IMG/VR virus record: IMGVR_UViG_3300014204_000016
Coordinates: 6,669 to 70,668 of that record
Reading direction: 5' to 3' (one strand)
DNA from: a virus
Taxonomy: Duplodnaviria > Caudoviricetes
DNA: 64,000 bases
Part shown: positions 1-64,000 of the stretch, in pieces
Numbering within the stretch: the stretch's first letter is position 1
Layout: each line of letters begins with the position of its first letter
Position numbers and translations under genes: made by a program
The notes under the pieces: generated by a model
What the model saw: the letters and a program-made list of their open reading frames with translations, nothing else
Told to the model about the DNA's origin: nothing
Databases searched by the model: none

Positions 1-2028
1 TGGTCCGGCAAAGAGCAAAAGAAAGCGTCCGGGGATCAGACAGCGTTTATTTATGAGTGGATTGGAATAGGCGTGAATCCCGAACAGGCGCCGGATGGAT
101 GGTTGCCAAAAGCACAGGCTGTACGCAATGTCGATGATTATGTACAGCAGAATATTATTACTCGGGAATTATTCTTTGCTTCTGCATTCAGCGCGCAAGA
201 ATCAGAGGGTGATTTATTCGATGCTCCGGTAAGTGAACGGAAACAGATATTCGCAAACCTCTTGAATCTGCAACACTTACAGGCTAAATCTGAACTATTC
301 AACATTCGGGGCGGCAAAGTGGCTAAGATGATCGAGAATCTACAGGGGGATATTCGCGTTCATGAATCTCATATTGTGGATGTCGAAGCGGTAGGCAATG
401 ACATAACCGGCAATCAGGATCATTTGACGGTATTGAATGGCCTGATTAAACACCTTGAAGAATCGCGGGAAATGATAGTATCTGAAATGGCGCAAGTGCA
501 AACTGTTTCGAATCAGATAGCCGACAAAAAGAATGCTATCCGCAAACTGGAAACAAAGAAGTATGACCTCGAAAAAGACAAACAGGAAAGAGAATTATTA
601 ATCGGATCGGAAAAGTCTTTGCGCGGCCGCATGGAACAAATAGACGGTTGGAAAGTGGAATTAGAGAAATGTGATAAGGCTCTGGCCGGCAAGGATAGTA
701 TTCAAAAACAAATTGAGCCGCTACAGGCTGAATTAAATTATGTCGAGCAGCAAAAAAGGAAATTGGCGGAAGCGTACAGTTTTGCAATAAACGATATTAA
801 TAAAAGGCTGTATCAGGCTGAAAAAAATCGTGACTTTCAAATAAATATGAGAGACGATTACAAGAGAAAAGAAAAAGCCGCATCGATATTAAGCGGCTTG
901 GATTGTGCGCAAAATTGCTCTTATGTGTCGGACGCGGTACAAGCTAAAAAAGAAATTGATAAGATAGATTATGTTTTTATCGTGGGCAATATCGATAAAT
1001 ATAAAAATGAAATGGCTGCTTGTGCGCCCGAACAAGAAAAAGTAGTAACTCGCCGGGACACAATGAAGAATGTCTTTACCTATTGGGTGAACGAAATTCA
1101 GCGGCAAATAGATGCGCTCAAAGTAAAGCTGCGTGGTTATGAAGAAGTCGAATCCTCAAAGCGCCGTCTGCTCGGACAGATTAAAGATGTGGAGTCCGGG
1201 AACATTGCCGAAAAACTGGCGCTTATGGATGAGCATAAAAAACGTGTCGCTGAAATCACGGCTGAAATAAAAGAGATTGACGAGCAGATTAAAGGGCTGC
1301 ATGTGGAATTGTCGAACCTCGAAACAAAAGAGTCTGTGAAAAAAGACTATGAAATGAGCCTGCAACGGAACGGCATAGAACGCGATAGGCTGAACAAAGA
1401 TAAGAATGAGACGGTTGGCCGGATAGCGAATCTGGAAAAGGCTCTGAACGATTCTGCAACGGCTGAAATGAAACGTGACATAGTTCAGTCCCGGATAGAT
1501 TCATTAACTAAATTAGGCGCCCTATATTATCAGCTTGAAGAAGCATTCGGATTGAAAGGCATACAGGCTCTTGTTATCGACGCCGAACAAAGCCAATTCT
1601 TGAACATAGCGCGTGAACTATTCGACATCTTATCCGGCGGCGACATGGCATTACAGTTTGACACGCAGCGTATGAATAAGGACAATAAGACGATCCGTGA
1701 AGACTTCACATTATCCCTGATTATCAAAGGGGTGAAGGTCGATCTTAAATGCTGCTCAAAAGGGCAAAAGGATTTAGGCCGGATGATTATGCGCGCGACA
1801 TTGGGAATCTACAACGGTATAAAAAACAGCGGTGTCATGGAAACATTATTCTTGGATGAAACAACAGGCTCATTCGATGAGATTAAGAGAGAGAATTACT
1901 TTAACTTCCTGAAATACCTCACAAAGTATTTTGCGCAGATTGTAGTTATATCGCATCAGGACATAGCGCAGATAATACCGTGTCGGATACAGATAACAGA
2001 AGACCGGAGATTGGAGATTACGGCATGA
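1..2028 (+). CDS. sbcC: SbcC/Rad50-like SMC ATPase, 5' truncated
   Basis: Frame is open from base 1. ERKQIFANLLNL follows the Q-loop region, then a long coiled coil with a central CxxC hook (CAQNC), signature-like CSKGQK, Walker B LFLDETTGSFD and H-loop VISH. Confidence 0.85.
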   Translation, partial: WSGKEQKKASGDQTAFIYEWIGIGVNPEQAPDGWLPKAQAVRNVDDYVQQNIITRELFFASAFSAQESEGDLFDAPVSERKQIFANLLNLQHLQAKSELFNIRGGKVAKMIENLQGDIRVHESHIVDVEAVGNDITGNQDHLTVLNGLIKHLEESREMIVSEMAQVQTVSNQIADKKNAIRKLETKKYDLEKDKQERELLIGSEKSLRGRMEQIDGWKVELEKCDKALAGKDSIQKQIEPLQAELNYVEQQKRKLAEAYSFAINDINKRLYQAEKNRDFQINMRDDYKRKEKAASILSGLDCAQNCSYVSDAVQAKKEIDKIDYVFIVGNIDKYKNEMAACAPEQEKVVTRRDTMKNVFTYWVNEIQRQIDALKVKLRGYEEVESSKRRLLGQIKDVESGNIAEKLALMDEHKKRVAEITAEIKEIDEQIKGLHVELSNLETKESVKKDYEMSLQRNGIERDRLNKDKNETVGRIANLEKALNDSATAEMKRDIVQSRIDSLTKLGALYYQLEEAFGLKGIQALVIDAEQSQFLNIARELFDILSGGDMALQFDTQRMNKDNKTIREDFTLSLIIKGVKVDLKCCSKGQKDLGRMIMRATLGIYNGIKNSGVMETLFLDETTGSFDEIKRENYFNFLKYLTKYFAQIVVISHQDIAQIIPCRIQITEDRRLEITA

Positions 2029-2216
2029 CGATAGAGAATACTTCTTCTTTTCGCGGATATGATGTTTATTGCGACTTTTGCAGCTTCGATCAGTCCTATG
2101 ATTATGGCCGTGACGAATGGAGCGAATTGATGGCTGAAATGAAGTCTGACGGTTGGAAAACATATAAAGACGGCAATGTCTGGAAACACAAATGTCCGGC
2201 TTGCTGTGAGGGATAA
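2025..2216 (+). CDS. small CxxC...CxxC zinc-finger protein
   Basis: ATG overlaps the sbcC stop (ATGA), with GGAG upstream. Motifs YCDFC and KCPACC. Confidence 0.7.
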   Translation: MTIENTSSFRGYDVYCDFCSFDQSYDYGRDEWSELMAEMKSDGWKTYKDGNVWKHKCPACCEG

Positions 2217-2217
2217 T

Positions 2218-2394
2218 ATGCCTACAAACGAACCGTTGAAAATATCAGTTAATAATACTTACTGCCCGGAAAGAATCACGCATCCGATAAAGGGGTGGAT
2301 ATGTATTTACAGTCATGCGCCAATGTCAAACGGCGGACGGACAAAATGCTGTATTGAAAACTGTCCTCGAAAAATAGAAGCGGAGAGTAAATAA
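2218..2394 (+). CDS. small Cys-rich hypothetical protein
   Basis: ATG 1 nt after the previous stop; tightly packed operon. Confidence 0.55.
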   Translation: MPTNEPLKISVNNTYCPERITHPIKGWICIYSHAPMSNGGRTKCCIENCPRKIEAESK

Positions 2395-2395
2395 C

Positions 2396-2677
2396 ATGTG
2401 GATGGTAGAAGTAATAGCAACGTCTGAAAATTGCCCGTATAGAAAATCGGCAAAGAATGAATTGCATGGCAACCGTTTTTTCGACATGTGCGAATTCTCC
2501 AATAATAACATGGCGCTTCCTAAAAGATGTATCAGGATATTATGTCCCATCGAGAAGAAGTTTGATAACAGAGCAAAATTCTATACAGGTATTGCGCAAG
2601 CGAATCCCGCTACTGATCCGGCTTGTGGAGTAGAAGTAATAATATTAGATGAAGCGGAGGACAAAGCTAATGCCTGA
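2396..2677 (+). CDS. Cys-rich hypothetical protein
   Basis: GGAG RBS upstream; operon packing. Confidence 0.6.
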   Translation: MWMVEVIATSENCPYRKSAKNELHGNRFFDMCEFSNNNMALPKRCIRILCPIEKKFDNRAKFYTGIAQANPATDPACGVEVIILDEAEDKANA

Positions 2678-2936
2678 CGATACAAACGCAAAGTGGGACA
2701 AATTAAAGAACATGGGGATTACGATTGTCGAGATTCAGGCATTCGTTATCCGGCTGAAAATAGAATTGGGGAATGACAAAGAACCGACAACGGGGGATGT
2801 GGCTGACTTCGCGCTTAACTATCTTAGATGGCGAGAGGATGAGAAGCGGATAGCTGCCGGGGAAATGGTTGTTTCGAGAATACTGACGGAAAAGGGCGAG
2901 AATGCTTTGCGAGTAAGACAGACTTTAAGAAAATAA
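2670..2936 (+). CDS. hypothetical protein
   Basis: GGAGG RBS before ATG 2670. Confidence 0.65.
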   Translation: MPDDTNAKWDKLKNMGITIVEIQAFVIRLKIELGNDKEPTTGDVADFALNYLRWREDEKRIAAGEMVVSRILTEKGENALRVRQTLRK

Positions 2937-2961
2937 ATCATAAACGAGAGGGGGTGACAAA

Positions 2962-3831
2962 TTGGGAAAGTATGCAACGATCACAAAAGTAGGCGGCTTC
3001 GATGAGCAATTACTTCCGAAAGATTGGGAATTTGCGGATCGTGTACGCAAGCCTACAGACGCTACAAAGGATTGGCTTATCGGCGGATACAACAGGTCAA
3101 AGCTCGAAAAAATCCGCAAGTGGTTTGAGGAAAACGGTAAAGTCCCGGACATGGCCGATGTTATCCTGATTATTGAGGACGATGCGCCTAAAAAGCGTGG
3201 GCATAAAGATAAAGAAGCTCCGGCGCCGGCTGAACCGAAAGAACCTAAAGCGGTAGAGCAAGCATCATTGCCGGGAATCGAGCCGCCGCCTGCTGAACAA
3301 GTCAAGGATGTGAAGCCGAACCGTGACGATAGGGTCCAGAAACGGACGCCTAAAGTTTTCAATTTCTACGGTGAACTGATTACCTGTGCCGCAAAAGTAG
3401 TGAAAGAGCGCGGCATAAAGGAATTGAAGTTTCACACAACGAATTTCGAGAATTTGGAGAAGTTCGATCAGTATGTCGGTAAGGATGTCCGTGTCGTGAT
3501 TACGCTTGTCGATTACTATGACAATTTCGATGAAGAAAAAGAGCAACAGGATAAGGACATCGATAGGGAACTGGACGGGGATGTAGAGGATCAATCGCAA
3601 TTTGACGCATTGGGCCAACATTTAAACGATGAAGGCGCTAACGTCAAAATAACGGTGCAGGGCGAACCGGATTTAAGAATCAACGATCCGGCTGACCATA
3701 CAGTAGTACCGGACGGCGAAGTGAAATTAACTCCCGTATGTAAAGTTTGCGGGGGTGAGATTCAGGATAATATCTGCGTGAAGTGTGGGGCAATTCATAT
3801 TGTCGATGCGCCAACAGCAGAGGGATGGTAA
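2962..3831 (+). CDS. hypothetical protein with Pro/Glu-rich linker and C-terminal zinc ribbon
   Basis: 289-aa ORF; GAGGGGG RBS; CKVC...CVKC at the C-terminus. Confidence 0.75.
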   Translation: MGKYATITKVGGFDEQLLPKDWEFADRVRKPTDATKDWLIGGYNRSKLEKIRKWFEENGKVPDMADVILIIEDDAPKKRGHKDKEAPAPAEPKEPKAVEQASLPGIEPPPAEQVKDVKPNRDDRVQKRTPKVFNFYGELITCAAKVVKERGIKELKFHTTNFENLEKFDQYVGKDVRVVITLVDYYDNFDEEKEQQDKDIDRELDGDVEDQSQFDALGQHLNDEGANVKITVQGEPDLRINDPADHTVVPDGEVKLTPVCKVCGGEIQDNICVKCGAIHIVDAPTAEGW

Positions 3832-3838
3832 CGAATAA

Positions 3839-3874
3839 GCGGGGCCGGTGCAATCATGGCCGGTCCCGACTTTT
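3839..3874 (+). terminator. GC hairpin followed by short T run; possible weak terminator or processing site
   Basis: CGGGGCCGGT...GCCGGTCCCG followed by ACTTTT. Confidence 0.4.
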
Positions 3875-3887
3875 GAAAAGAGTGAAT

Positions 3888-4787
3888 ATGAAAAACATAT
3901 CGGATAAATCAAGGGCACAAATATACAAAATAAGTGGCATTATTAATAATCTTAAAGGTTACTGGCCGCTGACATTACGACAAATATATTATCAACTTGT
4001 GTCGACACATATAATTGACAATAACGGTCGAGAATATCAAAAATTAAGCGGCTTACTTTCCGCCGCACGAATGAACGGCATAATCAGTTGGTCATGCATG
4101 GAAGATCGCTCCCGGACATACATAGAAAATGCCGGATGGTCAGACAAGGCGGCATTTATAAGAGCATCTTATCGCCATTTCCTGACTGGTTATCAGCGCG
4201 ATTTAATGAATTCACAGGAAAAGTACATCGAAATATGGATAGAAAAGGACGCATTAAGTGGAATAGTGGATCGTGTCGCAAGTCGATACTGCGTACCCGT
4301 TGTTGTCGCTCGGGGCTTCGCATCCATGAGCTTCAAAAACGATTTTATAAACCGCGTAAATGCAATGGGAAAAGATGCTCTCATTTTATACTTCGGAGAC
4401 TTCGATCCGTCCGGCCTCGAAATGCTGCCGGCCATGATGAATACATTTGAGGAAATGGATTGTTGTTATTGTGTCGATTCGCAACAATGCGCATTGACAG
4501 TTGATTTAATAGATGAACACAATTTACCATATAATCCCGATGCAATGAAAGATACTGATTCAAGGTCAAAGAAATTCAAAGAAGAATACGGCCGGATGGC
4601 CGTTGAGTTAGATGCTTTGGCGCCTGATGTTCTCGAAAGAGAAGTTGAAATAGCGATTGAAAATAATATTGACATGGATTTATATGAATCAGAATGCCGA
4701 AAAAATGAAGTCGATAATGAGGACTTACAGTTATTACGTGAAAAGGTAATGAAGCTGATCGATAAACCTAAAAAAAGAGGCAAATAA
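3888..4787 (+). CDS. Topo VI-A/Spo11/JetD-like winged-helix + toprim protein
   Basis: PLTLRQIYYQLV (WHD Tyr), IWIEKDAL (toprim Glu), YFGDFDPSG (DxD). Start moved to ATG 3888. Confidence 0.75.
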   Translation: MKNISDKSRAQIYKISGIINNLKGYWPLTLRQIYYQLVSTHIIDNNGREYQKLSGLLSAARMNGIISWSCMEDRSRTYIENAGWSDKAAFIRASYRHFLTGYQRDLMNSQEKYIEIWIEKDALSGIVDRVASRYCVPVVVARGFASMSFKNDFINRVNAMGKDALILYFGDFDPSGLEMLPAMMNTFEEMDCCYCVDSQQCALTVDLIDEHNLPYNPDAMKDTDSRSKKFKEEYGRMAVELDALAPDVLEREVEIAIENNIDMDLYESECRKNEVDNEDLQLLREKVMKLIDKPKKRGK

Positions 4788-4788
4788 C

Positions 4789-5064
4789 ATGGAACCGGAA
4801 TGCGACAAACAAACGGACCCTCTTTCCGAAAAAGGGATAGGCGAAAAAACGAATCATCCCGGACTCGGGCCGTATGAGGATTCACAAGTAATAATAGCCA
4901 ACGAGCATTACAATGCGCTGTTTGACGTATTCATAAAGGCCAAGAAGCTCGAGAAATGGGCAAAGGATAATCGTGTCGTATTCCCGGCTGATCTGACTAT
5001 GGCGCTTTCCACATGTGAAACGGTTGTGATTGAGCATAAAGATAAATGGAGACGTAAATTATAA
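4789..5064 (+). CDS. hypothetical protein
   Basis: Operon packing. Confidence 0.6.
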   Translation: MEPECDKQTDPLSEKGIGEKTNHPGLGPYEDSQVIIANEHYNALFDVFIKAKKLEKWAKDNRVVFPADLTMALSTCETVVIEHKDKWRRKL

Positions 5065-5330
5065 TGTCGGACCAAACCGCTTACGATAAATTACTTGCGA
5101 AATATGTAGCTATGCGCGAAGTCGATTTACAGTTGGTGGGAATGATTAAAAAATTAATGGTATTGAGGAAAGCAATCAAGGGAAAATCATCTTTACAATA
5201 TCTCAAAGGCGCCGGCACAGATTGCCTTAAATTCATGGAAGCGCTGGACGAAATGGAAAAGTTTTATGACGATCATACAAGCGATAAAAAGGAGACATAC
5301 CATGAACGTAACAGTAAGCGAATTGATTAA
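5064..5330 (+). CDS. hypothetical protein
   Basis: TAATG stop/start overlap. Confidence 0.6.
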   Translation: MSDQTAYDKLLAKYVAMREVDLQLVGMIKKLMVLRKAIKGKSSLQYLKGAGTDCLKFMEALDEMEKFYDDHTSDKKETYHERNSKRID

Positions 5331-5652
5331 CAGCATCGGGAAACTAAACCTGCTTGAAGCGCTATTCTTTTTCGCCTGTTTAATTGCCGGGTTGGGTGTC
5401 TTGGCCGACTTCATAAAATCGGGCGCTCAAGGGATCGGGAAATTGCTGTATGTGATACTGGCCGGGATAGTATTAACGGTAATCTGGATGTTCGCATTGT
5501 TAATTCAAAAGGTAACGCGCAAGGGCTTTGAATCAAAGTTTGTGGGCGCTCTGGACTTTCATCAACAAAGGGCTTCAACGGCTGACGATATAGCAGAAGA
5601 AATATTTAGACAATCGCTTGTAGATCAGGCTGAAAAAATGGGTGAACAATGA
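5302..5652 (+). CDS. predicted two-TM membrane protein
   Basis: AAGGAG RBS; hydrophobic segments LLEALFFFACLIAGLGVLA and LLYVILAGIVLTVIWMFALLI. Confidence 0.7.
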   Translation: MNVTVSELINSIGKLNLLEALFFFACLIAGLGVLADFIKSGAQGIGKLLYVILAGIVLTVIWMFALLIQKVTRKGFESKFVGALDFHQQRASTADDIAEEIFRQSLVDQAEKMGEQ

Positions 5653-6104
5653 ACCTCCAACAACTAAAATACTTCTGGTCACTAATACCGAATACGCCGG
5701 GTTGTAAAGGCTGCGGGAATTGCTGTAAAATTGCGCCGTTCATTAAGTCTGAATACATCACGATACAGGAATATTTGAGGGGCAATAAACAGACACTTCC
5801 AGAAAAGGGAATTGACGGATATTGCTCGGCTCTCGCTCTTGATAATAAGTGCCTGATTTATCCTGTACGTCCGACAATCTGCCGGTTATGGGGAACACAG
5901 GAAATAACAGAATTCAAGATTAAGGGCCGCGCGATAGAATTGAATTGCAAAGTACACCCGGAAGCGAATCTTAACTTTCATGGGGATTCACGGTATCAGC
6001 ATTATTTACGCTTGTATTTACTGGCTCTTAATACCACGAAAACGCATTATATGTTAGGCTTTACGGAAGCGGAATTACAGGCTTACTTAACGAGGAAGAA
6101 ATGA
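5649..6104 (+). CDS. YkgJ-family cysteine-cluster (Zn/Fe-S) protein
   Basis: CKGCGNCC ... C..L..DNKCLIYPVRPTICR. Confidence 0.75.
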   Translation: MNLQQLKYFWSLIPNTPGCKGCGNCCKIAPFIKSEYITIQEYLRGNKQTLPEKGIDGYCSALALDNKCLIYPVRPTICRLWGTQEITEFKIKGRAIELNCKVHPEANLNFHGDSRYQHYLRLYLLALNTTKTHYMLGFTEAELQAYLTRKK

Positions 6105-6126
6105 ACATAGCCGGAAAGCCGGATAG

Positions 6127-7830
6127 TTGATTATGAAATCCATAGTCGGAATAGAACTCAAGGAAATTGATAACGAATGGGCGTCTGGCGCTCCCTATAT
6201 TTATTTAACTACAAAATCGGGTAACTGTAAGCATAGAAAAAGATATGAAATTTTTAGCAGGACGGCTGCTTATAAAATATTCGATCAAATATTATTAGGC
6301 AATATACCGGGCGCTTTAATGGTAAATTTTGGGGATGTTGTATCAAACGGAAAAGAATCTGATCGCATGGTTGCATATATAGAAGAATTTATTAAGCGCC
6401 CCGGTTATAAATGGAATGGGCCGAAAGGCGGTTATGAATGAAACTCAACCGTGACTATTACGATGATTTAGGTGGTCGCATATATACATTCTCGCCGTAT
6501 AATTGGGGCCATGATAATATGTATCATAAGCCGTCCGTGGTCAGTGAGTTGATAATGATAGTAGTGCGGATAATGTGGATGGCTTTCTTGCTGATGGTAA
6601 TGAGCGCAATGATTGGGGGATGCTGAATCATGGATAGCTTGAAGTTTAACATTTTGACTGAAAAGAACAAAAGGAGTATGTATTTCAAATATCCGTTTGC
6701 CGATGCAATGACGAAATGTGTAGATGATTTTATCCGCATGGAAAACATTAACCGTGAAACAATGGCATGGAAAGCTCTGGATGAAGCCGGATGGGATGTG
6801 ATTAAGTTATCGGTCATGGGTGCTAAAGGGAAAAAGTTACGAAAAGCGCCGGGGAAGTTAATCATAATCACGAAACGCATAAAGTTTTGCGTGTCGAGGC
6901 GCGGCGTCCGAACTGGTGGGAAAAAATACTGTACGGAAAGCGGGGATGAGGATGGAAGCCGAAAGTAATTATTGTGTCGTTCAAGCCTGTGATACCTGTA
7001 AGCATTGGGACCGCACAAAAACGGAGCATATAGATATATGGCATAACGGCACTCTGATAGCGCCTGAACGCATATTCCATTACTGTCCGATAATTGAAGA
7101 CTGGACTTCTGATCTAACAACGATACTTAATTTTCCGGGCTGTAAATGGGAATTGCCGATGCCCGAATTTATCACAAAAACAAACTGAAAGGATAAATCA
7201 TGCAAATAGAGATAATCAATGTTGCCATAAATGAAAAAGATGATGGTTGCGGAAAAATGTCTCTTTGGCTCATCCAGAAATTCGGAAATATTACCTATAA
7301 GAAAGAGACGCATGTTTTGAGAGTTGCGCAAACGGGCTGTCCGTTGACATGGAAAATACAAAGAGAAATAGATGAAGGGTTTGAAGACACTTTCAACATT
7401 AATGGTCCTATCAAATTAGAACCTATGGCGGTATGGGTAGATTGCAATGAGTGGTTTAGCCGAATTGCGGAAAAGGCTTACGAGGAATATCTTAAAAAAC
7501 TGAACGGAAAGCGGGGATAACTAAATGAAAATTTCAGACCGAAAAAAACAGATGATCGGAAAGGTTAAGAATGCAAGACAATCTAAGGCCAAGCCATATC
7601 AAAGGGTCGGAACCATACTGGTATTTGATGAAGGAGAGTTTATCGAAAGAATAAAAAAGCCGATTTATCGCGAGACTATTGATTGCAAAGATTTTAATAT
7701 TGGCTTTATTGTAGATTACATTTATTACAAAAGAAAAAAGTATATTATAAAAAAGTTCGCAACCATAGATTTACAGGGACAGTTAAGCGACGAAGAAAGA
7801 ATGATACAAATTATGGGATTGGAGAAATAA
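6127..7830 (+). other. run of small hypothetical CDS (6127-6441, 6438-6626, 6630-6968, about 6916-7188, 7200-7520, 7525-7830)
   Basis: Co-oriented, abutting or overlapping ORFs with RBS-like purine runs; no family recognised. Confidence 0.6.
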
Positions 7831-7834
7831 TCAA

Positions 7835-8002
7835 ATGCAAATATCAGAATGGCTTGTAATCTTCATGGGCTTCATGCTTCTCATTGCCGGCGGATTGATA
7901 GGCGCCGGAGTCATGGGCTTCTTCTGGCTCAAAGCAACGTACAAAGGGCTGATCTATAAGCTCGACAACATTCAGATTCAGACCGTGGAGAAGTTGGATT
8001 GA
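7835..8002 (+). CDS. 55-aa single-TM protein (not in ORF track)
   Basis: MQISEWLVIFMGFMLLIAGGLIGAGVMGFFWLK...; fills the gap exactly and its stop overlaps the next start. Confidence 0.65.
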   Translation: MQISEWLVIFMGFMLLIAGGLIGAGVMGFFWLKATYKGLIYKLDNIQIQTVEKLD

Positions 8003-8538
8003 ACTATCCCGAAGACGATGCCGACATTCTTGCTCTCATCTTCGAAAAAGACCCGTTTGCGGAGAATACGGAACCGATCGATGCGGACGCCTTACTTGCA
8101 CGAATCATACAGCGTGAAAAGGATCGAGAAGGAAAGTACACTTGCTCATTTTGTGAGCGTGAATTTACAGAATCAGAAGTTAAGGAATGGTGGAGAAAGC
8201 CGGACAATGCAGCTCGAAAGCCGCCGATACCTCTTTGCCCTGACCCGGTGTGTAAGAATGCCGGAGCGCTGCCTTACTGGAATGTCGATTGGTCAAAGCG
8301 CCGTAAAGCTGCTGCTGAATGGCCTACGATCCGGGCTGAACGGCAAAAGAAATATTTAGAACTAACTGCATTAGCACGAAAGCTAAGAGAAGAACAGAAA
8401 ATAAAGGACATGGAGGATTGTGACGATGGAGAATATCTCACAGACGGAATTGAAGAAACGAGCGAAGATGGAAATGAAGTGCAAGGCGAAACAGAAGAAA
8501 GCGGCGAATGCGCTCAAAGAGACATTTTCGGAGATTGA
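7999..8538 (+). CDS. hypothetical protein with zinc finger and acidic tail
   Basis: CSFC...CPDPVC. Confidence 0.65.
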   Translation: MNYPEDDADILALIFEKDPFAENTEPIDADALLARIIQREKDREGKYTCSFCEREFTESEVKEWWRKPDNAARKPPIPLCPDPVCKNAGALPYWNVDWSKRRKAAAEWPTIRAERQKKYLELTALARKLREEQKIKDMEDCDDGEYLTDGIEETSEDGNEVQGETEESGECAQRDIFGD

Positions 8539-8649
8539 ATTACTGATACATGGCGGCTGCGCAAACATAGTAATAGGCGACAAGAAAGCCGGGATGAAGC
8601 AATTAAAGAAAGCTGAACGTCTCGCCTATGGAGAATGGATAAAGCTGTA

Positions 8650-8733
8650 ATGCTAATTGGTTATATCTGCCAAGCAATATTATTCATATTTTTTATCTGT
8701 ATACTCATAGCATTAATAAAACAAGGGCGGTGA
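8650..8733 (+). CDS. 27-aa hydrophobic peptide (not in ORF track)
   Basis: MLIGYICQAILFIFFICILIALIKQGR; TAATG overlap with the upstream ORF. Confidence 0.45.
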   Translation: MLIGYICQAILFIFFICILIALIKQGR

Positions 8734-8737
8734 AAGA

Positions 8738-8986
8738 ATGAAGTTATGCGGCGAAACGAAATATACTGAACTTTGGGAAAACGTGGTCGGTGTAACCAAT
8801 AGCATGACGAATAAACCGGACCCTGTTTCCTATGCTTATCTAAGAACGCATTTTGGCGATTGGTTCTATGCGAATGTTTTAGGCTGTAGAAAAGTGTCGG
8901 TTTCTGAAAGTATTATTCTGGAACAAAGACGGGCTGAATACTACAAAGAAAAGGCGGCTGAAAATGGCTCTGATAATAGCGATTGA
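8738..8986 (+). CDS. hypothetical protein
   Basis: Operon packing. Confidence 0.6.
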   Translation: MKLCGETKYTELWENVVGVTNSMTNKPDPVSYAYLRTHFGDWFYANVLGCRKVSVSESIILEQRRAEYYKEKAAENGSDNSD

Positions 8987-9608
8987 CGCTTCCACAAACA
9001 ATATAGGCTATGCCGTTATGAGTCTCGGAGAAGAAAAGCTGTTGGCGTCCGGAGTCATACACTTGGGGCATTACGATGATTTCTATGAACGGCTGAAACG
9101 TGGGCCGCGTCTTCTGAAAGAGTGCCTAAAAGAAACTAATCTAATGGATTTCCCTATCGACACTATTGTAATTGAGCAGCCTTTTTTTACTAATGGTCCG
9201 TCCGTTGGAAAGTCTATCAGCTACATGATTGGGGGTTGTTTGTGCATTCTCGCTCCGTGGTGTACTAATGTTTTCGAAGTCGCTGCCGGCCAATGGTATT
9301 CGATATTCTGCGGGATTAAAAAGCCGAATGTTAAGGGAATGAAACCGGTTGAAAGATTACTGGCAATGAAAGGGCCGATAGTGCAAAAATCGAATGAATT
9401 ATACGGCTTGAATTTAGACGTATTAAAAGACAATGACCGGGCCGATGCTATAGGTATGGCAAAGGCTTATTGTTACATGAAGAAAAGCAATTATTTTGAT
9501 TTACAGAAAGACGCTAAAGATGAAAAGAGTAAGAAGAAAAAACTAAAGATGGCGCAAAAGAAAGCTGCAAAAACCGGCAAGCCGATAAAGGGGGAATTAC
9601 CGCTATAA
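8964..9608 (+). CDS. ruvC: RuvC-like Holliday junction resolvase
   Basis: IIAIDASTNNIGYAV, IVIEQPF and NDRADAIGMA acidic catalytic motifs. Confidence 0.75.
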   Translation: MALIIAIDASTNNIGYAVMSLGEEKLLASGVIHLGHYDDFYERLKRGPRLLKECLKETNLMDFPIDTIVIEQPFFTNGPSVGKSISYMIGGCLCILAPWCTNVFEVAAGQWYSIFCGIKKPNVKGMKPVERLLAMKGPIVQKSNELYGLNLDVLKDNDRADAIGMAKAYCYMKKSNYFDLQKDAKDEKSKKKKLKMAQKKAAKTGKPIKGELPL

Positions 9609-10293
9609 TGAGAAAACACACCGAATTATGTCTATCGCTTGCCGAGTGTAAAGATACGATCTATACCGAAGTTCCTCTTGGTTCCGTATGGCTCGGGCAG
9701 GCTGCGCGCCGGGCAAGCGTCTCTTATGATAAAAAATATATGGAAACCGAATACGGCAAAATTCCTATTCCAACATATTCCGTAAATGGCGTGGCTATTG
9801 CCGATGTGGTAAATATTCGCCCATCATTTACCCGATTCTGCGTTGATATATTCGAGGTAAAAGTAAGCCGCGCCGATCTGATGAAAGATATTAAAACCGA
9901 GAAATATAAAAAGTACCTACCATTCTGTCATAGATTTTATTACGCTTGCGAATCGGGAATATGCAAAACCGCTGAAATTCCACCTGAATGCGGCCTATAT
10001 ATTCATGGTAAAATATCATGGAGATGTACAAAAGGCTCGGATGTTAGCGATATTGATATTCCTGTCGAATTTCTAATGGCTCTGATATTCTATAAGAAGA
10101 AAAATTATGTGCTAAAAAACAAATTATTTATGGCCCATCAACTACAGCAGTATTACGGCGAACAGGATGTTTTAATTAAAAAATTCGGCAAGGATATAGG
10201 CGTAAAGCTATGGCGAATGCGGCAAAAGGACAATTCGTTTATGGAGTCTTACAAATAAAATACTGAATGAAAATCAGGGGGAATTACCGCTAT
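9590..10293 (+). repeat. 17-bp direct repeat GGGGGAATTACCGCTAT at 9590-9606 and 10277-10293, flanking the MmcB gene
   Basis: Exact match read from sequence; each copy lies just before an ATG. Confidence 0.85.
9608..10258 (+). CDS. MmcB-family PD-(D/E)xK nuclease
   Basis: IADVV...IFEVKVSRADLMKD...KYLPFCHRFYYAC. Confidence 0.75.
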   Translation: MRKHTELCLSLAECKDTIYTEVPLGSVWLGQAARRASVSYDKKYMETEYGKIPIPTYSVNGVAIADVVNIRPSFTRFCVDIFEVKVSRADLMKDIKTEKYKKYLPFCHRFYYACESGICKTAEIPPECGLYIHGKISWRCTKGSDVSDIDIPVEFLMALIFYKKKNYVLKNKLFMAHQLQQYYGEQDVLIKKFGKDIGVKLWRMRQKDNSFMESYK

Positions 10294-10627
10294 GATTATA
10301 TTCAATGAACAGCAATGCGCACGATATATAACGCCTGACAATTATCTTGACTGCGCCTGTAAAATGTGCAGAGAAAAAACGGCGTTAAAAATACAGCATG
10401 CGCATTTCGGGTCGCTTCAATATCCGTCTATTTGCAGCAAACCATTTGAAGAAAGCAATATGATTATTCAAGTCGCCTACAAATTAAAAGTCATAAAATT
10501 AGACAGGCTGCTTGTTGGGTGCTATGTGCCTCTGGAATTGGCGAATGCTGATTTACTGCCGTCAAGAGTCTGGATAGTCGGAGAATGGAAAGATGCAATA
10601 AAAGATGCGATAAAAGGAAAGGGATAA
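10292..10627 (+). CDS. Cys-containing hypothetical protein
   Basis: Start follows the 17-bp RBS repeat. Confidence 0.6.
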   Translation: MIIFNEQQCARYITPDNYLDCACKMCREKTALKIQHAHFGSLQYPSICSKPFEESNMIIQVAYKLKVIKLDRLLVGCYVPLELANADLLPSRVWIVGEWKDAIKDAIKGKG

Positions 10628-10631
10628 TCAC

Positions 10632-11156
10632 ATGACAAAAGAAAATGAAAAGATATTACTGGAAGCTCGTATGATTGCCGGCTTACTTGTTGACGAAATT
10701 AAAGACTTGTGCGTCCGGATAGAAGTGGCGGGAAGCATTCGGCGCCGGCGTCCAGTAGTCCACGACATCGACATCGTACTAATCCCGAAACCGGACTGTA
10801 TAGACAAGATCAAAGGTATCTGTCTCGCGCATCATCCGTTATTCGGGAATATGCCTGCGCCGAAGTGGGGTGAACGATTGGCGTCCTTCTGGTATGAGGA
10901 TCAGATACAAGTAGATTTATACTTTGCTGATACGCATACGTTCCCGATTGTTCTATTCATTCGAACCGGTAGCAAGGACCATAATATCAGAATCATGAAC
11001 CTCTGTGGTAAACAAGAAAAGTATTTGGCGGCTGACGGATCGGGGATGTTTGCTGACAGGCTTAAAATCAAACAGATACGCATAGACAGGGAATCAGACA
11101 TATTTACTGCGTTGGGGATTGAATATCTTGAACCGGCGGAAAGGGAAATTCCTTAA
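10632..11156 (+). CDS. polX: minimal X-family DNA polymerase (nucleotidyltransferase core only)
   Basis: VAGSIRRR..VHDIDIVL, QVDL, RTGSKDHN, ESDIFTALGIEYLEPAERE. Confidence 0.85.
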   Translation: MTKENEKILLEARMIAGLLVDEIKDLCVRIEVAGSIRRRRPVVHDIDIVLIPKPDCIDKIKGICLAHHPLFGNMPAPKWGERLASFWYEDQIQVDLYFADTHTFPIVLFIRTGSKDHNIRIMNLCGKQEKYLAADGSGMFADRLKIKQIRIDRESDIFTALGIEYLEPAEREIP

Positions 11157-11668
11157 CTCTTTTCCTTCTCTTTCTCCAATTCTTCTTTACGGTTAATTAC
11201 TCTTTGTTCATATCGCATAACTTGTAATTCTGCATATTCTCGCTGTCTGCGCGTCTTCTCTCTGGCTTGTTTTATCTTCTCGCCGTCCCAATATAGTGTA
11301 GCACTATTAATCGATTCTACGGCGTTTATGGCTTCCTGTTCACATAGTATTTTCTTATCGAGCCATGACATGGCTTGTTTAAGGTTAATGCTTAACGTCC
11401 TTAGCTTCCCGTCTCTCAATGGTCCGTCTATCCACCATTCTTTGAATTTCAAAGCGTCTGCCCGGAGAATGATGCGCATTTCGTGGCGGCCTCTGTGTCC
11501 CTGATTACAGTTGATAATATAGCAAGTGATTTTCTTTTCTTTCATATACAATGCGACTAACGCAGCGCTGCAACCTATTACCTCGGCGGCCTGTTCCTTT
11601 GTAAGTATATCGTCCGGATCACATGTTAATAGTGGAGCGCGCGGGTATTCTTTTTTGGTGTATGCCAT
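11153..11668 (-). CDS. helix-turn-helix (HTH_17/excisionase-like) DNA-binding protein with coiled-coil tail
   Basis: DDILTKEQAAEVIGCSAALVALYMKEKKI. Confidence 0.65.
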   Translation of the reverse strand: MAYTKKEYPRAPLLTCDPDDILTKEQAAEVIGCSAALVALYMKEKKITCYIINCNQGHRGRHEMRIILRADALKFKEWWIDGPLRDGKLRTLSINLKQAMSWLDKKILCEQEAINAVESINSATLYWDGEKIKQAREKTRRQREYAELQVMRYEQRVINRKEELEKEKEKS

Positions 11669-11670
11669 GA

Positions 11671-11898
11671 TTATTTAATCCTTCCGGTTGTAAGTTTATG
11701 TTTCGGCTTTGATATTCTTGATCCTTTTGAAATTCTATTTGACGGACATTTGCATTTTAGGCATACCGGCACACAAAATGTGCATAGCCATATTTTAGCG
11801 CCACAATTAAGGCATTTTCTAAATCCTAAACCGTCTTGTTTATTGCATATTTCGCACTTCTTAATATCATTTCCCAAAATATCTTTTTCCGGCTCCAT
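11671..11898 (-). CDS. small multi-Cys zinc-finger protein
   Basis: CEIC, CLNC, CTFC, CLKC. Confidence 0.65.
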   Translation of the reverse strand: MEPEKDILGNDIKKCEICNKQDGLGFRKCLNCGAKIWLCTFCVPVCLKCKCPSNRISKGSRISKPKHKLTTGRIK

Positions 11899-11904
11899 GA
11901 TTAT

Positions 11905-14082
11905 TCATTCTCCTTTTCTCTTATTAAGCATTTTTTCTGCAAACTCTATCGGACTGAAATACTCTACTTCTGAATCGTCTTTAATCCGGTCTATTGCTTC
12001 ATCAATTCCCCTGTCCTTTCCTATCAATAGTTCGTTAATGTCTTCATCAATCATGCCGTCATTTATGAGATAGATTATATCACATTCTGCGGTCTGTCCC
12101 GGTCCATGAATACGTTTCCACATTTGTTCTAATTTCTTCGGGGACCACAATAAGTCAACTATGATAGCTGTAGATGCGGAAGTCATATTGACGCCTAAAT
12201 TACAAGCCTGTGTAGATACAACTAAAACTTTCGGATATTCTTCGTTCTGGAATCTCTTGCGCATTTCATTCCGGCGTTTAATCGACATCTTGCCGGTGAA
12301 TCCCTCTGCGCCGGGAATCGCTGCAATCATCTTATCAACAAACGGATTATTCACGGAAGCTATTAATACTTTCTCTCCGGCGTCCACTTTCTTTTTCACG
12401 ATCTGCTTTATGAATTCCATCTTTGCGGTACCGTTTCCGGTGTATGAATCGTAAAGGAATGGACAGGATGATATGCGGCGTAAAATATTCAGCTTCACAA
12501 GTACGGCTGACGATAATTGCTTCATAGAAGTCCCGCGCATCCAGTCCGGCATTTCGTCTAAGTCTGCAAGCTGCTCACGGTACCATATTTCAAAGTTGTC
12601 GACTGCTCGGTCATAGATTTCTTTCTCCGGCGCCGTTGGCTCTATGCTGATAAAGGATGGCTTGCCGTTCTTTATGTCCGGAACATTTATAAACTTGGCG
12701 ACATCGGGGTCTTTCTCTGTCCGGCGCGTCATAACGGTATCCATCAGCTCATAAAATAATTCTGCATTCCTGATTTTCGGGGATAGTTTATTACGGCCTG
12801 ACTTGGTTTTCGTGTAGACACAAAAGCGCTCTAAGAATAGCGCATAGCCGCCGTTGTATTGATACTGGAAACGTGGGCTTCCCTTACCTAACAACCACCA
12901 GAGTTGCCAAAAACATTCGCTAATATAATTCTCTAAGATTGTGCCTGTGAGTATGATTTTATGCTTTGCCTGTAGCGCCCTAAGAGCGCGCCCCTGCTGA
13001 CTGTTCCGGTTCTTACTCGCCTGTGATTCATCTACTACGATACAATCAAACGATTTCTTCATGCGCTTATAAAGGGCGGGTGTCCATGTGAAAGCTGAAT
13101 AATCACAAGCGTTACAATGGCGTCCGGTGAATTCTTTTATTGCTCCGCATTTGGGACAGCTTGAATTATCATATCTATTCCAACCGCATGTCTTTGTAGC
13201 GCTGTAGATGTCGGGATTCGGGGCCATGCAGATTTTGCTTGTCACTATTTCGCCGCATCGTTCACATGGTATCGGGCCTTCGTTCCGTTCCTCTCGGCGC
13301 AAGGTTTCAAATGCTATGATGTTGAATTTCTTTAGGTTGTATAAATCGCTCGGATGTCGGATTACGTTAATGTCTGATTTCGGGATATTCATAACTTCCA
13401 TTTCATCGGTCCATGTCTCTATCAGGGATGAAAAGCACACAAATAAATTAATCTTTGTCTCTTTAAGAATAACCGTTGCTATGGCTGTGCGCGTCTTCCC
13501 TAACCGCTGTTTGTATGCAAGGAAAGAATAATTCTTTAGTGCGTGTACCGCTGCATCATGGCGCTGATAGGGATAGAGTAAATCTTTGTATCCTATGGCT
13601 CGGAGTGTGCGCCTGTGCCTTTTATATTCGGCGCTAAGAGCCTTTGGGATTTCTTTCAGGGGCAATCCCTCTTTGTTGTAGAATCTCTGCCGGTGAAGGG
13701 CCGCTTTGAATAAGTCCGGTTCGATGTGCAATTTCAAGCCTGTATTTTCAAGACCGGGAATCTCGCCGTTTGTGACAAGTTCGTCAACCGTCAAATGCTG
13801 TTTCCATGTGTGGCCGTAATACGACATATTTCTTTTCCATTGAATAAACATATCATTTGCGCGCAAACAGTTTGGCTTGACTAAAAGTTTCCCGCCGGAT
13901 CGCTTCACAAGTAATAGATTTTCCTCGGCGTGTGAAAGTAAAGGCATGAAAAAATCACGGTCAAAGCGTCTCTGTTCGCGCGTGTGCGCCGATATTAAGA
14001 CGGGCGGCTGTTGGGCTGCCTCGGCTCGGTATGTGGCGTCAAAGTCAAATGATAGGTTCTCGGACATGGCGGAATTTAGCAA
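11905..14082 (-). CDS. SNF2-family helicase/translocase with zinc-ribbon insertion
   Basis: LYPYQ (Q motif), QRLGKT (I), IVVDESQ (II), ILTGTILENYISE (III), CNLGVNMT (V), QMWKRIHGPGQ (VI). The start may be ATG 14067. Confidence 0.85.
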   Translation of the reverse strand: MLNSAMSENLSFDFDATYRAEAAQQPPVLISAHTREQRRFDRDFFMPLLSHAEENLLLVKRSGGKLLVKPNCLRANDMFIQWKRNMSYYGHTWKQHLTVDELVTNGEIPGLENTGLKLHIEPDLFKAALHRQRFYNKEGLPLKEIPKALSAEYKRHRRTLRAIGYKDLLYPYQRHDAAVHALKNYSFLAYKQRLGKTRTAIATVILKETKINLFVCFSSLIETWTDEMEVMNIPKSDINVIRHPSDLYNLKKFNIIAFETLRREERNEGPIPCERCGEIVTSKICMAPNPDIYSATKTCGWNRYDNSSCPKCGAIKEFTGRHCNACDYSAFTWTPALYKRMKKSFDCIVVDESQASKNRNSQQGRALRALQAKHKIILTGTILENYISECFWQLWWLLGKGSPRFQYQYNGGYALFLERFCVYTKTKSGRNKLSPKIRNAELFYELMDTVMTRRTEKDPDVAKFINVPDIKNGKPSFISIEPTAPEKEIYDRAVDNFEIWYREQLADLDEMPDWMRGTSMKQLSSAVLVKLNILRRISSCPFLYDSYTGNGTAKMEFIKQIVKKKVDAGEKVLIASVNNPFVDKMIAAIPGAEGFTGKMSIKRRNEMRKRFQNEEYPKVLVVSTQACNLGVNMTSASTAIIVDLLWSPKKLEQMWKRIHGPGQTAECDIIYLINDGMIDEDINELLIGKDRGIDEAIDRIKDDSEVEYFSPIEFAEKMLNKRKGE

Positions 14083-14297
14083 TACTCCATTTCTTCGGTG
14101 ATTACGCTTTTGATAATTTCGTCATTGCCCATCATGTAAAATTCGATTGTATTTTCATTCAGATTATCATAGCATAATTTCCCGAAGTCATTTGTTGCGT
14201 AAACTTCTGATAATTCCGTCTCTGCCTCTCCGTCTTGGAATAAATACATAAAGCCTTTTTTGAATAACTGCGGATAAATATTTTTCTGTTTCTTCAT
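14076..14297 (-). CDS. hypothetical protein
   Basis: AAAGGA RBS upstream on the minus strand. Confidence 0.6.
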   Translation of the reverse strand: MKKQKNIYPQLFKKGFMYLFQDGEAETELSEVYATNDFGKLCYDNLNENTIEFYMMGNDEIIKSVITEEMEYC

Positions 14298-14332
14298 GGC
14301 TTCTGTGTCCTTTCAATTTGTCCCTAAAGGGA

Positions 14333-14614
14333 TTATTTTGTCCAGTTATCCTTACATTCCTGAATCGTGTAGTGCTTGGCCGCGCAATTATCGAGCCGGT
14401 AAAGCTGTTTGTAATAGTCGCGCTCGGCGTTCCAGTTCATGAGTAAAAACATGATTGCCAAAATTGCCGTGAATAAACAAGCACAACCTATTTTGCCTCT
14501 GCGCTCCTGTGCGCGTGTCGGGCGGTGGTCTTCCCAATATTGCGCGTCTTTTCCGTTTGGTCGGTGTTCAAGTTGGCCGTCTTCGTTCCAAACAAAATCT
14601 TTCGGGGTGTTCAT
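14333..14614 (-). CDS. single-TM membrane protein
   Basis: IGCACLFTAILAIMFLLM. Confidence 0.65.
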   Translation of the reverse strand: MNTPKDFVWNEDGQLEHRPNGKDAQYWEDHRPTRAQERRGKIGCACLFTAILAIMFLLMNWNAERDYYKQLYRLDNCAAKHYTIQECKDNWTK

Positions 14615-14781
14615 GCTGCTGCTCCTTTCCGTCTCTGGATTTTTGCCGCCTCTACCATCAAAGCGTTTGCATCTTTCAACATTGTGGCCGCTGCTGCTTC
14701 CAGTTCTGCCGTTGCTGCGTCAAATAGCCGGTTGGCCGTTGCGTTGCTGTTCGTCCGTCTGGTGTCGATTGTGGCATTCAT
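14611..14781 (-). CDS. 56-aa Ala-rich protein (not in ORF track)
   Basis: AAAGGAG RBS; ATGA overlap with the downstream gene. Confidence 0.6.
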   Translation of the reverse strand: MNATIDTRRTNSNATANRLFDAATAELEAAAATMLKDANALMVEAAKIQRRKGAAA

Positions 14782-14810
14782 GGCGTCCGTTCTCCTTTGG
14801 GTTTTTGTAT

Positions 14811-15218
14811 TCAGTCTTCATTTGGTAGCATGATAGTCAAGCATGGCGTCAAATCGTCATTCGGGCCGCAATTCATTTTGAATTGATAAACTTTCTGGTG
14901 TTCGTAAAGCGGCATCATGCATTCAAAAATAACTTCCTGTTCAGACAATACAAAAGTTTTGTAGTGAATAGACATGAAAAGCATGTCGTGAATAATTCCC
15001 TTGTGGTCGCAATCAAAGCGGGGATTATTAACTGCTTCGTCTATAATGCTCCAAACTGGAGCTGTGCAAGCAATCGGATATTTATAATGCTGTCTGCATA
15101 CGTCCGGCGCAATAGCTGACAAGTCAATCAAAACGCCGTCTTCAATCGCTTGGGCGCGTGTATAGCTGTGGATCACTTCGCCAAATAAATCAGTCATTGT
15201 CGGGTTTGTTTCGCTCAT
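14811..15218 (-). CDS. DUF6573-like phage/plasmid protein
   Basis: VIHSYTRAQAIEDGVLIDLS ... LTIMLPNED. Confidence 0.7.
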   Translation of the reverse strand: MSETNPTMTDLFGEVIHSYTRAQAIEDGVLIDLSAIAPDVCRQHYKYPIACTAPVWSIIDEAVNNPRFDCDHKGIIHDMLFMSIHYKTFVLSEQEVIFECMMPLYEHQKVYQFKMNCGPNDDLTPCLTIMLPNED

Positions 15219-15466
15219 GATATTTCAATCTCCTTTCCGGTTTCGTACCAAACATAAACTCGGTCATTCCCCAAACTTCCCTTAACAAGTTTGCCTGTCC
15301 AGTTCATTTTCTCGCATAGCGTTCTGACTGCGTGGTCGTGCGCTTGTTCGCTGTCTTCTTCAATCGGTACGGGGATGCTTATTGTGTTTCTGTCGCTGTC
15401 TGTGGCCTTAATGCGTGGGCCTCTGTGGTTTGTCGGGCCGGTGTAACTTGTGATTATGGCCTTCAT
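15215..15466 (-). CDS. conserved-looking small phage protein
   Basis: MKAIITSYTGPTNHRGPRIKAT; ATGA overlaps. Confidence 0.7.
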   Translation of the reverse strand: MKAIITSYTGPTNHRGPRIKATDSDRNTISIPVPIEEDSEQAHDHAVRTLCEKMNWTGKLVKGSLGNDRVYVWYETGKEIEIS

Positions 15467-15660
15467 TCTGCGCCTCTGCTTTCTGCCTCTAAGGGCATTT
15501 TATTTTCTGTAAATACTTCGGCTTGTATTTTTGCAAGCCATATTTTCCCTAATTGCCGCCGCGCTTCGTTCTCTGAATCTATCCCGTCAAGCTGCATCTG
15601 TTTCGCTGCCGTCTTCGTCTGCATCTTCGGGCCTTTCCTTTCTGCCTCTAAGGGCTTCAC
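15463..15660 (-). CDS. hypothetical protein with duplicated PLEAE motif
   Basis: 18-bp repeat CTTTCTGCCTCTAAGGGC at 15479-15496 and 15638-15655. Confidence 0.6.
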   Translation of the reverse strand: MKPLEAERKGPKMQTKTAAKQMQLDGIDSENEARRQLGKIWLAKIQAEVFTENKMPLEAESRGAE

Positions 15661-16244
15661 GTTTTAACTCTGCATTCTCTAATTGTTGTTTCAAGTAAAG
15701 TGCGGGTTTCCCAATAATGCCTTTGCCACTGGTCGCGCTCAATTTCTGCGGCGTCTGCCTGTTCGGTGGCTGTCTCTCTCAAGTTTCCGCTGTTGTGTAA
15801 TTTCTCAAATAAAATATCTCTTTCGTTTGTCTGTCTGCCGGTCATAATTAAATACTTCTCAAGGCTGCCGGTGTTCGCTGTTTTGAGTCTTACATTTTCG
15901 ATAAAGTCTTTTTGTAACTTCTCGAAACAAAATTTTATATCTGCCGTCTCTGTTTTGAGTCTTAGATTTTCTGCTCTAAGGGTATCTATTTCGTCAACCG
16001 CTGTCTTTAGTGCTGCCTCGGTTTCTTCAATGTATGCGCGCAAGGTGTCGGCGGGGTTGGTATCGTCAACGGCGCCGGTGTATCTGTCGCGCATTTCTGA
16101 TTCTTTTACGGTTTCTTTTATCGCTTCAAATCTTTGGCTGTCGTTCTCTGGATAATTAAAAATAATGTCTTCGGATTCCATTACTGCGCGATATAACTTA
16201 TCTGTATATTCAATCGCTTTTTTTGCTTCTTCTGCCGTCTTCAT
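15657..16244 (-). CDS. coiled-coil hypothetical protein
   Basis: Preceded by the 30-bp leader repeat. Confidence 0.7.
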   Translation of the reverse strand: MKTAEEAKKAIEYTDKLYRAVMESEDIIFNYPENDSQRFEAIKETVKESEMRDRYTGAVDDTNPADTLRAYIEETEAALKTAVDEIDTLRAENLRLKTETADIKFCFEKLQKDFIENVRLKTANTGSLEKYLIMTGRQTNERDILFEKLHNSGNLRETATEQADAAEIERDQWQRHYWETRTLLETTIRECRVKT

Positions 16245-16375
16245 TTTGTGGCTCTCTCTTTCCGGCGGGTTGGCCGCCGTTGGTTTTGTAGGAGCGTATC
16301 TGCCCGCTGTCGGCCATGTGCTTCAGGGTGTTGATGCTGACTCCGAGATACTCACTTGCCTCTGTAATTCTCACG

Positions 16376-16624
16376 TTATACCTCTTTCATATAAGTGCGC
16401 TTCGGCCTGTGCGCGATTTTCTGCAACAGGCACACACCTTCGCTTTCGAGTACCCTGCCAGAAAACACTCCGCAAGCGATTTCAAAGTCGGGGTCGCTGT
16501 TCGTGCATTTGTAGCCGTCATCCGTGTGCCACGCGAACCTATCTCCGTGAAAGTCGAAGATGATTCTCGCTTTCCGCTTGATGGTCTTTCCGCAGTAGTG
16601 ACAGTTAGGCAGTGGCTTGCTCAT
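16376..16624 (-). CDS. Cys/His-containing hypothetical protein
   Basis: AGGA RBS; CHYC motif. Confidence 0.6.
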   Translation of the reverse strand: MSKPLPNCHYCGKTIKRKARIIFDFHGDRFAWHTDDGYKCTNSDPDFEIACGVFSGRVLESEGVCLLQKIAHRPKRTYMKEV

Positions 16625-16625
16625 G

Positions 16626-16844
16626 TTATTGTTTCCTTCCTATTTTTCCCGCAAGTGCGGATTTTGTTTTTGCGACTTCGGATTCATGATAAAGTCGTGA
16701 ATAACCACAAGTATCCACGCGATAATGAATACCCGTCCCGGCTATAGTTATTTCTTTTACTTCACACTTACTCAAACAGTCGTTCCATAGAACGAATACG
16801 GTATCGCCTATATTGTGCTTGAAAGATTTTCTATGCTGTGGCAT
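16626..16844 (-). CDS. small beta-barrel-like phage protein
   Basis: FKHNIGDTVFVL...YRV; follows the 30-bp leader repeat. Confidence 0.65.
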   Translation of the reverse strand: MPQHRKSFKHNIGDTVFVLWNDCLSKCEVKEITIAGTGIHYRVDTCGYSRLYHESEVAKTKSALAGKIGRKQ

Positions 16845-17058
16845 CGTTGGCTCTCTCTTTCCGGCGGGTTGGCCGCCTGTGTCTTTGTAAAATTCCCCTA
16901 AGGGCTTATTTCGTGCGCGTGTCGCGTGGTCTGCGCCGGTGGGCTGCTGCCGGTGGCCGTGGGGCCGGATCGGGGGCGGCGTTTCGGTTTTCCGGCGGTG
17001 CCGGCGCCCGGTTCGGCTGTCCCGGCGCGCGCGTCTCCGGCTGCCTGTGTATGTCTTT

Positions 17059-17247
17059 TTAACAATATAAATAACTTTCGTTTTCTCGCTTTTCGTGGTG
17101 TCTGAAATATTGGGCGGCTGCTGTGTATTGCTCGGCGTCTTCGCCGTTCTGCGCTGCTACTCTCTCGCAATATCGCGCGGCGGCTGTTGTGTTTCCGGTA
17201 AAGGTGATTTTAACTGTTCGGACTATTTCGTGTATGCTCGGTTTCAT
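17059..17247 (-). CDS. hypothetical protein
   Basis: AAAGGAG RBS. Confidence 0.55.
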   Translation of the reverse strand: MKPSIHEIVRTVKITFTGNTTAAARYCERVAAQNGEDAEQYTAAAQYFRHHEKRENESYLYC

Positions 17248-17388
17248 GCTGTTGGCGTCTCCTTTCTGCGCTGTTTTGCGCCGTTCTGGTGTAGTTGTCG
17301 GCTTTTCGCCGGTTTCGTGCCTCTGGCGTCAATCTGGCGGGGTTTTCGGCTGCTGTGGGCCGTTCTTCCCGTCTGCATTTCTGGCCGT

Positions 17389-18486
17389 TTATACTTTGGC
17401 GGCGTTCTCGGCGTCCATTTTCGCAAGTTCCGCGCGGATAGCTTCGCGCGTTTCGCTGTCTGAATTGTTCATGATTTCGATTAGGTCGGCGCGCTGCCTC
17501 GCCTGTTCGCTGACTTCCTCGTCTTCGGGGTCTGTCCAGTCGTTCAAGCGGCTGCCTTCCGGCGTCTGGTCGGGCTGTAAAGCTGTGGCGGCTGCTGTCT
17601 GTAGTTCTTCCGCTGTCGGGCCGTTTACGGGCTGCGGGGCTGTCTCCGGGCCGTTGTCGGGTCTGTAGTCTTCTCCGCTGTCGGTTCTCGGCGTCTCGGT
17701 TGTCGGTGTCGGGGCTGCCTCGGCTGTAAAGTCTATTGATAATTCTTGGGCCGTGGCTCCGGTCATTAGCTCGGCGGGGATTCCGGTTTCGGGTATTTCG
17801 TCAAATATGCGCATCTCTGCGGCTTGTATGCCGGTTGTCGTGGTAAATTTCATTAGCTCGCTTTCATCCAATTGGCGTCCGGCTTTCTTAATCTCTTTCG
17901 TTATGTCGCGCGCTTTCTTTTTCATGGCGTCCATTAGCTTTTTGAGTTCTTCGCTTTTGGCGTCTGGCAATAGTGCATCAAGTCCTTTCATTTCCTTTAG
18001 TACGTCTCTTATGGCGTCCGGGTTCGCTGCTTTTACTGCCGCCTTTAGGTCTGTCAATCCGTTGGTTATCATCTGACTTATTGCCTGTAGTGCTTGGGCG
18101 TTGTCGCTCGTGATTTGAAAAGTAATTATCTGGCTATATATCCGGCTGTAATATGCTCCGCTGTTGAATTCGTCAACCTGTTGGATTATCTCTTTCTCGG
18201 CTTCGGTTATGGCTTCGAACGTCTGCGGGATGTCCGGCGCAAATAGTCCTATATCCGATATCGCGCCTTTGGTGGCCGTCTTCAATGCGGTTTTGATTCT
18301 GGCTCGGAGTGCGCGCGCGCGGTCGTGTTCCGGCTTGTCTTGGATTTCGCGCGTTGTCTCCCATTTGACAAGCTCATTTTTTCCGTTTGTTTCTTCTTCT
18401 CTGGATGTGGTTTTATAGCTTACATTTCCCGTCAAGCTCACGTCATGCAATATCAATATGCTCGGTTTCAAAGGTATGCGTCTCAC
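17389..18486 (-). CDS. helical partner of the AAA+ ATPase, with low-complexity acidic tail
   Basis: GTG start at 18486 after GGAGAAAGGA; VSLTGNVSY...KWETTREI..EHDRA. Confidence 0.75.
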   Translation of the reverse strand: MRRIPLKPSILILHDVSLTGNVSYKTTSREEETNGKNELVKWETTREIQDKPEHDRARALRARIKTALKTATKGAISDIGLFAPDIPQTFEAITEAEKEIIQQVDEFNSGAYYSRIYSQIITFQITSDNAQALQAISQMITNGLTDLKAAVKAANPDAIRDVLKEMKGLDALLPDAKSEELKKLMDAMKKKARDITKEIKKAGRQLDESELMKFTTTTGIQAAEMRIFDEIPETGIPAELMTGATAQELSIDFTAEAAPTPTTETPRTDSGEDYRPDNGPETAPQPVNGPTAEELQTAAATALQPDQTPEGSRLNDWTDPEDEEVSEQARQRADLIEIMNNSDSETREAIRAELAKMDAENAAKV

Positions 18487-18520
18487 TGTCTTTGTTCCTT
18501 TCTCCGGCGCGTGGCTCGGA

Positions 18521-20032
18521 TTAGATTTTGAATATGTCTGCTGCGTTTGCTGTCTTTGCTTCCGGTTCTTTACTCGCATTTCGCGCGCTTGTCTTCGCCC
18601 ATTGTTTAAGGGCTTCCATTTTCACGGCGTCAATTTTCGTGATAGGTGTAATTCCTCTGATTGCCTCTGTAACGTCTTCGGTTGTTGGTTCGCGCTTGCC
18701 GTCATTGTATGCCGTTGTTAAGGCTTCCTGATAGGCTCTTTCAATCTCTGCGCCTGTATAACCGTCTGATACTTCGGCAATCCGCGCGGCGTCTGTGTTC
18801 GCTGTGCGTGGGTATTTCTTCATCATAACTTTTGCTATTGCTTCGCGTTCTGTCCGGTGCGGTGTTCCTACATAAAACAAAGCGTCAAATCTTCCGGTTC
18901 TCTTTAGCTCCGGTGGTAACTTTGATATGTCGTTTGCCGTTGCCAAAATAAATAACTTTCCGGCGCGTTCCTGTGTCCATTGTAAAAAATTCCCGAATAT
19001 GCGCGCGGCTGTTCCGCCGTCTCCTTCGCTGCCTGTTCCGCTTAGTGCCTTTTCAATTTCATCTATCCAAACAACCGCCGGTGATACTGCGTCAAGTATT
19101 TGTAAAGCGTTTCTCATGTTCTGCTCTGATTCGCCTACATATTTCCCGTATATGGCCGCAATATCGAATTGAATTAATGGGATTCTAAAGGCTGCTGCTG
19201 CTGCTTTTGCCGTCAAGGATTTTCCGCCGCCTGGAATACCTACTAATAATATTCCTTTGGGTGCGGGGATTCCCCAATTTTGGGCGTCTGCTGTCATTGC
19301 CGCGCGCGCTTTCAACAAATATTCTTTCAGGAATTCTAAACCGCCGATTGCCTCTAAACCGCGCGGGTCTGGATCGGTCCACGTTAAAGCCGCTGACTTA
19401 ACATAATTGCGCTTTTCCTTTGCAATAAACTCCGGCGTGATTGCTCCAGTGTTAACCAAAGATTTTAGAATAGCATTCCGCGCGGTGTCGCTGTCTAAAC
19501 CTGTCAAGCTGTCCAGTATTGCGCTTTGGGTTTCTTCGTCCGGTGTCTTTTCGGGATTCGCCGTGATTGCAAGTGATAAAAGGGCGGCTTGTTCGTCTCT
19601 GGTGGGTAGTTCAAGCGGTATTTCTAATATGCCGTTTATTGTCTGCGGTGGTGGTGTGGTGTCCAAAAAAACAAATAGCTTTTGGGTTTTACTGTCCCGT
19701 TTCCGTCCGTCTGTCAATTCGTCTTTTATAAGGCGTCTCAATCCGGCTTCCTGCAAGTGCTGTGTAATATCTTTGATAATGTATAGTGCGCGCTCCGGTT
19801 TGTTCCGCTGCTGCGCTGAAAACATTTCTTGGGGGTCGTATTTCGTGGCGTCTGCGCGCTGTGCCGTGTGGTCATATAATCCTGTAGTGACCGTCCATGT
19901 AAAGGGTAACATTTGCAAGTTGCCGGCTGCTTGTATTAATAGTGCCTCGGCGCGCGCTTCCTCTCTGGTCGTTGTCCATATTGCGCCGCATTTGCTCCGC
20001 TGCATGGCTTTGATTTGGTCTATATAATTCAT
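18521..20032 (-). CDS. AAA+ ATPase (Ycf46-like architecture)
   Basis: Walker A GIPGGGKS, Walker B VVWIDEIEK, sensor ATAN, Arg finger RTGRFD, degenerate N-terminal AAA-like half. Confidence 0.9.
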   Translation of the reverse strand: MNYIDQIKAMQRSKCGAIWTTTREEARAEALLIQAAGNLQMLPFTWTVTTGLYDHTAQRADATKYDPQEMFSAQQRNKPERALYIIKDITQHLQEAGLRRLIKDELTDGRKRDSKTQKLFVFLDTTPPPQTINGILEIPLELPTRDEQAALLSLAITANPEKTPDEETQSAILDSLTGLDSDTARNAILKSLVNTGAITPEFIAKEKRNYVKSAALTWTDPDPRGLEAIGGLEFLKEYLLKARAAMTADAQNWGIPAPKGILLVGIPGGGKSLTAKAAAAAFRIPLIQFDIAAIYGKYVGESEQNMRNALQILDAVSPAVVWIDEIEKALSGTGSEGDGGTAARIFGNFLQWTQERAGKLFILATANDISKLPPELKRTGRFDALFYVGTPHRTEREAIAKVMMKKYPRTANTDAARIAEVSDGYTGAEIERAYQEALTTAYNDGKREPTTEDVTEAIRGITPITKIDAVKMEALKQWAKTSARNASKEPEAKTANAADIFKI

Positions 20033-20090
20033 TGGTTGGTTTCCTTTCGTTCTCTATGCGGTTTATATGCCGCTGTTTTGTCGTTCTCTT

Positions 20091-20375
20091 TTAGTGCTGT
20101 ATGCCGTGGGCGTGGGCGTGTTCGTGCGTTCTGATAGCGTCTGTCGTGTTTACTCCGGCGCGTCTTAGGGCTGCGGCTGCGTCCGGTTGTTTTGCAAGTC
20201 CGGCGATAATGCAAGCGTCTCCCATCGGGCCGCGCTCGGCTGCCGATAGTCCTAAAATTTCAAGTCTGCCGGTTCGCGCGTTCCGTTTTACGGTGATTTC
20301 TCCTTTCAATATTTTTCGTTTCGCTGCCGCCAAAATTGCCGCCTTTCTTAGCTGTTCTAAATATTCACAGGCCAT
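20091..20375 (-). CDS. small protein with His-rich C-terminus
   Basis: MACE..., GDAC, ends HEHAHAHGIQH; directly upstream of the AAA gene. Confidence 0.7.
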   Translation of the reverse strand: MACEYLEQLRKAAILAAAKRKILKGEITVKRNARTGRLEILGLSAAERGPMGDACIIAGLAKQPDAAAALRRAGVNTTDAIRTHEHAHAHGIQH

Positions 20376-20480
20376 ATTTTTTAGTTCCTCTCTCCGGTTT
20401 ATTTTTCCCGTGTCGGGCGTCCGGCGGTGGCCGCGCGGTCTGTCTGGATCGCCGCGCGGCTGCTGTCGGGCGTCCGGCGT

Positions 20481-21341
20481 TTATGCGTGGTCTATTGCCT
20501 CTCTTAGTTCCTCGGCGTATGCAATATAATTTTTTATGCGCTCAATTATTCCGCTTTCATCATCATTAAAGGTAATTCCGGCTTTGGCTTCTGCTGCTTC
20601 AATTACGTTGTGGGCTTCGTTTATAATGTTCATGCGTTTGATATTATATTCGCTGTCTTCGGCTGCTCTCTCTCTTACTTGTGCAAGTAAATTATGCAAT
20701 TCTCCATAATTGCGCGCGGCTGTGTTAAGGTCTTCGGCTCTCTGCGTTGCTATTGCTGCAATTTCCGTCAAGCTGCTTTGAAGTTCTGTGGCTTCCTGTC
20801 GGGCTGCGTCTCTCTCATTCTGCGCCGTTTCGATTGCCGTTGCTGCCGTCTCCATATTGTGCCGGATTTCGTTCTGTAGTTCTCGGATTTCCTGTGCTGC
20901 GGCTTCTGTCTCTATGCGTCTCTCTCTCCAGTCTTCTAATTCCTCGGCGTCTTCGTCTCGCTTGTCGATTTCGTTTTCCTGTTTGCTGATTGTCTTAATT
21001 AAGGCGTCAATAACTTTTCCGGCTGCGTCTTTTTCCTCGGTCAAGGTTTTGATTTCTTCGGCCATTGTAGCCAAATGATTTTTGGCCGCTGTCAAGTCTG
21101 TTTCTGCGCCGTCTCTCTCTGCTCTGATTTTGTCTATCGTGTCCGTGTAGTCTGATATAATCTGCCGCGCGCTTTCCAGTTCTCCGGCTGCGGTCTGTTC
21201 TCTTGCCTCGGCTTCATTCGCGCGTTTCGCTTGTGCGTCAATCTGGTTTCGGAGTCCGGTGGTTGATATTTCAAGCTGTATTTTTATGCTCTTTTCTAAT
21301 TCCTCGGTAAAGCTGTTGATTAGTTCTTTAGGTATTCTCAT
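20481..21341 (-). CDS. long coiled-coil protein
   Basis: Ala/Glu/Arg-rich heptads; GGAG RBS. Confidence 0.75.
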   Translation of the reverse strand: MRIPKELINSFTEELEKSIKIQLEISTTGLRNQIDAQAKRANEAEAREQTAAGELESARQIISDYTDTIDKIRAERDGAETDLTAAKNHLATMAEEIKTLTEEKDAAGKVIDALIKTISKQENEIDKRDEDAEELEDWRERRIETEAAAQEIRELQNEIRHNMETAATAIETAQNERDAARQEATELQSSLTEIAAIATQRAEDLNTAARNYGELHNLLAQVRERAAEDSEYNIKRMNIINEAHNVIEAAEAKAGITFNDDESGIIERIKNYIAYAEELREAIDHA

Positions 21342-21404
21342 TTCTTTTATTCTCCGTTTCTGGCCGTCTGGCCGTGGGTTTGTTCCGGCGTTTGCCGGTT
21401 GTGA

Positions 21405-21710
21405 TTAAAATATTTCTGTCGCGTTTGGAAAGTGCGCGCGGATAGCTTCGGCGGCTGCGCTTTTCAGTTCTCCGGCGGTCACGTTCTCGGCTGCTGCGTT
21501 TCGGGCTGCGGTTATCAATATCCGCGCGTGTTGTAAATATTCGTTGGTGTTAAGGTCCGGCGCGCTCTCTCTTACGATTTTATATGCTGCGTCTGTCTTC
21601 TGTGCCGGTGACAAGTGCGCATTTGAGAATAAATTAATTAACCGGCTGCCGGTGCTGCGCGCGCTCGGTGTCTGCGCTCTCTGCGTCTCTGCAAGTGTGT
21701 TATATTTCAT
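21405..21710 (-). CDS. hypothetical protein
   Basis: GAAAGGA RBS preceded by a CCGGC-GCA-GCCGG hairpin. Confidence 0.65.
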   Translation of the reverse strand: MKYNTLAETQRAQTPSARSTGSRLINLFSNAHLSPAQKTDAAYKIVRESAPDLNTNEYLQHARILITAARNAAAENVTAGELKSAAAEAIRAHFPNATEIF

Positions 21711-21928
21711 GGTCTGCTTTTCCTTTCTCCGGCTGCGCCGGTCTGGTTTTGGTTTACTTTGCTATTGCTATTACTGCGCCTCGGTAAAGCTGATAGTCAA
21801 CCGTGGGGATTTTTCGCTTTCTGTAAATTTCTAATATCGCCGCTTTGGTTGTCTGCTGTTTCTCGGTCTGTTTGATTTCTGCGTACATGGTTTTTTTCCT
21901 TTCGTTTTTTTGGCCGTTGGCCGTGGTT

Positions 21929-22150
21929 TTATGCTTGGTTTCTAAGTTGCAATTTTTCGGGGTACTTCTCGGTAAAGCATTTCCATATTGATAGGATGTC
22001 TCCGGCGTCCGCTGTCGCTATAACTTCATATTTGCAATATTCGCAAAAGTCTCTTTGTATTGCTTCCGGCATTCTCGGCGTGTCAAGCTGCATGATAACT
22101 TTTAACATTTGGCCGCTGTCCGCCGCTGCTATCAATTTTGATTTATTCAT
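21929..22150 (-). CDS. hypothetical protein
   Basis: AGGAG RBS. Confidence 0.65.
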   Translation of the reverse strand: MNKSKLIAAADSGQMLKVIMQLDTPRMPEAIQRDFCEYCKYEVIATADAGDILSIWKCFTEKYPEKLQLRNQA

Positions 22151-22201
22151 GGTCTGCGTCTCCTGTGTCTTGTGTTTTGTTCTCTAAAGGCTTTCTATCG
22201 C

Positions 22202-22393
22202 CTAAAATAATTCAATCGCCTTACTCTCAATTATTCGGGTTTCCGTTGTGAATAAATCGCCGCAACCGCGCGCGCCTTCTTTGCGCATCTTACAATTTTT
22301 GAAGTTTTCACAATTAAAACATTCGTTAATTTTTGGCGTCTCATTTACTAATACTTGCGTTTTAATACTTGTGAATAGACTTGTTTGAGTCAT
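22202..22393 (-). CDS. small Cys-cluster protein
   Basis: CFNCENFKNC...GC. Confidence 0.6.
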   Translation of the reverse strand: MTQTSLFTSIKTQVLVNETPKINECFNCENFKNCKMRKEGARGCGDLFTTETRIIESKAIELF

Positions 22394-22440
22394 TTTATAA
22401 TCCCTACACTTTCCGGCCTAATGGCCAAAATTTTATAATT

Positions 22441-23298
22441 TTATGCTGTTAATTGCTTTTCTAATTTAGCAATTTTAATCTCCATATTTGTTAATTGCTT
22501 TTCTATCCATAAATTATCATTATCGGATAATGAGCTATTCTTTAATTGCCTATAGTTGAATTGCAAGTTATCAATTTTGGAAGTTATATCATTATACTTG
22601 TATTGTAAGTCGGACAATCTATCGGATAACTTTATTATCGCAATAGCTTTTTTGTCGGTATAATGCTTTTTTTGCTTTGCTTTTAATAGCTCAATAGAAT
22701 TATTCAATTTGTTGATTTTATCAGATAATTGAATTTTATCATTATCCGATTTTACGGCTTTTTTAACCGGAGTATAATCAATTATATAATCCATACTAAT
22801 AGTTAATAAATCATTATTAAATAAATCGGCGCAATTTATATACAAATTATCGCCGGAATTAATCAATGATAATAAAGCCGCGCGGATTGCAATTTTGGCT
22901 TTATCAATATCGCTGTAATTGTCTTTTTGCCTTATTTGTATATTCAATCCCGTAAAATCAATTTTATCACTATTGGCTTTATATTCTTTTTTAATTCTAT
23001 TAATGTTTTTATAGTCATCACTTTTATCATTAAGATTAATATTATCGAATAAACCGATAGTTTTATTAATGTCATATTTATAATTTGTATCAAAGTAGTC
23101 AATTATATAATCTATTAAATTATTTATATCCTTAGAATAAAATCGCGCGGCCTGTATCATTGATTGCAATATATTATCACTATTATTATCACAATGCGCG
23201 CAAACGTCATATTTGCAATTATCTAACTTATCACATAGCGAGCATGCGCCGCGCGCGGCTTTTAATTTACTTTCATATTGTTTGTTATTAACTATCAT
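22441..23298 (-). CDS. first gene of the leftward operon; N-terminal Cys cluster, Asp/Asn/Ile/Lys-rich, C-terminal coiled coil
   Basis: Long ORF in very AT-rich DNA. ATG 23298 preferred because it lies just downstream of the promoter. Confidence 0.7.
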   Translation of the reverse strand: MIVNNKQYESKLKAARGACSLCDKLDNCKYDVCAHCDNNSDNILQSMIQAARFYSKDINNLIDYIIDYFDTNYKYDINKTIGLFDNINLNDKSDDYKNINRIKKEYKANSDKIDFTGLNIQIRQKDNYSDIDKAKIAIRAALLSLINSGDNLYINCADLFNNDLLTISMDYIIDYTPVKKAVKSDNDKIQLSDKINKLNNSIELLKAKQKKHYTDKKAIAIIKLSDRLSDLQYKYNDITSKIDNLQFNYRQLKNSSLSDNDNLWIEKQLTNMEIKIAKLEKQLTA

Positions 23299-23308
23299 CT
23301 TACTTACT

Positions 23309-23336
23309 ATTATATATCGCGCTATCAATATTACAA
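23309..23336 (-). promoter_or_regulatory. sigma70-type leftward promoter TTGTAA-16-TATAAT
   Basis: Read on the minus strand; perfect -10. Confidence 0.55.
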
Positions 23337-24902
23337 GTGCTTTTATAAAATAATTATCACGGCTTTTATTTGCGGTTTATACGGCTTTTATATCGTGTTA
23401 TGTTTGTGGTTAATATATCGCTTTATTTGTTATTGGTTATTAGTTTTATCTATTTTAATAATTATCTATTTTGTTATTTGTGCAATTTATTAGTTATTAG
23501 TTATGCCTTGAGTCTATTGCACTCATATACCTTGAGTCTGCCGGCATATAGGCTTGTTGATATTAATGCGCTCATAGGGCTTGAGTCTATTGCTATCAAT
23601 GCGCGCGTGATTTTACTTTAATTTACGCCATAATTTTATAGCTCTAAGCTATTAATTATCGGCATTATTCAATTATTGGATTGCCGGTATTATTGAATGG
23701 ATAGAATTCAATACCGGTATTATCGGCGCATTATTAGGATTGAATAAACAAGTCTTATATTGAATTATAAGCTATTGAATTAACAAGCGGATATAATGCC
23801 GGATTATATATATTCTATTCTCTTACATTATTTACATGCCGGAATAATCAATTCTATCATGTCGGAACTATTGCCGCGCGGAATTATTGAATTATTGCTA
23901 TTATGCCGGATTATATCATTGCAAACTTGCCGTATATTAGTTATTGTATTTTATGTGCTTTAACTTATTTTATCGTGTAATTATTGGAATTATCGGAATA
24001 AACAAGCATATTATTTTATGTAATTATCGGAATTATATAATCTCAAAATTAAAAACACTATATATTATCGCATTATTTTAATTGCTATAATTATTACTTA
24101 ATTGCGAATTATTTTATTTTATTAATTATTATTTTAGTTATTATCTTATTTTATACGGCCATATTATTGAATTATTGCCGTATATTCATTGATTAAACAT
24201 GCTGAAACACGCAAAGCATAAAGCCTTAATAACTAAAGCATGAAAAAGCCCTGGGTTTATCGCATTATTTATTATCGCGTGTTATTCGTGCTTTAACTAA
24301 CGTGCTTTGCGTGTTTTGTGCTTTGCGCGCGCTTAAAAGTAACGGCTTGTTTTGGTTTTCGGGATTCCGGACGGCTGCGGCACTGCCTAATAGCGAAGAC
24401 CGCCCCTGCCAAAATAAAACCGGTAACTTTTCGAACCTGAATATACAAAGTGAAAAGTGAACCCAAAAATATATAAAAATTTGAGCCTGCAGGACGGCCA
24501 CGACAACGGCAACAGGACGATCTGGAGCGAAACGAGCCATTGACCGGGCGCGGCCCTCGAAAGGCTTAGACAGCGAATTTCGAGACATGAAATGCTTGGA
24601 AACCGGGGCGCCGTGGGATTGGGCGATAATAAATAAGATAATCCAAAAAATAACCAAAAGGGATAAGCCAATAAGTTAAATAACTCGAAACCGGGGAATA
24701 AGTGACCGCGGGGTGATGAGCCTGAATATACATATTAATTACATCATTCGTGTGCGCGGCAAAGATTTAAGTCTTTAGTTACAAACTGGCAATATACGGA
24801 AATACGGGGATGCAAAAACATTAAAAGATTTTAATGTAAAAAGAAGGGTGGTCCGGGGGTGGGGATACTTGCTGCGGGGATCGGCGCCGGCGGTATAAAT
24901 GT

Positions 24903-24928
24903 AAGAACCGCCCTTTCGGGCGGCTCTT
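24903..24928. other. isolated GC hairpin AAGAACCGCCC-TTTC-GGGCGGCTCTT
   Basis: Inverted repeat with no U tract on either side. Confidence 0.6.
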
Positions 24929-25084
24929 AGGCTCACGCTGCTTTGGCAGATGAGCGATTGGGTTGCTGCTGACAACGGCGTAAGATTTCTACGGGGTTGT
25001 GACTCCTTCTACGCGTGGTAGATGAGTTGATTTCATTATAGGGTGCGTAATTATAAAGTCAAGTTATACCTTCCGGGTGGGTAG

Positions 25085-25172
25085 GTAGTCGACAGGCCGG
25101 AAAGTTCGAAACCGGGCCGGAAACGGGGATTATAAATATTTTACGGCGGGTATTGACTCGGGTAGTCGACAG
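25085..25172 (+). promoter_or_regulatory. 12-bp repeat GGTAGTCGACAG (25085-25096 and 25161-25172); candidate operator
   Basis: Exact repeat with palindromic core; the second copy is inside the promoter spacer. Confidence 0.5.
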
Positions 25173-25181
25173 TGGTAATAT
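25153..25181 (+). promoter_or_regulatory. sigma70 promoter TTGACT-17-TAATAT for the replication operon
   Basis: Near-consensus with optimal spacing. Confidence 0.75.
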
Positions 25182-25318
25182 ACGGGCATGGCGGCAGGAA
25201 ACAATATCACAAAACAGCAGTTGAAATAACAAACGATAGCTTTGCATGAGCGTCATTGTACCCGTCCCGGCCGCCATACCTCTACGGGGCAATGGCGTTC
25301 ATGGAGGGCTATCAGACA

Positions 25319-25516
25319 ATGTTCAAAACAACTGGATTTAATACAGATACGGAGCAATGGCGCTTATCCTATGGCTCTGACGTTTCGGATTATATTTTTA
25401 AGGTGAAGAAAAAAGAGTGGTATTTTATAAATATTGTTGCTCTAAAAATCGAACCCTTGTCTGCGGTAGATTCTTTGCCGCTTAACTATCTAAGGTCTAA
25501 GGCGAATAAAAAATGA
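25319..25516 (+). CDS. hypothetical protein
   Basis: GGAGG RBS; ATGA overlap with the initiator gene. Confidence 0.55.
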   Translation: MFKTTGFNTDTEQWRLSYGSDVSDYIFKVKKKEWYFINIVALKIEPLSAVDSLPLNYLRSKANKK

Positions 25517-26589
25517 TCGAAGTCGGTTGGTGGAAATTTCACCGCAAAATAGAAAACTCTGAAACGTGGAAGCGCCTTAATCCGTTTGGCCGGGATGTTC
25601 TTATTGCGATTTTGAATAATGTTGATTTTGAAAGTGGCGTCTGGATCACGAGTGTTCCTAAAATTAAAAATCACGTTCACCAATCAACCGGAGAGCAAAA
25701 TATCAAGACCGCTTTACGGATAATGAGAGAGACAAATTTCATTTCGGAAGAACTGATACAGCTAACCGATGTAAAACAGAGAAAAATCACTGTAATCAAC
25801 TGGCTTATTTATCAACACAAAATTACAACTAACCGATGCCAACCGGTGGAAACCGAAAAACTAACTGATGGACTAACCGGTGGACTAACCGGTGGAAATG
25901 AAAAAAATAGTGGCGTGAATACTGAAATAAATAATAAATTAGAATTACCGCTAACCGATGAACTAACCGGTGGACTAACCGGTGGAAATGAAAAAACTAA
26001 CCGGCAAGAAGTATTTAAAAGAATAACTACAAAAGAAGTAAAGAATAAAGATTTAAAAGATTTTCTTGTTGACGATTCAAAAGACGAACCGCCAACGGAG
26101 ACGGTAATCCCCGCATTACCTAAAAAGGCAATTAATAAAAAATTAAAACCCTTATTTAGTTTTGAGCCAATAGATTTAGAATTAGCTGAATTACTCAAAT
26201 CGTTAATTATTGAAAATAAACCGGATAGAAAAATAACTGGATCAATAAATTCTTGGGCAAACGAAATAAGATTAATGCGAACTCGGGATAATCGTAATAT
26301 AATTAAAATCAGGGAAATAATTACTTGGTCACAAAAAGATTCATTCTGGTGGAAAAATATATTATCCGGTTCAAAGCTTAGAGAGCAATATGATAAACTC
26401 GAAACAGATATGAATGATAAATCGAAAAGTAACGGATTTACCCGTTTTCCGACAAAAGAAGAAATAAGGCAACAAAAGTCGATGGAGGCGGTAAATAACT
26501 ATAAATTGAGAAAGGAACAGAATAACCATGTTGAATCAACAGGACAAGAAGATCGAGGAAATGTTGGCGCTGATTGGACTGACGTATGA
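25513..26589 (+). CDS. phage replication initiator (lambda O-like)
   Basis: N-terminal GWWKFHRKI winged-helix, central iteron repeats, C-terminal WSQKDSFWWKNILSGSKLREQYDKL. Confidence 0.85.
   Translation: MIEVGWWKFHRKIENSETWKRLNPFGRDVLIAILNNVDFESGVWITSVPKIKNHVHQSTGEQNIKTALRIMRETNFISEELIQLTDVKQRKITVINWLIYQHKITTNRCQPVETEKLTDGLTGGLTGGNEKNSGVNTEINNKLELPLTDELTGGLTGGNEKTNRQEVFKRITTKEVKNKDLKDFLVDDSKDEPPTETVIPALPKKAINKKLKPLFSFEPIDLELAELLKSLIIENKPDRKITGSINSWANEIRLMRTRDNRNIIKIREIITWSQKDSFWWKNILSGSKLREQYDKLETDMNDKSKSNGFTRFPTKEEIRQQKSMEAVNNYKLRKEQNNHVESTGQEDRGNVGADWTDV
25762..26005 (+). repeat. iteron array (about 10 copies of CTAACCG(A/G)TG and close variants); probable replication origin
   Basis: Copies at 25762, 25829, 25839, 25861, 25873, 25885, 25951, 25963, 25975 and 25997, followed by AT-rich DNA. 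Confidence 0.8.
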
Positions 26590-27067
26590 AAGAGAAATAA
26601 CGGAGCCGCTAATTGCAATTTACGAGGACGCGCTTTCGGATTACACAAAACAACAGATCGACGCTGCGGCCAAGAGATTAATTCAAACCAGTAAGTTCTT
26701 CCCGCGGCCGGCGGAGTTTATTGCGATACTGGACCCGGCGCCGTCCGGTAACTTGGATGTCGTGGTGTCCGCCGGAGCATGGACGGAAATGGTGCGGTAT
26801 CTTCAATCCACAAAGAAATTAGGCGAATTAGAGGATAGGGCGCTTGAAAAAACAATCCGGTTATTTGGAGGCCGGGAAGTTTTAGCAAACGTGGATATTA
26901 AGACGCTCCAATATCTGCGTAAAGATTTTCAGGAAGTCTATCTGGCGTTTGCGACACCGGAACAAAAGCGGGATCGGCTTGTCGAGGCCGGCGCCACGGA
27001 AAGCATGTTACGGGCGCTGCCGGAGGTTGGGAATAACGCGAAACAACTGAAAGCGGGTGACAAATGA
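26528..27067 (+). CDS. helicase loader/inhibitor-like replication protein (DUF6475/G39-like)
   Basis: IYEDALSDY...RLIQTSKFFPRPAEF; position directly after the initiator. Confidence 0.65.
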   Translation: MLNQQDKKIEEMLALIGLTYEREITEPLIAIYEDALSDYTKQQIDAAAKRLIQTSKFFPRPAEFIAILDPAPSGNLDVVVSAGAWTEMVRYLQSTKKLGELEDRALEKTIRLFGGREVLANVDIKTLQYLRKDFQEVYLAFATPEQKRDRLVEAGATESMLRALPEVGNNAKQLKAGDK

Positions 27068-27243
27068 GCGATTCAATGCTTGTCAAACAATTAGAGAGCG
27101 AATTAAAGTGGCTCGAAAAAGAAGCCGCCAATCCAAGCAATAGCGACAAGACAAGAGGCAAGCGGGGTATAGAGGCGGGTATAACGAGAAGAAGAATATC
27201 GGCACTAAGAAAAATAGAAGCGCAGAAAGCGGGTGACAAATGA
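27064..27243 (+). CDS. 59-aa basic protein (not in ORF track)
   Basis: MSDSMLVKQ...KAGDK; bounded by two junction repeats. Confidence 0.7.
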   Translation: MSDSMLVKQLESELKWLEKEAANPSNSDKTRGKRGIEAGITRRRISALRKIEAQKAGDK

Positions 27244-27614
27244 GCGACATAATTCTGGTAATTGTAATGCTGTTGGCGTGTTCGGTAGCGAAATCTGAAA
27301 GTGAATGGTCATGGCACTATAAATTCGATTATGCCATGGCTCATTCGATTGAAGAGCATCCTTACGTTGACCGATGTTCATGTAGCGATAGAATCCATCA
27401 TTATACGAGTTATATAGATTTTACTTACTGCACGACTGCAATCGTTTTCAAAACGGCTGAATGGGAAAGAAAAACAGATATGCTTACGGAGTTGTGTTAT
27501 TATTTAGGATGCCAATACGATATTTGGAATATTACCAGAGCCGTAACTGAAAAAAAAGAAAAGTGGTTTATCATTTACGAAAAATATGAATGCGCGAAAG
27601 CGGGTGACAAATGA
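27240..27614 (+). CDS. secreted or lipoprotein-like hypothetical protein
   Basis: N-terminal hydrophobic IILVIVMLLAC, a possible lipobox. Confidence 0.65.
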   Translation: MSDIILVIVMLLACSVAKSESEWSWHYKFDYAMAHSIEEHPYVDRCSCSDRIHHYTSYIDFTYCTTAIVFKTAEWERKTDMLTELCYYLGCQYDIWNITRAVTEKKEKWFIIYEKYECAKAGDK

Positions 27615-28309
27615 GCGACATGCTGACACGGGAAGACCTCAAGAAATTGCTACAAGAAAAACATTCACTGCTTTTTAATAGTTGTGTTTTGAGACACGAT
27701 GCCGCACTCCGCGCCGAGATTGATCGCCTTGCAAGTGGAGAATGCGAAATGATTGCGGACTTGGGCGAAGAAAACAATAAACTAAGGGCCGAGCTTGTCG
27801 CGAAGGACGCCGAGATTGCGCGGCTGAAATCCGCTATAGGCGTTGCCCTTCCATTTGTGGAAAACATGCTCGGCACCATGAATAACAGTGACGGCATAGT
27901 TGGGTGGCATCAAAACGGAGATGTCCTAAAGTGGAGCGATGGACACGATCAGGAAATGCGAGTGGCGAGAGATGCGCTGAGTGGCGTATTAGGCGAAAAA
28001 CTTAGGCAGTATGCTTCTGTCGATAGCAATCATCTTGACGATTGGGGGAAAAGATTTCTCGATTTAGTTGACCCAGAACATAAAATTATTCCTCGTGAAG
28101 AATCCGACGCGACACTGATGGTTGACCCGCGAATCTGCAAGAACACCGAATTGCTTTGCTATAACTGCGCGTGTGAATTTTATAAGAGCGACAATAGCAT
28201 TGAGTGTTCCGCGAATAGATATATGAAAATTACGAGCGAGGCAAACAACAGAAAGCGACACGCCGACTGCCCCTGCGTACCCGCGATTATCAAAAACGAA
28301 AAGGAGTGA
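27611..28309 (+). CDS. coiled-coil protein with C-terminal Cys cluster
   Basis: CYNCACEF...C...HADCP. Confidence 0.7.
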   Translation: MSDMLTREDLKKLLQEKHSLLFNSCVLRHDAALRAEIDRLASGECEMIADLGEENNKLRAELVAKDAEIARLKSAIGVALPFVENMLGTMNNSDGIVGWHQNGDVLKWSDGHDQEMRVARDALSGVLGEKLRQYASVDSNHLDDWGKRFLDLVDPEHKIIPREESDATLMVDPRICKNTELLCYNCACEFYKSDNSIECSANRYMKITSEANNRKRHADCPCVPAIIKNEKE

Positions 28310-28315
28310 GCGAAG

Positions 28316-28777
28316 ATGAATACGCGTTATGTAGTGGGTTTCGTATTTAACAAGTCAATGACAAGGGTTGCTCTTATCAGAAAGAATCGCCCATCGTGGC
28401 AAGCCGGTAAACTCAACGGTATCGGCGGTCACATCGAAGAAAGAGAAACCGCAGTAAAAGCAATGGAGCGCGAATTTTATGAAGAAACGGGCGTAATGAT
28501 TAACGAGCTTAAATGGGAGAAGGTCGGCGTTATGTATCGTGATGATGAAGATTATTTCCAATGTCACTTTTTCAGATACATTTCTGTCAACGAGGATATA
28601 GATTTTCTTGCGCCCGGAATTACAGACGAAAAGGTTGAAGTACACTGCCTCAACGACTTGTCTGAATCATTGAGTAATGTTCCTTGGCTGATAGGAATGT
28701 GCCTCGACCTGAATCCCGGAGACTTTTCAAGTTATTCGATTAAGGCAACTATCGGTAAGAAAGGAGCCTCGAAATGA
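28316..28777 (+). CDS. NUDIX hydrolase
   Basis: Nudix box GGHIEERETAVKAMEREFYEETG. Confidence 0.9.
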   Translation: MNTRYVVGFVFNKSMTRVALIRKNRPSWQAGKLNGIGGHIEERETAVKAMEREFYEETGVMINELKWEKVGVMYRDDEDYFQCHFFRYISVNEDIDFLAPGITDEKVEVHCLNDLSESLSNVPWLIGMCLDLNPGDFSSYSIKATIGKKGASK

Positions 28778-29151
28778 ATGGCGAACCGTTAGAACTAACA
28801 GCCGATGAAGGAATGAGAATGTTGAAGTTTCTGAACATGTCACAAGATCAACTCGAAACATTCTTAAACGAAATGGATTACAGTGCCGCCGACACACTGG
28901 CGCTCTGGAAGCACATGAAGATTCTTGATGCGTTCATAAGAGACAATGAGGATGAAGTTGCTCCGGGATACGAAATGGTCCCCGCCGAGTACATGGAGTC
29001 CGTCGCGAAGTTGGTCGAGGCGGCGAAGCAAGTGAGAGATAACGCAAGTTGTGATGGCTTTCGATCTCATTGCGAGGGATGCGTTGATGCAGAATACTGC
29101 TTGACGCTTAGATTACAATCCGCGCTCGCCGCTGTCGAGAAGGGAGAATGA
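28774..29151 (+). CDS. hypothetical protein with Cys cluster
   Basis: ATGA overlaps on both sides. Confidence 0.65.
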   Translation: MNGEPLELTADEGMRMLKFLNMSQDQLETFLNEMDYSAADTLALWKHMKILDAFIRDNEDEVAPGYEMVPAEYMESVAKLVEAAKQVRDNASCDGFRSHCEGCVDAEYCLTLRLQSALAAVEKGE

Positions 29152-29705
29152 TCGTGGAAATAGACTATTCGTTTGTTGGTAGATATTTGAGCATGATGCG
29201 CCCGAAATATCGAATGAACTTCTTAGATAGGGCGCTTGCCTTTGCGACACTAAAAGAGAAAGCAATTCGAAAAGCTATTGATAGTGACGTAAATTGTACT
29301 TTATGCCGCGATTCGTTTATCGTGCGAATAAACTACATATTGCCCAAACAGGATGGGATAACAGAGGCAAAACGCGCAGTTTGTGTATGTGACGGCGCAA
29401 GTCAGGCCGGATTAAACATGGCCGACAAGGTAAGTTTGGCAAAGGTTATCGAGCGCACGAATAGATTGTTTTGCCCCAAGTGCATGAAGCCGTTTACTGT
29501 TTCCGGCGAAGTCGATCTGTATAGCATTCCGGGTAGAATGCCGAATACTTACGATGTTGTCTGCCCGAACTGTGCGCGCGACATAAATGAAATTGCCGGC
29601 GAGTATGCCGATATGATAAAAGTCTATCTCGGGCATAAAGATAAAATCGATTCTCAAAAGTCAATTTCGCTTGAAGACTCTTTGCTGCAAAAAATGTTGA
29701 GCTGA
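29148..29705 (+). CDS. zinc-finger protein
   Basis: CTLC, CVC, CPKC and CPNC. Confidence 0.7.
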   Translation: MIVEIDYSFVGRYLSMMRPKYRMNFLDRALAFATLKEKAIRKAIDSDVNCTLCRDSFIVRINYILPKQDGITEAKRAVCVCDGASQAGLNMADKVSLAKVIERTNRLFCPKCMKPFTVSGEVDLYSIPGRMPNTYDVVCPNCARDINEIAGEYADMIKVYLGHKDKIDSQKSISLEDSLLQKMLS

Positions 29706-29707
29706 TC

Positions 29708-29735
29708 TTGACTTGGAGTGCAATTCGAATAAAAT
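29708..29735 (+). promoter_or_regulatory. sigma70 promoter TTGACT-16-TAAAAT
   Basis: Near-consensus. Confidence 0.6.
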
Positions 29736-29836
29736 AAAAGTGGACCATTCAAAAAAGAAGGGATGGTGAGAAATATGAAATATTGCGGGTGCTGCTGACC
29801 CAACTACAATTTGCCCACAGGAATAATAGAAACGAG

Positions 29837-29863
29837 AGCGCCGGCCCCGTCCGGCGCTTTTTT
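29837..29863 (+). terminator. intrinsic terminator
   Basis: AGCGCCGG-loop-CCGGCGCT followed by a T run. Confidence 0.8.
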
Positions 29864-29873
29864 ATTTGCCCTA

Positions 29874-29902
29874 TTGACATCTTTGAGCCGTCCGTTTAAG
29901 AT
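29874..29902 (+). promoter_or_regulatory. sigma70 promoter TTGACA-17-TAAGAT
   Basis: Near-consensus. Confidence 0.7.
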
Positions 29903-29908
29903 AAGGCC

Positions 29909-29970
29909 TTGTTGGTTGGTATCACATTTCTTTCGACAGCTCTCTTATCGGCTAAGAGGGCTTTTTTTTT
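29909..29970 (+). ncRNA. candidate small RNA of about 60 nt
   Basis: Bounded by a promoter and a terminator; no RBS or ORF. Confidence 0.5.
29939..29970 (+). terminator. intrinsic terminator
   Basis: GCTCTCTTA-TCGGC-TAAGAGGGC followed by T9. Confidence 0.85.
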
Positions 29971-29979
29971 GGCTTTAGA

Positions 29980-30008
29980 TTGACAAACCCAAAAATACAT
30001 GTGATTAT
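29980..30008 (+). promoter_or_regulatory. sigma70 promoter TTGACA-17-GATTAT; predicted +1 at ATG 30015 (leaderless)
   Basis: 6 nt between -10 and ATG; no SD. Confidence 0.55.
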
Positions 30009-30014
30009 GCAAGC

Positions 30015-30338
30015 ATGAACTACTTAACGGCATATATCTTCGGATTACAACAAGGTAAGGACATAGTGCGCAGAAAAAATCCCGATATACGCTTGCATTT
30101 AGAGGGCGATACTCTTGAAATGATCGCCACAATATTAGACGAAAACGGACAATCCATCGAGGAAAACTGCGATTGGCCGGAAACCCACATGAATGAAGAC
30201 TGCAATTCCGATGATTGGTTTATAATCGAAAATAAAATACAGGGGGTTTCCTCCGATGGGCAGACCGACAGAAGCAACGCAATTATTGATATTGGCAGAG
30301 CTTGTAGCGATTCGCGCTGCGCTTGCAATTCAAAATGA
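30015..30338 (+). CDS. small protein with weak DUF2829/Tad2-like motifs
   Basis: LQQGKDIVRR ... EDCNSDDWFII. Confidence 0.5.
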   Translation: MNYLTAYIFGLQQGKDIVRRKNPDIRLHLEGDTLEMIATILDENGQSIEENCDWPETHMNEDCNSDDWFIIENKIQGVSSDGQTDRSNAIIDIGRACSDSRCACNSK

Positions 30339-30558
30339 AGTAGAAGACCTCACGGCACAAGTTTTACCCGTACCCGTTGATCTTTTCACTGTAGCAAATC
30401 AATATTCAATCGGAACGCTTTACGTTTATGTGAATGACGTTTCCGCGGCAGGCAATTTTGCCGAAACCGATCCGCTGCATGGCACGTTTACTTTTGCGCC
30501 CGGATCGATACCGGTTGTTGGCGACACCGTGGTAGCTGTTTATATCAAAACACCGTAA
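30256..30558 (+). CDS. small virion accessory beta-sandwich protein
   Basis: DPLHGTFTFAPGSIPVVGDTVVAVY pattern typical of phage structural proteins. Confidence 0.65.
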   Translation: MGRPTEATQLLILAELVAIRAALAIQNEVEDLTAQVLPVPVDLFTVANQYSIGTLYVYVNDVSAAGNFAETDPLHGTFTFAPGSIPVVGDTVVAVYIKTP

Positions 30559-30570
30559 CGGAGGAAAAAC

Positions 30571-30981
30571 ATGCCTTATCCCAACGGAATACAGGTAGAT
30601 GGAAACAGATCGCGTAAATCTAATCTCGGCGGCCGCAAACCTAAAGCGTTTGCGCAGACGGGTGAAACGACAGACAGCCATAGCGGTGAAATTGTAAATG
30701 GCTCAAGTGTTCCGGGGCAGACAGTTACCGAAGCTCTGGATCATCTTGCAACGGTTGTTAGCGGGGGTCTAAGTACTGCAAAGTACGCAGTCCCGGGGCC
30801 GGCCGCCGAAAATGCTTTCACGGTTCCAACAACATTTGTAGCCGGAAAAGTCAAAGTGTATCAACAGCGGCAACGCTTGGCGCTCACGGACGATTATACC
30901 GAAGCCGCGGCCGGAGCGAATACTCTCATTACCACGATTGTTCCGGTTACTGCCGGCGAAACAATGATTTTCGACTACTAA
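30571..30981 (+). CDS. virion accessory/fibre adaptor protein
   Basis: GGAGG RBS; NGSSVPGQTVTEALDHLA anchor motif; QRLALTDDYTE...MIFDY. Confidence 0.7.
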   Translation: MPYPNGIQVDGNRSRKSNLGGRKPKAFAQTGETTDSHSGEIVNGSSVPGQTVTEALDHLATVVSGGLSTAKYAVPGPAAENAFTVPTTFVAGKVKVYQQRQRLALTDDYTEAAAGANTLITTIVPVTAGETMIFDY

Positions 30982-30994
30982 GGGGGACATTGCC

Positions 30995-33900
30995 GTGAAA
31001 AAAAATCTCGCTCTTTTTTGTATTATCGGAATGTTACTTTACGGCTGTTTTATGGCCGTTATAACATTCTCCGCCGACACCCGGCCAAAAGAAACATCGA
31101 TCCAGTTTATTCCCGCCGGCCACGATCATTCAGGGACAACAAACGGAAATGCAACGATTAACCCGGATATAGTCAATGCGAATGCCATAGGCGCCGGGAA
31201 TGTTCATGCCGGAAATCTTACGGCCACGAATACAACGACATCCCCAACGGTACAGGGCGGAACGATTGCAGGGGACACGCTTACATTAAAACCGAATAGT
31301 GCAACCTCTCCGAATATAGCACTTCTACTCGACGATGATTATTCATACCTAATGACGGATAAAACGGGATTATCGATCGATAAATCCTCAAAACAAATTA
31401 CTCTATTTTCAGATACCTCAACGATGAACGATCCGTTTTTGAGACTTGAGCCTGTAAATATTTATCTTGGCTTGTATAATCACATACTTTCCGGGCCACT
31501 ATGGGGTTTGAATATCGAAACCGGGAAAGCCGAATTCCAACAGCTCGGGGTTACAAAACTTCTCATAACGGATAGCGGCAATCTTACATCAGAAGGAACG
31601 GTTACGGCTGATATATCTTTGGTTTCTCCGAAACTTCACGGTGGCACAGGCGCCGGGGATACACTTACAATAACTCCGAATACAACGATAAGCACAAGCG
31701 GAATTCTAGTACAGCCTACGGGATTAACGATGGGCAGTCCGGACGCCGGTGTTACGATGGACTATTCCGCAAAAACAGTTTATTTGACGGCCAATGGAAC
31801 TTCAACGGATACCGCCGGAATTAGACTTGAGCCGACATACGCATTAATTTCAATGTTAAATGCGGTTACGCCCGGTAATATTTTTGGATTAAAGGTAGAG
31901 GATTCGGAAGCATCCTTCACGAAAGTAAACACAAAAAAGATCACGTTTTATGACAACGGCGACATGACAACGGCATCGGGAACGGTGACGGCTGCAAATT
32001 TTTCTACTGTAGGGACCGCCACAGCTTCGCGCTTTGTTTCAACAGTAGCGCCGGGGCAATCTCCGATTTCTGTAACGAGCGACACCCTTGTTACAAACTT
32101 AAATTCTGATTCTCTGGACGGATACCATGAGGCAAGTTTCTTCAAATTAGCTGACGACGAGACAGTTACCGGAGTTCCCAATTTCAACGGCGGTCTTTCT
32201 GGAGCTACAGCGCCGTTCACGGTTGACTCAACTTTTTTAGTTACAAGTCTCAACGCTGATCTTCTGGATGGCTCTCATCCCGGAAGTGGCGGCGGCCTTG
32301 ACTCGGATACCGTTGACGCGCTACATGCAAGCTCCACGGCAGTTATGAATATGATTTATCCGCTTGATGGGGCCGCTAAGTATCCTAATGCTGTTTTGCA
32401 TACAGGGGCAGGAAACGGATTAGATTCTGATTTACTTGATACTTACCACGAATCGTCATTTTTTAAGTTGGCTGATAATGAAACCGTAACGGGCGTTCCC
32501 GCATTTGATGGCGGTTTATCGGGCGCAACGGCCCCATTTACAGTCGATAGTACGTTTCTCGTAACCAATCTGAACGCTGACACGGTTGACGGCTATAACT
32601 ACAACGGACTTCCATATCTCTCGACATCGGGCGGAACGGTCAACGGTGATATAGTGGCAAATAATATCACGGCCACAGCCGGATATTTCTTTGAGGGTAA
32701 CGGTTCGCATCTCACGGGCATCGGCGGTAATCCCGGCCTTAACGATGTTTTGCTTATTAGCGGAACATCGGCAACGCAATCAATAACTCTTTCAAATGGA
32801 GCATTGACAACTGGCGCAGTCGCATCCTTAACTAATCAGGATGTCACGTTTTGGGGATCGCCGACAGGGGCAACGCCGTCACAGTTTTTCTACGATGCTA
32901 GCCTAGGGTCCGCGTCCGTTGGATACAACCACGTTTTAACGGGTGTTAACGCCGCAGCTGTAGGCGAGAGCAATACAGCAAGCGGCCAAGATTCTTTTGC
33001 CGCGGGTAATATCAATACGGCAAGCGGCGCAAATTCAATCGCTATGGGCTATCAAAGCAGTGCGGTTGGCAATGGGGTTGCGATAGGTTATCAATCACAG
33101 GCTAACGGGGGTGGTGGAGTAGTAGCTATAGGACAAAGCGCAATAGCTAGTGCTTCTTATTCTCAATCCTTTGGCGTTTTTACCGATACCGCCGGTATCC
33201 TATCTGCAACTATAGGAGTTGGCATCGACAATACGCATAGATGCACAAATTATGGGGACAAAGACGTGTCGTTATGCGCGGGCGCAGACAGGCCTTCCGT
33301 ATATCTCAAATCGGCGGGCGGCGATGTTGCAAACACTGGCGAATTTGGTCATGTCGGAATCGGGACATATACGACTACAGCCGCGCATCTGACTGTTGAA
33401 CAGGCGACGGGAACGACTCCGGTAATGATCGTTGACAATAAGGGCGCAAGCGGAAATATAGCTAATTTTCAGGATAGTGGAGTAGCAGTAGCGGTAATTG
33501 GGCAAGGCGGCAATACAATTATTGGTGCAGCAACGGGAACGGCAAACGTAATGTTTCAGGTCAATAAACCCGATTTAGCGAATACTGCTGGTTTAATGAG
33601 ATTGTCACCCGCTTCGGGTCAGGGCAACACGGTAGTTGTAAATAAAAATGGAATGATGGGGTTAGGCGTAACTTCACCGGCTGCCGTTTTGGATATTTTA
33701 GCATCTTCAACCATAGGGCTTGGATATAGCGGCGCGGTAAAAGTATCCTATTATGACCACGCAAAGGCAGGGAATGGACCTATTGAAATACTAAATCGTT
33801 CAATCAATGGCGATCTTTATAGCAATGCAGGAATTTATATAAATTCTAACCAAAGCGGAAATGCAGGAACCTTAATTTATGGATATACGGCAGGAACGGG

Positions 33901-34657
33901 TTATTTGTTGGATATGGAAACAGCAACGAAAAGATTTGCCGTAACTAGCGGGGCGGATGTTTTAGTTGGTGGGTGTTACGCCCAAAAGATGGTCAACGAC
34001 ACCGGCAGCACGTCAGTTGTCGGAACGCTTGTTGCGAGTAAGCCGTTCGCGGAAGCGGGGGATGCGCAGAACGCATTTTCGCAGTGGGTTATTGACGGCG
34101 CGGTTATCGCAAAAACAAACGGCGGCGCACTTTATTATAGTTACGCAACGGCTACAGCCCAACCCGCCACAATGACAATATATCGCGACACAGCCGGAAC
34201 TCTGGCTGTTGCCACCTGTTCGCACGCGTGGGGCGGCGGGGCAGTCGCTTGTAATCTCACCGCGCTTAATTCGTCAGGCATTACGGGCAGACTTCTTGTT
34301 GCTGATAGCAAAGATAGCGATACGGATACCTCCAACAATATTCTAACCGGCGTTCTGGTTAACGGCGTAGCTCTCGCTTCAACCTCTGCAACAAATCCCA
34401 CGGACACAATCGGCGTGGTTCTCGATGCGGTTGCTAACGGCGCGGCTGTTAGCGTTTGTACGGCGGGAACGACCGACGCGCTTGTGAGGACTTCCACTTA
34501 CGCACAAAAGGGCTATTTCGCAATCGTTGACGACACAACGGCTGGGCGCGTGAACGTAAGCGCGACGGCAACAGCGGGCATCTCCATCGGCTCATTCATT
34601 GAATCGTGTCAGCCGAACAGCGATGAAACGTGCAAGATCAACATAAATATTAGATAA
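30995..34657 (+). CDS. tail fibre / receptor-binding protein (1220 aa) with internal repeats and YadA-like head repeats
   Basis: Thr/Gly/Ala-rich; NLNAD.LDG repeats; ASGQDSFAAG/ASGANSIAMG repeats; GHVGIGT motif. Confidence 0.8.
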   Translation: MKKNLALFCIIGMLLYGCFMAVITFSADTRPKETSIQFIPAGHDHSGTTNGNATINPDIVNANAIGAGNVHAGNLTATNTTTSPTVQGGTIAGDTLTLKPNSATSPNIALLLDDDYSYLMTDKTGLSIDKSSKQITLFSDTSTMNDPFLRLEPVNIYLGLYNHILSGPLWGLNIETGKAEFQQLGVTKLLITDSGNLTSEGTVTADISLVSPKLHGGTGAGDTLTITPNTTISTSGILVQPTGLTMGSPDAGVTMDYSAKTVYLTANGTSTDTAGIRLEPTYALISMLNAVTPGNIFGLKVEDSEASFTKVNTKKITFYDNGDMTTASGTVTAANFSTVGTATASRFVSTVAPGQSPISVTSDTLVTNLNSDSLDGYHEASFFKLADDETVTGVPNFNGGLSGATAPFTVDSTFLVTSLNADLLDGSHPGSGGGLDSDTVDALHASSTAVMNMIYPLDGAAKYPNAVLHTGAGNGLDSDLLDTYHESSFFKLADNETVTGVPAFDGGLSGATAPFTVDSTFLVTNLNADTVDGYNYNGLPYLSTSGGTVNGDIVANNITATAGYFFEGNGSHLTGIGGNPGLNDVLLISGTSATQSITLSNGALTTGAVASLTNQDVTFWGSPTGATPSQFFYDASLGSASVGYNHVLTGVNAAAVGESNTASGQDSFAAGNINTASGANSIAMGYQSSAVGNGVAIGYQSQANGGGGVVAIGQSAIASASYSQSFGVFTDTAGILSATIGVGIDNTHRCTNYGDKDVSLCAGADRPSVYLKSAGGDVANTGEFGHVGIGTYTTTAAHLTVEQATGTTPVMIVDNKGASGNIANFQDSGVAVAVIGQGGNTIIGAATGTANVMFQVNKPDLANTAGLMRLSPASGQGNTVVVNKNGMMGLGVTSPAAVLDILASSTIGLGYSGAVKVSYYDHAKAGNGPIEILNRSINGDLYSNAGIYINSNQSGNAGTLIYGYTAGTGYLLDMETATKRFAVTSGADVLVGGCYAQKMVNDTGSTSVVGTLVASKPFAEAGDAQNAFSQWVIDGAVIAKTNGGALYYSYATATAQPATMTIYRDTAGTLAVATCSHAWGGGAVACNLTALNSSGITGRLLVADSKDSDTDTSNNILTGVLVNGVALASTSATNPTDTIGVVLDAVANGAAVSVCTAGTTDALVRTSTYAQKGYFAIVDDTTAGRVNVSATATAGISIGSFIESCQPNSDETCKININIR

Positions 34658-34669
34658 AGGAGAACCATC

Positions 34670-34858
34670 ATGGCTGATTTAATTTTGGACGCATCGACGG
34701 GAAGTTACAAGTTGTGCGTATTGCTTGATGACGGGATAACGAAGCAGGTTATTCGGGACGGGATTGAAATAGCCGAATTGAAAGACCCGCAGACGGTTTT
34801 ATCGCTTTTGTCGGTCCGCATCCTCGACAACTGTTTTCCTATGAGAGTCGGTTGCTAA
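34670..34858 (+). CDS. small protein, possible fibre chaperone
   Basis: AAAGGAG RBS directly after the fibre gene. Confidence 0.55.
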   Translation: MADLILDASTGSYKLCVLLDDGITKQVIRDGIEIAELKDPQTVLSLLSVRILDNCFPMRVGC

Positions 34859-34931
34859 TTGTTGTCTGATTTGATGGATGAGACGGAAAGTAATTCCGTT
34901 AAAATAAGATCAAAATTCAGGAGGTTTTATT

Positions 34932-36719
34932 ATGGCACAGGGCGAAAACAAGGAATTCAAAAAACCGTCTCTCGGGGATTACGGGACTACGGCGGACGAA
35001 GTAACAAATGATTCGGTAGTGCCGGGAACTACTGTAAAAGACGCGCTCGACAATCTGGCGGCTGCCGGCGGTTCGATTCCATTCACAACAAAAGGCGACT
35101 TGGCATCATACGATGGCAAGGCTATGGCGATTGTAGCCGCCGGAGCTGATGGTTATGTCCTCAAAGCTCGGGCAGCAGCAGCAAACGGGATTGAATGGGC
35201 AAAGACAATAGCGCTCGCCGCAAAAGGGGATATTATATCTTCAACCGGGAAAGTGGACGCGATAGTCAATGTGGGCGCAGACGGCATGATTTTAAGCGCC
35301 AAAGCGTCCGAAGCCGCCGGCCTACTCTGGAAAGTCAATCCGGTTGATCTTCTCGCGGTTAAAGGTGATCTGCTCGGATATGACGGCAAAGCGGCCGCAA
35401 TCGTTAAGCTCGGGATCGGGGCGGACGGCAAAATATTAACCGCCAATTCAGCCGTTGACATCGGCTTTTCATGGGAAACAGCGCCTACGGCTACACCGCG
35501 GACATTCAGTTATATCGTGGGCGCAACCGGAGACTACGCTTCTGTTTCTCTCCTTCTGGCGGCTCATCCTGCGCCAAAGTCGGTGTTTATTCAGGACGGG
35601 ACATACGATGAGTCGGGCGCTCCGGTTGTCATACCGGCCACGACAGCCGTTGTATGCGAATCCCTGAACGTGATAATGGACATGGGCGCCGGCAGCCTGA
35701 CGATCAGCGCGGCCGCATCATGGAAAGGCGGAGTAGTTCGCGGAACAGTCGCGGTAGCCGATCTTCTGATCGTGGACGGCAATTATGCAAAGGTAGAGGG
35801 CGTAAAGGTCATTTCACAGGCGGTAGGTGATCCCGTCGCGCAGCAGTGGCTTGTCAACGCAATGACCGGGCATCTGGACGTTATACTCCGCGACATCGTT
35901 CTTGAATTCGCGGGTGACTACGCAAATGAGGGCGGAATCAAATACAAGGCAACAAGTGGACGGATTGAAAACACATTCGCAATATGTAGCGTGACCGGGG
36001 TAAACACAAAGCTCATGGATATTACTTCGGAGCAATGTGTTGTTGACGGTGTGCATATAACCGGACTCGCTGTAAACGGCTCGGCATTCAAAGCTATAGG
36101 ATCATCGGGCCGGGTGACGATAAAGGGCGTGGGCAGCGATAACAACGCTCTCGGGTCAATCGGGGCGACACTGACGGAATGCGAAGTTGACTCATGCACG
36201 TTTATAACTCTGGACGGATCGGGAAACAAGGTTTCGAAGTCGCACATAATGACAGTTACACCTTCTGCGAACACGCCGCGCAATTATTTTTCGGATTGTG
36301 ACATCGAAGCTCTCCGGCTTGTAAATGCGTCGAAAAATATCTTTACCGGATGTCGGATACGGGCGCAGTCTATTGGAGCGGTGGCTATCGAAGCAATGTT
36401 TAGCGCTTGCAAATTCGATACAGCCGTTGATCTGACCGGGGACGAAATAACGATGTCGGGTTGTGAATTCAATAACTCCCTGACGCTCACCGGCAATCTG
36501 AACAGAGTCACAGGCGGCTACGTTGCAAATGGCGTGGCGGTTGCCGGAGATTACAACGGCTTAGTAGGCGCTCGCGTGGGCGCAAAGGCCGGCGGCGGAA
36601 CGGGCAGCGTGGTTGTAAGTCCCGGCGCCACAAGCAATCAGATTGTCGGCTGCATGACGGACGCGGCAATCACAGACGGCGGAACGACAACGATAAACAT
36701 AGCCAATACAACGTACTAA
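34932..36719 (+). CDS. tailspike-like protein with predicted right-handed beta-helix
   Basis: GGAGG RBS; N-terminal anchor motif; TKGDL repeats; SVFIQDGTYDE followed by beta-helix-like repeats. Confidence 0.75.
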   Translation: MAQGENKEFKKPSLGDYGTTADEVTNDSVVPGTTVKDALDNLAAAGGSIPFTTKGDLASYDGKAMAIVAAGADGYVLKARAAAANGIEWAKTIALAAKGDIISSTGKVDAIVNVGADGMILSAKASEAAGLLWKVNPVDLLAVKGDLLGYDGKAAAIVKLGIGADGKILTANSAVDIGFSWETAPTATPRTFSYIVGATGDYASVSLLLAAHPAPKSVFIQDGTYDESGAPVVIPATTAVVCESLNVIMDMGAGSLTISAAASWKGGVVRGTVAVADLLIVDGNYAKVEGVKVISQAVGDPVAQQWLVNAMTGHLDVILRDIVLEFAGDYANEGGIKYKATSGRIENTFAICSVTGVNTKLMDITSEQCVVDGVHITGLAVNGSAFKAIGSSGRVTIKGVGSDNNALGSIGATLTECEVDSCTFITLDGSGNKVSKSHIMTVTPSANTPRNYFSDCDIEALRLVNASKNIFTGCRIRAQSIGAVAIEAMFSACKFDTAVDLTGDEITMSGCEFNNSLTLTGNLNRVTGGYVANGVAVAGDYNGLVGARVGAKAGGGTGSVVVSPGATSNQIVGCMTDAAITDGGTTTINIANTTY

Positions 36720-36741
36720 GAAACCGTTTGAATAAGCAAGC

Positions 36742-36769
36742 AAAAGGCGGTCTTCGGATCGCCTTTTTT
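36742..36769 (+). terminator. intrinsic terminator, possibly bidirectional
   Basis: AAAAGGCGGTC-TTCG-GATCGCCTTTTTT. Confidence 0.9.
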
Positions 36770-36781
36770 ATTTATAGGGTA

Positions 36782-36810
36782 TTGACAATAATTTGAAGGG
36801 ATGATAAATT
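36782..36810 (+). promoter_or_regulatory. sigma70 promoter TTGACA-17-TAAATT with extended -10 TG
   Basis: ATG 36817 is 6 nt downstream of -10. Confidence 0.75.
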
Positions 36811-36816
36811 ACGGGC

Positions 36817-37059
36817 ATGGAGACGGCGAATCTTCCACAAAAAGAATATTTAGAGGACCGGGCGCCGGTGAATTCTTCGCCGTCTTCTACTGGCGTCCGG
36901 CAACCTCTTTTAACCACACAGGAAGCGCTTTTGAAATTAAGTCTAATAATAAATGGGCCGCTAATAATACCTACAAGGCCAAGATCATTAAAGGAAAATC
37001 TGTTTCTTGCGAGAAAAGCCTATTCTCTACAGAAGCGGCCACAGGTGAAAAATGATTGA
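36817..37059 (+). CDS. 80-aa hypothetical protein, probably leaderless
   Basis: Start coincides with the predicted +1. The overlapping frame 36801-37055 is a competing call. Confidence 0.4.
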   Translation: METANLPQKEYLEDRAPVNSSPSSTGVRQPLLTTQEALLKLSLIINGPLIIPTRPRSLKENLFLARKAYSLQKRPQVKND

Positions 37060-37525
37060 ATACATGGGAAAAGACAAAGAAAATAACGAAGCGTGGAAAG
37101 ATGAGCGCGGAGTAATAATCGTTAAAGCAGTCTCCGGATTTTGGGAAACGGAAGACGGCTTCAAACTCTCCAATTCCGATGATAAGAAATATGATGCGGA
37201 ACGAAAAGTAGCCGTTGAAGCGCTCATAGTAAAAGAGGCGGAAGATCGCAAAGCGGCCGAAGCCGGAGCAAAGGCGGCGCTTGAAACCAACTCCGAAGAA
37301 AAGCTGCAATGTTGGATGATTACGCATACGGACGATTTTATTGAAGCAATATTAACGATTGCGGAACAAAGAGTTTTTGAGATATTGGGACGGGAAACGG
37401 TAGAAAATCCTCGCGGTTGTATCTCTATATGTCCACCTGACACCGACATGTCCTATCTCATAAAACAGCGCATGGCGATACTTGCCGAAAAGCGCGCAGA
37501 ACGAAATAAAAAGGAAGCGGAATGA
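37052..37525 (+). CDS. hypothetical protein
   Basis: Operon packing. Confidence 0.7.
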   Translation: MIEYMGKDKENNEAWKDERGVIIVKAVSGFWETEDGFKLSNSDDKKYDAERKVAVEALIVKEAEDRKAAEAGAKAALETNSEEKLQCWMITHTDDFIEAILTIAEQRVFEILGRETVENPRGCISICPPDTDMSYLIKQRMAILAEKRAERNKKEAE

Positions 37526-37926
37526 AAGCATTATCAGTCAAACAACCGTGGGCCTGTCTTATCATGGAGAATATGAAAGACATAGAAGTCTGGACATGGG
37601 CGCCGCCGGCAAGTATTATCGGCCATAGAATATTCATACATACCGGAAAACAGCGCTCAATAGTTCCATCATCGGTTTGGGAACAAATAAGAGAATTGCC
37701 ACAGCCGGCGGGATATTTAATCGGAACAGTGACGCTTTTAAGCTATAAGACTTATCGGAGTGAAATGGAGTTTATGCGAGACGTTCACAGGCATAAAAAT
37801 TTCCCGGATGGTTTTGTGCTGCCAAATACATACGGATGGATTCTGTCAAATCCAGTAAAGCTAATTGACCCGATCCTATTCCGCGGAAATCTGAAACTCT
37901 TTGAGGTACCGGACGATGCTCTTTGA
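37522..37926 (+). CDS. ASCH-domain protein
   Basis: MKALSVKQPWA.LI....KDIE..TW; GYLIGTVTL; YGWILSNP. Confidence 0.9.
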   Translation: MKALSVKQPWACLIMENMKDIEVWTWAPPASIIGHRIFIHTGKQRSIVPSSVWEQIRELPQPAGYLIGTVTLLSYKTYRSEMEFMRDVHRHKNFPDGFVLPNTYGWILSNPVKLIDPILFRGNLKLFEVPDDAL

Positions 37927-38434
37927 ATTTATGGGTAAGCAATTCGAACTTTCAAAATCAGACGCCGATATATGGCAGCAGTATTGGAATGTCGAAAGAA
38001 TGGAGCATCGTGGGCATAGGCAGTTTTTGATGGGGGCATGTCCATTTTGTGAAGTTTTCAAGATCAGAAGAAATAATTATGAATCAAACTGTACGGAATG
38101 CCCATTGGCTATTTATGAAGAAAATAAAACAAGCGCGAAGTATGGCTCAAACAACATGCACATTCTCAAAGAGCGCATCGAGGGCTGTACCGTATTGTTA
38201 GAGCATGTCTTAGGGCCAAAGGCTGAAAGCTCATTGGTGAATTGGTCGCTTATATTTCACGAAACTTATGTTGTAGTATGGGGCGGCCGCGGAATAGAAT
38301 CATGCAATAAAATAAGGCGCTCAATAATCGAAAGCGTCATAGACAAAAACGATAGAGAGGGCATAAATGAATATCTCACGAAAGATACAAAGGAATCGGA
38401 AAAAGACGGAACAGGTGAAACAGAAAAGAAATAA
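37916..38434 (+). CDS. hypothetical protein with CxxC...CxxC
   Basis: GAGG RBS; CPFC...CTECPL. Confidence 0.65.
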   Translation: MLFEFMGKQFELSKSDADIWQQYWNVERMEHRGHRQFLMGACPFCEVFKIRRNNYESNCTECPLAIYEENKTSAKYGSNNMHILKERIEGCTVLLEHVLGPKAESSLVNWSLIFHETYVVVWGGRGIESCNKIRRSIIESVIDKNDREGINEYLTKDTKESEKDGTGETEKK

Positions 38435-38520
38435 GCGCAGAATTAAAAAGGCGCCTACATTCCCAAGCGAATATGCTGTTTCTGCACAGGATTTATTAAC
38501 AAGTAAATGGAGGTTGAAGC

Positions 38521-38958
38521 GTGGCGACAAAAAAAATGATAGTAAGGATTAGCCGTCTCTGGCTTGCCGGCGTCTTGGAATTAATGGAGAAAGAAGGCCT
38601 TTTTTCTCTGGACGCTGCAATTATACCGGCGAGACATGGCCTTGTATTATCAACCGAATTCATAAACAAAAAAATGCGGCCTGACTTCAAAGGGACGAAA
38701 CAAGATGGTGAAATCGATGAACAAGCCGGACCTGAAACAGAAAGTGATTCTGGCGATAATACGGATGGAGGACAGGGTGAATCGGGTATTGTTCCTGATG
38801 ATAATGTCGATCCTGAAACGGCAGAAGAACAGCCGGAATCTACAGACAGCGAAATACCTATTGCCTCAAATGAAAAAATAGGTGAAGTCACAAACCCATC
38901 AACGGAAGCGCCGATCATAGAGAAAAAAAGAGGGCGTCCGCCAAAGGATAAACAGTGA
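38521..38958 (+). CDS. acidic protein with C-terminal AT-hook-like KRGRPPK
   Basis: GGAGG RBS; KKRGRPPKDK. Confidence 0.7.
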   Translation: MATKKMIVRISRLWLAGVLELMEKEGLFSLDAAIIPARHGLVLSTEFINKKMRPDFKGTKQDGEIDEQAGPETESDSGDNTDGGQGESGIVPDDNVDPETAEEQPESTDSEIPIASNEKIGEVTNPSTEAPIIEKKRGRPPKDKQ

Positions 38959-39404
38959 GAATAGGATTTTTGAGTAATAGCTTTAATGAAACCGGGCGCT
39001 CCATCTATGAAAAGCTATGGAAAGAAACGGACGCAAACTGGCGTAATGATTTTCCTAAAGTAGCAATGCCGGGACAAATAATAATTGCGCTCGACATGCT
39101 TTTCGAGGACTACATAAAAGAAGTTGTTTTAGGAGACGAAAAAAGCAAGTCTATAGCGGCTGTAAAAATCAGCAGACACCAGAAAATAATTTATGATTTA
39201 TGGCCGATAAAACCAGTGGAAAAGAAAGAGAAAAAAGTTAAGGAACAGGCAGCAGAGGAAATAGAAAAAGAGATTGAAAGGAGGTACGAATATCAGGGTA
39301 AGGAAATGTCGGAGCAAGAGTATGTCGAATGGTATAACGGCTTGACTCCGGAAGTAAGGGCGGATATACTGCCCAAAGTAAAAATAACTGAAAGAGAAAA
39401 ATAG
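38955..39404 (+). CDS. hypothetical protein
   Basis: GTGA overlap. Confidence 0.7.
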   Translation: MRIGFLSNSFNETGRSIYEKLWKETDANWRNDFPKVAMPGQIIIALDMLFEDYIKEVVLGDEKSKSIAAVKISRHQKIIYDLWPIKPVEKKEKKVKEQAAEEIEKEIERRYEYQGKEMSEQEYVEWYNGLTPEVRADILPKVKITEREK

Positions 39405-39412
39405 GGGGTTTT

Positions 39413-39859
39413 ATGGAAAACAAAGAGAATGAAGATGGAAAAGTAACCGATATTAACGAAGCAAAAAAGGCAAAAGAGGAAAGCGCGAAACTTCCCGAAG
39501 TTATCCCTGAAACCGGCGTTTTCGTCATTCAGTTGGAAGACGGAAGCATAGTCGTAATCAACGATGTCGGCGCAAAAACAGGGCTTCATGTCAAACGGGA
39601 AATGCCGTTCAACGAAACGCCGGGATTCTTGCTTGAAGGATTCGCGCAAGCAATGATGATCTGCAATGCGGTAAACGTCAATACAAAGATTGCAAGGGTC
39701 GAAGACAGGATAAGTCGGATCGAACAGGCTGTTATCAAACTTTCGAACATCAGCGTGGAGCAACCGGTGGCCGTTGTCAACAATGTGGAAATCGTGGATG
39801 CAGCAGTCGAACAGACTCCGGCCGCAGCAGAGGGAGAAGATGGAGGTATCAACTGCTAA
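39413..39859 (+). CDS. hypothetical protein
   Basis: GGGGG RBS. Confidence 0.7.
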   Translation: MENKENEDGKVTDINEAKKAKEESAKLPEVIPETGVFVIQLEDGSIVVINDVGAKTGLHVKREMPFNETPGFLLEGFAQAMMICNAVNVNTKIARVEDRISRIEQAVIKLSNISVEQPVAVVNNVEIVDAAVEQTPAAAEGEDGGINC

Positions 39860-39899
39860 CTAATTCCCAACAAAATCGGTTAAAATAAGTTAAAACCGC

Positions 39900-39928
39900 T
39901 TGACTTGCGGGCTGATAACAGCTAAAAT
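39900..39928 (+). promoter_or_regulatory. sigma70 promoter TTGACT-17-TAAAAT
   Basis: Near-consensus; AAGGAG RBS follows. Confidence 0.75.
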
Positions 39929-39945
39929 AAGGAGTGACTACGAAA

Positions 39946-40239
39946 ATGAAGGTGACAAAAGTAACGCGAGAATATTGGGTTCTGGACGGGGAAAAGGTTT
40001 ATTTCAATGAACCGCTCGACCACGAGCCTGAACAGGGGGATTTATTAAAGGCGTATCGGCCATGTTGGGATGTCAAAGGCTGCATTGTCGGCAAATGTCC
40101 GGCGCACAGTAAAAATGTAAACTGTTGGGAATTCCCAAACGCCGGATTCATAGGCTCATTCTGCAAAGGCCCGATGCGCCCGGAATTCAAAAAGATTCGT
40201 TGCTCGGGCTGTTCGATTTATCTGAACCGACCAAAATAA
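39946..40239 (+). CDS. two-CW-domain-like Cys-rich protein
   Basis: CWDVKGC...CPA...NCWE...FCKG...KIRCSGCSIY. Confidence 0.6.
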   Translation: MKVTKVTREYWVLDGEKVYFNEPLDHEPEQGDLLKAYRPCWDVKGCIVGKCPAHSKNVNCWEFPNAGFIGSFCKGPMRPEFKKIRCSGCSIYLNRPK

Positions 40240-40264
40240 CAAAAACCACAGACGATAGTTTTAC

Positions 40265-40294
40265 AAAAGGCGCCCATTCCGGAGGGCGCTTTTT
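40265..40294 (+). terminator. intrinsic terminator
   Basis: GCGCCC-loop-GGGCGC followed by T5. Confidence 0.75.
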
Positions 40295-40416
40295 GCGTTA
40301 TGGGAATAGAAAATAGTTCAAAAAGAACTTTTAGCGACAATACTTGACAAAAGAGTAGAAAGGATGATATTGATAATTAGGTATGATTATTCAAGCATAA
40401 ATAGGTAGGTTGGGGA

Positions 40417-42321
40417 ATGTTGGAAGAAAAAACAACCGAAATGAATCCCCACATAAAGCGTGAAGACGCCGTTAAAGAACCGCGACTATGGGTAATCAAG
40501 TATAGAAAACATCCGAAAGACCACACAAAACCATTCATTTTCGAAAGAGAAGTAATAGCAAACGACCTCGGGGTAAAAAAGAATATTCCTCTTAAATATC
40601 TTGACGATATATATGCTTCCCTGAAACGGCTAAAAAATCTTTACCTTGTTGTCGAAAAAGCGCGGCAGGCAATGGTTTCGGAATTCAATGTAAATTCCAC
40701 ATTTTATATCTGTGACACAAATATCGGCGTGACGATCCTTTACGTTCTACAGGATGAGGCAACCGGGAAGAAGTTTGTAAAGAAGCGTGTCGATGCCCCG
40801 ATAGATGATTCCCCCTATATTACAAGTATGATAAATCGTGGGCAGCAGCGTACAGGGATGAGGGATGGCCGAAAGAAGCAAATAGATTCTCTATCCATGA
40901 AACGGTTTGGCCGGAGTTATTTTTACATGGTTCATAGCTCATCGGATCGTGTTTCCCGGTCCATCGATGCCGATATAGTTTTCTTCGATGAGTATGACGC
41001 ACAGGATCAGTCGAATGAAACAAGTTTTCGGTCATGCGCAGACAATAGCGACATCCGGGCATACATCTATACCTCGACACCGACACTTCCTGATTACGGA
41101 GTGGATATAAAGATTAAAAGTACGTCATTCGGGCAATGGACGGTAAATTGTCCGGTCTGTCTCCATGATTTCAGGATGGACAGCGTTTATTTCTTCGGAG
41201 ACGGAATCAAGGTTTTGGATGAACCGCGGTGGCAAGACGGCGCTCTCCGAATCTTCGTCTGTCCGAATTGTGGAGAAGAACTATCACAGGCAGACAAGCA
41301 AGTCCGTGGCCGCTACGTTCACCAGTATCCGGAGCGCATAAAAGAAAACAGGCTCGGCTTTCAATTCAGCCAATTATGTTTGCCTCATATCACAGCGGAT
41401 CGCGCGTGGAATGATTATCAGGAATGCCTTATGGACCCGAAATTAGGGCGCAAGGGCTTCATGAATGAAAAGCTCGGAGAAGCGGCAATCGATGAAGAAG
41501 CCGGCGCCCGGTTCAATCGTGAAATAATGATGGCTTGTGAAAACAAACAAGTCGGATGGGTAGAGAATGGGGCATACGGAACGTCGATGGGGGTAGATTG
41601 GGGAAAAGAAACGCATGTTACAATCCTAAAAAGAGCAGAAGCAACACAAAGAATACGCTTGATTGATTATGTGACTATTCCGGCGAGTCCTAATCCTCTC
41701 GACAGCGCAAAAAGGGTAATTGACCTTCTCCCGAAATACCAACCGGAGCATTTAACATGTGACTTCGGCGCCGGACAGGAACAGAACAAGTATGTAGCTG
41801 AAAAAGCGGCGGATATATTCTATGCGGCAGTAAATCACGAATCCATGAAAGAATTGAATCCAAAATGGAATCCCAAAACAAGATTCGTCTCTTATGATGT
41901 GGTCACGGCATACACGGCGCTTGCATACTGGTTCGGCGCGGAGATTTTCGAACTTCCCAAATATGACGGTAAATTAGCCATATTCATACAACATTGTTGT
42001 AATTCATATATTCTCGATCCGAATAGACGATCGATAGCAGAGGGCGGAATTGAACACTTCGAAATAGTCCAGAAAACAAAGCCGAAAGTAATTGCGAAAA
42101 AAGGGCCGATTCACTTATTAAGCGCTACAATCTTCGCCTTTCTTCCATATATGGGCAAAAACAACGAAAGTTTTAGTTTTTCGGATGTCTCGAAAGATAA
42201 TTTGCCGGAAAACTTCGATATTGACAAATCAGTTAGATTTACTCGGGATGTCGTACGAGACTTCTATCATTCGCCAAACGGACTATTAATGCCAAGAGGG
42301 GTTTTATGCCACAGACCATAA
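40417..42321 (+). CDS. terL: terminase large subunit (GpA-like)
   Basis: EKARQAMVSE (Walker A-like), ADIVFFDEYD (Walker B), YTSTPT, CPVC/CPNC zinc site, MGVDWG nuclease motif. Confidence 0.9.
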   Translation: MLEEKTTEMNPHIKREDAVKEPRLWVIKYRKHPKDHTKPFIFEREVIANDLGVKKNIPLKYLDDIYASLKRLKNLYLVVEKARQAMVSEFNVNSTFYICDTNIGVTILYVLQDEATGKKFVKKRVDAPIDDSPYITSMINRGQQRTGMRDGRKKQIDSLSMKRFGRSYFYMVHSSSDRVSRSIDADIVFFDEYDAQDQSNETSFRSCADNSDIRAYIYTSTPTLPDYGVDIKIKSTSFGQWTVNCPVCLHDFRMDSVYFFGDGIKVLDEPRWQDGALRIFVCPNCGEELSQADKQVRGRYVHQYPERIKENRLGFQFSQLCLPHITADRAWNDYQECLMDPKLGRKGFMNEKLGEAAIDEEAGARFNREIMMACENKQVGWVENGAYGTSMGVDWGKETHVTILKRAEATQRIRLIDYVTIPASPNPLDSAKRVIDLLPKYQPEHLTCDFGAGQEQNKYVAEKAADIFYAAVNHESMKELNPKWNPKTRFVSYDVVTAYTALAYWFGAEIFELPKYDGKLAIFIQHCCNSYILDPNRRSIAEGGIEHFEIVQKTKPKVIAKKGPIHLLSATIFAFLPYMGKNNESFSFSDVSKDNLPENFDIDKSVRFTRDVVRDFYHSPNGLLMPRGVLCHRP

Positions 42322-43766
42322 AGGGTAGATTCAATATCAATACCGGTGTCCTCACGATTCAAGCGCCCATGTATGGGGCAACTGGACCGCGGGGGCTGCG
42401 CGGCCGCATGACGGAGATTGAACAGAATCCGTATGAAATATGGGGATGGGGGCAGGGATTAAAACCTCACAAAAAACTTACTTATGCACAAGAGCGCAAT
42501 TTACGGCTGTCCATGCCGGCAATCAATAATTGTATCGATTATATAATCAGTAGGATGATTTCATTTCCGTTCAAGATAGTGAAAGAAGACGGGACAAGAC
42601 ACAACAATTTTTCACAGAAGCGCGCGGATAACGTGACTTCTATATTGCGTGGTCCAAATCAATTCGGAACGGGATGGAAAGGCAATCTTTCGATGGTTGC
42701 TGACAACCTTCTCGAAAGAGATTTAGGGATCGTTCAGAAAGAAATTTATCCGATAACAGGCTCAATTAAACAGATTGGCATTATCGATTCAATCAAAATA
42801 AGGCCGAATCCATTGAATTTTCAAGGCGACTTATCCCAACCGGCTTACTTCGAAATGGATCAAATGTATACAGAAACCATAGTAAATAGTTACTCTCGAG
42901 ATGAAATACTCTGGATGAACTTGAAGCCACAGGCCGGAAGTTTTTACGGATTCTCGCCTATTGAATATCTCGACATAATGATCCTGATGTCTCTATACGC
43001 AAGCCAACACAATCTGAAAATGGTTGACCCGGTAAATGAAAGAGGCGGCGGAATTATATGGCTCGGAGAAGGAATAGGCCAAGAGGCGCGCCGACAGTTT
43101 GAGGAAAGATATAAAATCATGCGATTCTCTGATCCTTCGGCGCCCATGTTCGCCGCCGGCGGTACAAGCGCTCCGCAATTTCTCGACTTGAGAATTAAAA
43201 ACGACCTTGATTATTCAAACCTAATAAAATCGCTCTCGGAAATGGCTTGTTCAAGTTACGGTCTTTCACTACAGGATATTGGAATTCAAACAAACGGCGC
43301 CGGGGCAACGGCAGAAATAAATGACGCGATAACTCAAAAGACGGCAATTATCCCGCGAATGCTCATGCTTGAAGAACTTTTCACCAACGGGATAGTAAAA
43401 CAGGCCGGTGGAGACGATCTGAAATTAATCTTTGTCACGAAAAAAGAAGAAGCGTATGAAACCCGGGTGCGCGCCGGCGTCATGGCCCTGAACCGCGGCG
43501 GCCTCCGGATGAACGAATTTAGGAATTTAATCGATGAGGCTCTTGAACCGTATGAAGGGGCAATGGGGGATACGCCTATTGTAATGCTCGGAAGCCAAGT
43601 CATGCGGTTAGAGGACGCTGTTAAAAAGGCCGTCGATCCGATGTCCGGACAAATAGATTTAAGCAAAATTGGGAAACCGGAACAAGTAAATGGCAAGCCT
43701 GATCCCGCACACAGGGAAACGAATACGAAAAAAGACCGCGGCGTCGATAAAAATTGGAGCAACTAA
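42306..43766 (+). CDS. portal protein (HK97-like)
   Basis: Position after terL; YGFSPIEYL; ACSSYGLSLQDIG; GGLRMNEFR. Confidence 0.9.
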   Translation: MPQTIKGRFNINTGVLTIQAPMYGATGPRGLRGRMTEIEQNPYEIWGWGQGLKPHKKLTYAQERNLRLSMPAINNCIDYIISRMISFPFKIVKEDGTRHNNFSQKRADNVTSILRGPNQFGTGWKGNLSMVADNLLERDLGIVQKEIYPITGSIKQIGIIDSIKIRPNPLNFQGDLSQPAYFEMDQMYTETIVNSYSRDEILWMNLKPQAGSFYGFSPIEYLDIMILMSLYASQHNLKMVDPVNERGGGIIWLGEGIGQEARRQFEERYKIMRFSDPSAPMFAAGGTSAPQFLDLRIKNDLDYSNLIKSLSEMACSSYGLSLQDIGIQTNGAGATAEINDAITQKTAIIPRMLMLEELFTNGIVKQAGGDDLKLIFVTKKEEAYETRVRAGVMALNRGGLRMNEFRNLIDEALEPYEGAMGDTPIVMLGSQVMRLEDAVKKAVDPMSGQIDLSKIGKPEQVNGKPDPAHRETNTKKDRGVDKNWSN

Positions 43767-43767
43767 A

Positions 43768-45111
43768 ATGCGCGACAAATACGAATTCAAAGTAACAATG
43801 CCGATTTTCAAAGCGTATGCCGATGAGGACGGAACAAAATATATCATGGGCCTCGGCGGTGATACACAGGCTGACTATGACGGTAAAATAAATCCCAAAA
43901 CAGGCAAGCCATTCGGCTTCGAAAGACTTTCAGCGGAATGTATTAAGGACATGAAACGGCAGATTGAAAGCGGGGCTGTTATCCTTGTACCTCGACATTG
44001 GGATGTCGGGCCGAAAGAATCAAGTAACGTAAATCGCGGGATAGATGATGTCGAATGGGATTCTATTTTAGGCGTAGCGGTTGAAGCACTCATTACGCCG
44101 GACGGCCAACTATTTCCGAAATTCAGACTTGATCCGACAAACCCTAAAAGTGAACAGCTATATAAGCAAATAACGATAAGGAATAAACAGCTCGGCTTAT
44201 CGTGGGGTGGCGGAATTCCAGAGGGCGGTTTTCACTTAGAGTATGATAATTCCGGCATGATTGTAAGGGTAATAGATAAAATCAATTTGTGGCATTTTGC
44301 CGTTACTACACGGCCTGTCAATAGCAGAACTCTCAACAATCCGCTTGAAGTAGTCGCAAAGTCTCTCGATTGGGAAACAGCGGCCCGAATCGAAACTGCC
44401 ATGATTATTCAAGAGGATTTTCCCGACAGGGAAGAAGTCGAAGCAATTTACAAGTCGTGTAGGGGCGGTGACGAGTCGGAGAAAGGCAAACCTGCGGAAT
44501 GCGTGGACCCGGCTGCACAAAGCAAGGCATGTGATGAAAACAAGGCTTGCGACAAGGAAAAAACCACTTCACAGGAGGATTGTATGGAACTTACCAAAGA
44601 ACAGTTGGAGGCTATCAATGCCGCTGTTCAAGCCTCGACACAGGTTGCGGTTAAGTCAATCGTCGAGTCGATGAACACGGAAAAAGAAGCCTCTCTGAAA
44701 GCAAAACAGCAAGAAGAAGAAAGCGCCCGGAAAATTCAGGAAGGAATCGCCGCCGGCCTCAAAGCAGCGGGGATCGATCCTTCGGGCAAACCGGCTGAAA
44801 AACCGGCGGAAGTCAATCTCGAAACGCTCAAAACCGATCTGCTGAAAGAACTCGGAGACGTTTTGAAAAGCGAAATTAACAAAACCGTCGAGCCGTACAT
44901 GACCGGCCTCAAAAGCGGTCTGGACGCCGGCGCCGGGAAACCGGGCAGCGGCAACGAAGAAACACCGGTAATGAAAGCGTTTGCGGAAATCAAACGCGGC
45001 ATCAAAGCTCCTTCCGACTATCCGGCTGATGTCCGGGCAGCACTCATGAACATGACGGAAGAAGTAGGGCAGGCTCACTTGAAGGCTATGAAAGAAGGGG
45101 GTGCCGTATAA
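43768..45111 (+). CDS. prohead protease fused to scaffold
   Basis: LGLSWGG and HFAVTTRPVN catalytic-like motifs; coiled-coil scaffold C-terminus. Confidence 0.85.
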   Translation: MRDKYEFKVTMPIFKAYADEDGTKYIMGLGGDTQADYDGKINPKTGKPFGFERLSAECIKDMKRQIESGAVILVPRHWDVGPKESSNVNRGIDDVEWDSILGVAVEALITPDGQLFPKFRLDPTNPKSEQLYKQITIRNKQLGLSWGGGIPEGGFHLEYDNSGMIVRVIDKINLWHFAVTTRPVNSRTLNNPLEVVAKSLDWETAARIETAMIIQEDFPDREEVEAIYKSCRGGDESEKGKPAECVDPAAQSKACDENKACDKEKTTSQEDCMELTKEQLEAINAAVQASTQVAVKSIVESMNTEKEASLKAKQQEEESARKIQEGIAAGLKAAGIDPSGKPAEKPAEVNLETLKTDLLKELGDVLKSEINKTVEPYMTGLKSGLDAGAGKPGSGNEETPVMKAFAEIKRGIKAPSDYPADVRAALMNMTEEVGQAHLKAMKEGGAV

Positions 45112-46433
45112 TGAAAATGCTCAACTGGAATCCCAATCTGAAAATAGCCGGCATCGATGATGCCAGTTTTAAGGCCATTACGAATACAACGACAATGGCC
45201 GACACGATCCCGACAATATGGTCGCCGGAACTGGAAAAGAATTACCGCCAGTTGGTGTTCATGGAACAGTTCGGCGTCGTGGACACGCGGCTTGTGGGAA
45301 CAGCCGGAAACAAAATCAAGATCAACAAAATGTCGTACATCGGACCGGCGGAAGACTTGGAAAAAGTCGGGCCGGCGGGGAAAGCGGCATTCGGAGCTGA
45401 AACACGGTGGGATTTGACAAACAAAACCCGCTTTACCGCGTTCTCGGCAAATGAGCTTGTTGAACTGAATCCGACATGGAAATTCAAGGCTGTCATGTTC
45501 ACCATGAAAGAGCTTGAAGAATCCTTCGCCGGAAACATGCAGGATGCGGTAGAGGGTTTGGGCTACAGCTTCAAACTCAAAATGGACATGGATTGTCACG
45601 CCGCAATCAATTCCTCAACAAACATCGTCGGAAAAACAACGTGGGCCTCGCTTGTCGTGGGTGATCTGTTCGACACTCTCGGCGCGCAGACGGCAAAACT
45701 CCGGTTCGACCTCCAAGTCCGCCGGCAGCCGTGGGCCTACTACGAGGGCGGCACAGTCGCCTGTCTGATCCATCCCTATCAAGCGTTCCATCTTCAACAG
45801 GACGTTGACTGGTTCGATGTCGTAAAGCGCAATTCGGCAACGGCAATCTTCAAAGATGAACTGGTCGAATGGGCCGGAATCAGATTCGTGCGGGATGAGG
45901 GCGTTCCGTTCTTTGCCGGCGGCGCACTCGCGCACATTGCATTCGGCGCTCCGCAGGACATGATCCCGGTTGACGGGTCAACAACGCCTAACGACACATG
46001 GCTGTTCACCAACGACGGCACGACAAGACAGGCCTGCATAGCTCCGCGCTATCAGACCGTTGGAATGCCAGGACCGACAGAACAGCTTACTGTCAATCTC
46101 GATCCGACAACGGACGGGGACGCGCAGATTCAAATGATCGATCACCATAACGGAATGGTTAAATTCGACGTTCCGGTAGGTGCTTCGGTTGCGCCCACAG
46201 CATCGTTCAGCTACGGAACGGTGTACGGATACAGTTCGCCCATAATCGGGCCGCGCGCTTTCTGTATCGCAAAGAAGTTCGATCCTCGCATCAAACAGGA
46301 GCTTTACAACTTCGATATGTTCGTCGGTATCGGGGGCGTGAGCGCTTTCGATGTGAAGATGCTCAATCCGGAGCAAATCGTGAGATTCAACACGGCAGTA
46401 GTTCCGCCGTTTGATTTAGTTCCCACGCCGTAA
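45111..46433 (+). CDS. major capsid protein (N4-gp56/P22-coat-like, HK97 fold) with inserted domain
   Basis: TIPTIWSPEL...GNKIKINK; HPYQAFHLQQD; highly biased codon usage; strong terminator downstream. Confidence 0.9.
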   Translation: MKMLNWNPNLKIAGIDDASFKAITNTTTMADTIPTIWSPELEKNYRQLVFMEQFGVVDTRLVGTAGNKIKINKMSYIGPAEDLEKVGPAGKAAFGAETRWDLTNKTRFTAFSANELVELNPTWKFKAVMFTMKELEESFAGNMQDAVEGLGYSFKLKMDMDCHAAINSSTNIVGKTTWASLVVGDLFDTLGAQTAKLRFDLQVRRQPWAYYEGGTVACLIHPYQAFHLQQDVDWFDVVKRNSATAIFKDELVEWAGIRFVRDEGVPFFAGGALAHIAFGAPQDMIPVDGSTTPNDTWLFTNDGTTRQACIAPRYQTVGMPGPTEQLTVNLDPTTDGDAQIQMIDHHNGMVKFDVPVGASVAPTASFSYGTVYGYSSPIIGPRAFCIAKKFDPRIKQELYNFDMFVGIGGVSAFDVKMLNPEQIVRFNTAVVPPFDLVPTP

Positions 46434-46446
46434 CCACACAAAGAAA

Positions 46447-46480
46447 AAGGGAGAGGGCTTCGGCTCTCTCCCTTATTATT
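46447..46480 (+). terminator. intrinsic terminator after the capsid gene
   Basis: AAGGGAGAGGGC-TTCG-GCTCTCTCCCTT-ATTATT. Confidence 0.8.
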
Positions 46481-46497
46481 AAACAAGGAGAAATTCG

Positions 46498-46815
46498 ATG
46501 GCACAGGATAACAGAGTAGGAACAGAAGAAAGAGTATTCGGGGGCTGCGTAATCAATCCTCAAGGCGTTCTAAAATTCAACAAAAAGGCAGCGCCTAAAA
46601 AACACGGCATGATAAATAATCTGCGTGAACAGATTTTGAAAAAAGAATCTGACAAGAATGAACTCACTAAACTTTTCAAAACGACACAGGCAGCAGGCGT
46701 CATAATGAAAAAGACTCCCGGCGGCATACTGGCTCCGGCCGATGCAATTCCGGTAGATGTCAAACCGAATTCCGACGATCCTAATAACTGTCTGAATAAA
46801 GGCACAGCAGGGTAA
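46498..46815 (+). CDS. hypothetical head-module protein
   Basis: AAGGAG RBS. Confidence 0.7.
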   Translation: MAQDNRVGTEERVFGGCVINPQGVLKFNKKAAPKKHGMINNLREQILKKESDKNELTKLFKTTQAAGVIMKKTPGGILAPADAIPVDVKPNSDDPNNCLNKGTAG

Positions 46816-46819
46816 ATAA

Positions 46820-47449
46820 ATGAATATTACTTGGCAAGCAAACATCGGGACAGACATAACGCCTAACTGGATAACAATTCACGATACAGACAAAATCCAT
46901 TTCTCTGGCGCCGGGTCAACGACTACGCTCATGCGCCCGGTCATTCGGCCTGCATCCGGTTATGTGTTTCCCGAAGAATGTTGGATAGGGCCGGACGTAA
47001 TGGCCGGAGGACAGCGTGTTTTGAATTGGGTGAAGCCGTCTGCCGCAACACAAAAAGGTAAAGTGTTCAAAGTCACATTTTCAGAAGCGCTCCTTTCGGC
47101 GCCAATTCTCACGGCCTATGATGATGATACATTCGCAACATGGGCAACCGATGTCTTAGCCGGAACAGAGCAGACAAATTGGACCGGTTTATTCAAGGCT
47201 TTTTGTTCAGGGAAAGAATCAGGTAATACGCCGCCTGCTACGGGTTGGGCCACACAAGAGACAGGACATGCCGGAAGCGGCAACCCGAACAGCCTCCAAG
47301 GAAGTTCACAGCTTGTCACTATTCCCTTCATTCCGGGTGCAGGCGGCGATTTTACCTTTACATATACGCCCGTCATACCTTCTGACTGTGTAGAAGGAAA
47401 GGTAGGTATCTATGACCCACTTATCGCAATTATCTATGTGCATGTGTAA
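46820..47449 (+). CDS. putative virion structural protein
   Basis: Thr/Gly/Pro-rich; located in the morphogenesis operon. Confidence 0.7.
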   Translation: MNITWQANIGTDITPNWITIHDTDKIHFSGAGSTTTLMRPVIRPASGYVFPEECWIGPDVMAGGQRVLNWVKPSAATQKGKVFKVTFSEALLSAPILTAYDDDTFATWATDVLAGTEQTNWTGLFKAFCSGKESGNTPPATGWATQETGHAGSGNPNSLQGSSQLVTIPFIPGAGGDFTFTYTPVIPSDCVEGKVGIYDPLIAIIYVHV

Positions 47450-47831
47450 ATTCACGCTCGGAAACGGGCTTGTACTGGATGAAATAGATTACGCAGATAT
47501 AAACGGAGAAGGGGGATGGAGAAACTTTCCATCAAAAAGAGAGGTAATTTCAATACAGTTGGCGGAGCGCCATATCAACGCGGAGACGGTCAAGCTTCCA
47601 AAGCAATTTATTAGGGGTTTTGCGGTTCATTGGATAGATGCACAAATGCCGGGAATGGAGTGCCGACATATTGCAAGGGAAGTAATGATCGTTATGAAAA
47701 ATCACATTGTCTTTGTAGCGACATTTAATATCAAAGATGCTGAATGGTCGGACTACATGGATGATCTGAAAAGACCGGAAAAGCCGCATTTGTTTGGATA
47801 TATAAATCAACTGCATCAACATGGGATGTGA
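47412..47831 (+). CDS. hypothetical protein
   Basis: Operon packing; the true start is probably slightly downstream. Confidence 0.6.
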   Translation: MTHLSQLSMCMCKFTLGNGLVLDEIDYADINGEGGWRNFPSKREVISIQLAERHINAETVKLPKQFIRGFAVHWIDAQMPGMECRHIAREVMIVMKNHIVFVATFNIKDAEWSDYMDDLKRPEKPHLFGYINQLHQHGM

Positions 47832-47834
47832 ACT

Positions 47835-49028
47835 ATGAAAGAAGTCATACAGGGCAACACAATCACGATAGACACAAGGTTTTATAATGCCGATCCTTCG
47901 CTTGGCGGTGTCCCTACTGATCCGGACGCTTATTTGCATACATGGGACATCCTGAACGATGTGGGGCATAGAGTCTCGGGGATTACGCTGTATCATAATT
48001 CTATATGGCCGCCGAATCCCGAATACTATTTATCTATTATTGATTCAGGCACAGATTTTCGAGTAAACGTATATACGGATGTCGCCCGGACTGTTCTTGT
48101 CGCATCTACGGGCGCTCTCGCATACGGTGTATATGTCGGGCAGGCGCTTGTCGAGGTTGGCGGTTCGGATTATCAAGGGACCGTGGATATAACATTTCCC
48201 GGAATCGGAGTGGGCTTCGAAACATTTGAAATAGAAGACATCGGGCCTACAACGCCGACATATCAGATAAGGGATCAGGACAATACTTTGATAATGGTTG
48301 ACACGCTTTATCCGACAAGGGTAGCAGTCGGTCACTATCAAATGACATACACCGTTTCTTCCACGGCCACACCGGGCGAAAACTGGCGTGTTATAAGCAG
48401 GGGCAAAATAAACAATATCGACGTTTACTACACAGAATATTTCAGGGTAATAGACGCGACGGTAGCAACGGAAGAAGCGGCCAAAATAGTTACTCTTTCC
48501 GAAGTAAAAACGATGCTGCAAATAACGGATACAGCACAGGATACATACTACGATTCTCTGATACTTCCGGCGAGTCAAGCATGTGAAGAATATCTGGACG
48601 CTAAATATCATATTGCTGACAACGTGGAGATATTCAACGGTAACGGGCAAATGAAGATGTTTTTCGACGGGCCGGGGCCGCTTTACTCCATTACGTCCAT
48701 AGAAGTGCGGGACGGGAATGTCTGGACGGCGCTCTTAACGACTGACTACATGTTTGACGCCTATTTTATCACGCTCATAAATGACGCCGTTTTCGAACTC
48801 GGACAATCGAATTACAGGATAACGTATCAATATGGCGTGTCTCGCGCTCCGTCTCAAATCAGAAAAGGCGTGTGCGAATTGATCCGGTATTGGAATGCAA
48901 CAAAGAACCGCGGCGGCGTCTTAGAGGATAACATTGGCGCCGGCCTCCGGACACGATATGAGGAACTTAAAGCCGATCTGCCGCCGGTTGTACTACAGTT
49001 GTGGAGTCCGTACAGGAGACTTGTTTAA
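47835..49028 (+). CDS. head-tail connector (gp6/gp15-like) with long N-terminal beta-domain extension
   Basis: IVTLSEVKTML...ASQACEEYLD...YRITYQYG..RAPSQIRKGVCELI...LPPVVLQLWSPYRR. Confidence 0.85.
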   Translation: MKEVIQGNTITIDTRFYNADPSLGGVPTDPDAYLHTWDILNDVGHRVSGITLYHNSIWPPNPEYYLSIIDSGTDFRVNVYTDVARTVLVASTGALAYGVYVGQALVEVGGSDYQGTVDITFPGIGVGFETFEIEDIGPTTPTYQIRDQDNTLIMVDTLYPTRVAVGHYQMTYTVSSTATPGENWRVISRGKINNIDVYYTEYFRVIDATVATEEAAKIVTLSEVKTMLQITDTAQDTYYDSLILPASQACEEYLDAKYHIADNVEIFNGNGQMKMFFDGPGPLYSITSIEVRDGNVWTALLTTDYMFDAYFITLINDAVFELGQSNYRITYQYGVSRAPSQIRKGVCELIRYWNATKNRGGVLEDNIGAGLRTRYEELKADLPPVVLQLWSPYRRLV

Positions 49029-49747
49029 TGCCTACAAAGGGATTCGAAGGTAGAGGAACATGTTATACCGTACAGGCTACGGATCGTTCATGCCGCGGAA
49101 CCTGTTTTACCGTAATAGGCGAAAACAAAGTCGTGCAGAATTATCAACAGAAACGCGGTGACGAAAGTATAGAACGGCTCGGAGCAAACATACAGATAAT
49201 CCGCAATGGAATTCCGCTTGCATATTCAAAGGCAATTCTTGAACCAATGGGGCGTTATATCTCTTTCAATTCGGTAAAGAGTGTGCGCGAAATCTATGTG
49301 AAATCCGATGATGATATTCAGACCGGGGATTATCTTCTCGACATAAAACGGTCACAGCATTTTGTATTCTTAGGGAAAAGTAACTTCGTGGCCGAAAACG
49401 ATACCATAGCAATCAGCGGCTTGGCGGCTATGTGTAATCAGGATATTTCAATTTATCGGAATGTGGAAAAGCCGTCCGGCGCCGGCGGGGTTAGGGCGCA
49501 GTTTGAATTAATCCATAATAACATTCCGGCCTCATTGGAATTTCTGCGGGGTGGCTTAAATGAAGGTGAAATGGGGTTTTTCAAATCTTCCACTCATCGA
49601 ATGTATATACCGGCATACTTCGGAATCGCTGAAAATGACCGTATTAAAATTGGCGCGGATAATTTACGGGTTGATTCGGTGGACACATTCACTTACGAAG
49701 CGGTAGCTCATTGTGCCGTTACAAGAGACAGGCGGTTGACATCATGA
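49028..49747 (+). CDS. head-closure/stopper-like neck protein
   Basis: Synteny; SSTHRMYIP...IAENDRIKIG..NLRVDSV. Confidence 0.65.
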   Translation: MPTKGFEGRGTCYTVQATDRSCRGTCFTVIGENKVVQNYQQKRGDESIERLGANIQIIRNGIPLAYSKAILEPMGRYISFNSVKSVREIYVKSDDDIQTGDYLLDIKRSQHFVFLGKSNFVAENDTIAISGLAAMCNQDISIYRNVEKPSGAGGVRAQFELIHNNIPASLEFLRGGLNEGEMGFFKSSTHRMYIPAYFGIAENDRIKIGADNLRVDSVDTFTYEAVAHCAVTRDRRLTS

Positions 49748-50355
49748 GCCTTGTCGGGAAAGGGGTGTTTACCTTTGACATCACAGCTTTTAATCAGATT
49801 ATGTTTAATGACTTTTATGCCGTTGCCTCTATTGGCGCTAAAAGGATGGAACAGGAAGCAAAAATGATACTTGAAGAAAAAATAGGGACTACATTAGTTC
49901 CACAGGGGGACGATGGATCAGAGGGCGTTTCGAAATCAAGCGGGACACTTTCGGAAAGCATACAGGGCTTTGTGCGCGCCGGCGGGAATGGCTTCTTGGA
50001 AGTAGGGGTTTCGGCTTCCGCAATCGAAATGGGGCAATGGGAAGAAATGCAGGGAAATGAAGAAATGGCCGCGAGCACAAGAGGCACAGGCGAATTCGAT
50101 TATGCTCAAGTCTTGGAAGAAGGATCAGGCATATATTATGAGGGCGGTGGGCCGATAAGTAAAAAAATGCGATTCTGGACCGGCGCCGGGAACAGTGAGG
50201 GCGAAGATAGAATATTAAACGTCTCGCGCTCTCAAGGGCAACCGGGTAAAAGATATTTAGCGGGTGCGATAGAAAAAATCATGCCCGTTATTGATAAGTT
50301 GTTTTTGGATGTTGGAAATGATATTCGAATAGATACCTTCATAAAGATGGAGTAA
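49744..50355 (+). CDS. HK97 gp10-like neck/tail completion protein
   Basis: SGTLSESI, YAQVLEEGSG, GQPGKRYLAGA. Confidence 0.75.
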   Translation: MSLVGKGVFTFDITAFNQIMFNDFYAVASIGAKRMEQEAKMILEEKIGTTLVPQGDDGSEGVSKSSGTLSESIQGFVRAGGNGFLEVGVSASAIEMGQWEEMQGNEEMAASTRGTGEFDYAQVLEEGSGIYYEGGGPISKKMRFWTGAGNSEGEDRILNVSRSQGQPGKRYLAGAIEKIMPVIDKLFLDVGNDIRIDTFIKME

Positions 50356-50359
50356 TTCG

Positions 50360-50815
50360 GTGATTGAACTACAAAAAGCTATCTTTAATGCAATGAAAGC
50401 AGACTCGGAGTTGTTGAACCTGTTGGGCCTCGATCCCGCTGTGACCGAAGCCGACATCAGTAAGCGACTTCTCCCGGCGTCTCCGCAACGCTTGGCCGAA
50501 GACTGTTTCATTCATTTTTGGCAGCCTATCAGTTCGAAAAGCCGGAGAAACTTTCTTTTTGAAAACCGTAACATCCAATTCAGGATTTTCGACAAGGATG
50601 AAAGCCTGTCAAATCAACAAACAATTTCCGAAAGGCTACAATTCATCTTTGTCGGGAATGATACGGAGGGGGGCGCCGTTCAAGTTCCATCACTTCAAGG
50701 TTATGAGGACATTGAATATGTAGCAGAAGGCGCAATACCCGGCGTTACCGGAAGTGGACATTACGGATGGTATCTCGAATTAATTTTTCAGAATGTAGTT
50801 AAATACTCTCGTTAG
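50360..50815 (+). CDS. tail terminator (gp17-like)
   Basis: LQKAIFNAMKADSELLNLL; synteny. Confidence 0.7.
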   Translation: MIELQKAIFNAMKADSELLNLLGLDPAVTEADISKRLLPASPQRLAEDCFIHFWQPISSKSRRNFLFENRNIQFRIFDKDESLSNQQTISERLQFIFVGNDTEGGAVQVPSLQGYEDIEYVAEGAIPGVTGSGHYGWYLELIFQNVVKYSR

Positions 50816-50826
50816 GAGGATTCCAA

Positions 50827-51990
50827 ATGCAGAAATCATTTGTGTGGCATGGAGTTGGATCGGCTGTATGTTACGATCAGCTCACAGGCCGCGAAATCTT
50901 GAGAATTACAAAGCAGACTCAAGCGAACTTCACGTTCACGATGGAAGAACAGAAGGTAATGGGCGGATCGGAACTCGACTTGATCGACAGTTTCGAAACC
51001 GCGCGCACAATCTCGCTTGAATTCACAGACGCCGTTTTCGATCTTCGCCAGTTCGAAATTGCAACCGGCAAACAGACTGTATCGTCGCTGTCACAGGACA
51101 TCATGCAGTTCAGCGAAGGCTTCACGATCCCGGCAGCAGGCCCGTACACGCACACGCTCGACTTTGCGACGACATGCCGCGAAGAAACAGTAAGGGTGCG
51201 CTTCGAATCCGATTGGGAAGACATGGCGCCGACGCCTCTCATTCTCACGGTTTCGAACTGCGTCGAAACCGTGAACTTGGCCGGACTGTTCACAAAGGCC
51301 GATGCGGTTGTCGTAAACATCACATCGGTTCTCACAAGCGGAATCGAATCTGTAAAGTCTCCGGACTTCACGGTAACGATTGCTGCGGCAAAGGGTGACA
51401 TCATGGTCACGCTTCCGGATTACGCGCTCACAACGCCGTCCGGGATGCCGATTTTCGATGTCAACGAACTCGCCGGCTTCAACGTGTATTACAAAATCGG
51501 TGCAGGGGCGCAAATGCTGTGTAACGGCGCCACTCCGGTTGCGGCCGGAACAGCCTACACGCTCCTTGTGGGCGCTCCGCCTGCTGCGGGACTTCCCGCC
51601 ACAGCGCCGACAACAACGGGACAGTACACCGTTACCGCCGGCGTTATCACATTCGCGGCCGCCGACGCTGCAAAAGGCGTCATGGTCGATTATGTGTGGG
51701 TCACATCGGGCGCAACGGCTGAATGCGACGTTGTTGACCTCAAGACGAACTGCCTCCGCGGTTACGTCAAGATCATCTGGACCAACAAGTTCAAGAACAA
51801 AACCGGAGTCGTTCAGGGCTTCCAAATGGAGATTTACAACGCGAAATACACAGGCGACTATTCGATCAGCAATGCTCGGGCAGACGCTTCGACATTCCCG
51901 CTGAAATTCGACGTTTTGAACCCGGAACGTGCGGACAAGTCAATCGTGAAAACGAAATACTTCCCGCTGCCGGCGACTGCGAACTGCTAA
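50827..51990 (+). CDS. major tail tube protein with inserted Ig-like domain(s)
   Basis: Synteny, biased codons, downstream hairpin; no sheath gene in the module. Confidence 0.8.
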   Translation: MQKSFVWHGVGSAVCYDQLTGREILRITKQTQANFTFTMEEQKVMGGSELDLIDSFETARTISLEFTDAVFDLRQFEIATGKQTVSSLSQDIMQFSEGFTIPAAGPYTHTLDFATTCREETVRVRFESDWEDMAPTPLILTVSNCVETVNLAGLFTKADAVVVNITSVLTSGIESVKSPDFTVTIAAAKGDIMVTLPDYALTTPSGMPIFDVNELAGFNVYYKIGAGAQMLCNGATPVAAGTAYTLLVGAPPAAGLPATAPTTTGQYTVTAGVITFAAADAAKGVMVDYVWVTSGATAECDVVDLKTNCLRGYVKIIWTNKFKNKTGVVQGFQMEIYNAKYTGDYSISNARADASTFPLKFDVLNPERADKSIVKTKYFPLPATANC

Positions 51991-52010
51991 TAAGCAGAAA
52001 CGAAAGATAC

Positions 52011-52040
52011 GGGGGCCGGGGAAACTCGGTCCCCTACTTT
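52011..52040 (+). terminator. hairpin/weak terminator after the tube gene
   Basis: GGGGCCGGG-GAAA-CTCGGTCCCC-TACTTT. Confidence 0.55.
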
Positions 52041-52056
52041 CAATAATAAAAGGAGA

Positions 52057-52620
52057 ATGAAGATCATGACAAAGGAACAAAGTAACATAGCGAACACAAG
52101 TACGGATCATCCGGTGGACCTCGGGCAATACGGGCCGGGGATCGGCAAACTCTCACAGGAACAAATGTTAGGCATCGGCGGCGGCACAGAATTCCTCGAA
52201 ATAAAGGATTCTGACGGCGCCTGTGTCGTTCATGTGGCAATGCCGGTATTACTGCGGGACAGGGCGGAAGTAACGCACTTGCTCAAACAACATGCGGGTA
52301 TTCTTCTCGAAATGAAAGAAACCTTTGAAAACGAAAAGGGCGATAAACAGGACGCGGTAAATAAGAAACTTGAGGAACTTGAGGAAAAGGACATTAAGAC
52401 GCTCCTGAAAATCGCCTATCACACATTCAAGCGCTGTGATCCTTCGCTCAAAGGAATGACGGAAAAAGAGGGAATCTGCATCCTCGAAAACTGGATGTCC
52501 ATACCACAGCTTCACGACATACCGGATGTTGCGAAAGGCATGAATAAACTATCCCCTTTAAGGATGGGGGCGGCGATGCAGGCGATAACGGATCAAATGT
52601 CGCTCCTGAATGGGAAATAG
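52057..52620 (+). CDS. tail assembly chaperone (gpG analogue)
   Basis: Lies between the tube and tape measure genes. Confidence 0.8.
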   Translation: MKIMTKEQSNIANTSTDHPVDLGQYGPGIGKLSQEQMLGIGGGTEFLEIKDSDGACVVHVAMPVLLRDRAEVTHLLKQHAGILLEMKETFENEKGDKQDAVNKKLEELEEKDIKTLLKIAYHTFKRCDPSLKGMTEKEGICILENWMSIPQLHDIPDVAKGMNKLSPLRMGAAMQAITDQMSLLNGK

Positions 52621-52928
52621 TTATCGGAGATTTTCTTGAATATCTAAACAAGGATCATAACTGGATTCTTGATAATCTCGATATTTGGCAGTTGAAATCT
52701 TATCACACGCGCATTCAGGCAATGAAGGAAAAGGAAAGCAAATTGAATGCTGTCCTTTTCTACGGAGCAAAAGCGGGAATGAACGGCGTGAATTTCTCAC
52801 ATGAGAATTCATACGATTATTTCAAGAGCATAGTTTTGGAGCATCAGGCAACCGGGGAAAAAGAAGAAGCTCGGGAAATGACAACGGATGATATGCACAA
52901 GTTAATGAGTCTGTTCGGCGGAGGATGA
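52554..52928 (+). CDS. -1 frameshift extension of the chaperone (gpGT analogue); slippery site C CCT TTA at 52554-52560
   Basis: The -1 frame is open from 52548 to 52928 and the heptamer is in the correct X XXY YYZ phase. Confidence 0.75.
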   Translation, partial: PFKDGGGDAGDNGSNVAPEWEIVIGDFLEYLNKDHNWILDNLDIWQLKSYHTRIQAMKEKESKLNAVLFYGAKAGMNGVNFSHENSYDYFKSIVLEHQATGEKEEAREMTTDDMHKLMSLFGGG

Positions 52929-52929
52929 T

Positions 52930-55900
52930 ATGACGGTAGAAAAAGAAATTAGGATAAAACTTACCCCTGAAATGCAGGCTCTTAAAAAAGAGCTTGACGA
53001 TAGAAATAAGCAAATTAAGGCGCTCGGTAAAGAAATAGAAGCTACGCAGAAAAAGTTAGATGCGCTCGGAAAGGAATATGATAAAAAATCAAGTTCCTCT
53101 AAAATGACACAAGAGGAAACGAATGCCTACGCAAAACTTGCCGGTAGAATAAACGAAGCTATTGCCAAAAAGAAAGCCGAAGTCGAGGCGCTTAAACAGG
53201 CGCAAATAGCAACCATAGAAAGTATCAATATCGAAAAAGCCAAAACCATAGAATTAAAGGCTGAAAAAAAGGCGCTTGCGGCGGTAGAGAAAGAGCAATC
53301 GAAACAAAAGATAGCCGATAAGAAAAAAGAGACTGCGGCTGTAATAACCGAAGACAAAAAACAAATAGACTCTGCGAGAAAAAGAAATACAGAAGTTTCA
53401 AAACCCGATGCTATCATGGAGGGTAAAACGAATAAAAAGGGACAAATAGCGTTTGTCCCGGCTGCCCCTGCTGCTAAAGATACCGTATATAAATCATTTG
53501 CAAAAGAAATCAAGGCTGAACAGGTAGCACTATTAGATAATTATTTGGCAATGGAAAAAGGCAGTTCATCAATGGCGAATTACCGCGCCGGTACAGAAAA
53601 ATTAATAGGGACAATTAATAAACTTCGGCAAGAAGCCAAAGAAACGGGGAAGGATACAGAGCTTTCAAATGCGCAATTAGCGAGCCTTTTGAAATCGATA
53701 AAGGGCTTAGATTCTTTAATGAATCAGGTAGCAAAGGGATCGCTCCAAGACCTCGGGGCCGCAAATAAGAACAATGAAATAACGGCAAAACAATGGAGGG
53801 CTGAATTAGATAAATTAGAAGGGGCATTCACGGCCACAAACAGCCTTCAAAAAATATGGCTTGCGGAATCAGTTAAGGCCAATTCAGCTATCGATGCGGA
53901 AATAAAATTAGACGAAAGAAAACTGGCGCTTAAAAAGAAACTCGCCGCTGAAAACCTAACGTCTTTCAATAAACAGTTGCGCGAAATACAACAGGAAATA
54001 CCGCTTACCGGAATAGATGCGGCTGTAGCGCGATTGAATGACATGAAGGGACGGGCAAGGGAATTAGAGGGCGGCTTAGAAAAACTATATCTTGCTATAT
54101 ATAAAATCGACACTAGATTGCGCACTGAAAGCCTCAATCAATTACGGCTAAAACTTGAAGGGCTGAACATAGCATTTAAGAATACCGGAAGCGTGGAGCA
54201 TTACAGGCGTTTGCTTTTTGCATTGAGAGAAGACGCGGAGAAAATGGGCTTGGGCGAACAGGGCTTTAATATGATTGATAAGGCAATCATAAAACTGGAT
54301 GAAACACTCGCTCGATCCGTTCCCACGATCAACCAGTTCAAAGAGGCCATGAACAAGCTGCAAGCGGCTTACTATGGAAAGGAAATAACGCAGAAGCAAC
54401 TAATTGAAGGTTACGAAAAAATGCGCTCCGAAATGAAATTAACTACGGAGCAAACAAAGATATTAAACAAAGCTATTTTTGACGCAGAGAAAAAAATAGG
54501 AACAATGGCGCATTCGATGGGGTTTTTAGGGCAAACCGCAAAAACGGCATGGCATCATTTCCAGTGGATGTTGTCGGGCGCTTTAATTATGCCGTTTTAC
54601 AATCTTCCATCACAGATATTAACTACTGTTACGGAACTTGATAAATCATTCGCAAAACTGCGCTCTGTCTTCCAGTTAGAGCCGAAATATGCCGGTGATT
54701 TACAAAAGATAAATGACATAATGAAAGATTTGTCTGGATGGTCATATAAATTTTCACGTTATTACGGAGAAGACATAACCAAAGTAAACAATGTCATGTT
54801 TACGGCGGCACAAAGGTACAAGAATACGGCTGATATTATTATCGTTTCAAACGCGGCAATGAAATTATCGCTTCTCGACTTCAATGATAATGTCGAAACA
54901 AGCATGACAAACCTCATGGCTGTAATGGCGCAGTTTGATATAGGCCCGAAATTCGCGGAAGACGTTGTTAATAAAGTTATCATTGCCGGGAATGCCGTAT
55001 CTGCAACAGCCGGTGACATCATAGAGGGCTTAAAGAGAAGTGCAAGCGTTATCAGGCAAGTTGGGGGTGACTTAGATTTAGCTATTTCAATCATAGCGGT
55101 ATCTCTGGATCGGTCTGGCGAATCGGCTGAAACGATGGGCAATACGTGGAAAACACTTGCTCAAAGAATGTCCTCTGGTAGAGTCGGAGCATTCCTAAAA
55201 GAAAAGAAAATAGAGCTGTTTGAAACGGCGGGGCAGGCGCGGGATTTCAATGTTGTTTTACAGGAAATGCTTGTAATGTATTCGAAGTTAAGTGACCGGC
55301 AGCGCAATGAATTTACAACTATGGTGGCCGGAGTAAGACAGGGGAATAGGCTTGTAAATTTATTAAGAAAAGATTGGAAAGAATTATATGAAACAATTTC
55401 AAAAGCGTCTCCGGAAGAACTACAAAAAATGGTTTCTCCGGCAGTAGCTACGCAAATAGAATCAGTGGCGCGCAGAATGAAGTCATTATCTCAAGTGTGG
55501 GCAGCGTTTGTTTTTCACATCATGGGCAGTGAGAGCGCAAGGGTAGTGGCGGCAAAACTTTTCAACCTAATAATTAATTCCATCGACTTCATGGAAAAAC
55601 ATTGGGACTCAATAATAAAGTGGGCAAAATATCTTACCGCTGTAGGCGCGGCTTATTTATATGTAAATACATGTATCAGATTAGCAAACGGAGCAATGTT
55701 AATATCGGCTGCATTGACGGCAACATTAGGCAGTGTGCGCGGCTTCCTCGGAATGGGCGCGGCCGCAACAACGGCGGCGGGTGGCGTAAAGGCTTTAAGC
55801 GGAGCCGTGGCGGGGCTTTCGGCGGCAATGTCAGCAAACCTCGTGGTTCTTGGATCGGCTGTTACTCTTATGGCTCAAATGGTCGCAATGAAGGGCGCCA

Positions 55901-58900
55901 TGAATCTCATGGGCGGGAATAAGATCAAGGCCGAAATAAAAGACAAGTGGACTACCAAAAATGAAAGTGTAGAGAATATACAGGCTGAAATTAATTTACG
56001 AAAACAGAGAAGGGATATTATAAAAGACGAAACAAAGTCAGAAAAGGAAAGAGCGATACAGGCCAAAGCGCTAAAGGATCAAGCTTCTTTCGGATATTCA
56101 GACGCGGGGCTTAAAAAACTGCTTAAAGAAGAAAAAGACAAACGGGGTCATTTAAGGGCTGCTTATACAGAAGCACAAAAAATGACAGAAACTAATCCTG
56201 TAAAAATCCTCAAAGATATAGGTAAAGGCGTTCAAGAGTCATTATTCAGTCCGAAGGGTTGGCGCATGGATATGGATGCAATGTTGGCCGATGCTAAAAA
56301 ACTCGCAAGCATCGGAACTACAGACATAAAAAATCCCAATGCAGACGATCCGGGATATGGACCAACGGGCAAGGATAAAAAAGGCAAAAAGGGGAATGTT
56401 TATACATTCGAAGAACAATATAAAGACAAGTTGCAATTAATACAGGATTATTTAGATAAGCTCGAAAAAGCCAATTCGAAAACAATGCAACTATTCGAAA
56501 GAAACACCGAAGAAGCGCGAAAATCACTGGTTGGCTTTTTCGGAGAAATGGTAAATAGCGAAGACGTAAAAGCCTATCACGATACGCTGAATAGCGTCTA
56601 TATAAGATTGCAAAATTCAGTAAGAACAGAACGCATTTTGATAGATGATTATTCAGAAGCATTAAAGACGCTTCAAAAGAATAAGGATGAAGTTGATAAA
56701 AAGCTCGCAACTACAAGTCCGGACAAGGAATTGCGCGGTAAACTTGAACAGTCGAGCCGTGATTATCAGAAAGCAATCGATGATGTGTTGGAGAAACAGG
56801 ATAAGGCCCGAGACGAAATTTATAAAATGCAAGAAACCGCAAAGGACATGATAAAGGAATCTGCGGAAGCTACGGTTAAAGGGCTTGGGGATACATATAA
56901 AAGTTTAACAGAGGCAAACGATAAACTTCTGGACGATGGCAAAATAACGCCGCATCAGTGGCAACAGAATTGGCACAAAGCAACGCAGGCGCTTGTAGCC
57001 GATTTCGAGCCGCTACAGCAGATAATGAAAGAAGGATATGCCGCGAATCCGCGCGCGTACATTACTGCTCAAGATGCCTTGATAAAAGAACTGCAAAAAG
57101 CCGATGTTACAAAAGCCGAAAATGCAAAAGCGCTTGAAGACGCAGTAACCAAAAAGTTAGCGGCTGAAATGTTTATGGAGAATGTAACATTAAAGCAAAT
57201 ATCTCTCGAAAAATCTTTAGCCAATGATGTTTACCCGCGGCAATATGAAACCCTGAAACGAAAGCACGAATTACAAAAGGCGCAGATAAATCTTTCAGGG
57301 CGTGAAAGCCTGACCATTGCAGAACAGGAAAAACAGGCTAAAGAATCTCTCGCGCTATTGGGCAAGAGAATGATATTGGCGATAAGCCTCAATAACAAAG
57401 AAGAAGCTCATGCTCTGCTTATGGAGGCATTCGGAATTAAGCAATCAATTTACGATGCTAAAAAGGCGGAAGCGGCTGCCGTTCTTAACCATCACTATGA
57501 CAGACAGTTAAAATCTCTTGAAGAACAATATTCATGGAAAACGACAATGGCGCGTGACGATCAGAAAGACGATCTTGCGCTAATTAATAATATGATGAAG
57601 AAAGAAATTCTCTTGAATAAACAGGCCGAACTTTATAGCAAATTGAATTTCAGCCTGACGGATAACCAGAGAATAGTAGATGAAGAATGGCAAGCATACG
57701 AATCGCTTACTGACGAAATAGAGGCTTTGAATATCGAATTGGCTTCACAAGTTCCCATATTAAAAGAAATTCAAGAGGCTTCGAACACGGCATTTAATTC
57801 GATGAAGGAGAATATAAAATCGACATTTACGGACCTGTTTGATTCGACAAAGAATTTAGGCGAAACGATTACCGGGATGTTTCAGCGACAGGGCGAGATA
57901 ATGAAAACGACAATCATAAACGCTCTGACGGAAGCATTCACGATGAAGTATAAAGGAGCAATCGGAGGATTCGCGGATTCACAAGGCGCGATTACTGCCG
58001 GGATATTTAATCTTCTCGGATTGAAGGCGCCGGAAGAACAGGAGAAAGCCGAAAAGATATGGAACTCGGTTTACGATAAGAGCGCCGGGGCTTTACGCGT
58101 AACCTTTGCCTCGAAAGATACTGCCGGCGGCGGGATAATGTCGTCGCTTATTAATTCTACCATTTCATCAGCTCTCGGCACTTCTGGCGCCGGCGGATCA
58201 TCAGGCGGAATATTGGCGGGGCTATTAGGGATTTCAGGCGGTAAGTCGGGGAAAATATCAGGGGCTGCCGGCGGCGGTGGAGTACACGGCGGTAAAACGG
58301 CGGCTGCACTTGGGATCATTTCTCAATTAATTGCGTCCGGAGACAGTTCGGGCGGTTGGGCGTCGAGTCTCGGGGGAATGCTCGGGCAGGCGGCCGGCGA
58401 AGCAACGGGCGGCGTTTTCGGTTCGATATTCGGCGGCCTCGGGACACTTGGCGGTCCAGTAGGGACATTGATAGGTACATTACTTGGTACGGCGGGATCA
58501 AACGCTCTCGGAGTCGGGCGCGGCCAACAGCGGCGGGACGTAATGCAGGGACAGCAGGAACAGCGCGCGGCCACGACTGCCGACATTAAATCCCGCTACG
58601 AATCTCTCGGCATGGCCGTATCTGATACTCAATTAGGAATACCGGAATATATCGAGCGCTCTGAACGGTCAAAGGGCGGCCTCTCTGGTACGTCCCGATG
58701 GTATGAGGATAATGGAGTCGCACAGGCTCTTGATTTAGCAAACCGCAAAATAGCACAAATTGAAGAATCGATAAAGATATATGAAACAGCAGTAAAGGAC
58801 ATGAATAATGCTCTGGCTATGGGCGCGACACGGTTTAATATTGCGGGACAAGCAATAGGACAGACAATAGGCGGGTGGCAAACCAAAACCGATGCAATGA

Positions 58901-59631
58901 GGGCCGGCGGTTCTTACCGTGAATGGACAATCGGAACGGCTGAATCAATATTTGGCCCGGGCGGGACACTTGGGCAGAACATAGCGGATACAAACGCATC
59001 CTTTAATTCTCTGACAAGCCAAATCGATTTACTGAAATATCAGTTGAATCAAATGGCTATTGCCGGCGCCGAAGAATCTGACGCTTTCAAAGAAGCTGCT
59101 CAAAACTTGCTTGAATTAACACAGACGAAATATTGGAACGATATACGGCGGGGGATTTCTGAAAGCGAATTGTTAAAGCCTTTCGGATTGACAACGGATC
59201 AGACAACAGCGGACGCCACGGCTAAAGCGATACGGGCGGCTTTCGGACTAGCAGAAGGAACGATAATTGATAAGGCGCAGCTACAAACTCTTGCACAGGC
59301 GATAGTGCAGGCTGAAATAATGGCGCAGAACGGGGAATTGACCGGGACTGCCGCGGAACAGGTGAATCAGCAATGGGAACTAATCACGGAAATGATAAGT
59401 TTGATAGACACGATTTCAACAAGCCAATTAGGGGAAGCGGCGGTAGGATCGGCGGCGAACCTCGGGGAAGCGATAAGCGGATCGGCACAGGTCGTACAGA
59501 ACGACATAACTTTCGCCGTGAGCGCAGAAAACTTCTTTGCAACACAGTCGGAAATGCAGAATATAGCGCGGGAAATGCTTTTGATGATGAAGAAACAGAA
59601 TTGGGTTAATCCGGCGGTTATAAACATTTAA
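52930..59631 (+). CDS. tape measure protein (TP901-like core)
   Basis: 2233 aa, helical; ELDKSFAKLRSV, GESAETMGNTWKTLAQR; Gly-rich TM-like C-terminal region. Confidence 0.95.
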   Translation: MTVEKEIRIKLTPEMQALKKELDDRNKQIKALGKEIEATQKKLDALGKEYDKKSSSSKMTQEETNAYAKLAGRINEAIAKKKAEVEALKQAQIATIESINIEKAKTIELKAEKKALAAVEKEQSKQKIADKKKETAAVITEDKKQIDSARKRNTEVSKPDAIMEGKTNKKGQIAFVPAAPAAKDTVYKSFAKEIKAEQVALLDNYLAMEKGSSSMANYRAGTEKLIGTINKLRQEAKETGKDTELSNAQLASLLKSIKGLDSLMNQVAKGSLQDLGAANKNNEITAKQWRAELDKLEGAFTATNSLQKIWLAESVKANSAIDAEIKLDERKLALKKKLAAENLTSFNKQLREIQQEIPLTGIDAAVARLNDMKGRARELEGGLEKLYLAIYKIDTRLRTESLNQLRLKLEGLNIAFKNTGSVEHYRRLLFALREDAEKMGLGEQGFNMIDKAIIKLDETLARSVPTINQFKEAMNKLQAAYYGKEITQKQLIEGYEKMRSEMKLTTEQTKILNKAIFDAEKKIGTMAHSMGFLGQTAKTAWHHFQWMLSGALIMPFYNLPSQILTTVTELDKSFAKLRSVFQLEPKYAGDLQKINDIMKDLSGWSYKFSRYYGEDITKVNNVMFTAAQRYKNTADIIIVSNAAMKLSLLDFNDNVETSMTNLMAVMAQFDIGPKFAEDVVNKVIIAGNAVSATAGDIIEGLKRSASVIRQVGGDLDLAISIIAVSLDRSGESAETMGNTWKTLAQRMSSGRVGAFLKEKKIELFETAGQARDFNVVLQEMLVMYSKLSDRQRNEFTTMVAGVRQGNRLVNLLRKDWKELYETISKASPEELQKMVSPAVATQIESVARRMKSLSQVWAAFVFHIMGSESARVVAAKLFNLIINSIDFMEKHWDSIIKWAKYLTAVGAAYLYVNTCIRLANGAMLISAALTATLGSVRGFLGMGAAATTAAGGVKALSGAVAGLSAAMSANLVVLGSAVTLMAQMVAMKGAMNLMGGNKIKAEIKDKWTTKNESVENIQAEINLRKQRRDIIKDETKSEKERAIQAKALKDQASFGYSDAGLKKLLKEEKDKRGHLRAAYTEAQKMTETNPVKILKDIGKGVQESLFSPKGWRMDMDAMLADAKKLASIGTTDIKNPNADDPGYGPTGKDKKGKKGNVYTFEEQYKDKLQLIQDYLDKLEKANSKTMQLFERNTEEARKSLVGFFGEMVNSEDVKAYHDTLNSVYIRLQNSVRTERILIDDYSEALKTLQKNKDEVDKKLATTSPDKELRGKLEQSSRDYQKAIDDVLEKQDKARDEIYKMQETAKDMIKESAEATVKGLGDTYKSLTEANDKLLDDGKITPHQWQQNWHKATQALVADFEPLQQIMKEGYAANPRAYITAQDALIKELQKADVTKAENAKALEDAVTKKLAAEMFMENVTLKQISLEKSLANDVYPRQYETLKRKHELQKAQINLSGRESLTIAEQEKQAKESLALLGKRMILAISLNNKEEAHALLMEAFGIKQSIYDAKKAEAAAVLNHHYDRQLKSLEEQYSWKTTMARDDQKDDLALINNMMKKEILLNKQAELYSKLNFSLTDNQRIVDEEWQAYESLTDEIEALNIELASQVPILKEIQEASNTAFNSMKENIKSTFTDLFDSTKNLGETITGMFQRQGEIMKTTIINALTEAFTMKYKGAIGGFADSQGAITAGIFNLLGLKAPEEQEKAEKIWNSVYDKSAGALRVTFASKDTAGGGIMSSLINSTISSALGTSGAGGSSGGILAGLLGISGGKSGKISGAAGGGGVHGGKTAAALGIISQLIASGDSSGGWASSLGGMLGQAAGEATGGVFGSIFGGLGTLGGPVGTLIGTLLGTAGSNALGVGRGQQRRDVMQGQQEQRAATTADIKSRYESLGMAVSDTQLGIPEYIERSERSKGGLSGTSRWYEDNGVAQALDLANRKIAQIEESIKIYETAVKDMNNALAMGATRFNIAGQAIGQTIGGWQTKTDAMRAGGSYREWTIGTAESIFGPGGTLGQNIADTNASFNSLTSQIDLLKYQLNQMAIAGAEESDAFKEAAQNLLELTQTKYWNDIRRGISESELLKPFGLTTDQTTADATAKAIRAAFGLAEGTIIDKAQLQTLAQAIVQAEIMAQNGELTGTAAEQVNQQWELITEMISLIDTISTSQLGEAAVGSAANLGEAISGSAQVVQNDITFAVSAENFFATQSEMQNIAREMLLMMKKQNWVNPAVINI

Positions 59632-59639
59632 GGTGAAAC

Positions 59640-60341
59640 ATGGCATACGTCAATCTTGAACAGCCAAGTAATCGAGCAATCACAAACGCAATGAATCCGA
59701 CATTTGGATTTAATTATTCTTTACTCACTGTAAGCATGGTGGGGATCGAAATTGCGACTGACCCGTTATTTACAACCGTGATAAGATTTACTTCTCCCGG
59801 AACTGACCCGACAGCATGGGCGGGGATCGACACTGGACAAAATAAGAGTATTTCATTTACGCTTTCCGATACTCTGGCGCTCCCGGATGGCGTTTATTAT
59901 TGGAGAGCATGGATATACGACACGGCAATATTTAATTTCCGGTATAGCGAAACAAGGACGTTGACGGTAGAGGACGCTACATACCGATGGCGGTTTAAGT
60001 ACGGCGTATTGAGTGAATATTTCAGACCGGCGCAGAATGGGATACTTACAACCACTGAATTAGTGGGCTGCCAAAGGTTGGAAAAACATACATTCAGAAT
60101 AACTTTTGCCCCGATGGTTCAGGCGCGAATGACGGCATTAAAATATTTCTTTGACCGGCCTGCCGGGTTTACGCTGTACGACAATAAGAATACGGCCTAT
60201 TTAGTATATTGGGGTGAATGTGAACGGAACATCAGGGGTGACGCTTTCCCGCCTGTAGAGCGCGAATTTGGCGTTATTCTGAATAATATAAAGGACGGCG
60301 CTTTAAGATGGGCCGGGACATGTATTCTCACGGAGAAATAA
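59640..60341 (+). CDS. distal tail-like protein: N-terminal Ig/Fn3-like domain + Dit-like domain
   Basis: Follows the TMP; GVYYWRAW motif; C-terminal half paralogous to the next gene. Confidence 0.65.
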   Translation: MAYVNLEQPSNRAITNAMNPTFGFNYSLLTVSMVGIEIATDPLFTTVIRFTSPGTDPTAWAGIDTGQNKSISFTLSDTLALPDGVYYWRAWIYDTAIFNFRYSETRTLTVEDATYRWRFKYGVLSEYFRPAQNGILTTTELVGCQRLEKHTFRITFAPMVQARMTALKYFFDRPAGFTLYDNKNTAYLVYWGECERNIRGDAFPPVEREFGVILNNIKDGALRWAGTCILTEK

Positions 60342-60713
60342 ATGCCTACTATCTATGATTGGAAAATTGGTTTAACCGGCGCACAAGTTATTTTCATTCC
60401 TGTGAATCCCGGCGTCGAGATCGAGATTAGAAAATACGGGCGCTCAAATGTGGATAAGAGGAAATTCAAAGTTACTTTTACCCACATGGATCAGGATAAA
60501 CGGGACGCCTTATACGCCGAATTCTCACGATATACTTCATTGAAACTACAGGATAATTTAGGCGTGAATTACGATGTTTATTGGGGTGAATGTGACCGGT
60601 CTTTGGACGGCACAGCGCATCAACCGGACAAACCTGTTTTTGGAATAGATAGAAGCAATATGATTGCGGGTGTGTTAAGATGGAGCGGAACGGCAATATT
60701 TACGGAGGTCTAA
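60342..60713 (+). CDS. distal tail-like protein (paralogue of the preceding C-terminal domain)
   Basis: Shared F.(I/V)TF..M ... VYWGEC(E/D)R ... G.LRW.GT.I.TE. Confidence 0.65.
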   Translation: MPTIYDWKIGLTGAQVIFIPVNPGVEIEIRKYGRSNVDKRKFKVTFTHMDQDKRDALYAEFSRYTSLKLQDNLGVNYDVYWGECDRSLDGTAHQPDKPVFGIDRSNMIAGVLRWSGTAIFTEV

Positions 60714-63700
60714 ATGCGCGGCAACATTGTTGACAATTATAAATTCATTCGCGGCTGCATGAGGCCGGAAGTAGATTTTACGGTTTATGATTTTGCAAAT
60801 GCTCCGGGCGGCGACGGAGTAGTTACATTCCCTGATATTTATTTGGACAATGTGCGAGATATGGCCGGTAATCTTATTCCCGACGGCACTATTTTTCACG
60901 GCAGTATTCAGTGCGCTCCCGGATGGGGGGGCGTTGTCACTGTTCAGACAATAGGATTGCCGGGGGGGGATGTTTTACTTAGGTCTAATTATCCCGGAAC
61001 TTCATGGATACCTTACGGCATTCCATGTGTCAATATTCCAATGGAGCCTGCGGGGGGATGGGGAAGTGGCTATGGGTTTATAGACTCTATTACTATACCG
61101 GCTGAACCATTCGTAACAAGCACAACATTCAGATGCCGTAAAAACCGCTCTGGCAAACTTCGGAAAATGTGTGTTCGCGCATTCATAAATTTCAGTGGTA
61201 CGCACGATAAATGGGCAATCGATTATTTAGGTGGTCCGGCATACTGCACGTTTGTAAATATCCCGTATTCTGGCTATACGCATTATCATGCTAAAATAGT
61301 TCGGTATCCGTTTGATCCTACGCATAAATATACTGTTGAATTTTACGATGATATGGGCAACTTTTGTTATGGAACTTCTGATCTTTTGGATTACGGAACT
61401 CCTTACACGCAATTCGAATTACAGGAATATATTGGCGGTACGGCTACAAACGGGACTATTTCGATAAACGTGCCTGCCGATCCCGGCGCCGATGTTCTTT
61501 TCGAAACTACCGTTGTAAGGTGGACCGTTGACGATCAATCTCCGAACCCGATAGATTACTTTGATATTTCTCCTTACTTCAAGGGGTCATTCAGAATTAC
61601 AGGGACAGAGAATGAAGCCATAGCGAGTAAAAGCATTCAGCGCAAAGTAAATATGACGCTTGATAATACAGACAATATTTTCGACTACAAAGTTTTTCAG
61701 GCTGCTTATAATCCTCTCCTTGTTCCGCCGGCGCTTAACGGGCCTTACGATACTGAAATATACACACAGACGGGCGGGGCAACCGGCGCCGGTAAGAAGC
61801 TCGGGAATATCAGGGCCGGACGCTTTGCTGTAGTTCAGGACGGTATCTATGACGATGCAAGCGCGTCTTGGATATGGAGAGATAAATTTAGGGGGCGACT
61901 CGGTGATCCTCAATATTCGCGTGTTGATAATACTGTTCAAATTACTCTTGATGATGAAACGGCTTATTACCGGAAAATAAAAACAGAAACGGATGTTTAT
62001 ATCAATAAGACATTCGAATATATATTTGCGGATCAGGCTGAAAGAAGACTTGGTTTTACAAGTGCAAATATTGTAGTTCCGACAACAAATATTTCAGCGC
62101 CTTTCGTTTACATGCCGGACTATGGAGAAACGGTATTCGATGCTTTAATTAAACTCGCGGAAGCTGTAGGCGGAAATATAGACTTAACGGAAGACGGCAA
62201 AATAGTTTGTTCTTCCCGTTTGGCCGATGGTGACGCTACATACCTATGGAATACCGGATTGATGCAAGATGATTGTCGGACACTCGCGGATAACACGGTT
62301 GATAATGTTGTCGATATTCAGGGCAGCTCAATTCTTTATAATCAGCAAATAATAAACCGCGTAACAATTACTTCGAAACCGTATAAGATTTCTCAAACAT
62401 CGGAAAAGGTATGGAAGTTCAAGGCATTCTACGATGATACTCTGGCAAAAAATACGGGATGGCTACAACCGAATCATTACTTTGGGGATGTGTGGGCGCA
62501 GAATCTTGTTTGCACAGGCACTACGGGCAAAGGGCCGGTCAAGCTAATTTCGAGAAGCAATCTTTTCGATACTACGCTTGTGAATAAATCTGTAATGATG
62601 ACAATTACGCAAGTTCCTCCGGCTGCACCGCCGGGGTTTATACGCGCGACATTCGTTTATGAGGGGACTACGTTTGCAAATATATTAGTTCCGGCTGATG
62701 CAACAACAGGATATGATATTGGAGCCGTCTTTGTCGCTTTGTCCGGCGCATGGATAATTCTGGAATCGGCGGCTAATATAACAGTTGGGGATCAGGCAGA
62801 ATTACAGCTTGGGATTAAATTCTATGCTGATTTTGGAAGTAGTTTCCGCGTAATGCCGAACCGCGGCGGGGCCATAACTCCACCGAATGACTATATGACG
62901 TTTGCGATTGTATCTTCAATCAGAGATTCAGCGGTACCGGCAAATGATTGGAAGCTCGAAAGAACGGCCAACTCAACAAATAATACTGTTACTGTTCCGG
63001 CAACCGATGGCCGTGTAGTTATGGCGCTTGATCCTTCAATATCAGGGGCTACGAATTACGAAACGCAAAATATCTTCTATGCGAATTCTCAATCCGGTGA
63101 CGCTTTTGCAAAAGTTCCGATTCTGATTGTAAACAAGGATACTTTGCCGCGATATGTTAATTCCTTTGAAATTTTCGGACGCCGGATAGTGGAACAGTCG
63201 AACATGGTAGTAGATGTCAAGGCAACCGATTTAGTTATAGAGGCTTTCGGCGGCGAACAGTTATTAACGATCGATAATAACTTCATTTCGAAACCTACGG
63301 ATCAGGAAAAACTTGCAAAATTCATCATAGATAATTACTCGGCGCCTCGGGATATTCCACAAGTTACAATGAAGCATCCACGGCCTTTTTTACAGGTTGG
63401 GGATCGTGTTAAGAATATCGACAATTATACCGGAGTAGAGCGCGAATTTGTAATTAACGACATCGATGAAACGTACACTTCTGAAAACGTCCAAATGGTT
63501 TTGAAGCTCCGGGAAGCTGATGCCGGTAACGGCGCTTATGACCCTACAGGCTCATTCTCTGAATCGATTGTAATAAATCTTGTTGATTATACAAAGCTAG
63601 AGACAACCGTTGATACAACAAAGGGCGCAACGTCCACGGAAGTAAAGCGGGATATTTATAACATGCGCGGGATCAGTTATCACGGAAGACAATTCAATTT

Positions 63701-64000
63701 CGATACAGGGACATATTCGGACGGGCCGGGCGGTCCATTTCTTGCGCCGGCGGCACCGGGGGGGATTGTGGAATCTTATGCCGGTGAACCTCGGCGCTTT
63801 GCCTCTACGCCTACAGTGTTGGTTATGCCTTTATACATTCCAAAACGTACCGTTGGGCCGCTTGGGGCGGAAGCAACAACGGGTGTGGCTTCATACGCAA
63901 TTCCGGCAACATTATCGGCGCTGTCATTTCAAGGTTACTGTTATACGGACGGTGAAGTAGGAATACAATATGGTTGGTTCTATTGGGTAGCAATCGGGGA
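60714..64000 (+). CDS. tail tip/baseplate hub protein, more than 1095 aa, 3' truncated (absent from ORF track)
   Basis: ATG directly after the previous TAA. The frame was read open at both ends, and no shorter ORF appears in the track, implying no internal stop. Ends ...GWFYWVAIG. Confidence 0.8.
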   Translation, partial: MRGNIVDNYKFIRGCMRPEVDFTVYDFANAPGGDGVVTFPDIYLDNVRDMAGNLIPDGTIFHGSIQCAPGWGGVVTVQTIGLPGGDVLLRSNYPGTSWIPYGIPCVNIPMEPAGGWGSGYGFIDSITIPAEPFVTSTTFRCRKNRSGKLRKMCVRAFINFSGTHDKWAIDYLGGPAYCTFVNIPYSGYTHYHAKIVRYPFDPTHKYTVEFYDDMGNFCYGTSDLLDYGTPYTQFELQEYIGGTATNGTISINVPADPGADVLFETTVVRWTVDDQSPNPIDYFDISPYFKGSFRITGTENEAIASKSIQRKVNMTLDNTDNIFDYKVFQAAYNPLLVPPALNGPYDTEIYTQTGGATGAGKKLGNIRAGRFAVVQDGIYDDASASWIWRDKFRGRLGDPQYSRVDNTVQITLDDETAYYRKIKTETDVYINKTFEYIFADQAERRLGFTSANIVVPTTNISAPFVYMPDYGETVFDALIKLAEAVGGNIDLTEDGKIVCSSRLADGDATYLWNTGLMQDDCRTLADNTVDNVVDIQGSSILYNQQIINRVTITSKPYKISQTSEKVWKFKAFYDDTLAKNTGWLQPNHYFGDVWAQNLVCTGTTGKGPVKLISRSNLFDTTLVNKSVMMTITQVPPAAPPGFIRATFVYEGTTFANILVPADATTGYDIGAVFVALSGAWIILESAANITVGDQAELQLGIKFYADFGSSFRVMPNRGGAITPPNDYMTFAIVSSIRDSAVPANDWKLERTANSTNNTVTVPATDGRVVMALDPSISGATNYETQNIFYANSQSGDAFAKVPILIVNKDTLPRYVNSFEIFGRRIVEQSNMVVDVKATDLVIEAFGGEQLLTIDNNFISKPTDQEKLAKFIIDNYSAPRDIPQVTMKHPRPFLQVGDRVKNIDNYTGVEREFVINDIDETYTSENVQMVLKLREADAGNGAYDPTGSFSESIVINLVDYTKLETTVDTTKGATSTEVKRDIYNMRGISYHGRQFNFDTGTYSDGPGGPFLAPAAPGGIVESYAGEPRRFASTPTVLVMPLYIPKRTVGPLGAEATTGVASYAIPATLSALSFQGYCYTDGEVGIQYGWFYWVAIG

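Follow-up and report, generated by a model that had tools for sequence, protein, structure and literature searches.

Classical AAA+ unfoldases that work with dedicated cofactors are central machines of the cell, and to our knowledge almost nothing is known about unfoldases of this class that are encoded by phages. On mobile elements, the hde genes vcrx089-vcrx090 of the IncC/SXT family encode an AAA+ ATPase and an unannotated partner, are expressed upon entry of the element and confer an anti-restriction phenotype (PMC7498323, PMC11602122); Vcrx089 itself is a MoxR-type ATPase with AAA_5 and CbbQ_C domains (PMC7498323). For the Cluster O mycobacteriophages, mass spectrometry detected the ATPase gp96 of Corndog only in infected cells, and gp95 and gp93 in the lysate of Catdawg (PMC4351075). 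We searched the literature on DUF3150, Ycf46, phage Cdc48-like ATPases and the AAA-ATPase of Corndog, and found neither a functional study nor a description of the three-gene set that is reported here.

The DNA analysed was a 64,000 nt stretch from a virus of the Caudoviricetes (hereafter the window), and the complete 70,668 bp genome of the phage was used for whole-genome domain searches. Three ORFs on the minus strand, found exactly where an earlier note on this DNA had placed them, encode a basic Cys/His protein of 94 aa (20091..20375; pI 9.9), an ATPase of 503 aa (18521..20032) and an acidic protein of 365 aa that we refer to as the helper (17389..18486; pI 4.7, from a GTG start). The genes are separated by gaps of 58 nt and, between ATPase and helper, 34 nt, with no terminator-like site on the minus strand inside the trio. 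None of the three is a chance ORF, as all have homologues elsewhere. Read from its first ATG, the third ORF would span 17389-18579 and encode 396 aa, but the true start is almost certainly the GTG at 18486, because a ribosome-binding site (GGAGAAAGGA, 18496..18505, minus strand) was read in the sequence 9 nt before this codon, the public gene call (P0001) has exactly the length of the GTG-start protein, and the alignments of homologues begin at the same point. The length of 366 aa previously given for this product was thus off by no more than one residue. The module is found 3-6 kb along the leftward early arm of the phage, a position that would fit expression early in infection, and a gene for an SNF2 helicase lies 3.3 kb downstream of it. 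A DNA-level search of the locus against phage records gave no match.

Judged by its motifs, the 503 aa protein is an AAA+ ATPase that is intact, as read earlier, and belongs to the classical clade. It consists of an N-terminal domain of about 230 aa, one AAA module and a lid, and the only Pfam domains that it matches are AAA (PF00004; E=5.1e-25, 88.9 bits against a gathering cut-off of 21.2) and AAA_lid_3, with neither AAA_5 nor CbbQ_C found. The Walker A (GIPGGGKS, 19217..19240) and Walker B (WIDEIEK, 19049..19069) motifs, the sensor-1 Asn and the two arginine fingers of the second region of homology (R-T-G-R-F-D, 18884..18901) are all kept, as is pore loop 1 (K-Y-V-G, residues 297-300, 19133..19144; all coordinates on the minus strand). 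An aromatic-hydrophobic-Gly pore loop 1 is the motif of substrate-threading AAA+ motors. The match to PHROG 8638 is full-length and includes the N-terminal domain (E=4e-117; residues 5-494 cover positions 23-546 of the 568 in the profile), whilst the nearest solved structures are the D2 domains of VAT, Cdc48 and p97 (E=1.9e-51). The protein nevertheless falls below the cut-off of the Cdc48/p97 family model (108.7 bits against 802.65), having one AAA module and not the tandem D1 and D2, and below that of the IetA/IteA anti-phage ATPase (71.7 bits against 510, over the AAA domain only); no defence or anti-defence model matched beyond the generic AAA domain. In a quick tree of ATPases, the window sequence was sister to the clade whose members are accompanied by helper homologues (SH-aLRT 93 and 98). 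Pore loop 1 reads K[FY]VG in nearly all ATPases of this helper-bearing clade and SLVG in a sister clade accompanied by DUF3150 proteins.

By profile match (E=3.1e-7), the helper is a member of PHROG 11021, which also contains Corndog gp95; the family has a conserved core of about 230 aa, and 13 columns of its alignment (A1) are invariant. BLASTP of the helper against 16 genes adjoining ATPase homologues gave matches down to 1.5e-21, and a word-based search found one relative, P0002, at 43% identity. In the AlphaFold model (pLDDT 72.6), a sheet/helix N-terminal domain (residues 1-125) is followed by a bundle of four helices (126-229), a Pro-rich linker that is acidic and disordered (230-319) and, at the end, a helical hairpin (320-364). 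The description of this protein as helical therefore fits the bundle and the hairpin, but not the sheet-containing N-terminal domain or the acidic disordered stretch of about 90 aa. Fold searches of the PDB returned only generic four-helix bundles (top Z 9.7, residues 126-234) and nothing for the N-terminal domain, and neither a usable match in the ESM Atlas, nor any match in Pfam, NCBIfam or PADLOC, nor a catalytic signature was found. An ESCRT-III/Vps4 reading of the helper was dropped in view of its sheet-containing N-terminal domain and the lack of such a fold match. Comparison with DUF3150 by hhalign gave a collinear alignment over about 190 columns at E=0.2, which did not become significant even with a 63-sequence profile; the Pfam model (PF11348) matched none of 15 helper-family members at E up to 10 and nothing in the complete genome, and a scan for further DUF3150 phage loci returned only close copies.

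The 94 aa protein is, by profile comparison, a divergent member of PHROG 11784, the family of Corndog gp93. A profile of 122 representatives matched residues 10-90 at E=7.3e-9 (30.1 bits), the next best of 347 ORFs in the window reaching E=0.029; an 18-sequence profile gave E=0.0037, hhalign against the family gave E=3.2e-4, and none of 1975 shuffled sequences reached the real score. A word-based search found only the protein itself, Pfam, NCBIfam and PADLOC gave no match, and a fold search of the PDB found nothing above Z 4.4. The protein starts MACE, contains GDAC and ends HEHAHAHGIQH, as had been noted before, and has exactly two Cys and five His residues. It keeps the invariant Cys3 of the family (M-A-C, 20367..20375; alignment A3), which lies in an M-x-C start shared by 92 of the 122 representatives and is a candidate metal ligand, the invariant D61-x-C63 (here Asp53 and Cys55 of G-D-A-C, 20211..20222) and the H-x-H pattern (His84/86/88/90) in a His-rich tail (20094..20126; all on the minus strand) that aligns with the H-S-H-D-G-G of the family. 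Conservation of these residues suggests that the protein probably binds a metal at a site formed by Cys3, Cys55 and the His tail, although its structure model is of low confidence at the C-terminus. The H-S-H-D-G-G motif matches the Pfam BNR/Asp-box weakly in 10 of 13 members, and an Asp-box reading was preferred to a ubiquitin-like C-terminus for the D-G-G of the family, which was dropped. The window protein lacks both the C-terminal Asp-box (S-x-D-G-G-x-T-W), having H-A-H-A-H-G-I-Q-H there, and the invariant Arg66, where it reads C-I-I-A-G. As both features are lost and the gene has moved within the module, the role of the small protein may here differ from that in its relatives.

The three genes form a real conserved set, present at the level of sequence families in Corndog-type mycobacteriophages and in some two dozen contigs of uncultured phages. 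In Corndog, 17 IMG/VR loci and five MAG contigs, the gene immediately after that of the ATPase encodes a helper homologue, and a gp93-type small protein follows the helper in Corndog and in the IMG/VR loci wherever the contig continues (one of the 17 ends before the small gene). A scan seeded with the small protein alone led, in five of six MAG contigs, to an ATPase followed by a helper and then a small protein. The earlier claim that similar trios recur in uncultured phages was therefore borne out, with both flanking genes conserved next to ATPase homologues. In detail the claim needs amending: the same three families recur, but elsewhere the small gene follows the helper, whereas in the window it comes first, upstream of the ATPase, and the kinship of the small protein became visible only with a deep profile. 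The carriers comprise Corndog, whose host is an actinomycetotan, and contigs binned with five other phyla. Homologues of 16 other window genes were sought in the flanks of these loci and none was found, which argues that the trio behaves as one unit. Several of the related contigs share further upstream genes, and the neighbours in relatives include an SNF2 helicase, RtcB, a ParB-like nuclease, Ku, a ligase, a RecE-like exonuclease and a dCTP deaminase. In Aeromonas phage HJ05 and Rhodobacter phage RcKickapoo, the genes that follow the ATPase are unrelated to the window partners, as is Corndog gp97, which lies upstream of gp96.

A short C-terminal peptide of the R-x-L-D-L type is common to the ATPases and helpers of the relatives. 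It falls within the last eight residues in 19 of 20 ATPases of the clade, and 46 of 48 helpers have it in their tails. Across 18 loci, 25 of 577 same-strand ORFs end in the tag, 23 of them being an ATPase or a helper, as against none of 566 ORFs on the opposite strand. R-[AS]-x-x-L-[DN] is the ending of exactly three proteins in the sister clade, namely the ATPase, the DUF3150 protein and a SWIM zinc-finger protein. The tag is degenerate in the window. The ATPase ends in D-I-F-K-I (18524..18538), which occupies the tag site and has the same pattern of charged and hydrophobic residues with the charges swapped, and which we infer to be the equivalent of the tag. The end of the helper carries no tag; its R-I-F-D-E-I (residues 226-231, 17794..17811) and L-S-I-D-F (residues 249-253, 17728..17742; all minus strand) stand at the positions of the family F-L-D-L-D and of the G-R-A-L-D-L tail tag, respectively. 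Because of this degeneracy, the idea that the peptides serve in docking is drawn from the relatives.

Our data are consistent with a model, to which we assign a probability of about 50%, where the module is a protein remodeller that is driven by ATP, is served by two dedicated accessory proteins and, probably, has an early host target as its client. The ATPase would be active and most likely hexameric, its K-Y-V-G pore loops gripping a polypeptide and pulling it through the central channel. The folded N-terminal half of the helper would probably bind the target or the motor as an adaptor, and the short acidic-hydrophobic peptides in its acidic disordered tail, which in relatives are copies of the C-terminal peptide of the ATPase, could serve as labels by which the helper docks on the motor or on a shared receptor, in the way that the tail of SspB tethers it to ClpX. 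The 94 aa protein would be a small metal-binding cofactor or regulator. The client, which is proposed to be an early host one from the position of the module in the early arm, may be a host protein or a protein-DNA complex that is dismantled early in infection. No ClpP protease partner is encoded by the phage.

The same peptides and conserved residues could be read the other way, with the helper or the small protein as the client and the motor activating a phage protein, or loading or stripping its metal. CbbQ/NorQ-type ATPases mature metalloenzymes and ClpX activates ALAS; the long acidic disordered tail of the helper with its terminal peptides would suit engagement by pore loops, the Cys/His set of the small protein fits a metal site that may need assisted assembly, and the same type of tail on the ATPase of relatives is compatible with self-regulation. 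We nevertheless regard this as unlikely, since a motor kept solely for its operon partners across very distant phages would bring no evident pay-off, and neither partner contains an enzyme domain. Many replication proteins bind a sliding clamp or a similar ring through a hub-binding motif. A tail peptide of this kind would tether motor and helper to replication or recombination complexes, so that the motor strips proteins from these, and would account for the DNA-metabolism genes around the trio in relatives and for the SNF2 helicase gene in the window. Acidic-hydrophobic C-terminal peptides do resemble clamp-binding tails. A clamp subunit is among the gene products of Cluster O phages (PMC4351075). 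However, the window phage has no beta-clamp gene, the tag begins with Arg and not with the usual Gln of bacterial clamp motifs, and the neighbourhood may merely mirror the general layout of phage early regions; this, too, seems improbable to us.

The earlier note had proposed a host-takeover or anti-defence machine that acts early, with the small protein as a possible adaptor or substrate. By analogy with the IncC AAA+ ATPase and its partner, which protect DNA that enters the cell against type I restriction (PMC7498323, PMC11602122), the module might disable a host restriction or immune complex soon after DNA entry. The location in the early arm and the DUF3150 protein that takes the position of the helper in the sister ATPase clade speak for such a function, but Vcrx089 belongs to another clade of AAA+ proteins, the window helper has no significant DUF3150 match and the defence and anti-defence models found nothing beyond the generic domain, so that we consider this reading quite improbable. 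Least probable is that the three genes are adjacent through common descent only, with no functional link. Many of the related contigs may represent one broad phage lineage, and their shared upstream genes would fit this; yet the window keeps all three genes in a changed order whilst sharing none of the other genes tested, the set spans Corndog and the contigs of the further phyla, and the tail tag ties the ATPase directly to the helper.

The remodeller with two accessory proteins remains our preferred reading. A bolder version, which we think unlikely, is a self-addressed unfoldase, whose tail label, borne by the motor and copied on its partners, would both assemble the machine and deliver its clients, so that a host immune or nucleoid complex is pulled apart early in infection; on this view, helper-type and DUF3150-type trios would be two forms of a single widespread and undescribed class of phage counter-defence motor. 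As well as joining three PHROG families of 'unknown function' into one defined three-protein module, our work points to a cultivable model, the Cluster O mycobacteriophages with their host Mycolicibacterium smegmatis. Should a host defence or nucleoid protein turn out to be the client, the module would represent a new kind of tool for phage takeover.

No sequence relation was found between the window proteins and vcrx089-vcrx090. The likeness to ClpX-SspB lies in the proposed logic only, namely docking on the motor by a short terminal peptide that a long flexible linker joins to the folded adaptor; the window motor is of another AAA clade and is encoded by a phage without ClpP, and in relatives the motor itself bears the peptide. 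Cdc48/p97/VAT with Ufd1-Npl4 shares with the proposed module a classical-clade motor and a pair of dedicated cofactors that are not enzymes, of which one binds metal (putatively so in the window), but the window ATPase has a single AAA module in place of D1 and D2, its N-terminal domain is unrelated by sequence, its partners have no detectable similarity to Ufd1-Npl4, and no genes for ubiquitin-like tags were seen in the early arm of the window. The term 'Ycf46-like', used in the earlier note, describes the ATPase well in size (about 500 aa), in architecture (an N-terminal domain of about 230 aa and one AAA module) and in the fold of the N-terminal domain, which matches a cyanobacteria-dominated AAA cluster (TM 0.84); it does not extend to the gene neighbourhood, which for Ycf46-type ATPases of cyanobacteria, plastids and phages features DUF3150, DUF1257 and DUF2997, as searches of the complete genome for DUF1257 and DUF2997 found nothing up to E=10. 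On this Ycf46/DUF3150 side, the sister phage clade pairs its ATPase with DUF3150 and a small zinc-finger (SWIM) protein. The closest counterpart is Corndog gp96/gp95/gp93, in which the same three families (PHROGs 8638, 11021 and 11784) form one leftward block, as they do in the window. Identity is 34% for the ATPase and 26-27% for the helper, whilst it takes a profile to recognise the small protein; Corndog has the order ATPase, helper, an extra 86 aa gene and small protein, whereas the window places the small gene first and its helper carries an additional acidic tail of about 120 aa relative to gp95.

Three consecutive minus-strand ORFs occupy window positions 17389-20375, as the earlier note had proposed: a gene for a small protein of 94 aa (20091-20375), an AAA+ ATPase gene of 503 aa (18521-20032) and a third ORF, here called the helper, which spans 17389-18579 when read from its first ATG, a start that would place its first 59 nt inside the ATPase gene. 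A GTG at 18486, with GGAGAAAGGA standing 9 nt before it, gives a product of 365 aa, the length of the public gene call P0001, and this is also the start at which the alignment of the helper homologues begins. The genes are separated by 58 and 34 nt, and the trio contains no terminator-like site on the minus strand. The leaders of the small-protein and helper genes (window 20376-20480 and 18487-18520) have CCGGAGA[GA]AGGAAC in common before the start codon, and two copies of the GC-rich repeat GCCGGACGCCCGACA lie upstream of the small gene. The trio sits in a leftward arm that begins near 23.3 kb, and the source virus record is complete, at 70,668 bp with direct terminal repeats. Immediately upstream (20481-21341, minus strand) is the gene for a 286-aa acidic coiled-coil protein with weak coiled-coil matches to SMC, Rad50 and JetC; because this protein is without a homologue in the related loci, we do not count it as part of the module.

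The ATPase matched Pfam AAA (E 5.1e-25) and AAA_lid_3, was covered over its full length by PHROG 8638 (E 4e-117), and had its closest solved structures in the D2 modules of VAT, Cdc48 and p97 (E 1.9e-51). Judged by its sequence, it has the complete motif set of an active motor, namely Walker A (GIPGGGKS), Walker B (WIDEIEK), the sensor-1 Asn, Arg fingers (RTGRFD) and an aromatic pore loop (KYVG). Scores against the CDC48, PAN, FtsH and IteA models were far under the family cut-offs and therefore reflect the shared AAA domain only. The fold of the N-terminal 235 residues is found in many phage AAA ATPases and also matches a cluster, largely cyanobacterial, of 509-aa proteins (TM 0.84), so that the earlier label ‘Ycf46-like’ is fair for the architecture only. 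A full-length ATPase of the same family, with 31% identity, is encoded by Javan368 (L002; record 12050-13627), a 14-kb Streptococcus satellite phage in which the ATPase neighbours are unrelated.

The helper matched PHROG 11021 (E 3.1e-7), the family of gp95 of the Cluster O mycobacteriophage Corndog, whose gene lies directly downstream of that for the AAA-ATPase gp96. The recurrence of such trios in uncultured phages, stated in the earlier note, was borne out by an IMG/VR scan seeded with the ATPase: in 17 of the 37 loci obtained (L005-L019, L026 and L030), a helper homologue is the very next ORF, with the small protein behind it where the contig continues far enough. BLASTP of these neighbours against the window helper reached values down to 1.5e-21, and profile values went down to 1e-117; the L013 contig is cut within the helper gene. 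A frameshift or an assembly error may explain both the two overlapping ORFs of the L007 helper (6630-7501) and the early end, at 419 aa, of the L019 ATPase ORF (4959-6218). The family comprises 52 clusters in a large protein collection, all named ‘hypothetical’ and none with a Pfam domain. An AlphaFold model of the helper (pLDDT 72.6) can be divided into a sheet of three strands plus helices (residues 1-125), a four-helix bundle (126-229), an acidic, Pro-rich and disordered stretch of pI 4.05 (230-319) and a terminal helical hairpin. A PDB search returned generic helix bundles only, and nothing in the set of invariant residues points to an enzyme.

In every helper-bearing locus that continues far enough (17, including that of Corndog, where it is gp93), the helper is followed by an approximately 113-aa protein of PHROG 11784, with invariant Met1, Cys3, Asp61, Cys63 and Arg66, a near-terminal H-S-H-D-G-G, and a weak Asp-box motif match at the C-terminal end. 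The window 94-aa protein starts with M-A-C-E, has G-D-A-C inside and ends in a His run; it contains exactly two Cys, and all five of its His lie in the tail. BLAST found nothing; hhalign to the family gave E 3.2e-4. With an 18-sequence profile the small protein ranked first of the 347 window ORFs (E 0.0037; next 0.34), and none of 1975 shuffles reached its real score. A whole-library search found 174 clusters of the PHROG 11784 family, and a profile built from 122 of them matched residues 10-90 at E 7.3e-9 (next window ORF 0.029). On these profile matches, the window protein is a displaced member of the family that has kept the candidate metal ligands and lost Arg66 and the Asp-box. As no second match to the family exists among the window ORFs, the small gene has left its place after the helper and now precedes the ATPase. 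The 92-aa metagenome protein P0127, helper-like over its first ~55 residues (TLRPGLLVSLKTSIRGNVSY...) and gp93-type over its last ~35 (AEALAGR...HSHDGG), looks like the product of a deletion that fused neighbouring helper and small-protein genes.

When 185,579 species genomes were scanned with the motif of the small protein as the sole seed, six contigs were recovered, five with the order ATPase, helper, small protein and the sixth with the small protein alone. The only stand-alone copy seen lacks the M-x-C start and is on a Gemmataceae MAG contig (L043:5950-6327), with no ATPase or helper within 6 kb upstream. The flanks of the motif-scan contigs carry phage genes of DNA metabolism (Ku, ligase, ParB-like nuclease, RecE-like exonuclease and dCTP deaminase). 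Sixteen other leftward-arm window genes were all without homologues in the regions flanking the related loci. A quick ATPase tree with SH-aLRT support places the window ATPase on a long branch as sister (93) to a clade of 18 helper-bearing loci (98), and four loci with a Pfam DUF3150 protein after the ATPase form a separate clade (100). The trio therefore travels as a unit across very distant phages, and it has been kept together in the window despite a rearrangement. L012, L014, L015, L019 and L030 have a gene for an SNF2-type helicase 2.5-4 kb upstream of that for the ATPase (for example, L030:644-2344), and RtcB is found downstream in two contigs; phmmer found no link between these helicases and the window SNF2 helicase (11905-14082).

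Of the ATPases in the helper-bearing clade, 19 of 20 have the C-terminal pattern [RK]-x-[LIVMF]-[DE]-[LIVMF], in most cases as R-x-L-D-L or R-x-L-D-I. The same peptide, mostly R-A-L-D-L, is present in the otherwise unconserved tails of 46 of 48 helpers, and a further, degenerate copy often forms the extreme C-terminus. Across 18 loci, 25 of 577 same-strand ORFs had a tag-type ending, 23 of them ATPase or helper; among 566 opposite-strand ORFs there were none. The tail peptide ties the proteins together more directly than synteny. In the DUF3150 sister clade (L020, L025, L027 and L029; for example, L025:5001-8233), the heptapeptide-like ending R-[AS]-x-x-L-[DN] is found on exactly three proteins of each locus, namely the ATPase, the DUF3150 protein and a small protein with a SWIM zinc finger, and three of the four loci have a small CxxC zinc-ribbon gene upstream. 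The comparison also shows a recurring design of motor, ~300-aa helper and small, putatively metal-binding protein. In the window the tag is degenerate only: the ATPase end, D-I-F-K-I, follows the pattern with charges swapped, and in the helper the aligned positions read R-I-F-D-E-I and L-S-I-D-F and are followed by a long additional tail.

We propose a model in which the ATPase would act as a hexameric protein-threading motor, the helper would be tethered to it or regulated via the tail peptides, much as SspB is with ClpX, and a small Cys/His metal protein would form the third subunit. The phage encodes no ClpP or clamp genes. The early-arm position and, in relatives, the DNA-metabolism genes nearby suggest that the client is a host protein or a protein-DNA complex. 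All three proteins are made in Cluster O phages, as mass spectrometry detected gp96 exclusively in infected cells, while a Catdawg lysate contained gp95 and gp93 (PMC4351075).

The PHROGs catalogue lists all three families as ‘unknown function’, and our literature search found none in which they are treated as a unit or given a role. By analogy with the IncC plasmid pair Vcrx089-090 (PMC7498323, PMC11602122), the module may act against restriction, although the ATPase of that system is MoxR-type, unlike the window ATPase, and has no sequence link to the window proteins. Pfam DUF3150, DUF1257 and DUF2997 are absent from the 70,668-bp genome, and kinship of the helper with DUF3150 cannot be shown by sequence comparison. 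We read the module as an AAA+ unfoldase with dedicated cofactors, a known kind of system that is here equipped with new cofactor families.

Follow-up and report, generated by a model that had tools for sequence, protein, structure and literature searches.

A single-copy, repeat-built AT-rich kilobase with a putative regulatory role beside the early operon of an uncultured tailed phage

Introduction

Large gene-free regions built from repeats are common beside phage early genes and are seldom explained. What role does such a region play in a circularly assembled, uncultured virulent tailed phage, where an AT-rich tract occupies 23340..24300 of the window (the whole 64-kb stretch of DNA that was analysed)? 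The tract is a well-documented spacer of regulatory appearance whose function is unproven, and the role assigned to it below is putative. The case nevertheless offers a testable anatomy: a homologous bipartite module, a constant orientation to the early operon in two very different phages, an oriented lineage-specific 7-mer at the early promoter, strand-specific 'no-translation' biases and arm-wide palindrome avoidance.

Results

Authenticity and composition of the tract

The AT-rich, low-vocabulary kilobase is genuine, single-copy, non-coding DNA. It contains 285 A, 128 C, 142 G and 406 T (23340-24300), and its sense strand, taken as the one that runs with the leftward early operon, is the minus strand. 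Its k-mer entropy lies far under that of mononucleotide shuffles (z -26 to -17, k = 3-8) and well under that of exact dinucleotide shuffles (z about -12 to -10, k = 3-8), showing that mononucleotide composition alone fails to explain its k-mer usage. In 960-nt windows compared with dinucleotide shuffles, the tract is the 6-mer entropy minimum of the whole window (z -10.4, median -2.6), the runner-up being a low-complexity coding stretch at 16.6-21.4 kb (z -7 to -10). The low vocabulary reported by the first-pass annotation is therefore present, although no one word dominates; low entropy arises instead from many small same-strand repeat families. CAG and GAC are absent (5.7 expected for each), and CTG (3, 8.0 expected) and CCC (1, 2.3 expected) are scarce, as had been claimed, together with TCC (0) and AGA (1), while CGG, GCC, CGC and GCG are over-represented 4-6 times. 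G and C are clustered, repeated words are confined to one strand, and the two 11-12-mers that the annotation had quoted as recurring both do so. The abrupt end that it placed near 24300 is real, since GC content jumps from 0.24 to 0.49 across 24100-24450 at the distal edge. The least GC-rich part lies within the tract:

24060..24160, no strand assigned: AT-richest stretch of the tract, GC 0.12-0.15

The genome-wide minimum of 100-nt GC content (0.12) falls inside 23604-24248. TpA is raised in the tract (rho 1.19 vs 0.78 elsewhere), and its dinucleotides are further distinguished by rho(CG) of about 2.0 and rho(GC) of about 2.7, vs about 1.3 elsewhere. The adjacent 285-aa gene is alike in this respect and, together with the tract, forms an AT-rich island at about 22300-24250.

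An assembly artefact was ruled out. Within the source run, one contig of 6,042 nt covers 19860-25901 with zero differences; it spans the tract and its flanks at a depth of 12, vs 11.7 alongside, with no step. Zero-difference pieces (23875-24074 and 23759-24184) occur in two groundwater metagenomes of a separate study, and the same phage, identical, is found in landfill and groundwater. An earlier suggestion of a terminal repeat is not supported: the tract is internal and present in one copy in the 70,668-bp record, the 'DTR' of that record is a 123-bp assembly overlap within a distant gene, and the contig depth of the tract equals that of its flanks.

A gene-free gap between divergent operons

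The tract makes up the AT-rich half of a gap of ~2 kb, free of genes, before the first leftward early gene. The features of the gap and its borders are as follows:

22441..23298, minus strand: first early gene, 285 aa, AT-rich, with an N-terminal Cys cluster and 3-base periodicity of z up to 10.7
23309..23336, minus strand: early promoter-like site, TTGTAA-16 nt-TATAAT, sigma-70-like, at the proximal tract end
24301..25028, minus strand: GC-normal half of the gap, pyrimidine-rich, C>G on the operon-sense strand, rut-like
24749..24848, minus strand: block homologous to the distant relative L002, matching L002:5984-6075
25035..25062, minus strand: top sigma-70-like site of the window, TTGACT-16 nt-TATAAT (11/12), aimed leftward into the gap
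25153..25181, plus strand: rightward promoter-like site of the replication operon, back-to-back with the leftward site

The absence of local 3-base periodicity, and of any minus-strand open frame of at least 40 codons, bears out the non-coding status originally proposed for the tract. A recent origin of the tract as a pseudogene or duplicate of the neighbouring gene was rejected, since it lacks coding periodicity, its stops are even over the frames (43/39/36) and it shares no surplus k-mers with that gene. The small ORFs in 24265-24975, like the candidate ORFs of the GC-normal half of the gap, score low for coding and match neither a known family nor anything in L002. No Rfam match in the window reached the gathering score, and 23000-25600 yielded only sub-threshold matches at chance level.

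The sense strand carries triplet biases. Stop triplets number 111 vs 85±5, the highest count of 266 strand-windows, GGA is absent (0 vs 4.5±1.7), and A exceeds T, resembling the downstream coding strand. The predicted RNA fold is unremarkable (z -1.2 sense, -2.1 antisense), and with such ordinary scores a reading as structured or structure-free RNA was rejected.

The ATG of the first early gene lies 10 nt past the -10 hexamer of the 23309..23336 site, so the early message would be nearly leaderless; this ATG has no Shine-Dalgarno motif, whereas most genes of the phage have one. The 285-aa product has no homologue among 5.8 billion proteins and no Pfam or PHROG match. In the other half of the gap, C/G on the sense strand is 1.4-2.5 per 100 nt over 25060-24560 (1.5-4.3 in the L002 counterpart). 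The block at 24749..24848 contains a promoter-like TTGCCA-17 nt-TAAATC at 24792-24764, aimed at the tract, with a poor -10 hexamer in this phage; the L002 version reads TTGCCA-17 nt-CATAAT. Full sigma-70-like promoters are not enriched in the region (13 vs 18.2).

Repeats and oriented motifs

The tract is organized as short repeats and sites:

23337..23343, minus strand: AAAGCAC, immediately adjoining the -35 hexamer of the early promoter-like site
23506..23606, no strand assigned: four tandem degenerate units of ~24 nt, iteron- or operator-like, 170-270 bp upstream of the early promoter
23640..24040, no strand assigned: same-strand word-family array (ATTATCGG, ATTATTG, TATTGAAT, ATGCCGGA, TTGCCG and others)
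23955..23961, minus strand: AAAGCAC, mid-tract copy
24205..24316, no strand assigned: perfect 14-bp inverted repeat (arms 24205-24218 and 24303-24316), distal boundary marker
24288..24324, minus strand: three AAAGCAC copies at the distal edge, spaced 14 and 16 nt

The 7-mer AAAGCAC occurs five times on the sense strand and never on the antisense strand (0.1±0.4 expected within the tract), and these are all five minus-strand copies of the 64-kb window. The ~24-nt units are spaced 24, 22 and 27 nt apart; three of the four contain the 9-mer CTTGAGTCT (starts 23507, 23531 and 23580), the fourth being degenerate, and all three plus-strand copies of this 9-mer in the window fall within 23506..23606. 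These units produce a 12.2-bp period in the G/C pattern (power 21.5; 95% of shuffles <12.2) that is the strongest in the window, yet coding windows attain comparable power, so the period weighs little beyond marking the repeats. Within the word-family array, ATTATCG (six plus, zero minus) and ATTATTG (seven plus, zero minus) keep to one strand, and segmental duplications are offset by 43, 211 and 248 nt. Apart from the 7-mer and the 9-mer, no single tract word stands far above shuffled controls.

The 14-bp inverted repeat, with arms 84 nt apart, contains AAACACG and its complement. Longer inverted pairs in the tract are only 72-89% matched, typical for AT-rich DNA. The first-pass annotation had also suggested a decoy or sink for host proteins; searches for sites of familiar host proteins gave no convincing Fur box, no enrichment of the H-NS high-affinity motif (107 vs 137 expected window-wide, with two weak matches in the tract) and no cluster of DnaA boxes (one one-mismatch box in the tract, at 23405-23413; 20 in the window vs 15.2±4.1 by chance).

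A UP element covers some 20 bp, from -40 to -60, and curved DNA requires A-tracts phased at 10-11 bp. The curved UP-element array suggested at first is not supported. It resembles the tract in being AT-rich DNA upstream of an early promoter, and the tract does end at the early promoter-like site, but AA/TT phasing at 10-11 bp is absent and no AA/TT spectral peak rises above shuffles, the 12.2-bp period of the G/C pattern being the sole significant one.

A similarly placed tract in a distant relative

A search for similar tracts in related phages, proposed in the first-pass annotation, returned an analogous repeat-built, ORF-free tract in L002, a distant relative whose AAA+ protein is 48% identical. 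That tract (about 1.2 kb, 6460-7650) is purine-rich and ends at a perfect TTGACA-16-TATAAT before the early operon of L002, in the same orientation to the AAA+ operon as here. Upstream of both tracts lies the homologous block (70% identity over 101 nt, E = 2e-7). The two tracts themselves fail to align, alignment being limited to this ~100-nt block outside the tract, and they share modestly more 10-mers than expected by chance (17 vs 7.0±3.6); this comparison rests on two sequenced examples. In L002 the module stands behind a co-directional operon, whereas in this phage the neighbouring operon is divergent, which indicates that the module travels with the AAA+ operon and not with the other neighbour. 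The 285-aa gene has no detectable counterpart among the early genes of L002.

Several compositional traits recur in L002. TpA is raised to a parallel degree (1.21 vs 0.80), and on the sense strand stops are in excess (104 vs 84±5) while GGA (13 vs 22.6±3.1) and ATG (13 vs 27±3) are short. L002 carries its own oriented 7-mer, AAAGCGA, with five sense and zero antisense copies (0.9±1.0 expected), and each half of the AAACACG/complement pair is present once within the 12 kb of the L002 locus (6404 and 6547), at the distal tract boundary.

At the corresponding position, the closest relative (58% identical) shows a divergent gap of 1.5 kb without genes; the contigs carrying P0003 and P0004 end before they get that far. 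No analogous tract was found among ~160 loci of IMG/VR and JGI metagenomes whose AAA+ genes are 30-43% identical; where these loci dip in entropy or GC content, the cause is a coding repeat or an ordinary gene. Distant blastn of 22400-25600 found nothing among 50,697 phage records, no relatives came from scanning IMG/VR with single proteins (the initiator and the 295-aa ORF), and an exact 14-mer scan of IMG/VR gave single chance matches only. A gapped pattern from the conserved block had nine matches, none of them homologous to the block or accompanied by an AAA+ gene, and a scan of GTDB genomes added nothing.

Discussion

A putative control spacer for the early promoter

The sequence shows that the tract is non-coding, how its repeats are arranged, that its motifs are clustered and oriented, where promoter-like sites lie, and that a second phage has a homologous module with the tract in the same orientation to the operon. 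We tentatively consider the tract to be, most likely, a protein-docking, untranslatable upstream control or insulator region for the early promoter and, as part of the same reading, the fast-evolving AT-rich half of a ~2-kb control module inherited with the leftward AAA+ operon. We infer protein binding, looping and a regulatory outcome at the tract, which would work at the level of DNA, both controlling the promoter at 23336-23309 from a long region upstream and insulating it. It would display arrays of short sites in the same orientation (AAAGCAC ×5, with three copies clustered about 1 kb from the promoter in an inverted-repeat element, several word families of 8-12 nt and the four ~24-nt repeats) on easily deformed, TpA-rich DNA of low stability. 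A sequence-specific factor, phage- or host-encoded, would bind AAAGCAC and the other arrays and would switch the early operon by spreading, or by forming a loop, from the distal cluster to the promoter-proximal site. Candidate binders in the early arm are the 285-aa first gene product, a 54-aa MerR/HTH_17-like protein (16210-16374) and an HTH_3 protein (genome positions 1867-2028). The untranslatable kilobase would also keep the early promoter apart from the strong back-to-back pair 1.7 kb away. If this docking model is true, the tract represents a novel switch for early genes in a group of uncultured phages that is widespread.

Evidence for such control comes from the position of the tract, which ends at a promoter-like site and has a counterpart in L002 that is placed and oriented alike, from oriented lineage-specific 7-mers, with one copy at the -35 hexamer and three in the distal cluster, from the 7-mer inverted pair conserved at the distal boundary, from the four ~24-nt repeats, from the module travelling with the AAA+ operon, and from the lowest-GC DNA of the genome, with TpA enrichment in both phages. 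Against it stand the two unalignable tracts with their modest overlap in vocabulary, the scarcity of words well above shuffled controls and the ~160 distant AAA+ loci that have no such tract. Moreover, a DNA-only role does not predict the excess of stops, the lack of GGA or the lack of ATG in L002, which point to a constraint at the RNA level, and the foreign-looking dinucleotides shared with the adjacent gene suggest that the character of the tract may partly reflect ancestry and not function.

Lambda OL-OR looping and the 'stoperators' of cluster A mycobacteriophages are familiar cases of distal-operator control and of oriented, asymmetric repressor sites. The tract is like them in carrying short sites in one orientation, one abutting a promoter and others up to about 1 kb away. 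It is unlike them in that its sites, the 7-mer aside, form no single well-defined motif, and stoperators are spread over the genome whereas the sites here are limited to one gene-free kilobase. No repressor or integrase is evident in this phage.

A possible role in RNA

The triplet biases are better accommodated by an RNA-level role, which we regard as possible but rather unlikely. The tract would be transcribed toward the early operon as an untranslatable leader or spacer, in which a C-rich, G-poor Rho-loading zone would be followed by an A-rich, stop-dense, Shine-Dalgarno-free kilobase that promotes termination or decay. The outcome would be a transcriptional firewall before the early promoter or a leader that requires antitermination; if the former holds, the tract is a firewall of a new kind. 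Consistent with this, the stop excess and GGA shortage affect the sense strand only, in both phages, with a shortage of ATG in L002; the sense strand has A>T like the downstream coding strand; the upstream half has C>G in this phage and in L002; and both the best sigma-70-like site of the window and the conserved promoter-like block aim into the gap. In L002, where the module lies directly behind a co-directional operon, an insulator would be useful. However, a stable terminator-like hairpin lies about 120 nt after the strong leftward promoter at 25035..25062 and may leave the tract little transcribed, the -10 hexamer of the conserved promoter-like site is poor here, and the predicted RNA fold is not unusual in either direction. 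The 285-aa gene is also rich in off-frame stops on its sense strand (94 vs 81±5), so stop density could partly stem from a shared vocabulary.

Known rut-plus-termination regions, such as lambda tR1, are about 100-300 nt long and are not built from repeats. The gap resembles such zones in having an untranslated C>G stretch followed by a long, stop-dense region free of ribosome-binding motifs between transcription units, and differs from Rho zones in being 1.7 kb long and repeat-built.

Unlikely readings: tolerated filler or a second origin

It is unlikely that the tract has no dedicated function and is foreign AT-rich DNA gained with an orphan gene, locally duplicated and tolerated as filler between promoters. 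This would agree with the single AT-rich island and unusual dinucleotide signature that unite the tract and the 285-aa gene, with the lack of relatives of that gene and of a detectable counterpart in L002, and with many small segmental repeats in a tract that does not align to that of L002. Filler does not readily account for an analogue in L002 in the same place and orientation beside a homologous block, for oriented 7-mers that cluster and include a copy at the -35 hexamer, or for strand-specific triplet biases common to both phages. Nor does it fit the lack of leftover coding periodicity and of surplus k-mers in common with the neighbouring gene, or the absence from the tract of those 4-bp palindromes that the coding early arm avoids.

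A second replication origin or DNA-unwinding element, composed of iteron-like repeats, an AT-rich stretch and an inverted repeat, is improbable. Iteron-type origins include lambda ori, which lies inside gene O, and the non-coding, repeat-rich origins of lactococcal phages. In partial resemblance to these, the tract combines candidate iterons, direct repeats of about two helical turns (four of ~24 nt), with an AT-rich unwinding stretch (the least stable DNA of the genome) and a perfect 14-bp inverted repeat near replication genes, and it coincides with a switch in transcription direction and a local minimum of cumulative GC skew. However, the lambda-O-like initiator 1.2 kb away has its own array of 12-nt iterons within its gene (about nine copies, 25828-25990), followed there by an AT-rich stretch in the usual layout for that family. 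The initiator 12-mers are absent from the tract, as is any DnaA-box cluster; the tract repeats are degenerate (three good units), with the AT-richest stretch 450 nt away; and the L002 tract is about 4.7 kb from the replication genes.

Genome ends, DNA entry and restriction sites

We also consider it very doubtful that the tract is a DNA-entry or genome-end element, in which the leftward arm would be exposed first and the tract would be a T5-like leader or stop signal near a physical end. If this were true, it would indicate that genomes are delivered in stages beyond the T5 group as well. There is only a slim chance that the GATC- and TCGA-poor arm is a 'pre-early', first-exposed segment and that the bipartite module governs staged DNA entry or exposure, as a counterpart of the T5 injection stop without DnaA boxes in an unrelated uncultured siphovirus clade.

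The T5 iss region is an untranslated, stop-rich and repeat-rich stretch of 1.66 kb that lies in a 10-kb terminal repeat near the physical end, in a first-transferred segment that is exposed to restriction; it contains an ordered set of eight DnaA boxes together with inverted repeats of 131 bp, and its sequence is highly conserved among T5-like phages (Davison 2020, 10.1101/866236). With long untranslated, repeat-rich control regions of early genes thus on record (10.1101/866236), the statement that no standard feature type explains the tract was too strong. T5 untranslated repeat region 3/iss is like the tract in belonging to a virulent siphovirus, in its length of at least 1 kb of stop-dense non-coding DNA with direct and inverted repeats, in adjoining the first-expressed genes and in having a neighbouring early segment that avoids restriction sites. 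By this analogy, a stop- and repeat-rich untranslated region could mark a first-transferred segment here too. The tract is unlike T5 iss in lacking the hallmarks of a DnaA-box cluster and long inverted repeats (14 bp only) and in having no alignable conservation with the L002 tract.

SPO1-like phages package their DNA with long terminal repeats, and they are the nearest cultured relatives of the large terminase of this phage. The identity of about 25% is too low for inferring packaging mode. A genome end is also at odds with the even contig depth, with a record that is circular through the 123-bp overlap elsewhere and with the opposite end of the leftward arm, which is a gene overlap with no space for an end.

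The description of the tract as restriction-site-free is wrong as it stood, because CCGG (×6), GCGC (×5), CGCG (×5) and an EcoRI site are present. Palindromes are not generally depleted (G/C-containing 4-mers 27 vs 28.4±4.9, 6-mers 7 vs 10.7±3.2), but part of the description survives for a set of avoided sites picked from 11153-22400 only (ACGT, CTAG, GATC, TCGA and TTAA). Depletion of GATC (8 vs 37 expected, z -6.1) and TCGA (19 vs 42, z -4.3) is specific to the leftward arm, the next 20 kb beyond it having z -2.5 and -0.3, respectively, and the avoidance extends to the tract, in keeping with DNA entry. There the five sites number 14 vs 22.9, a count equally low in 23 of 2000 shuffles; all 14 are TTAA, and ACGT, CTAG, GATC and TCGA total 0 vs about 6.3 expected.

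A genuine, non-coding, repeat-built kilobase

The kilobase at 23340-24300, upstream of the leftward early operon that carries an AAA+ ATPase gene, is a genuine, non-coding, repeat-built element. Its 3- to 8-mer entropy lies far below that of shuffles preserving mononucleotide or exact dinucleotide counts (z about -11 for the dinucleotide shuffles), and no kilobase is poorer in words when a scan slides over all 64 kb (z -10.4; median -2.6). The first-pass annotation had described an abruptly ending, strongly AT-rich tract of few words, and this description holds: A+T is 71.9% and T exceeds A on the plus strand, the triplets that are rare or over-used match its account, both words it quoted recur, and GC climbs from 0.24 to 0.49 near 24300. 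An assembly artefact is refuted by a source-run contig that covers 19860-25901 with zero differences at the depth of its neighbours, together with identical tract pieces of 200 and 426 nt in two groundwater metagenomes of a different study.

The tract was also correctly called non-coding. No open frame of at least 40 codons occurs on its early-operon strand (minus, hereafter sense), stops are even across three frames (43/39/36), and local 3-base periodicity is absent throughout 23140-24520, whereas the adjacent 285-aa gene gives z = 10.7 in the same test. The tract has no Rfam match. Its k-mer sharing with the neighbouring gene does not exceed the level expected from composition, which rules out a recent pseudogene or duplicate of that gene.

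Genome layout

The phage encodes a large terminase subunit, a portal, a major head protein and a 2,233-aa tape-measure-like protein; no tyrosine integrase was found in it, and among cultured phages its terminase is closest to those of SPO1-like phages, with just ~25% identity. The window covers bases 6669-70668 of a 70,668-bp IMG/VR record. The 'direct terminal repeat' of this record consists of 123 bp of exact overlap lying in a long gene, so the genome was assembled as a circle and the record ends are arbitrary. The proposal that the tract is a terminal repeat is rejected, as the tract is single copy with contig depth equal to its flanks and the overlap lies elsewhere. Sequence from this phage (17000-29000) also turns up in two groundwater metagenomes, which come from a different study than the landfill source; the pieces listed show few differences or none, indicating the same virus in both habitats.

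Leftward genes (11153-23298) include an SNF2-type helicase, the AAA+ ATPase and its partner. Rightward genes start at ~25300 with a lambda-O/DnaD-like initiator. A gene-free gap of ~2 kb (23299-25300) separates the arms, and the tract is its AT-rich left half. Within the leftward arm, the coding region 16600-21400 has an extreme excess of A over T on its coding strand (plus-strand AT skew down to -0.58) and 6-mer entropy z of -7 to -10, near the tract's value, so the early proteins there are low-complexity.

Anatomy of the gap and its flanks, in the sense direction
25513-26589, initiator gene, lambda-O/DnaD-like; about nine 12-nt repeats at 25828-25990, then an in-gene stretch of GC 0.28-0.32
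25153-25181, plus, promoter-like site, back-to-back with the next
25062-25035, minus, promoter-like site TTGACT-16-TATAAT, 11/12, top sigma-70-like site of the window
24895-25062, minus, stand-alone small-RNA-like unit: the preceding site, then ~130 nt with four hairpins
distal of tract, minus, pyrimidine-rich C>G stretch holding a 100-nt block homologous to a relative's locus (L002), with promoter-like TTGCCA-17-TAAATC
distal edge of tract, minus reading, perfect inverted repeat of 14 bp plus three AAAGCAC at 14-16-nt spacing
23506-23606, four ~24-nt repeats, source of the tract's only significant periodicity (12.2 bp)
proximal end of tract, minus, fifth AAAGCAC, immediately adjacent to the -35 hexamer of a TTGTAA-16-TATAAT site
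22441-23298, minus, first early gene, 285 aa, GC 0.27, apparently nearly leaderless

The first ~130 nt of the predicted leftward transcript fold at -51.5 kcal/mol, against -27.8 ± 3.9 for shuffles (z -6.1); the minimum free energy structure makes up 34% of the ensemble, and the last hairpin has a GC-rich stem of 12 bp that resembles a terminator. The sole Rfam match of this unit is sub-threshold (sX12, E 0.12), and the unit may act as an sRNA or, in cis, as a leader or antiterminator RNA. A GAAACCGGGG-type 15-mer occurs three times on the same strand of the gap's GC-normal half (24596, 24684 and 25105; region 24596-25119).

The tract contains the AT-richest DNA of the genome and a 400-nt array in which word families recur on the same strand alongside segmental duplications. 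Curved DNA was not borne out, with no A-tract phasing in the tract. As to the suggested decoy for host proteins, Fur and H-NS motifs are not enriched. The first early gene's ATG lies 10 nt past the TTGTAA-16-TATAAT site without a Shine-Dalgarno motif, which most genes here have. Its product has an N-terminal Cys cluster (CxxC...CxxC), a coiled-coil-like tail and no homologue among 5.8 billion proteins; one off-frame of the gene has 67 stop triplets.

A conserved bipartite module

The tract forms one part of a conserved bipartite module that heads the early operon. Homologues of the AAA+ ATPase run into the thousands, but only four exceed 45% identity. The closest relative (58%) has a 1.5-kb gene-free divergent gap at the matching position of its contig. 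L002, a 12-kb locus whose AAA+ protein is 48% identical, carries, upstream of its AAA+ operon, a C-rich stretch that includes the homologous block, then a tract, then a perfect consensus promoter. No such tract occurs at ~160 more distant loci. A co-directional operon including replication-associated genes precedes the module in L002, whereas our replication operon is divergent, so the module keeps its orientation to the AAA+ operon and not to the other neighbour.

The L002 tract (~1.2 kb, purine-rich, ORF-free) has its own repeats, a 28-nt unit seven times and GAATAAG 11 times (shuffle mean 4.2). The two tracts are unalignable, with a modest excess of common 10-mers (17 versus 7.0 ± 3.6 expected). 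Each has an oriented, lineage-specific 7-mer, AAAGCAC in ours (5 sense, 0 antisense; 0.1 expected) and AAAGCGA in L002 (5 sense, 0 antisense; 0.9 expected), an inverted pair AAACACG/CGTGTTT at the distal boundary, and TpA and GpC enrichment relative to its genome. AAAGCGA runs on through the L002 early operon (L002:8715-9803; 12 sense, 0 antisense across the 12-kb locus), which could reflect a family of oriented sites or just the purine-rich bias of coding sequence.

A second-sample contig of 6,008 bp is 100% identical to L002:5936-11943. Its first base is the one right after the stop of the upstream gene, at the beginning of the non-coding module, and it ends at most 26 nt from the end of a 62-kb contig. 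Both boundaries resemble assembly-graph branch points and could reflect a physical end, a repeat or the edge of a mosaic module.

Possible functions of the tract

From this anatomy, homology and statistics we infer, tentatively and at somewhat below even odds, a cis-acting upstream control and insulator region: the tract would act at the DNA level as a platform docking a sequence-specific factor. The oriented 7-mers, the boundary inverted pair and the TpA/GpC enrichment suit such a platform. The main rival, less likely, is a spacer that is transcribed but untranslatable, or a zone of Rho termination. Sense-strand stop triplets are in excess (111 versus 85 ± 5 in ours, top of 266 strand-windows; 104 versus 84 ± 5 in L002), GGA is depleted (0 versus 4.5; 13 versus 22.6) and ATG is halved in the L002 tract, all of which suit selection on RNA not to be translated. 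Foreign filler is less probable again.

A DNA-entry element is very improbable. Phage T5 carries a 1.66-kb stop-rich, repeat-rich untranslated region in its first-transferred segment (10.1101/866236); unlike that region, the tract lacks its defining features, a DnaA-box cluster, long inverted repeats and sequence conservation. Compatible with early exposure, in turn, are the arm-wide site depletion and the tract's own avoidance. The leftward arm (11153-24518) is poor in GATC (8 versus 37 expected, z -6.1) and TCGA (19 versus 42, z -4.3), unlike the adjoining 20 kb (z -2.5 and -0.3), and when the full genome is binned at 2 kb, its GATC-poor zone matches the leftward transcription unit. This depletion comes on top of an avoidance of CTAG, ACGT and TTAA that is seen throughout the genome. 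When the avoided-site set was defined on the coding arm alone, the tract avoided it as well, and its four G/C-containing sites numbered 0 in the tract against ~6.3 expected. The claim that the tract is restriction-site-free is false in general and holds only more narrowly, for the G/C-containing palindromes that the early arm avoids. By analogy with T5, such avoidance would fit an arm exposed early to host restriction. CTAG hardly occurs (none in the 13-kb arm and 5 copies in the 20 kb that follow), and CCGG is ~2-2.7-fold over-represented throughout the window (z about +10).

A second origin within the tract has similarly little probability. Repeats followed by an AT-rich stretch within the initiator gene are the usual origin layout of the lambda-O/DnaD-like family, and the array and AT-rich stretch in our initiator gene are probably the replication origin. 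Source-run contigs break exactly at this 12-nt repeat array.
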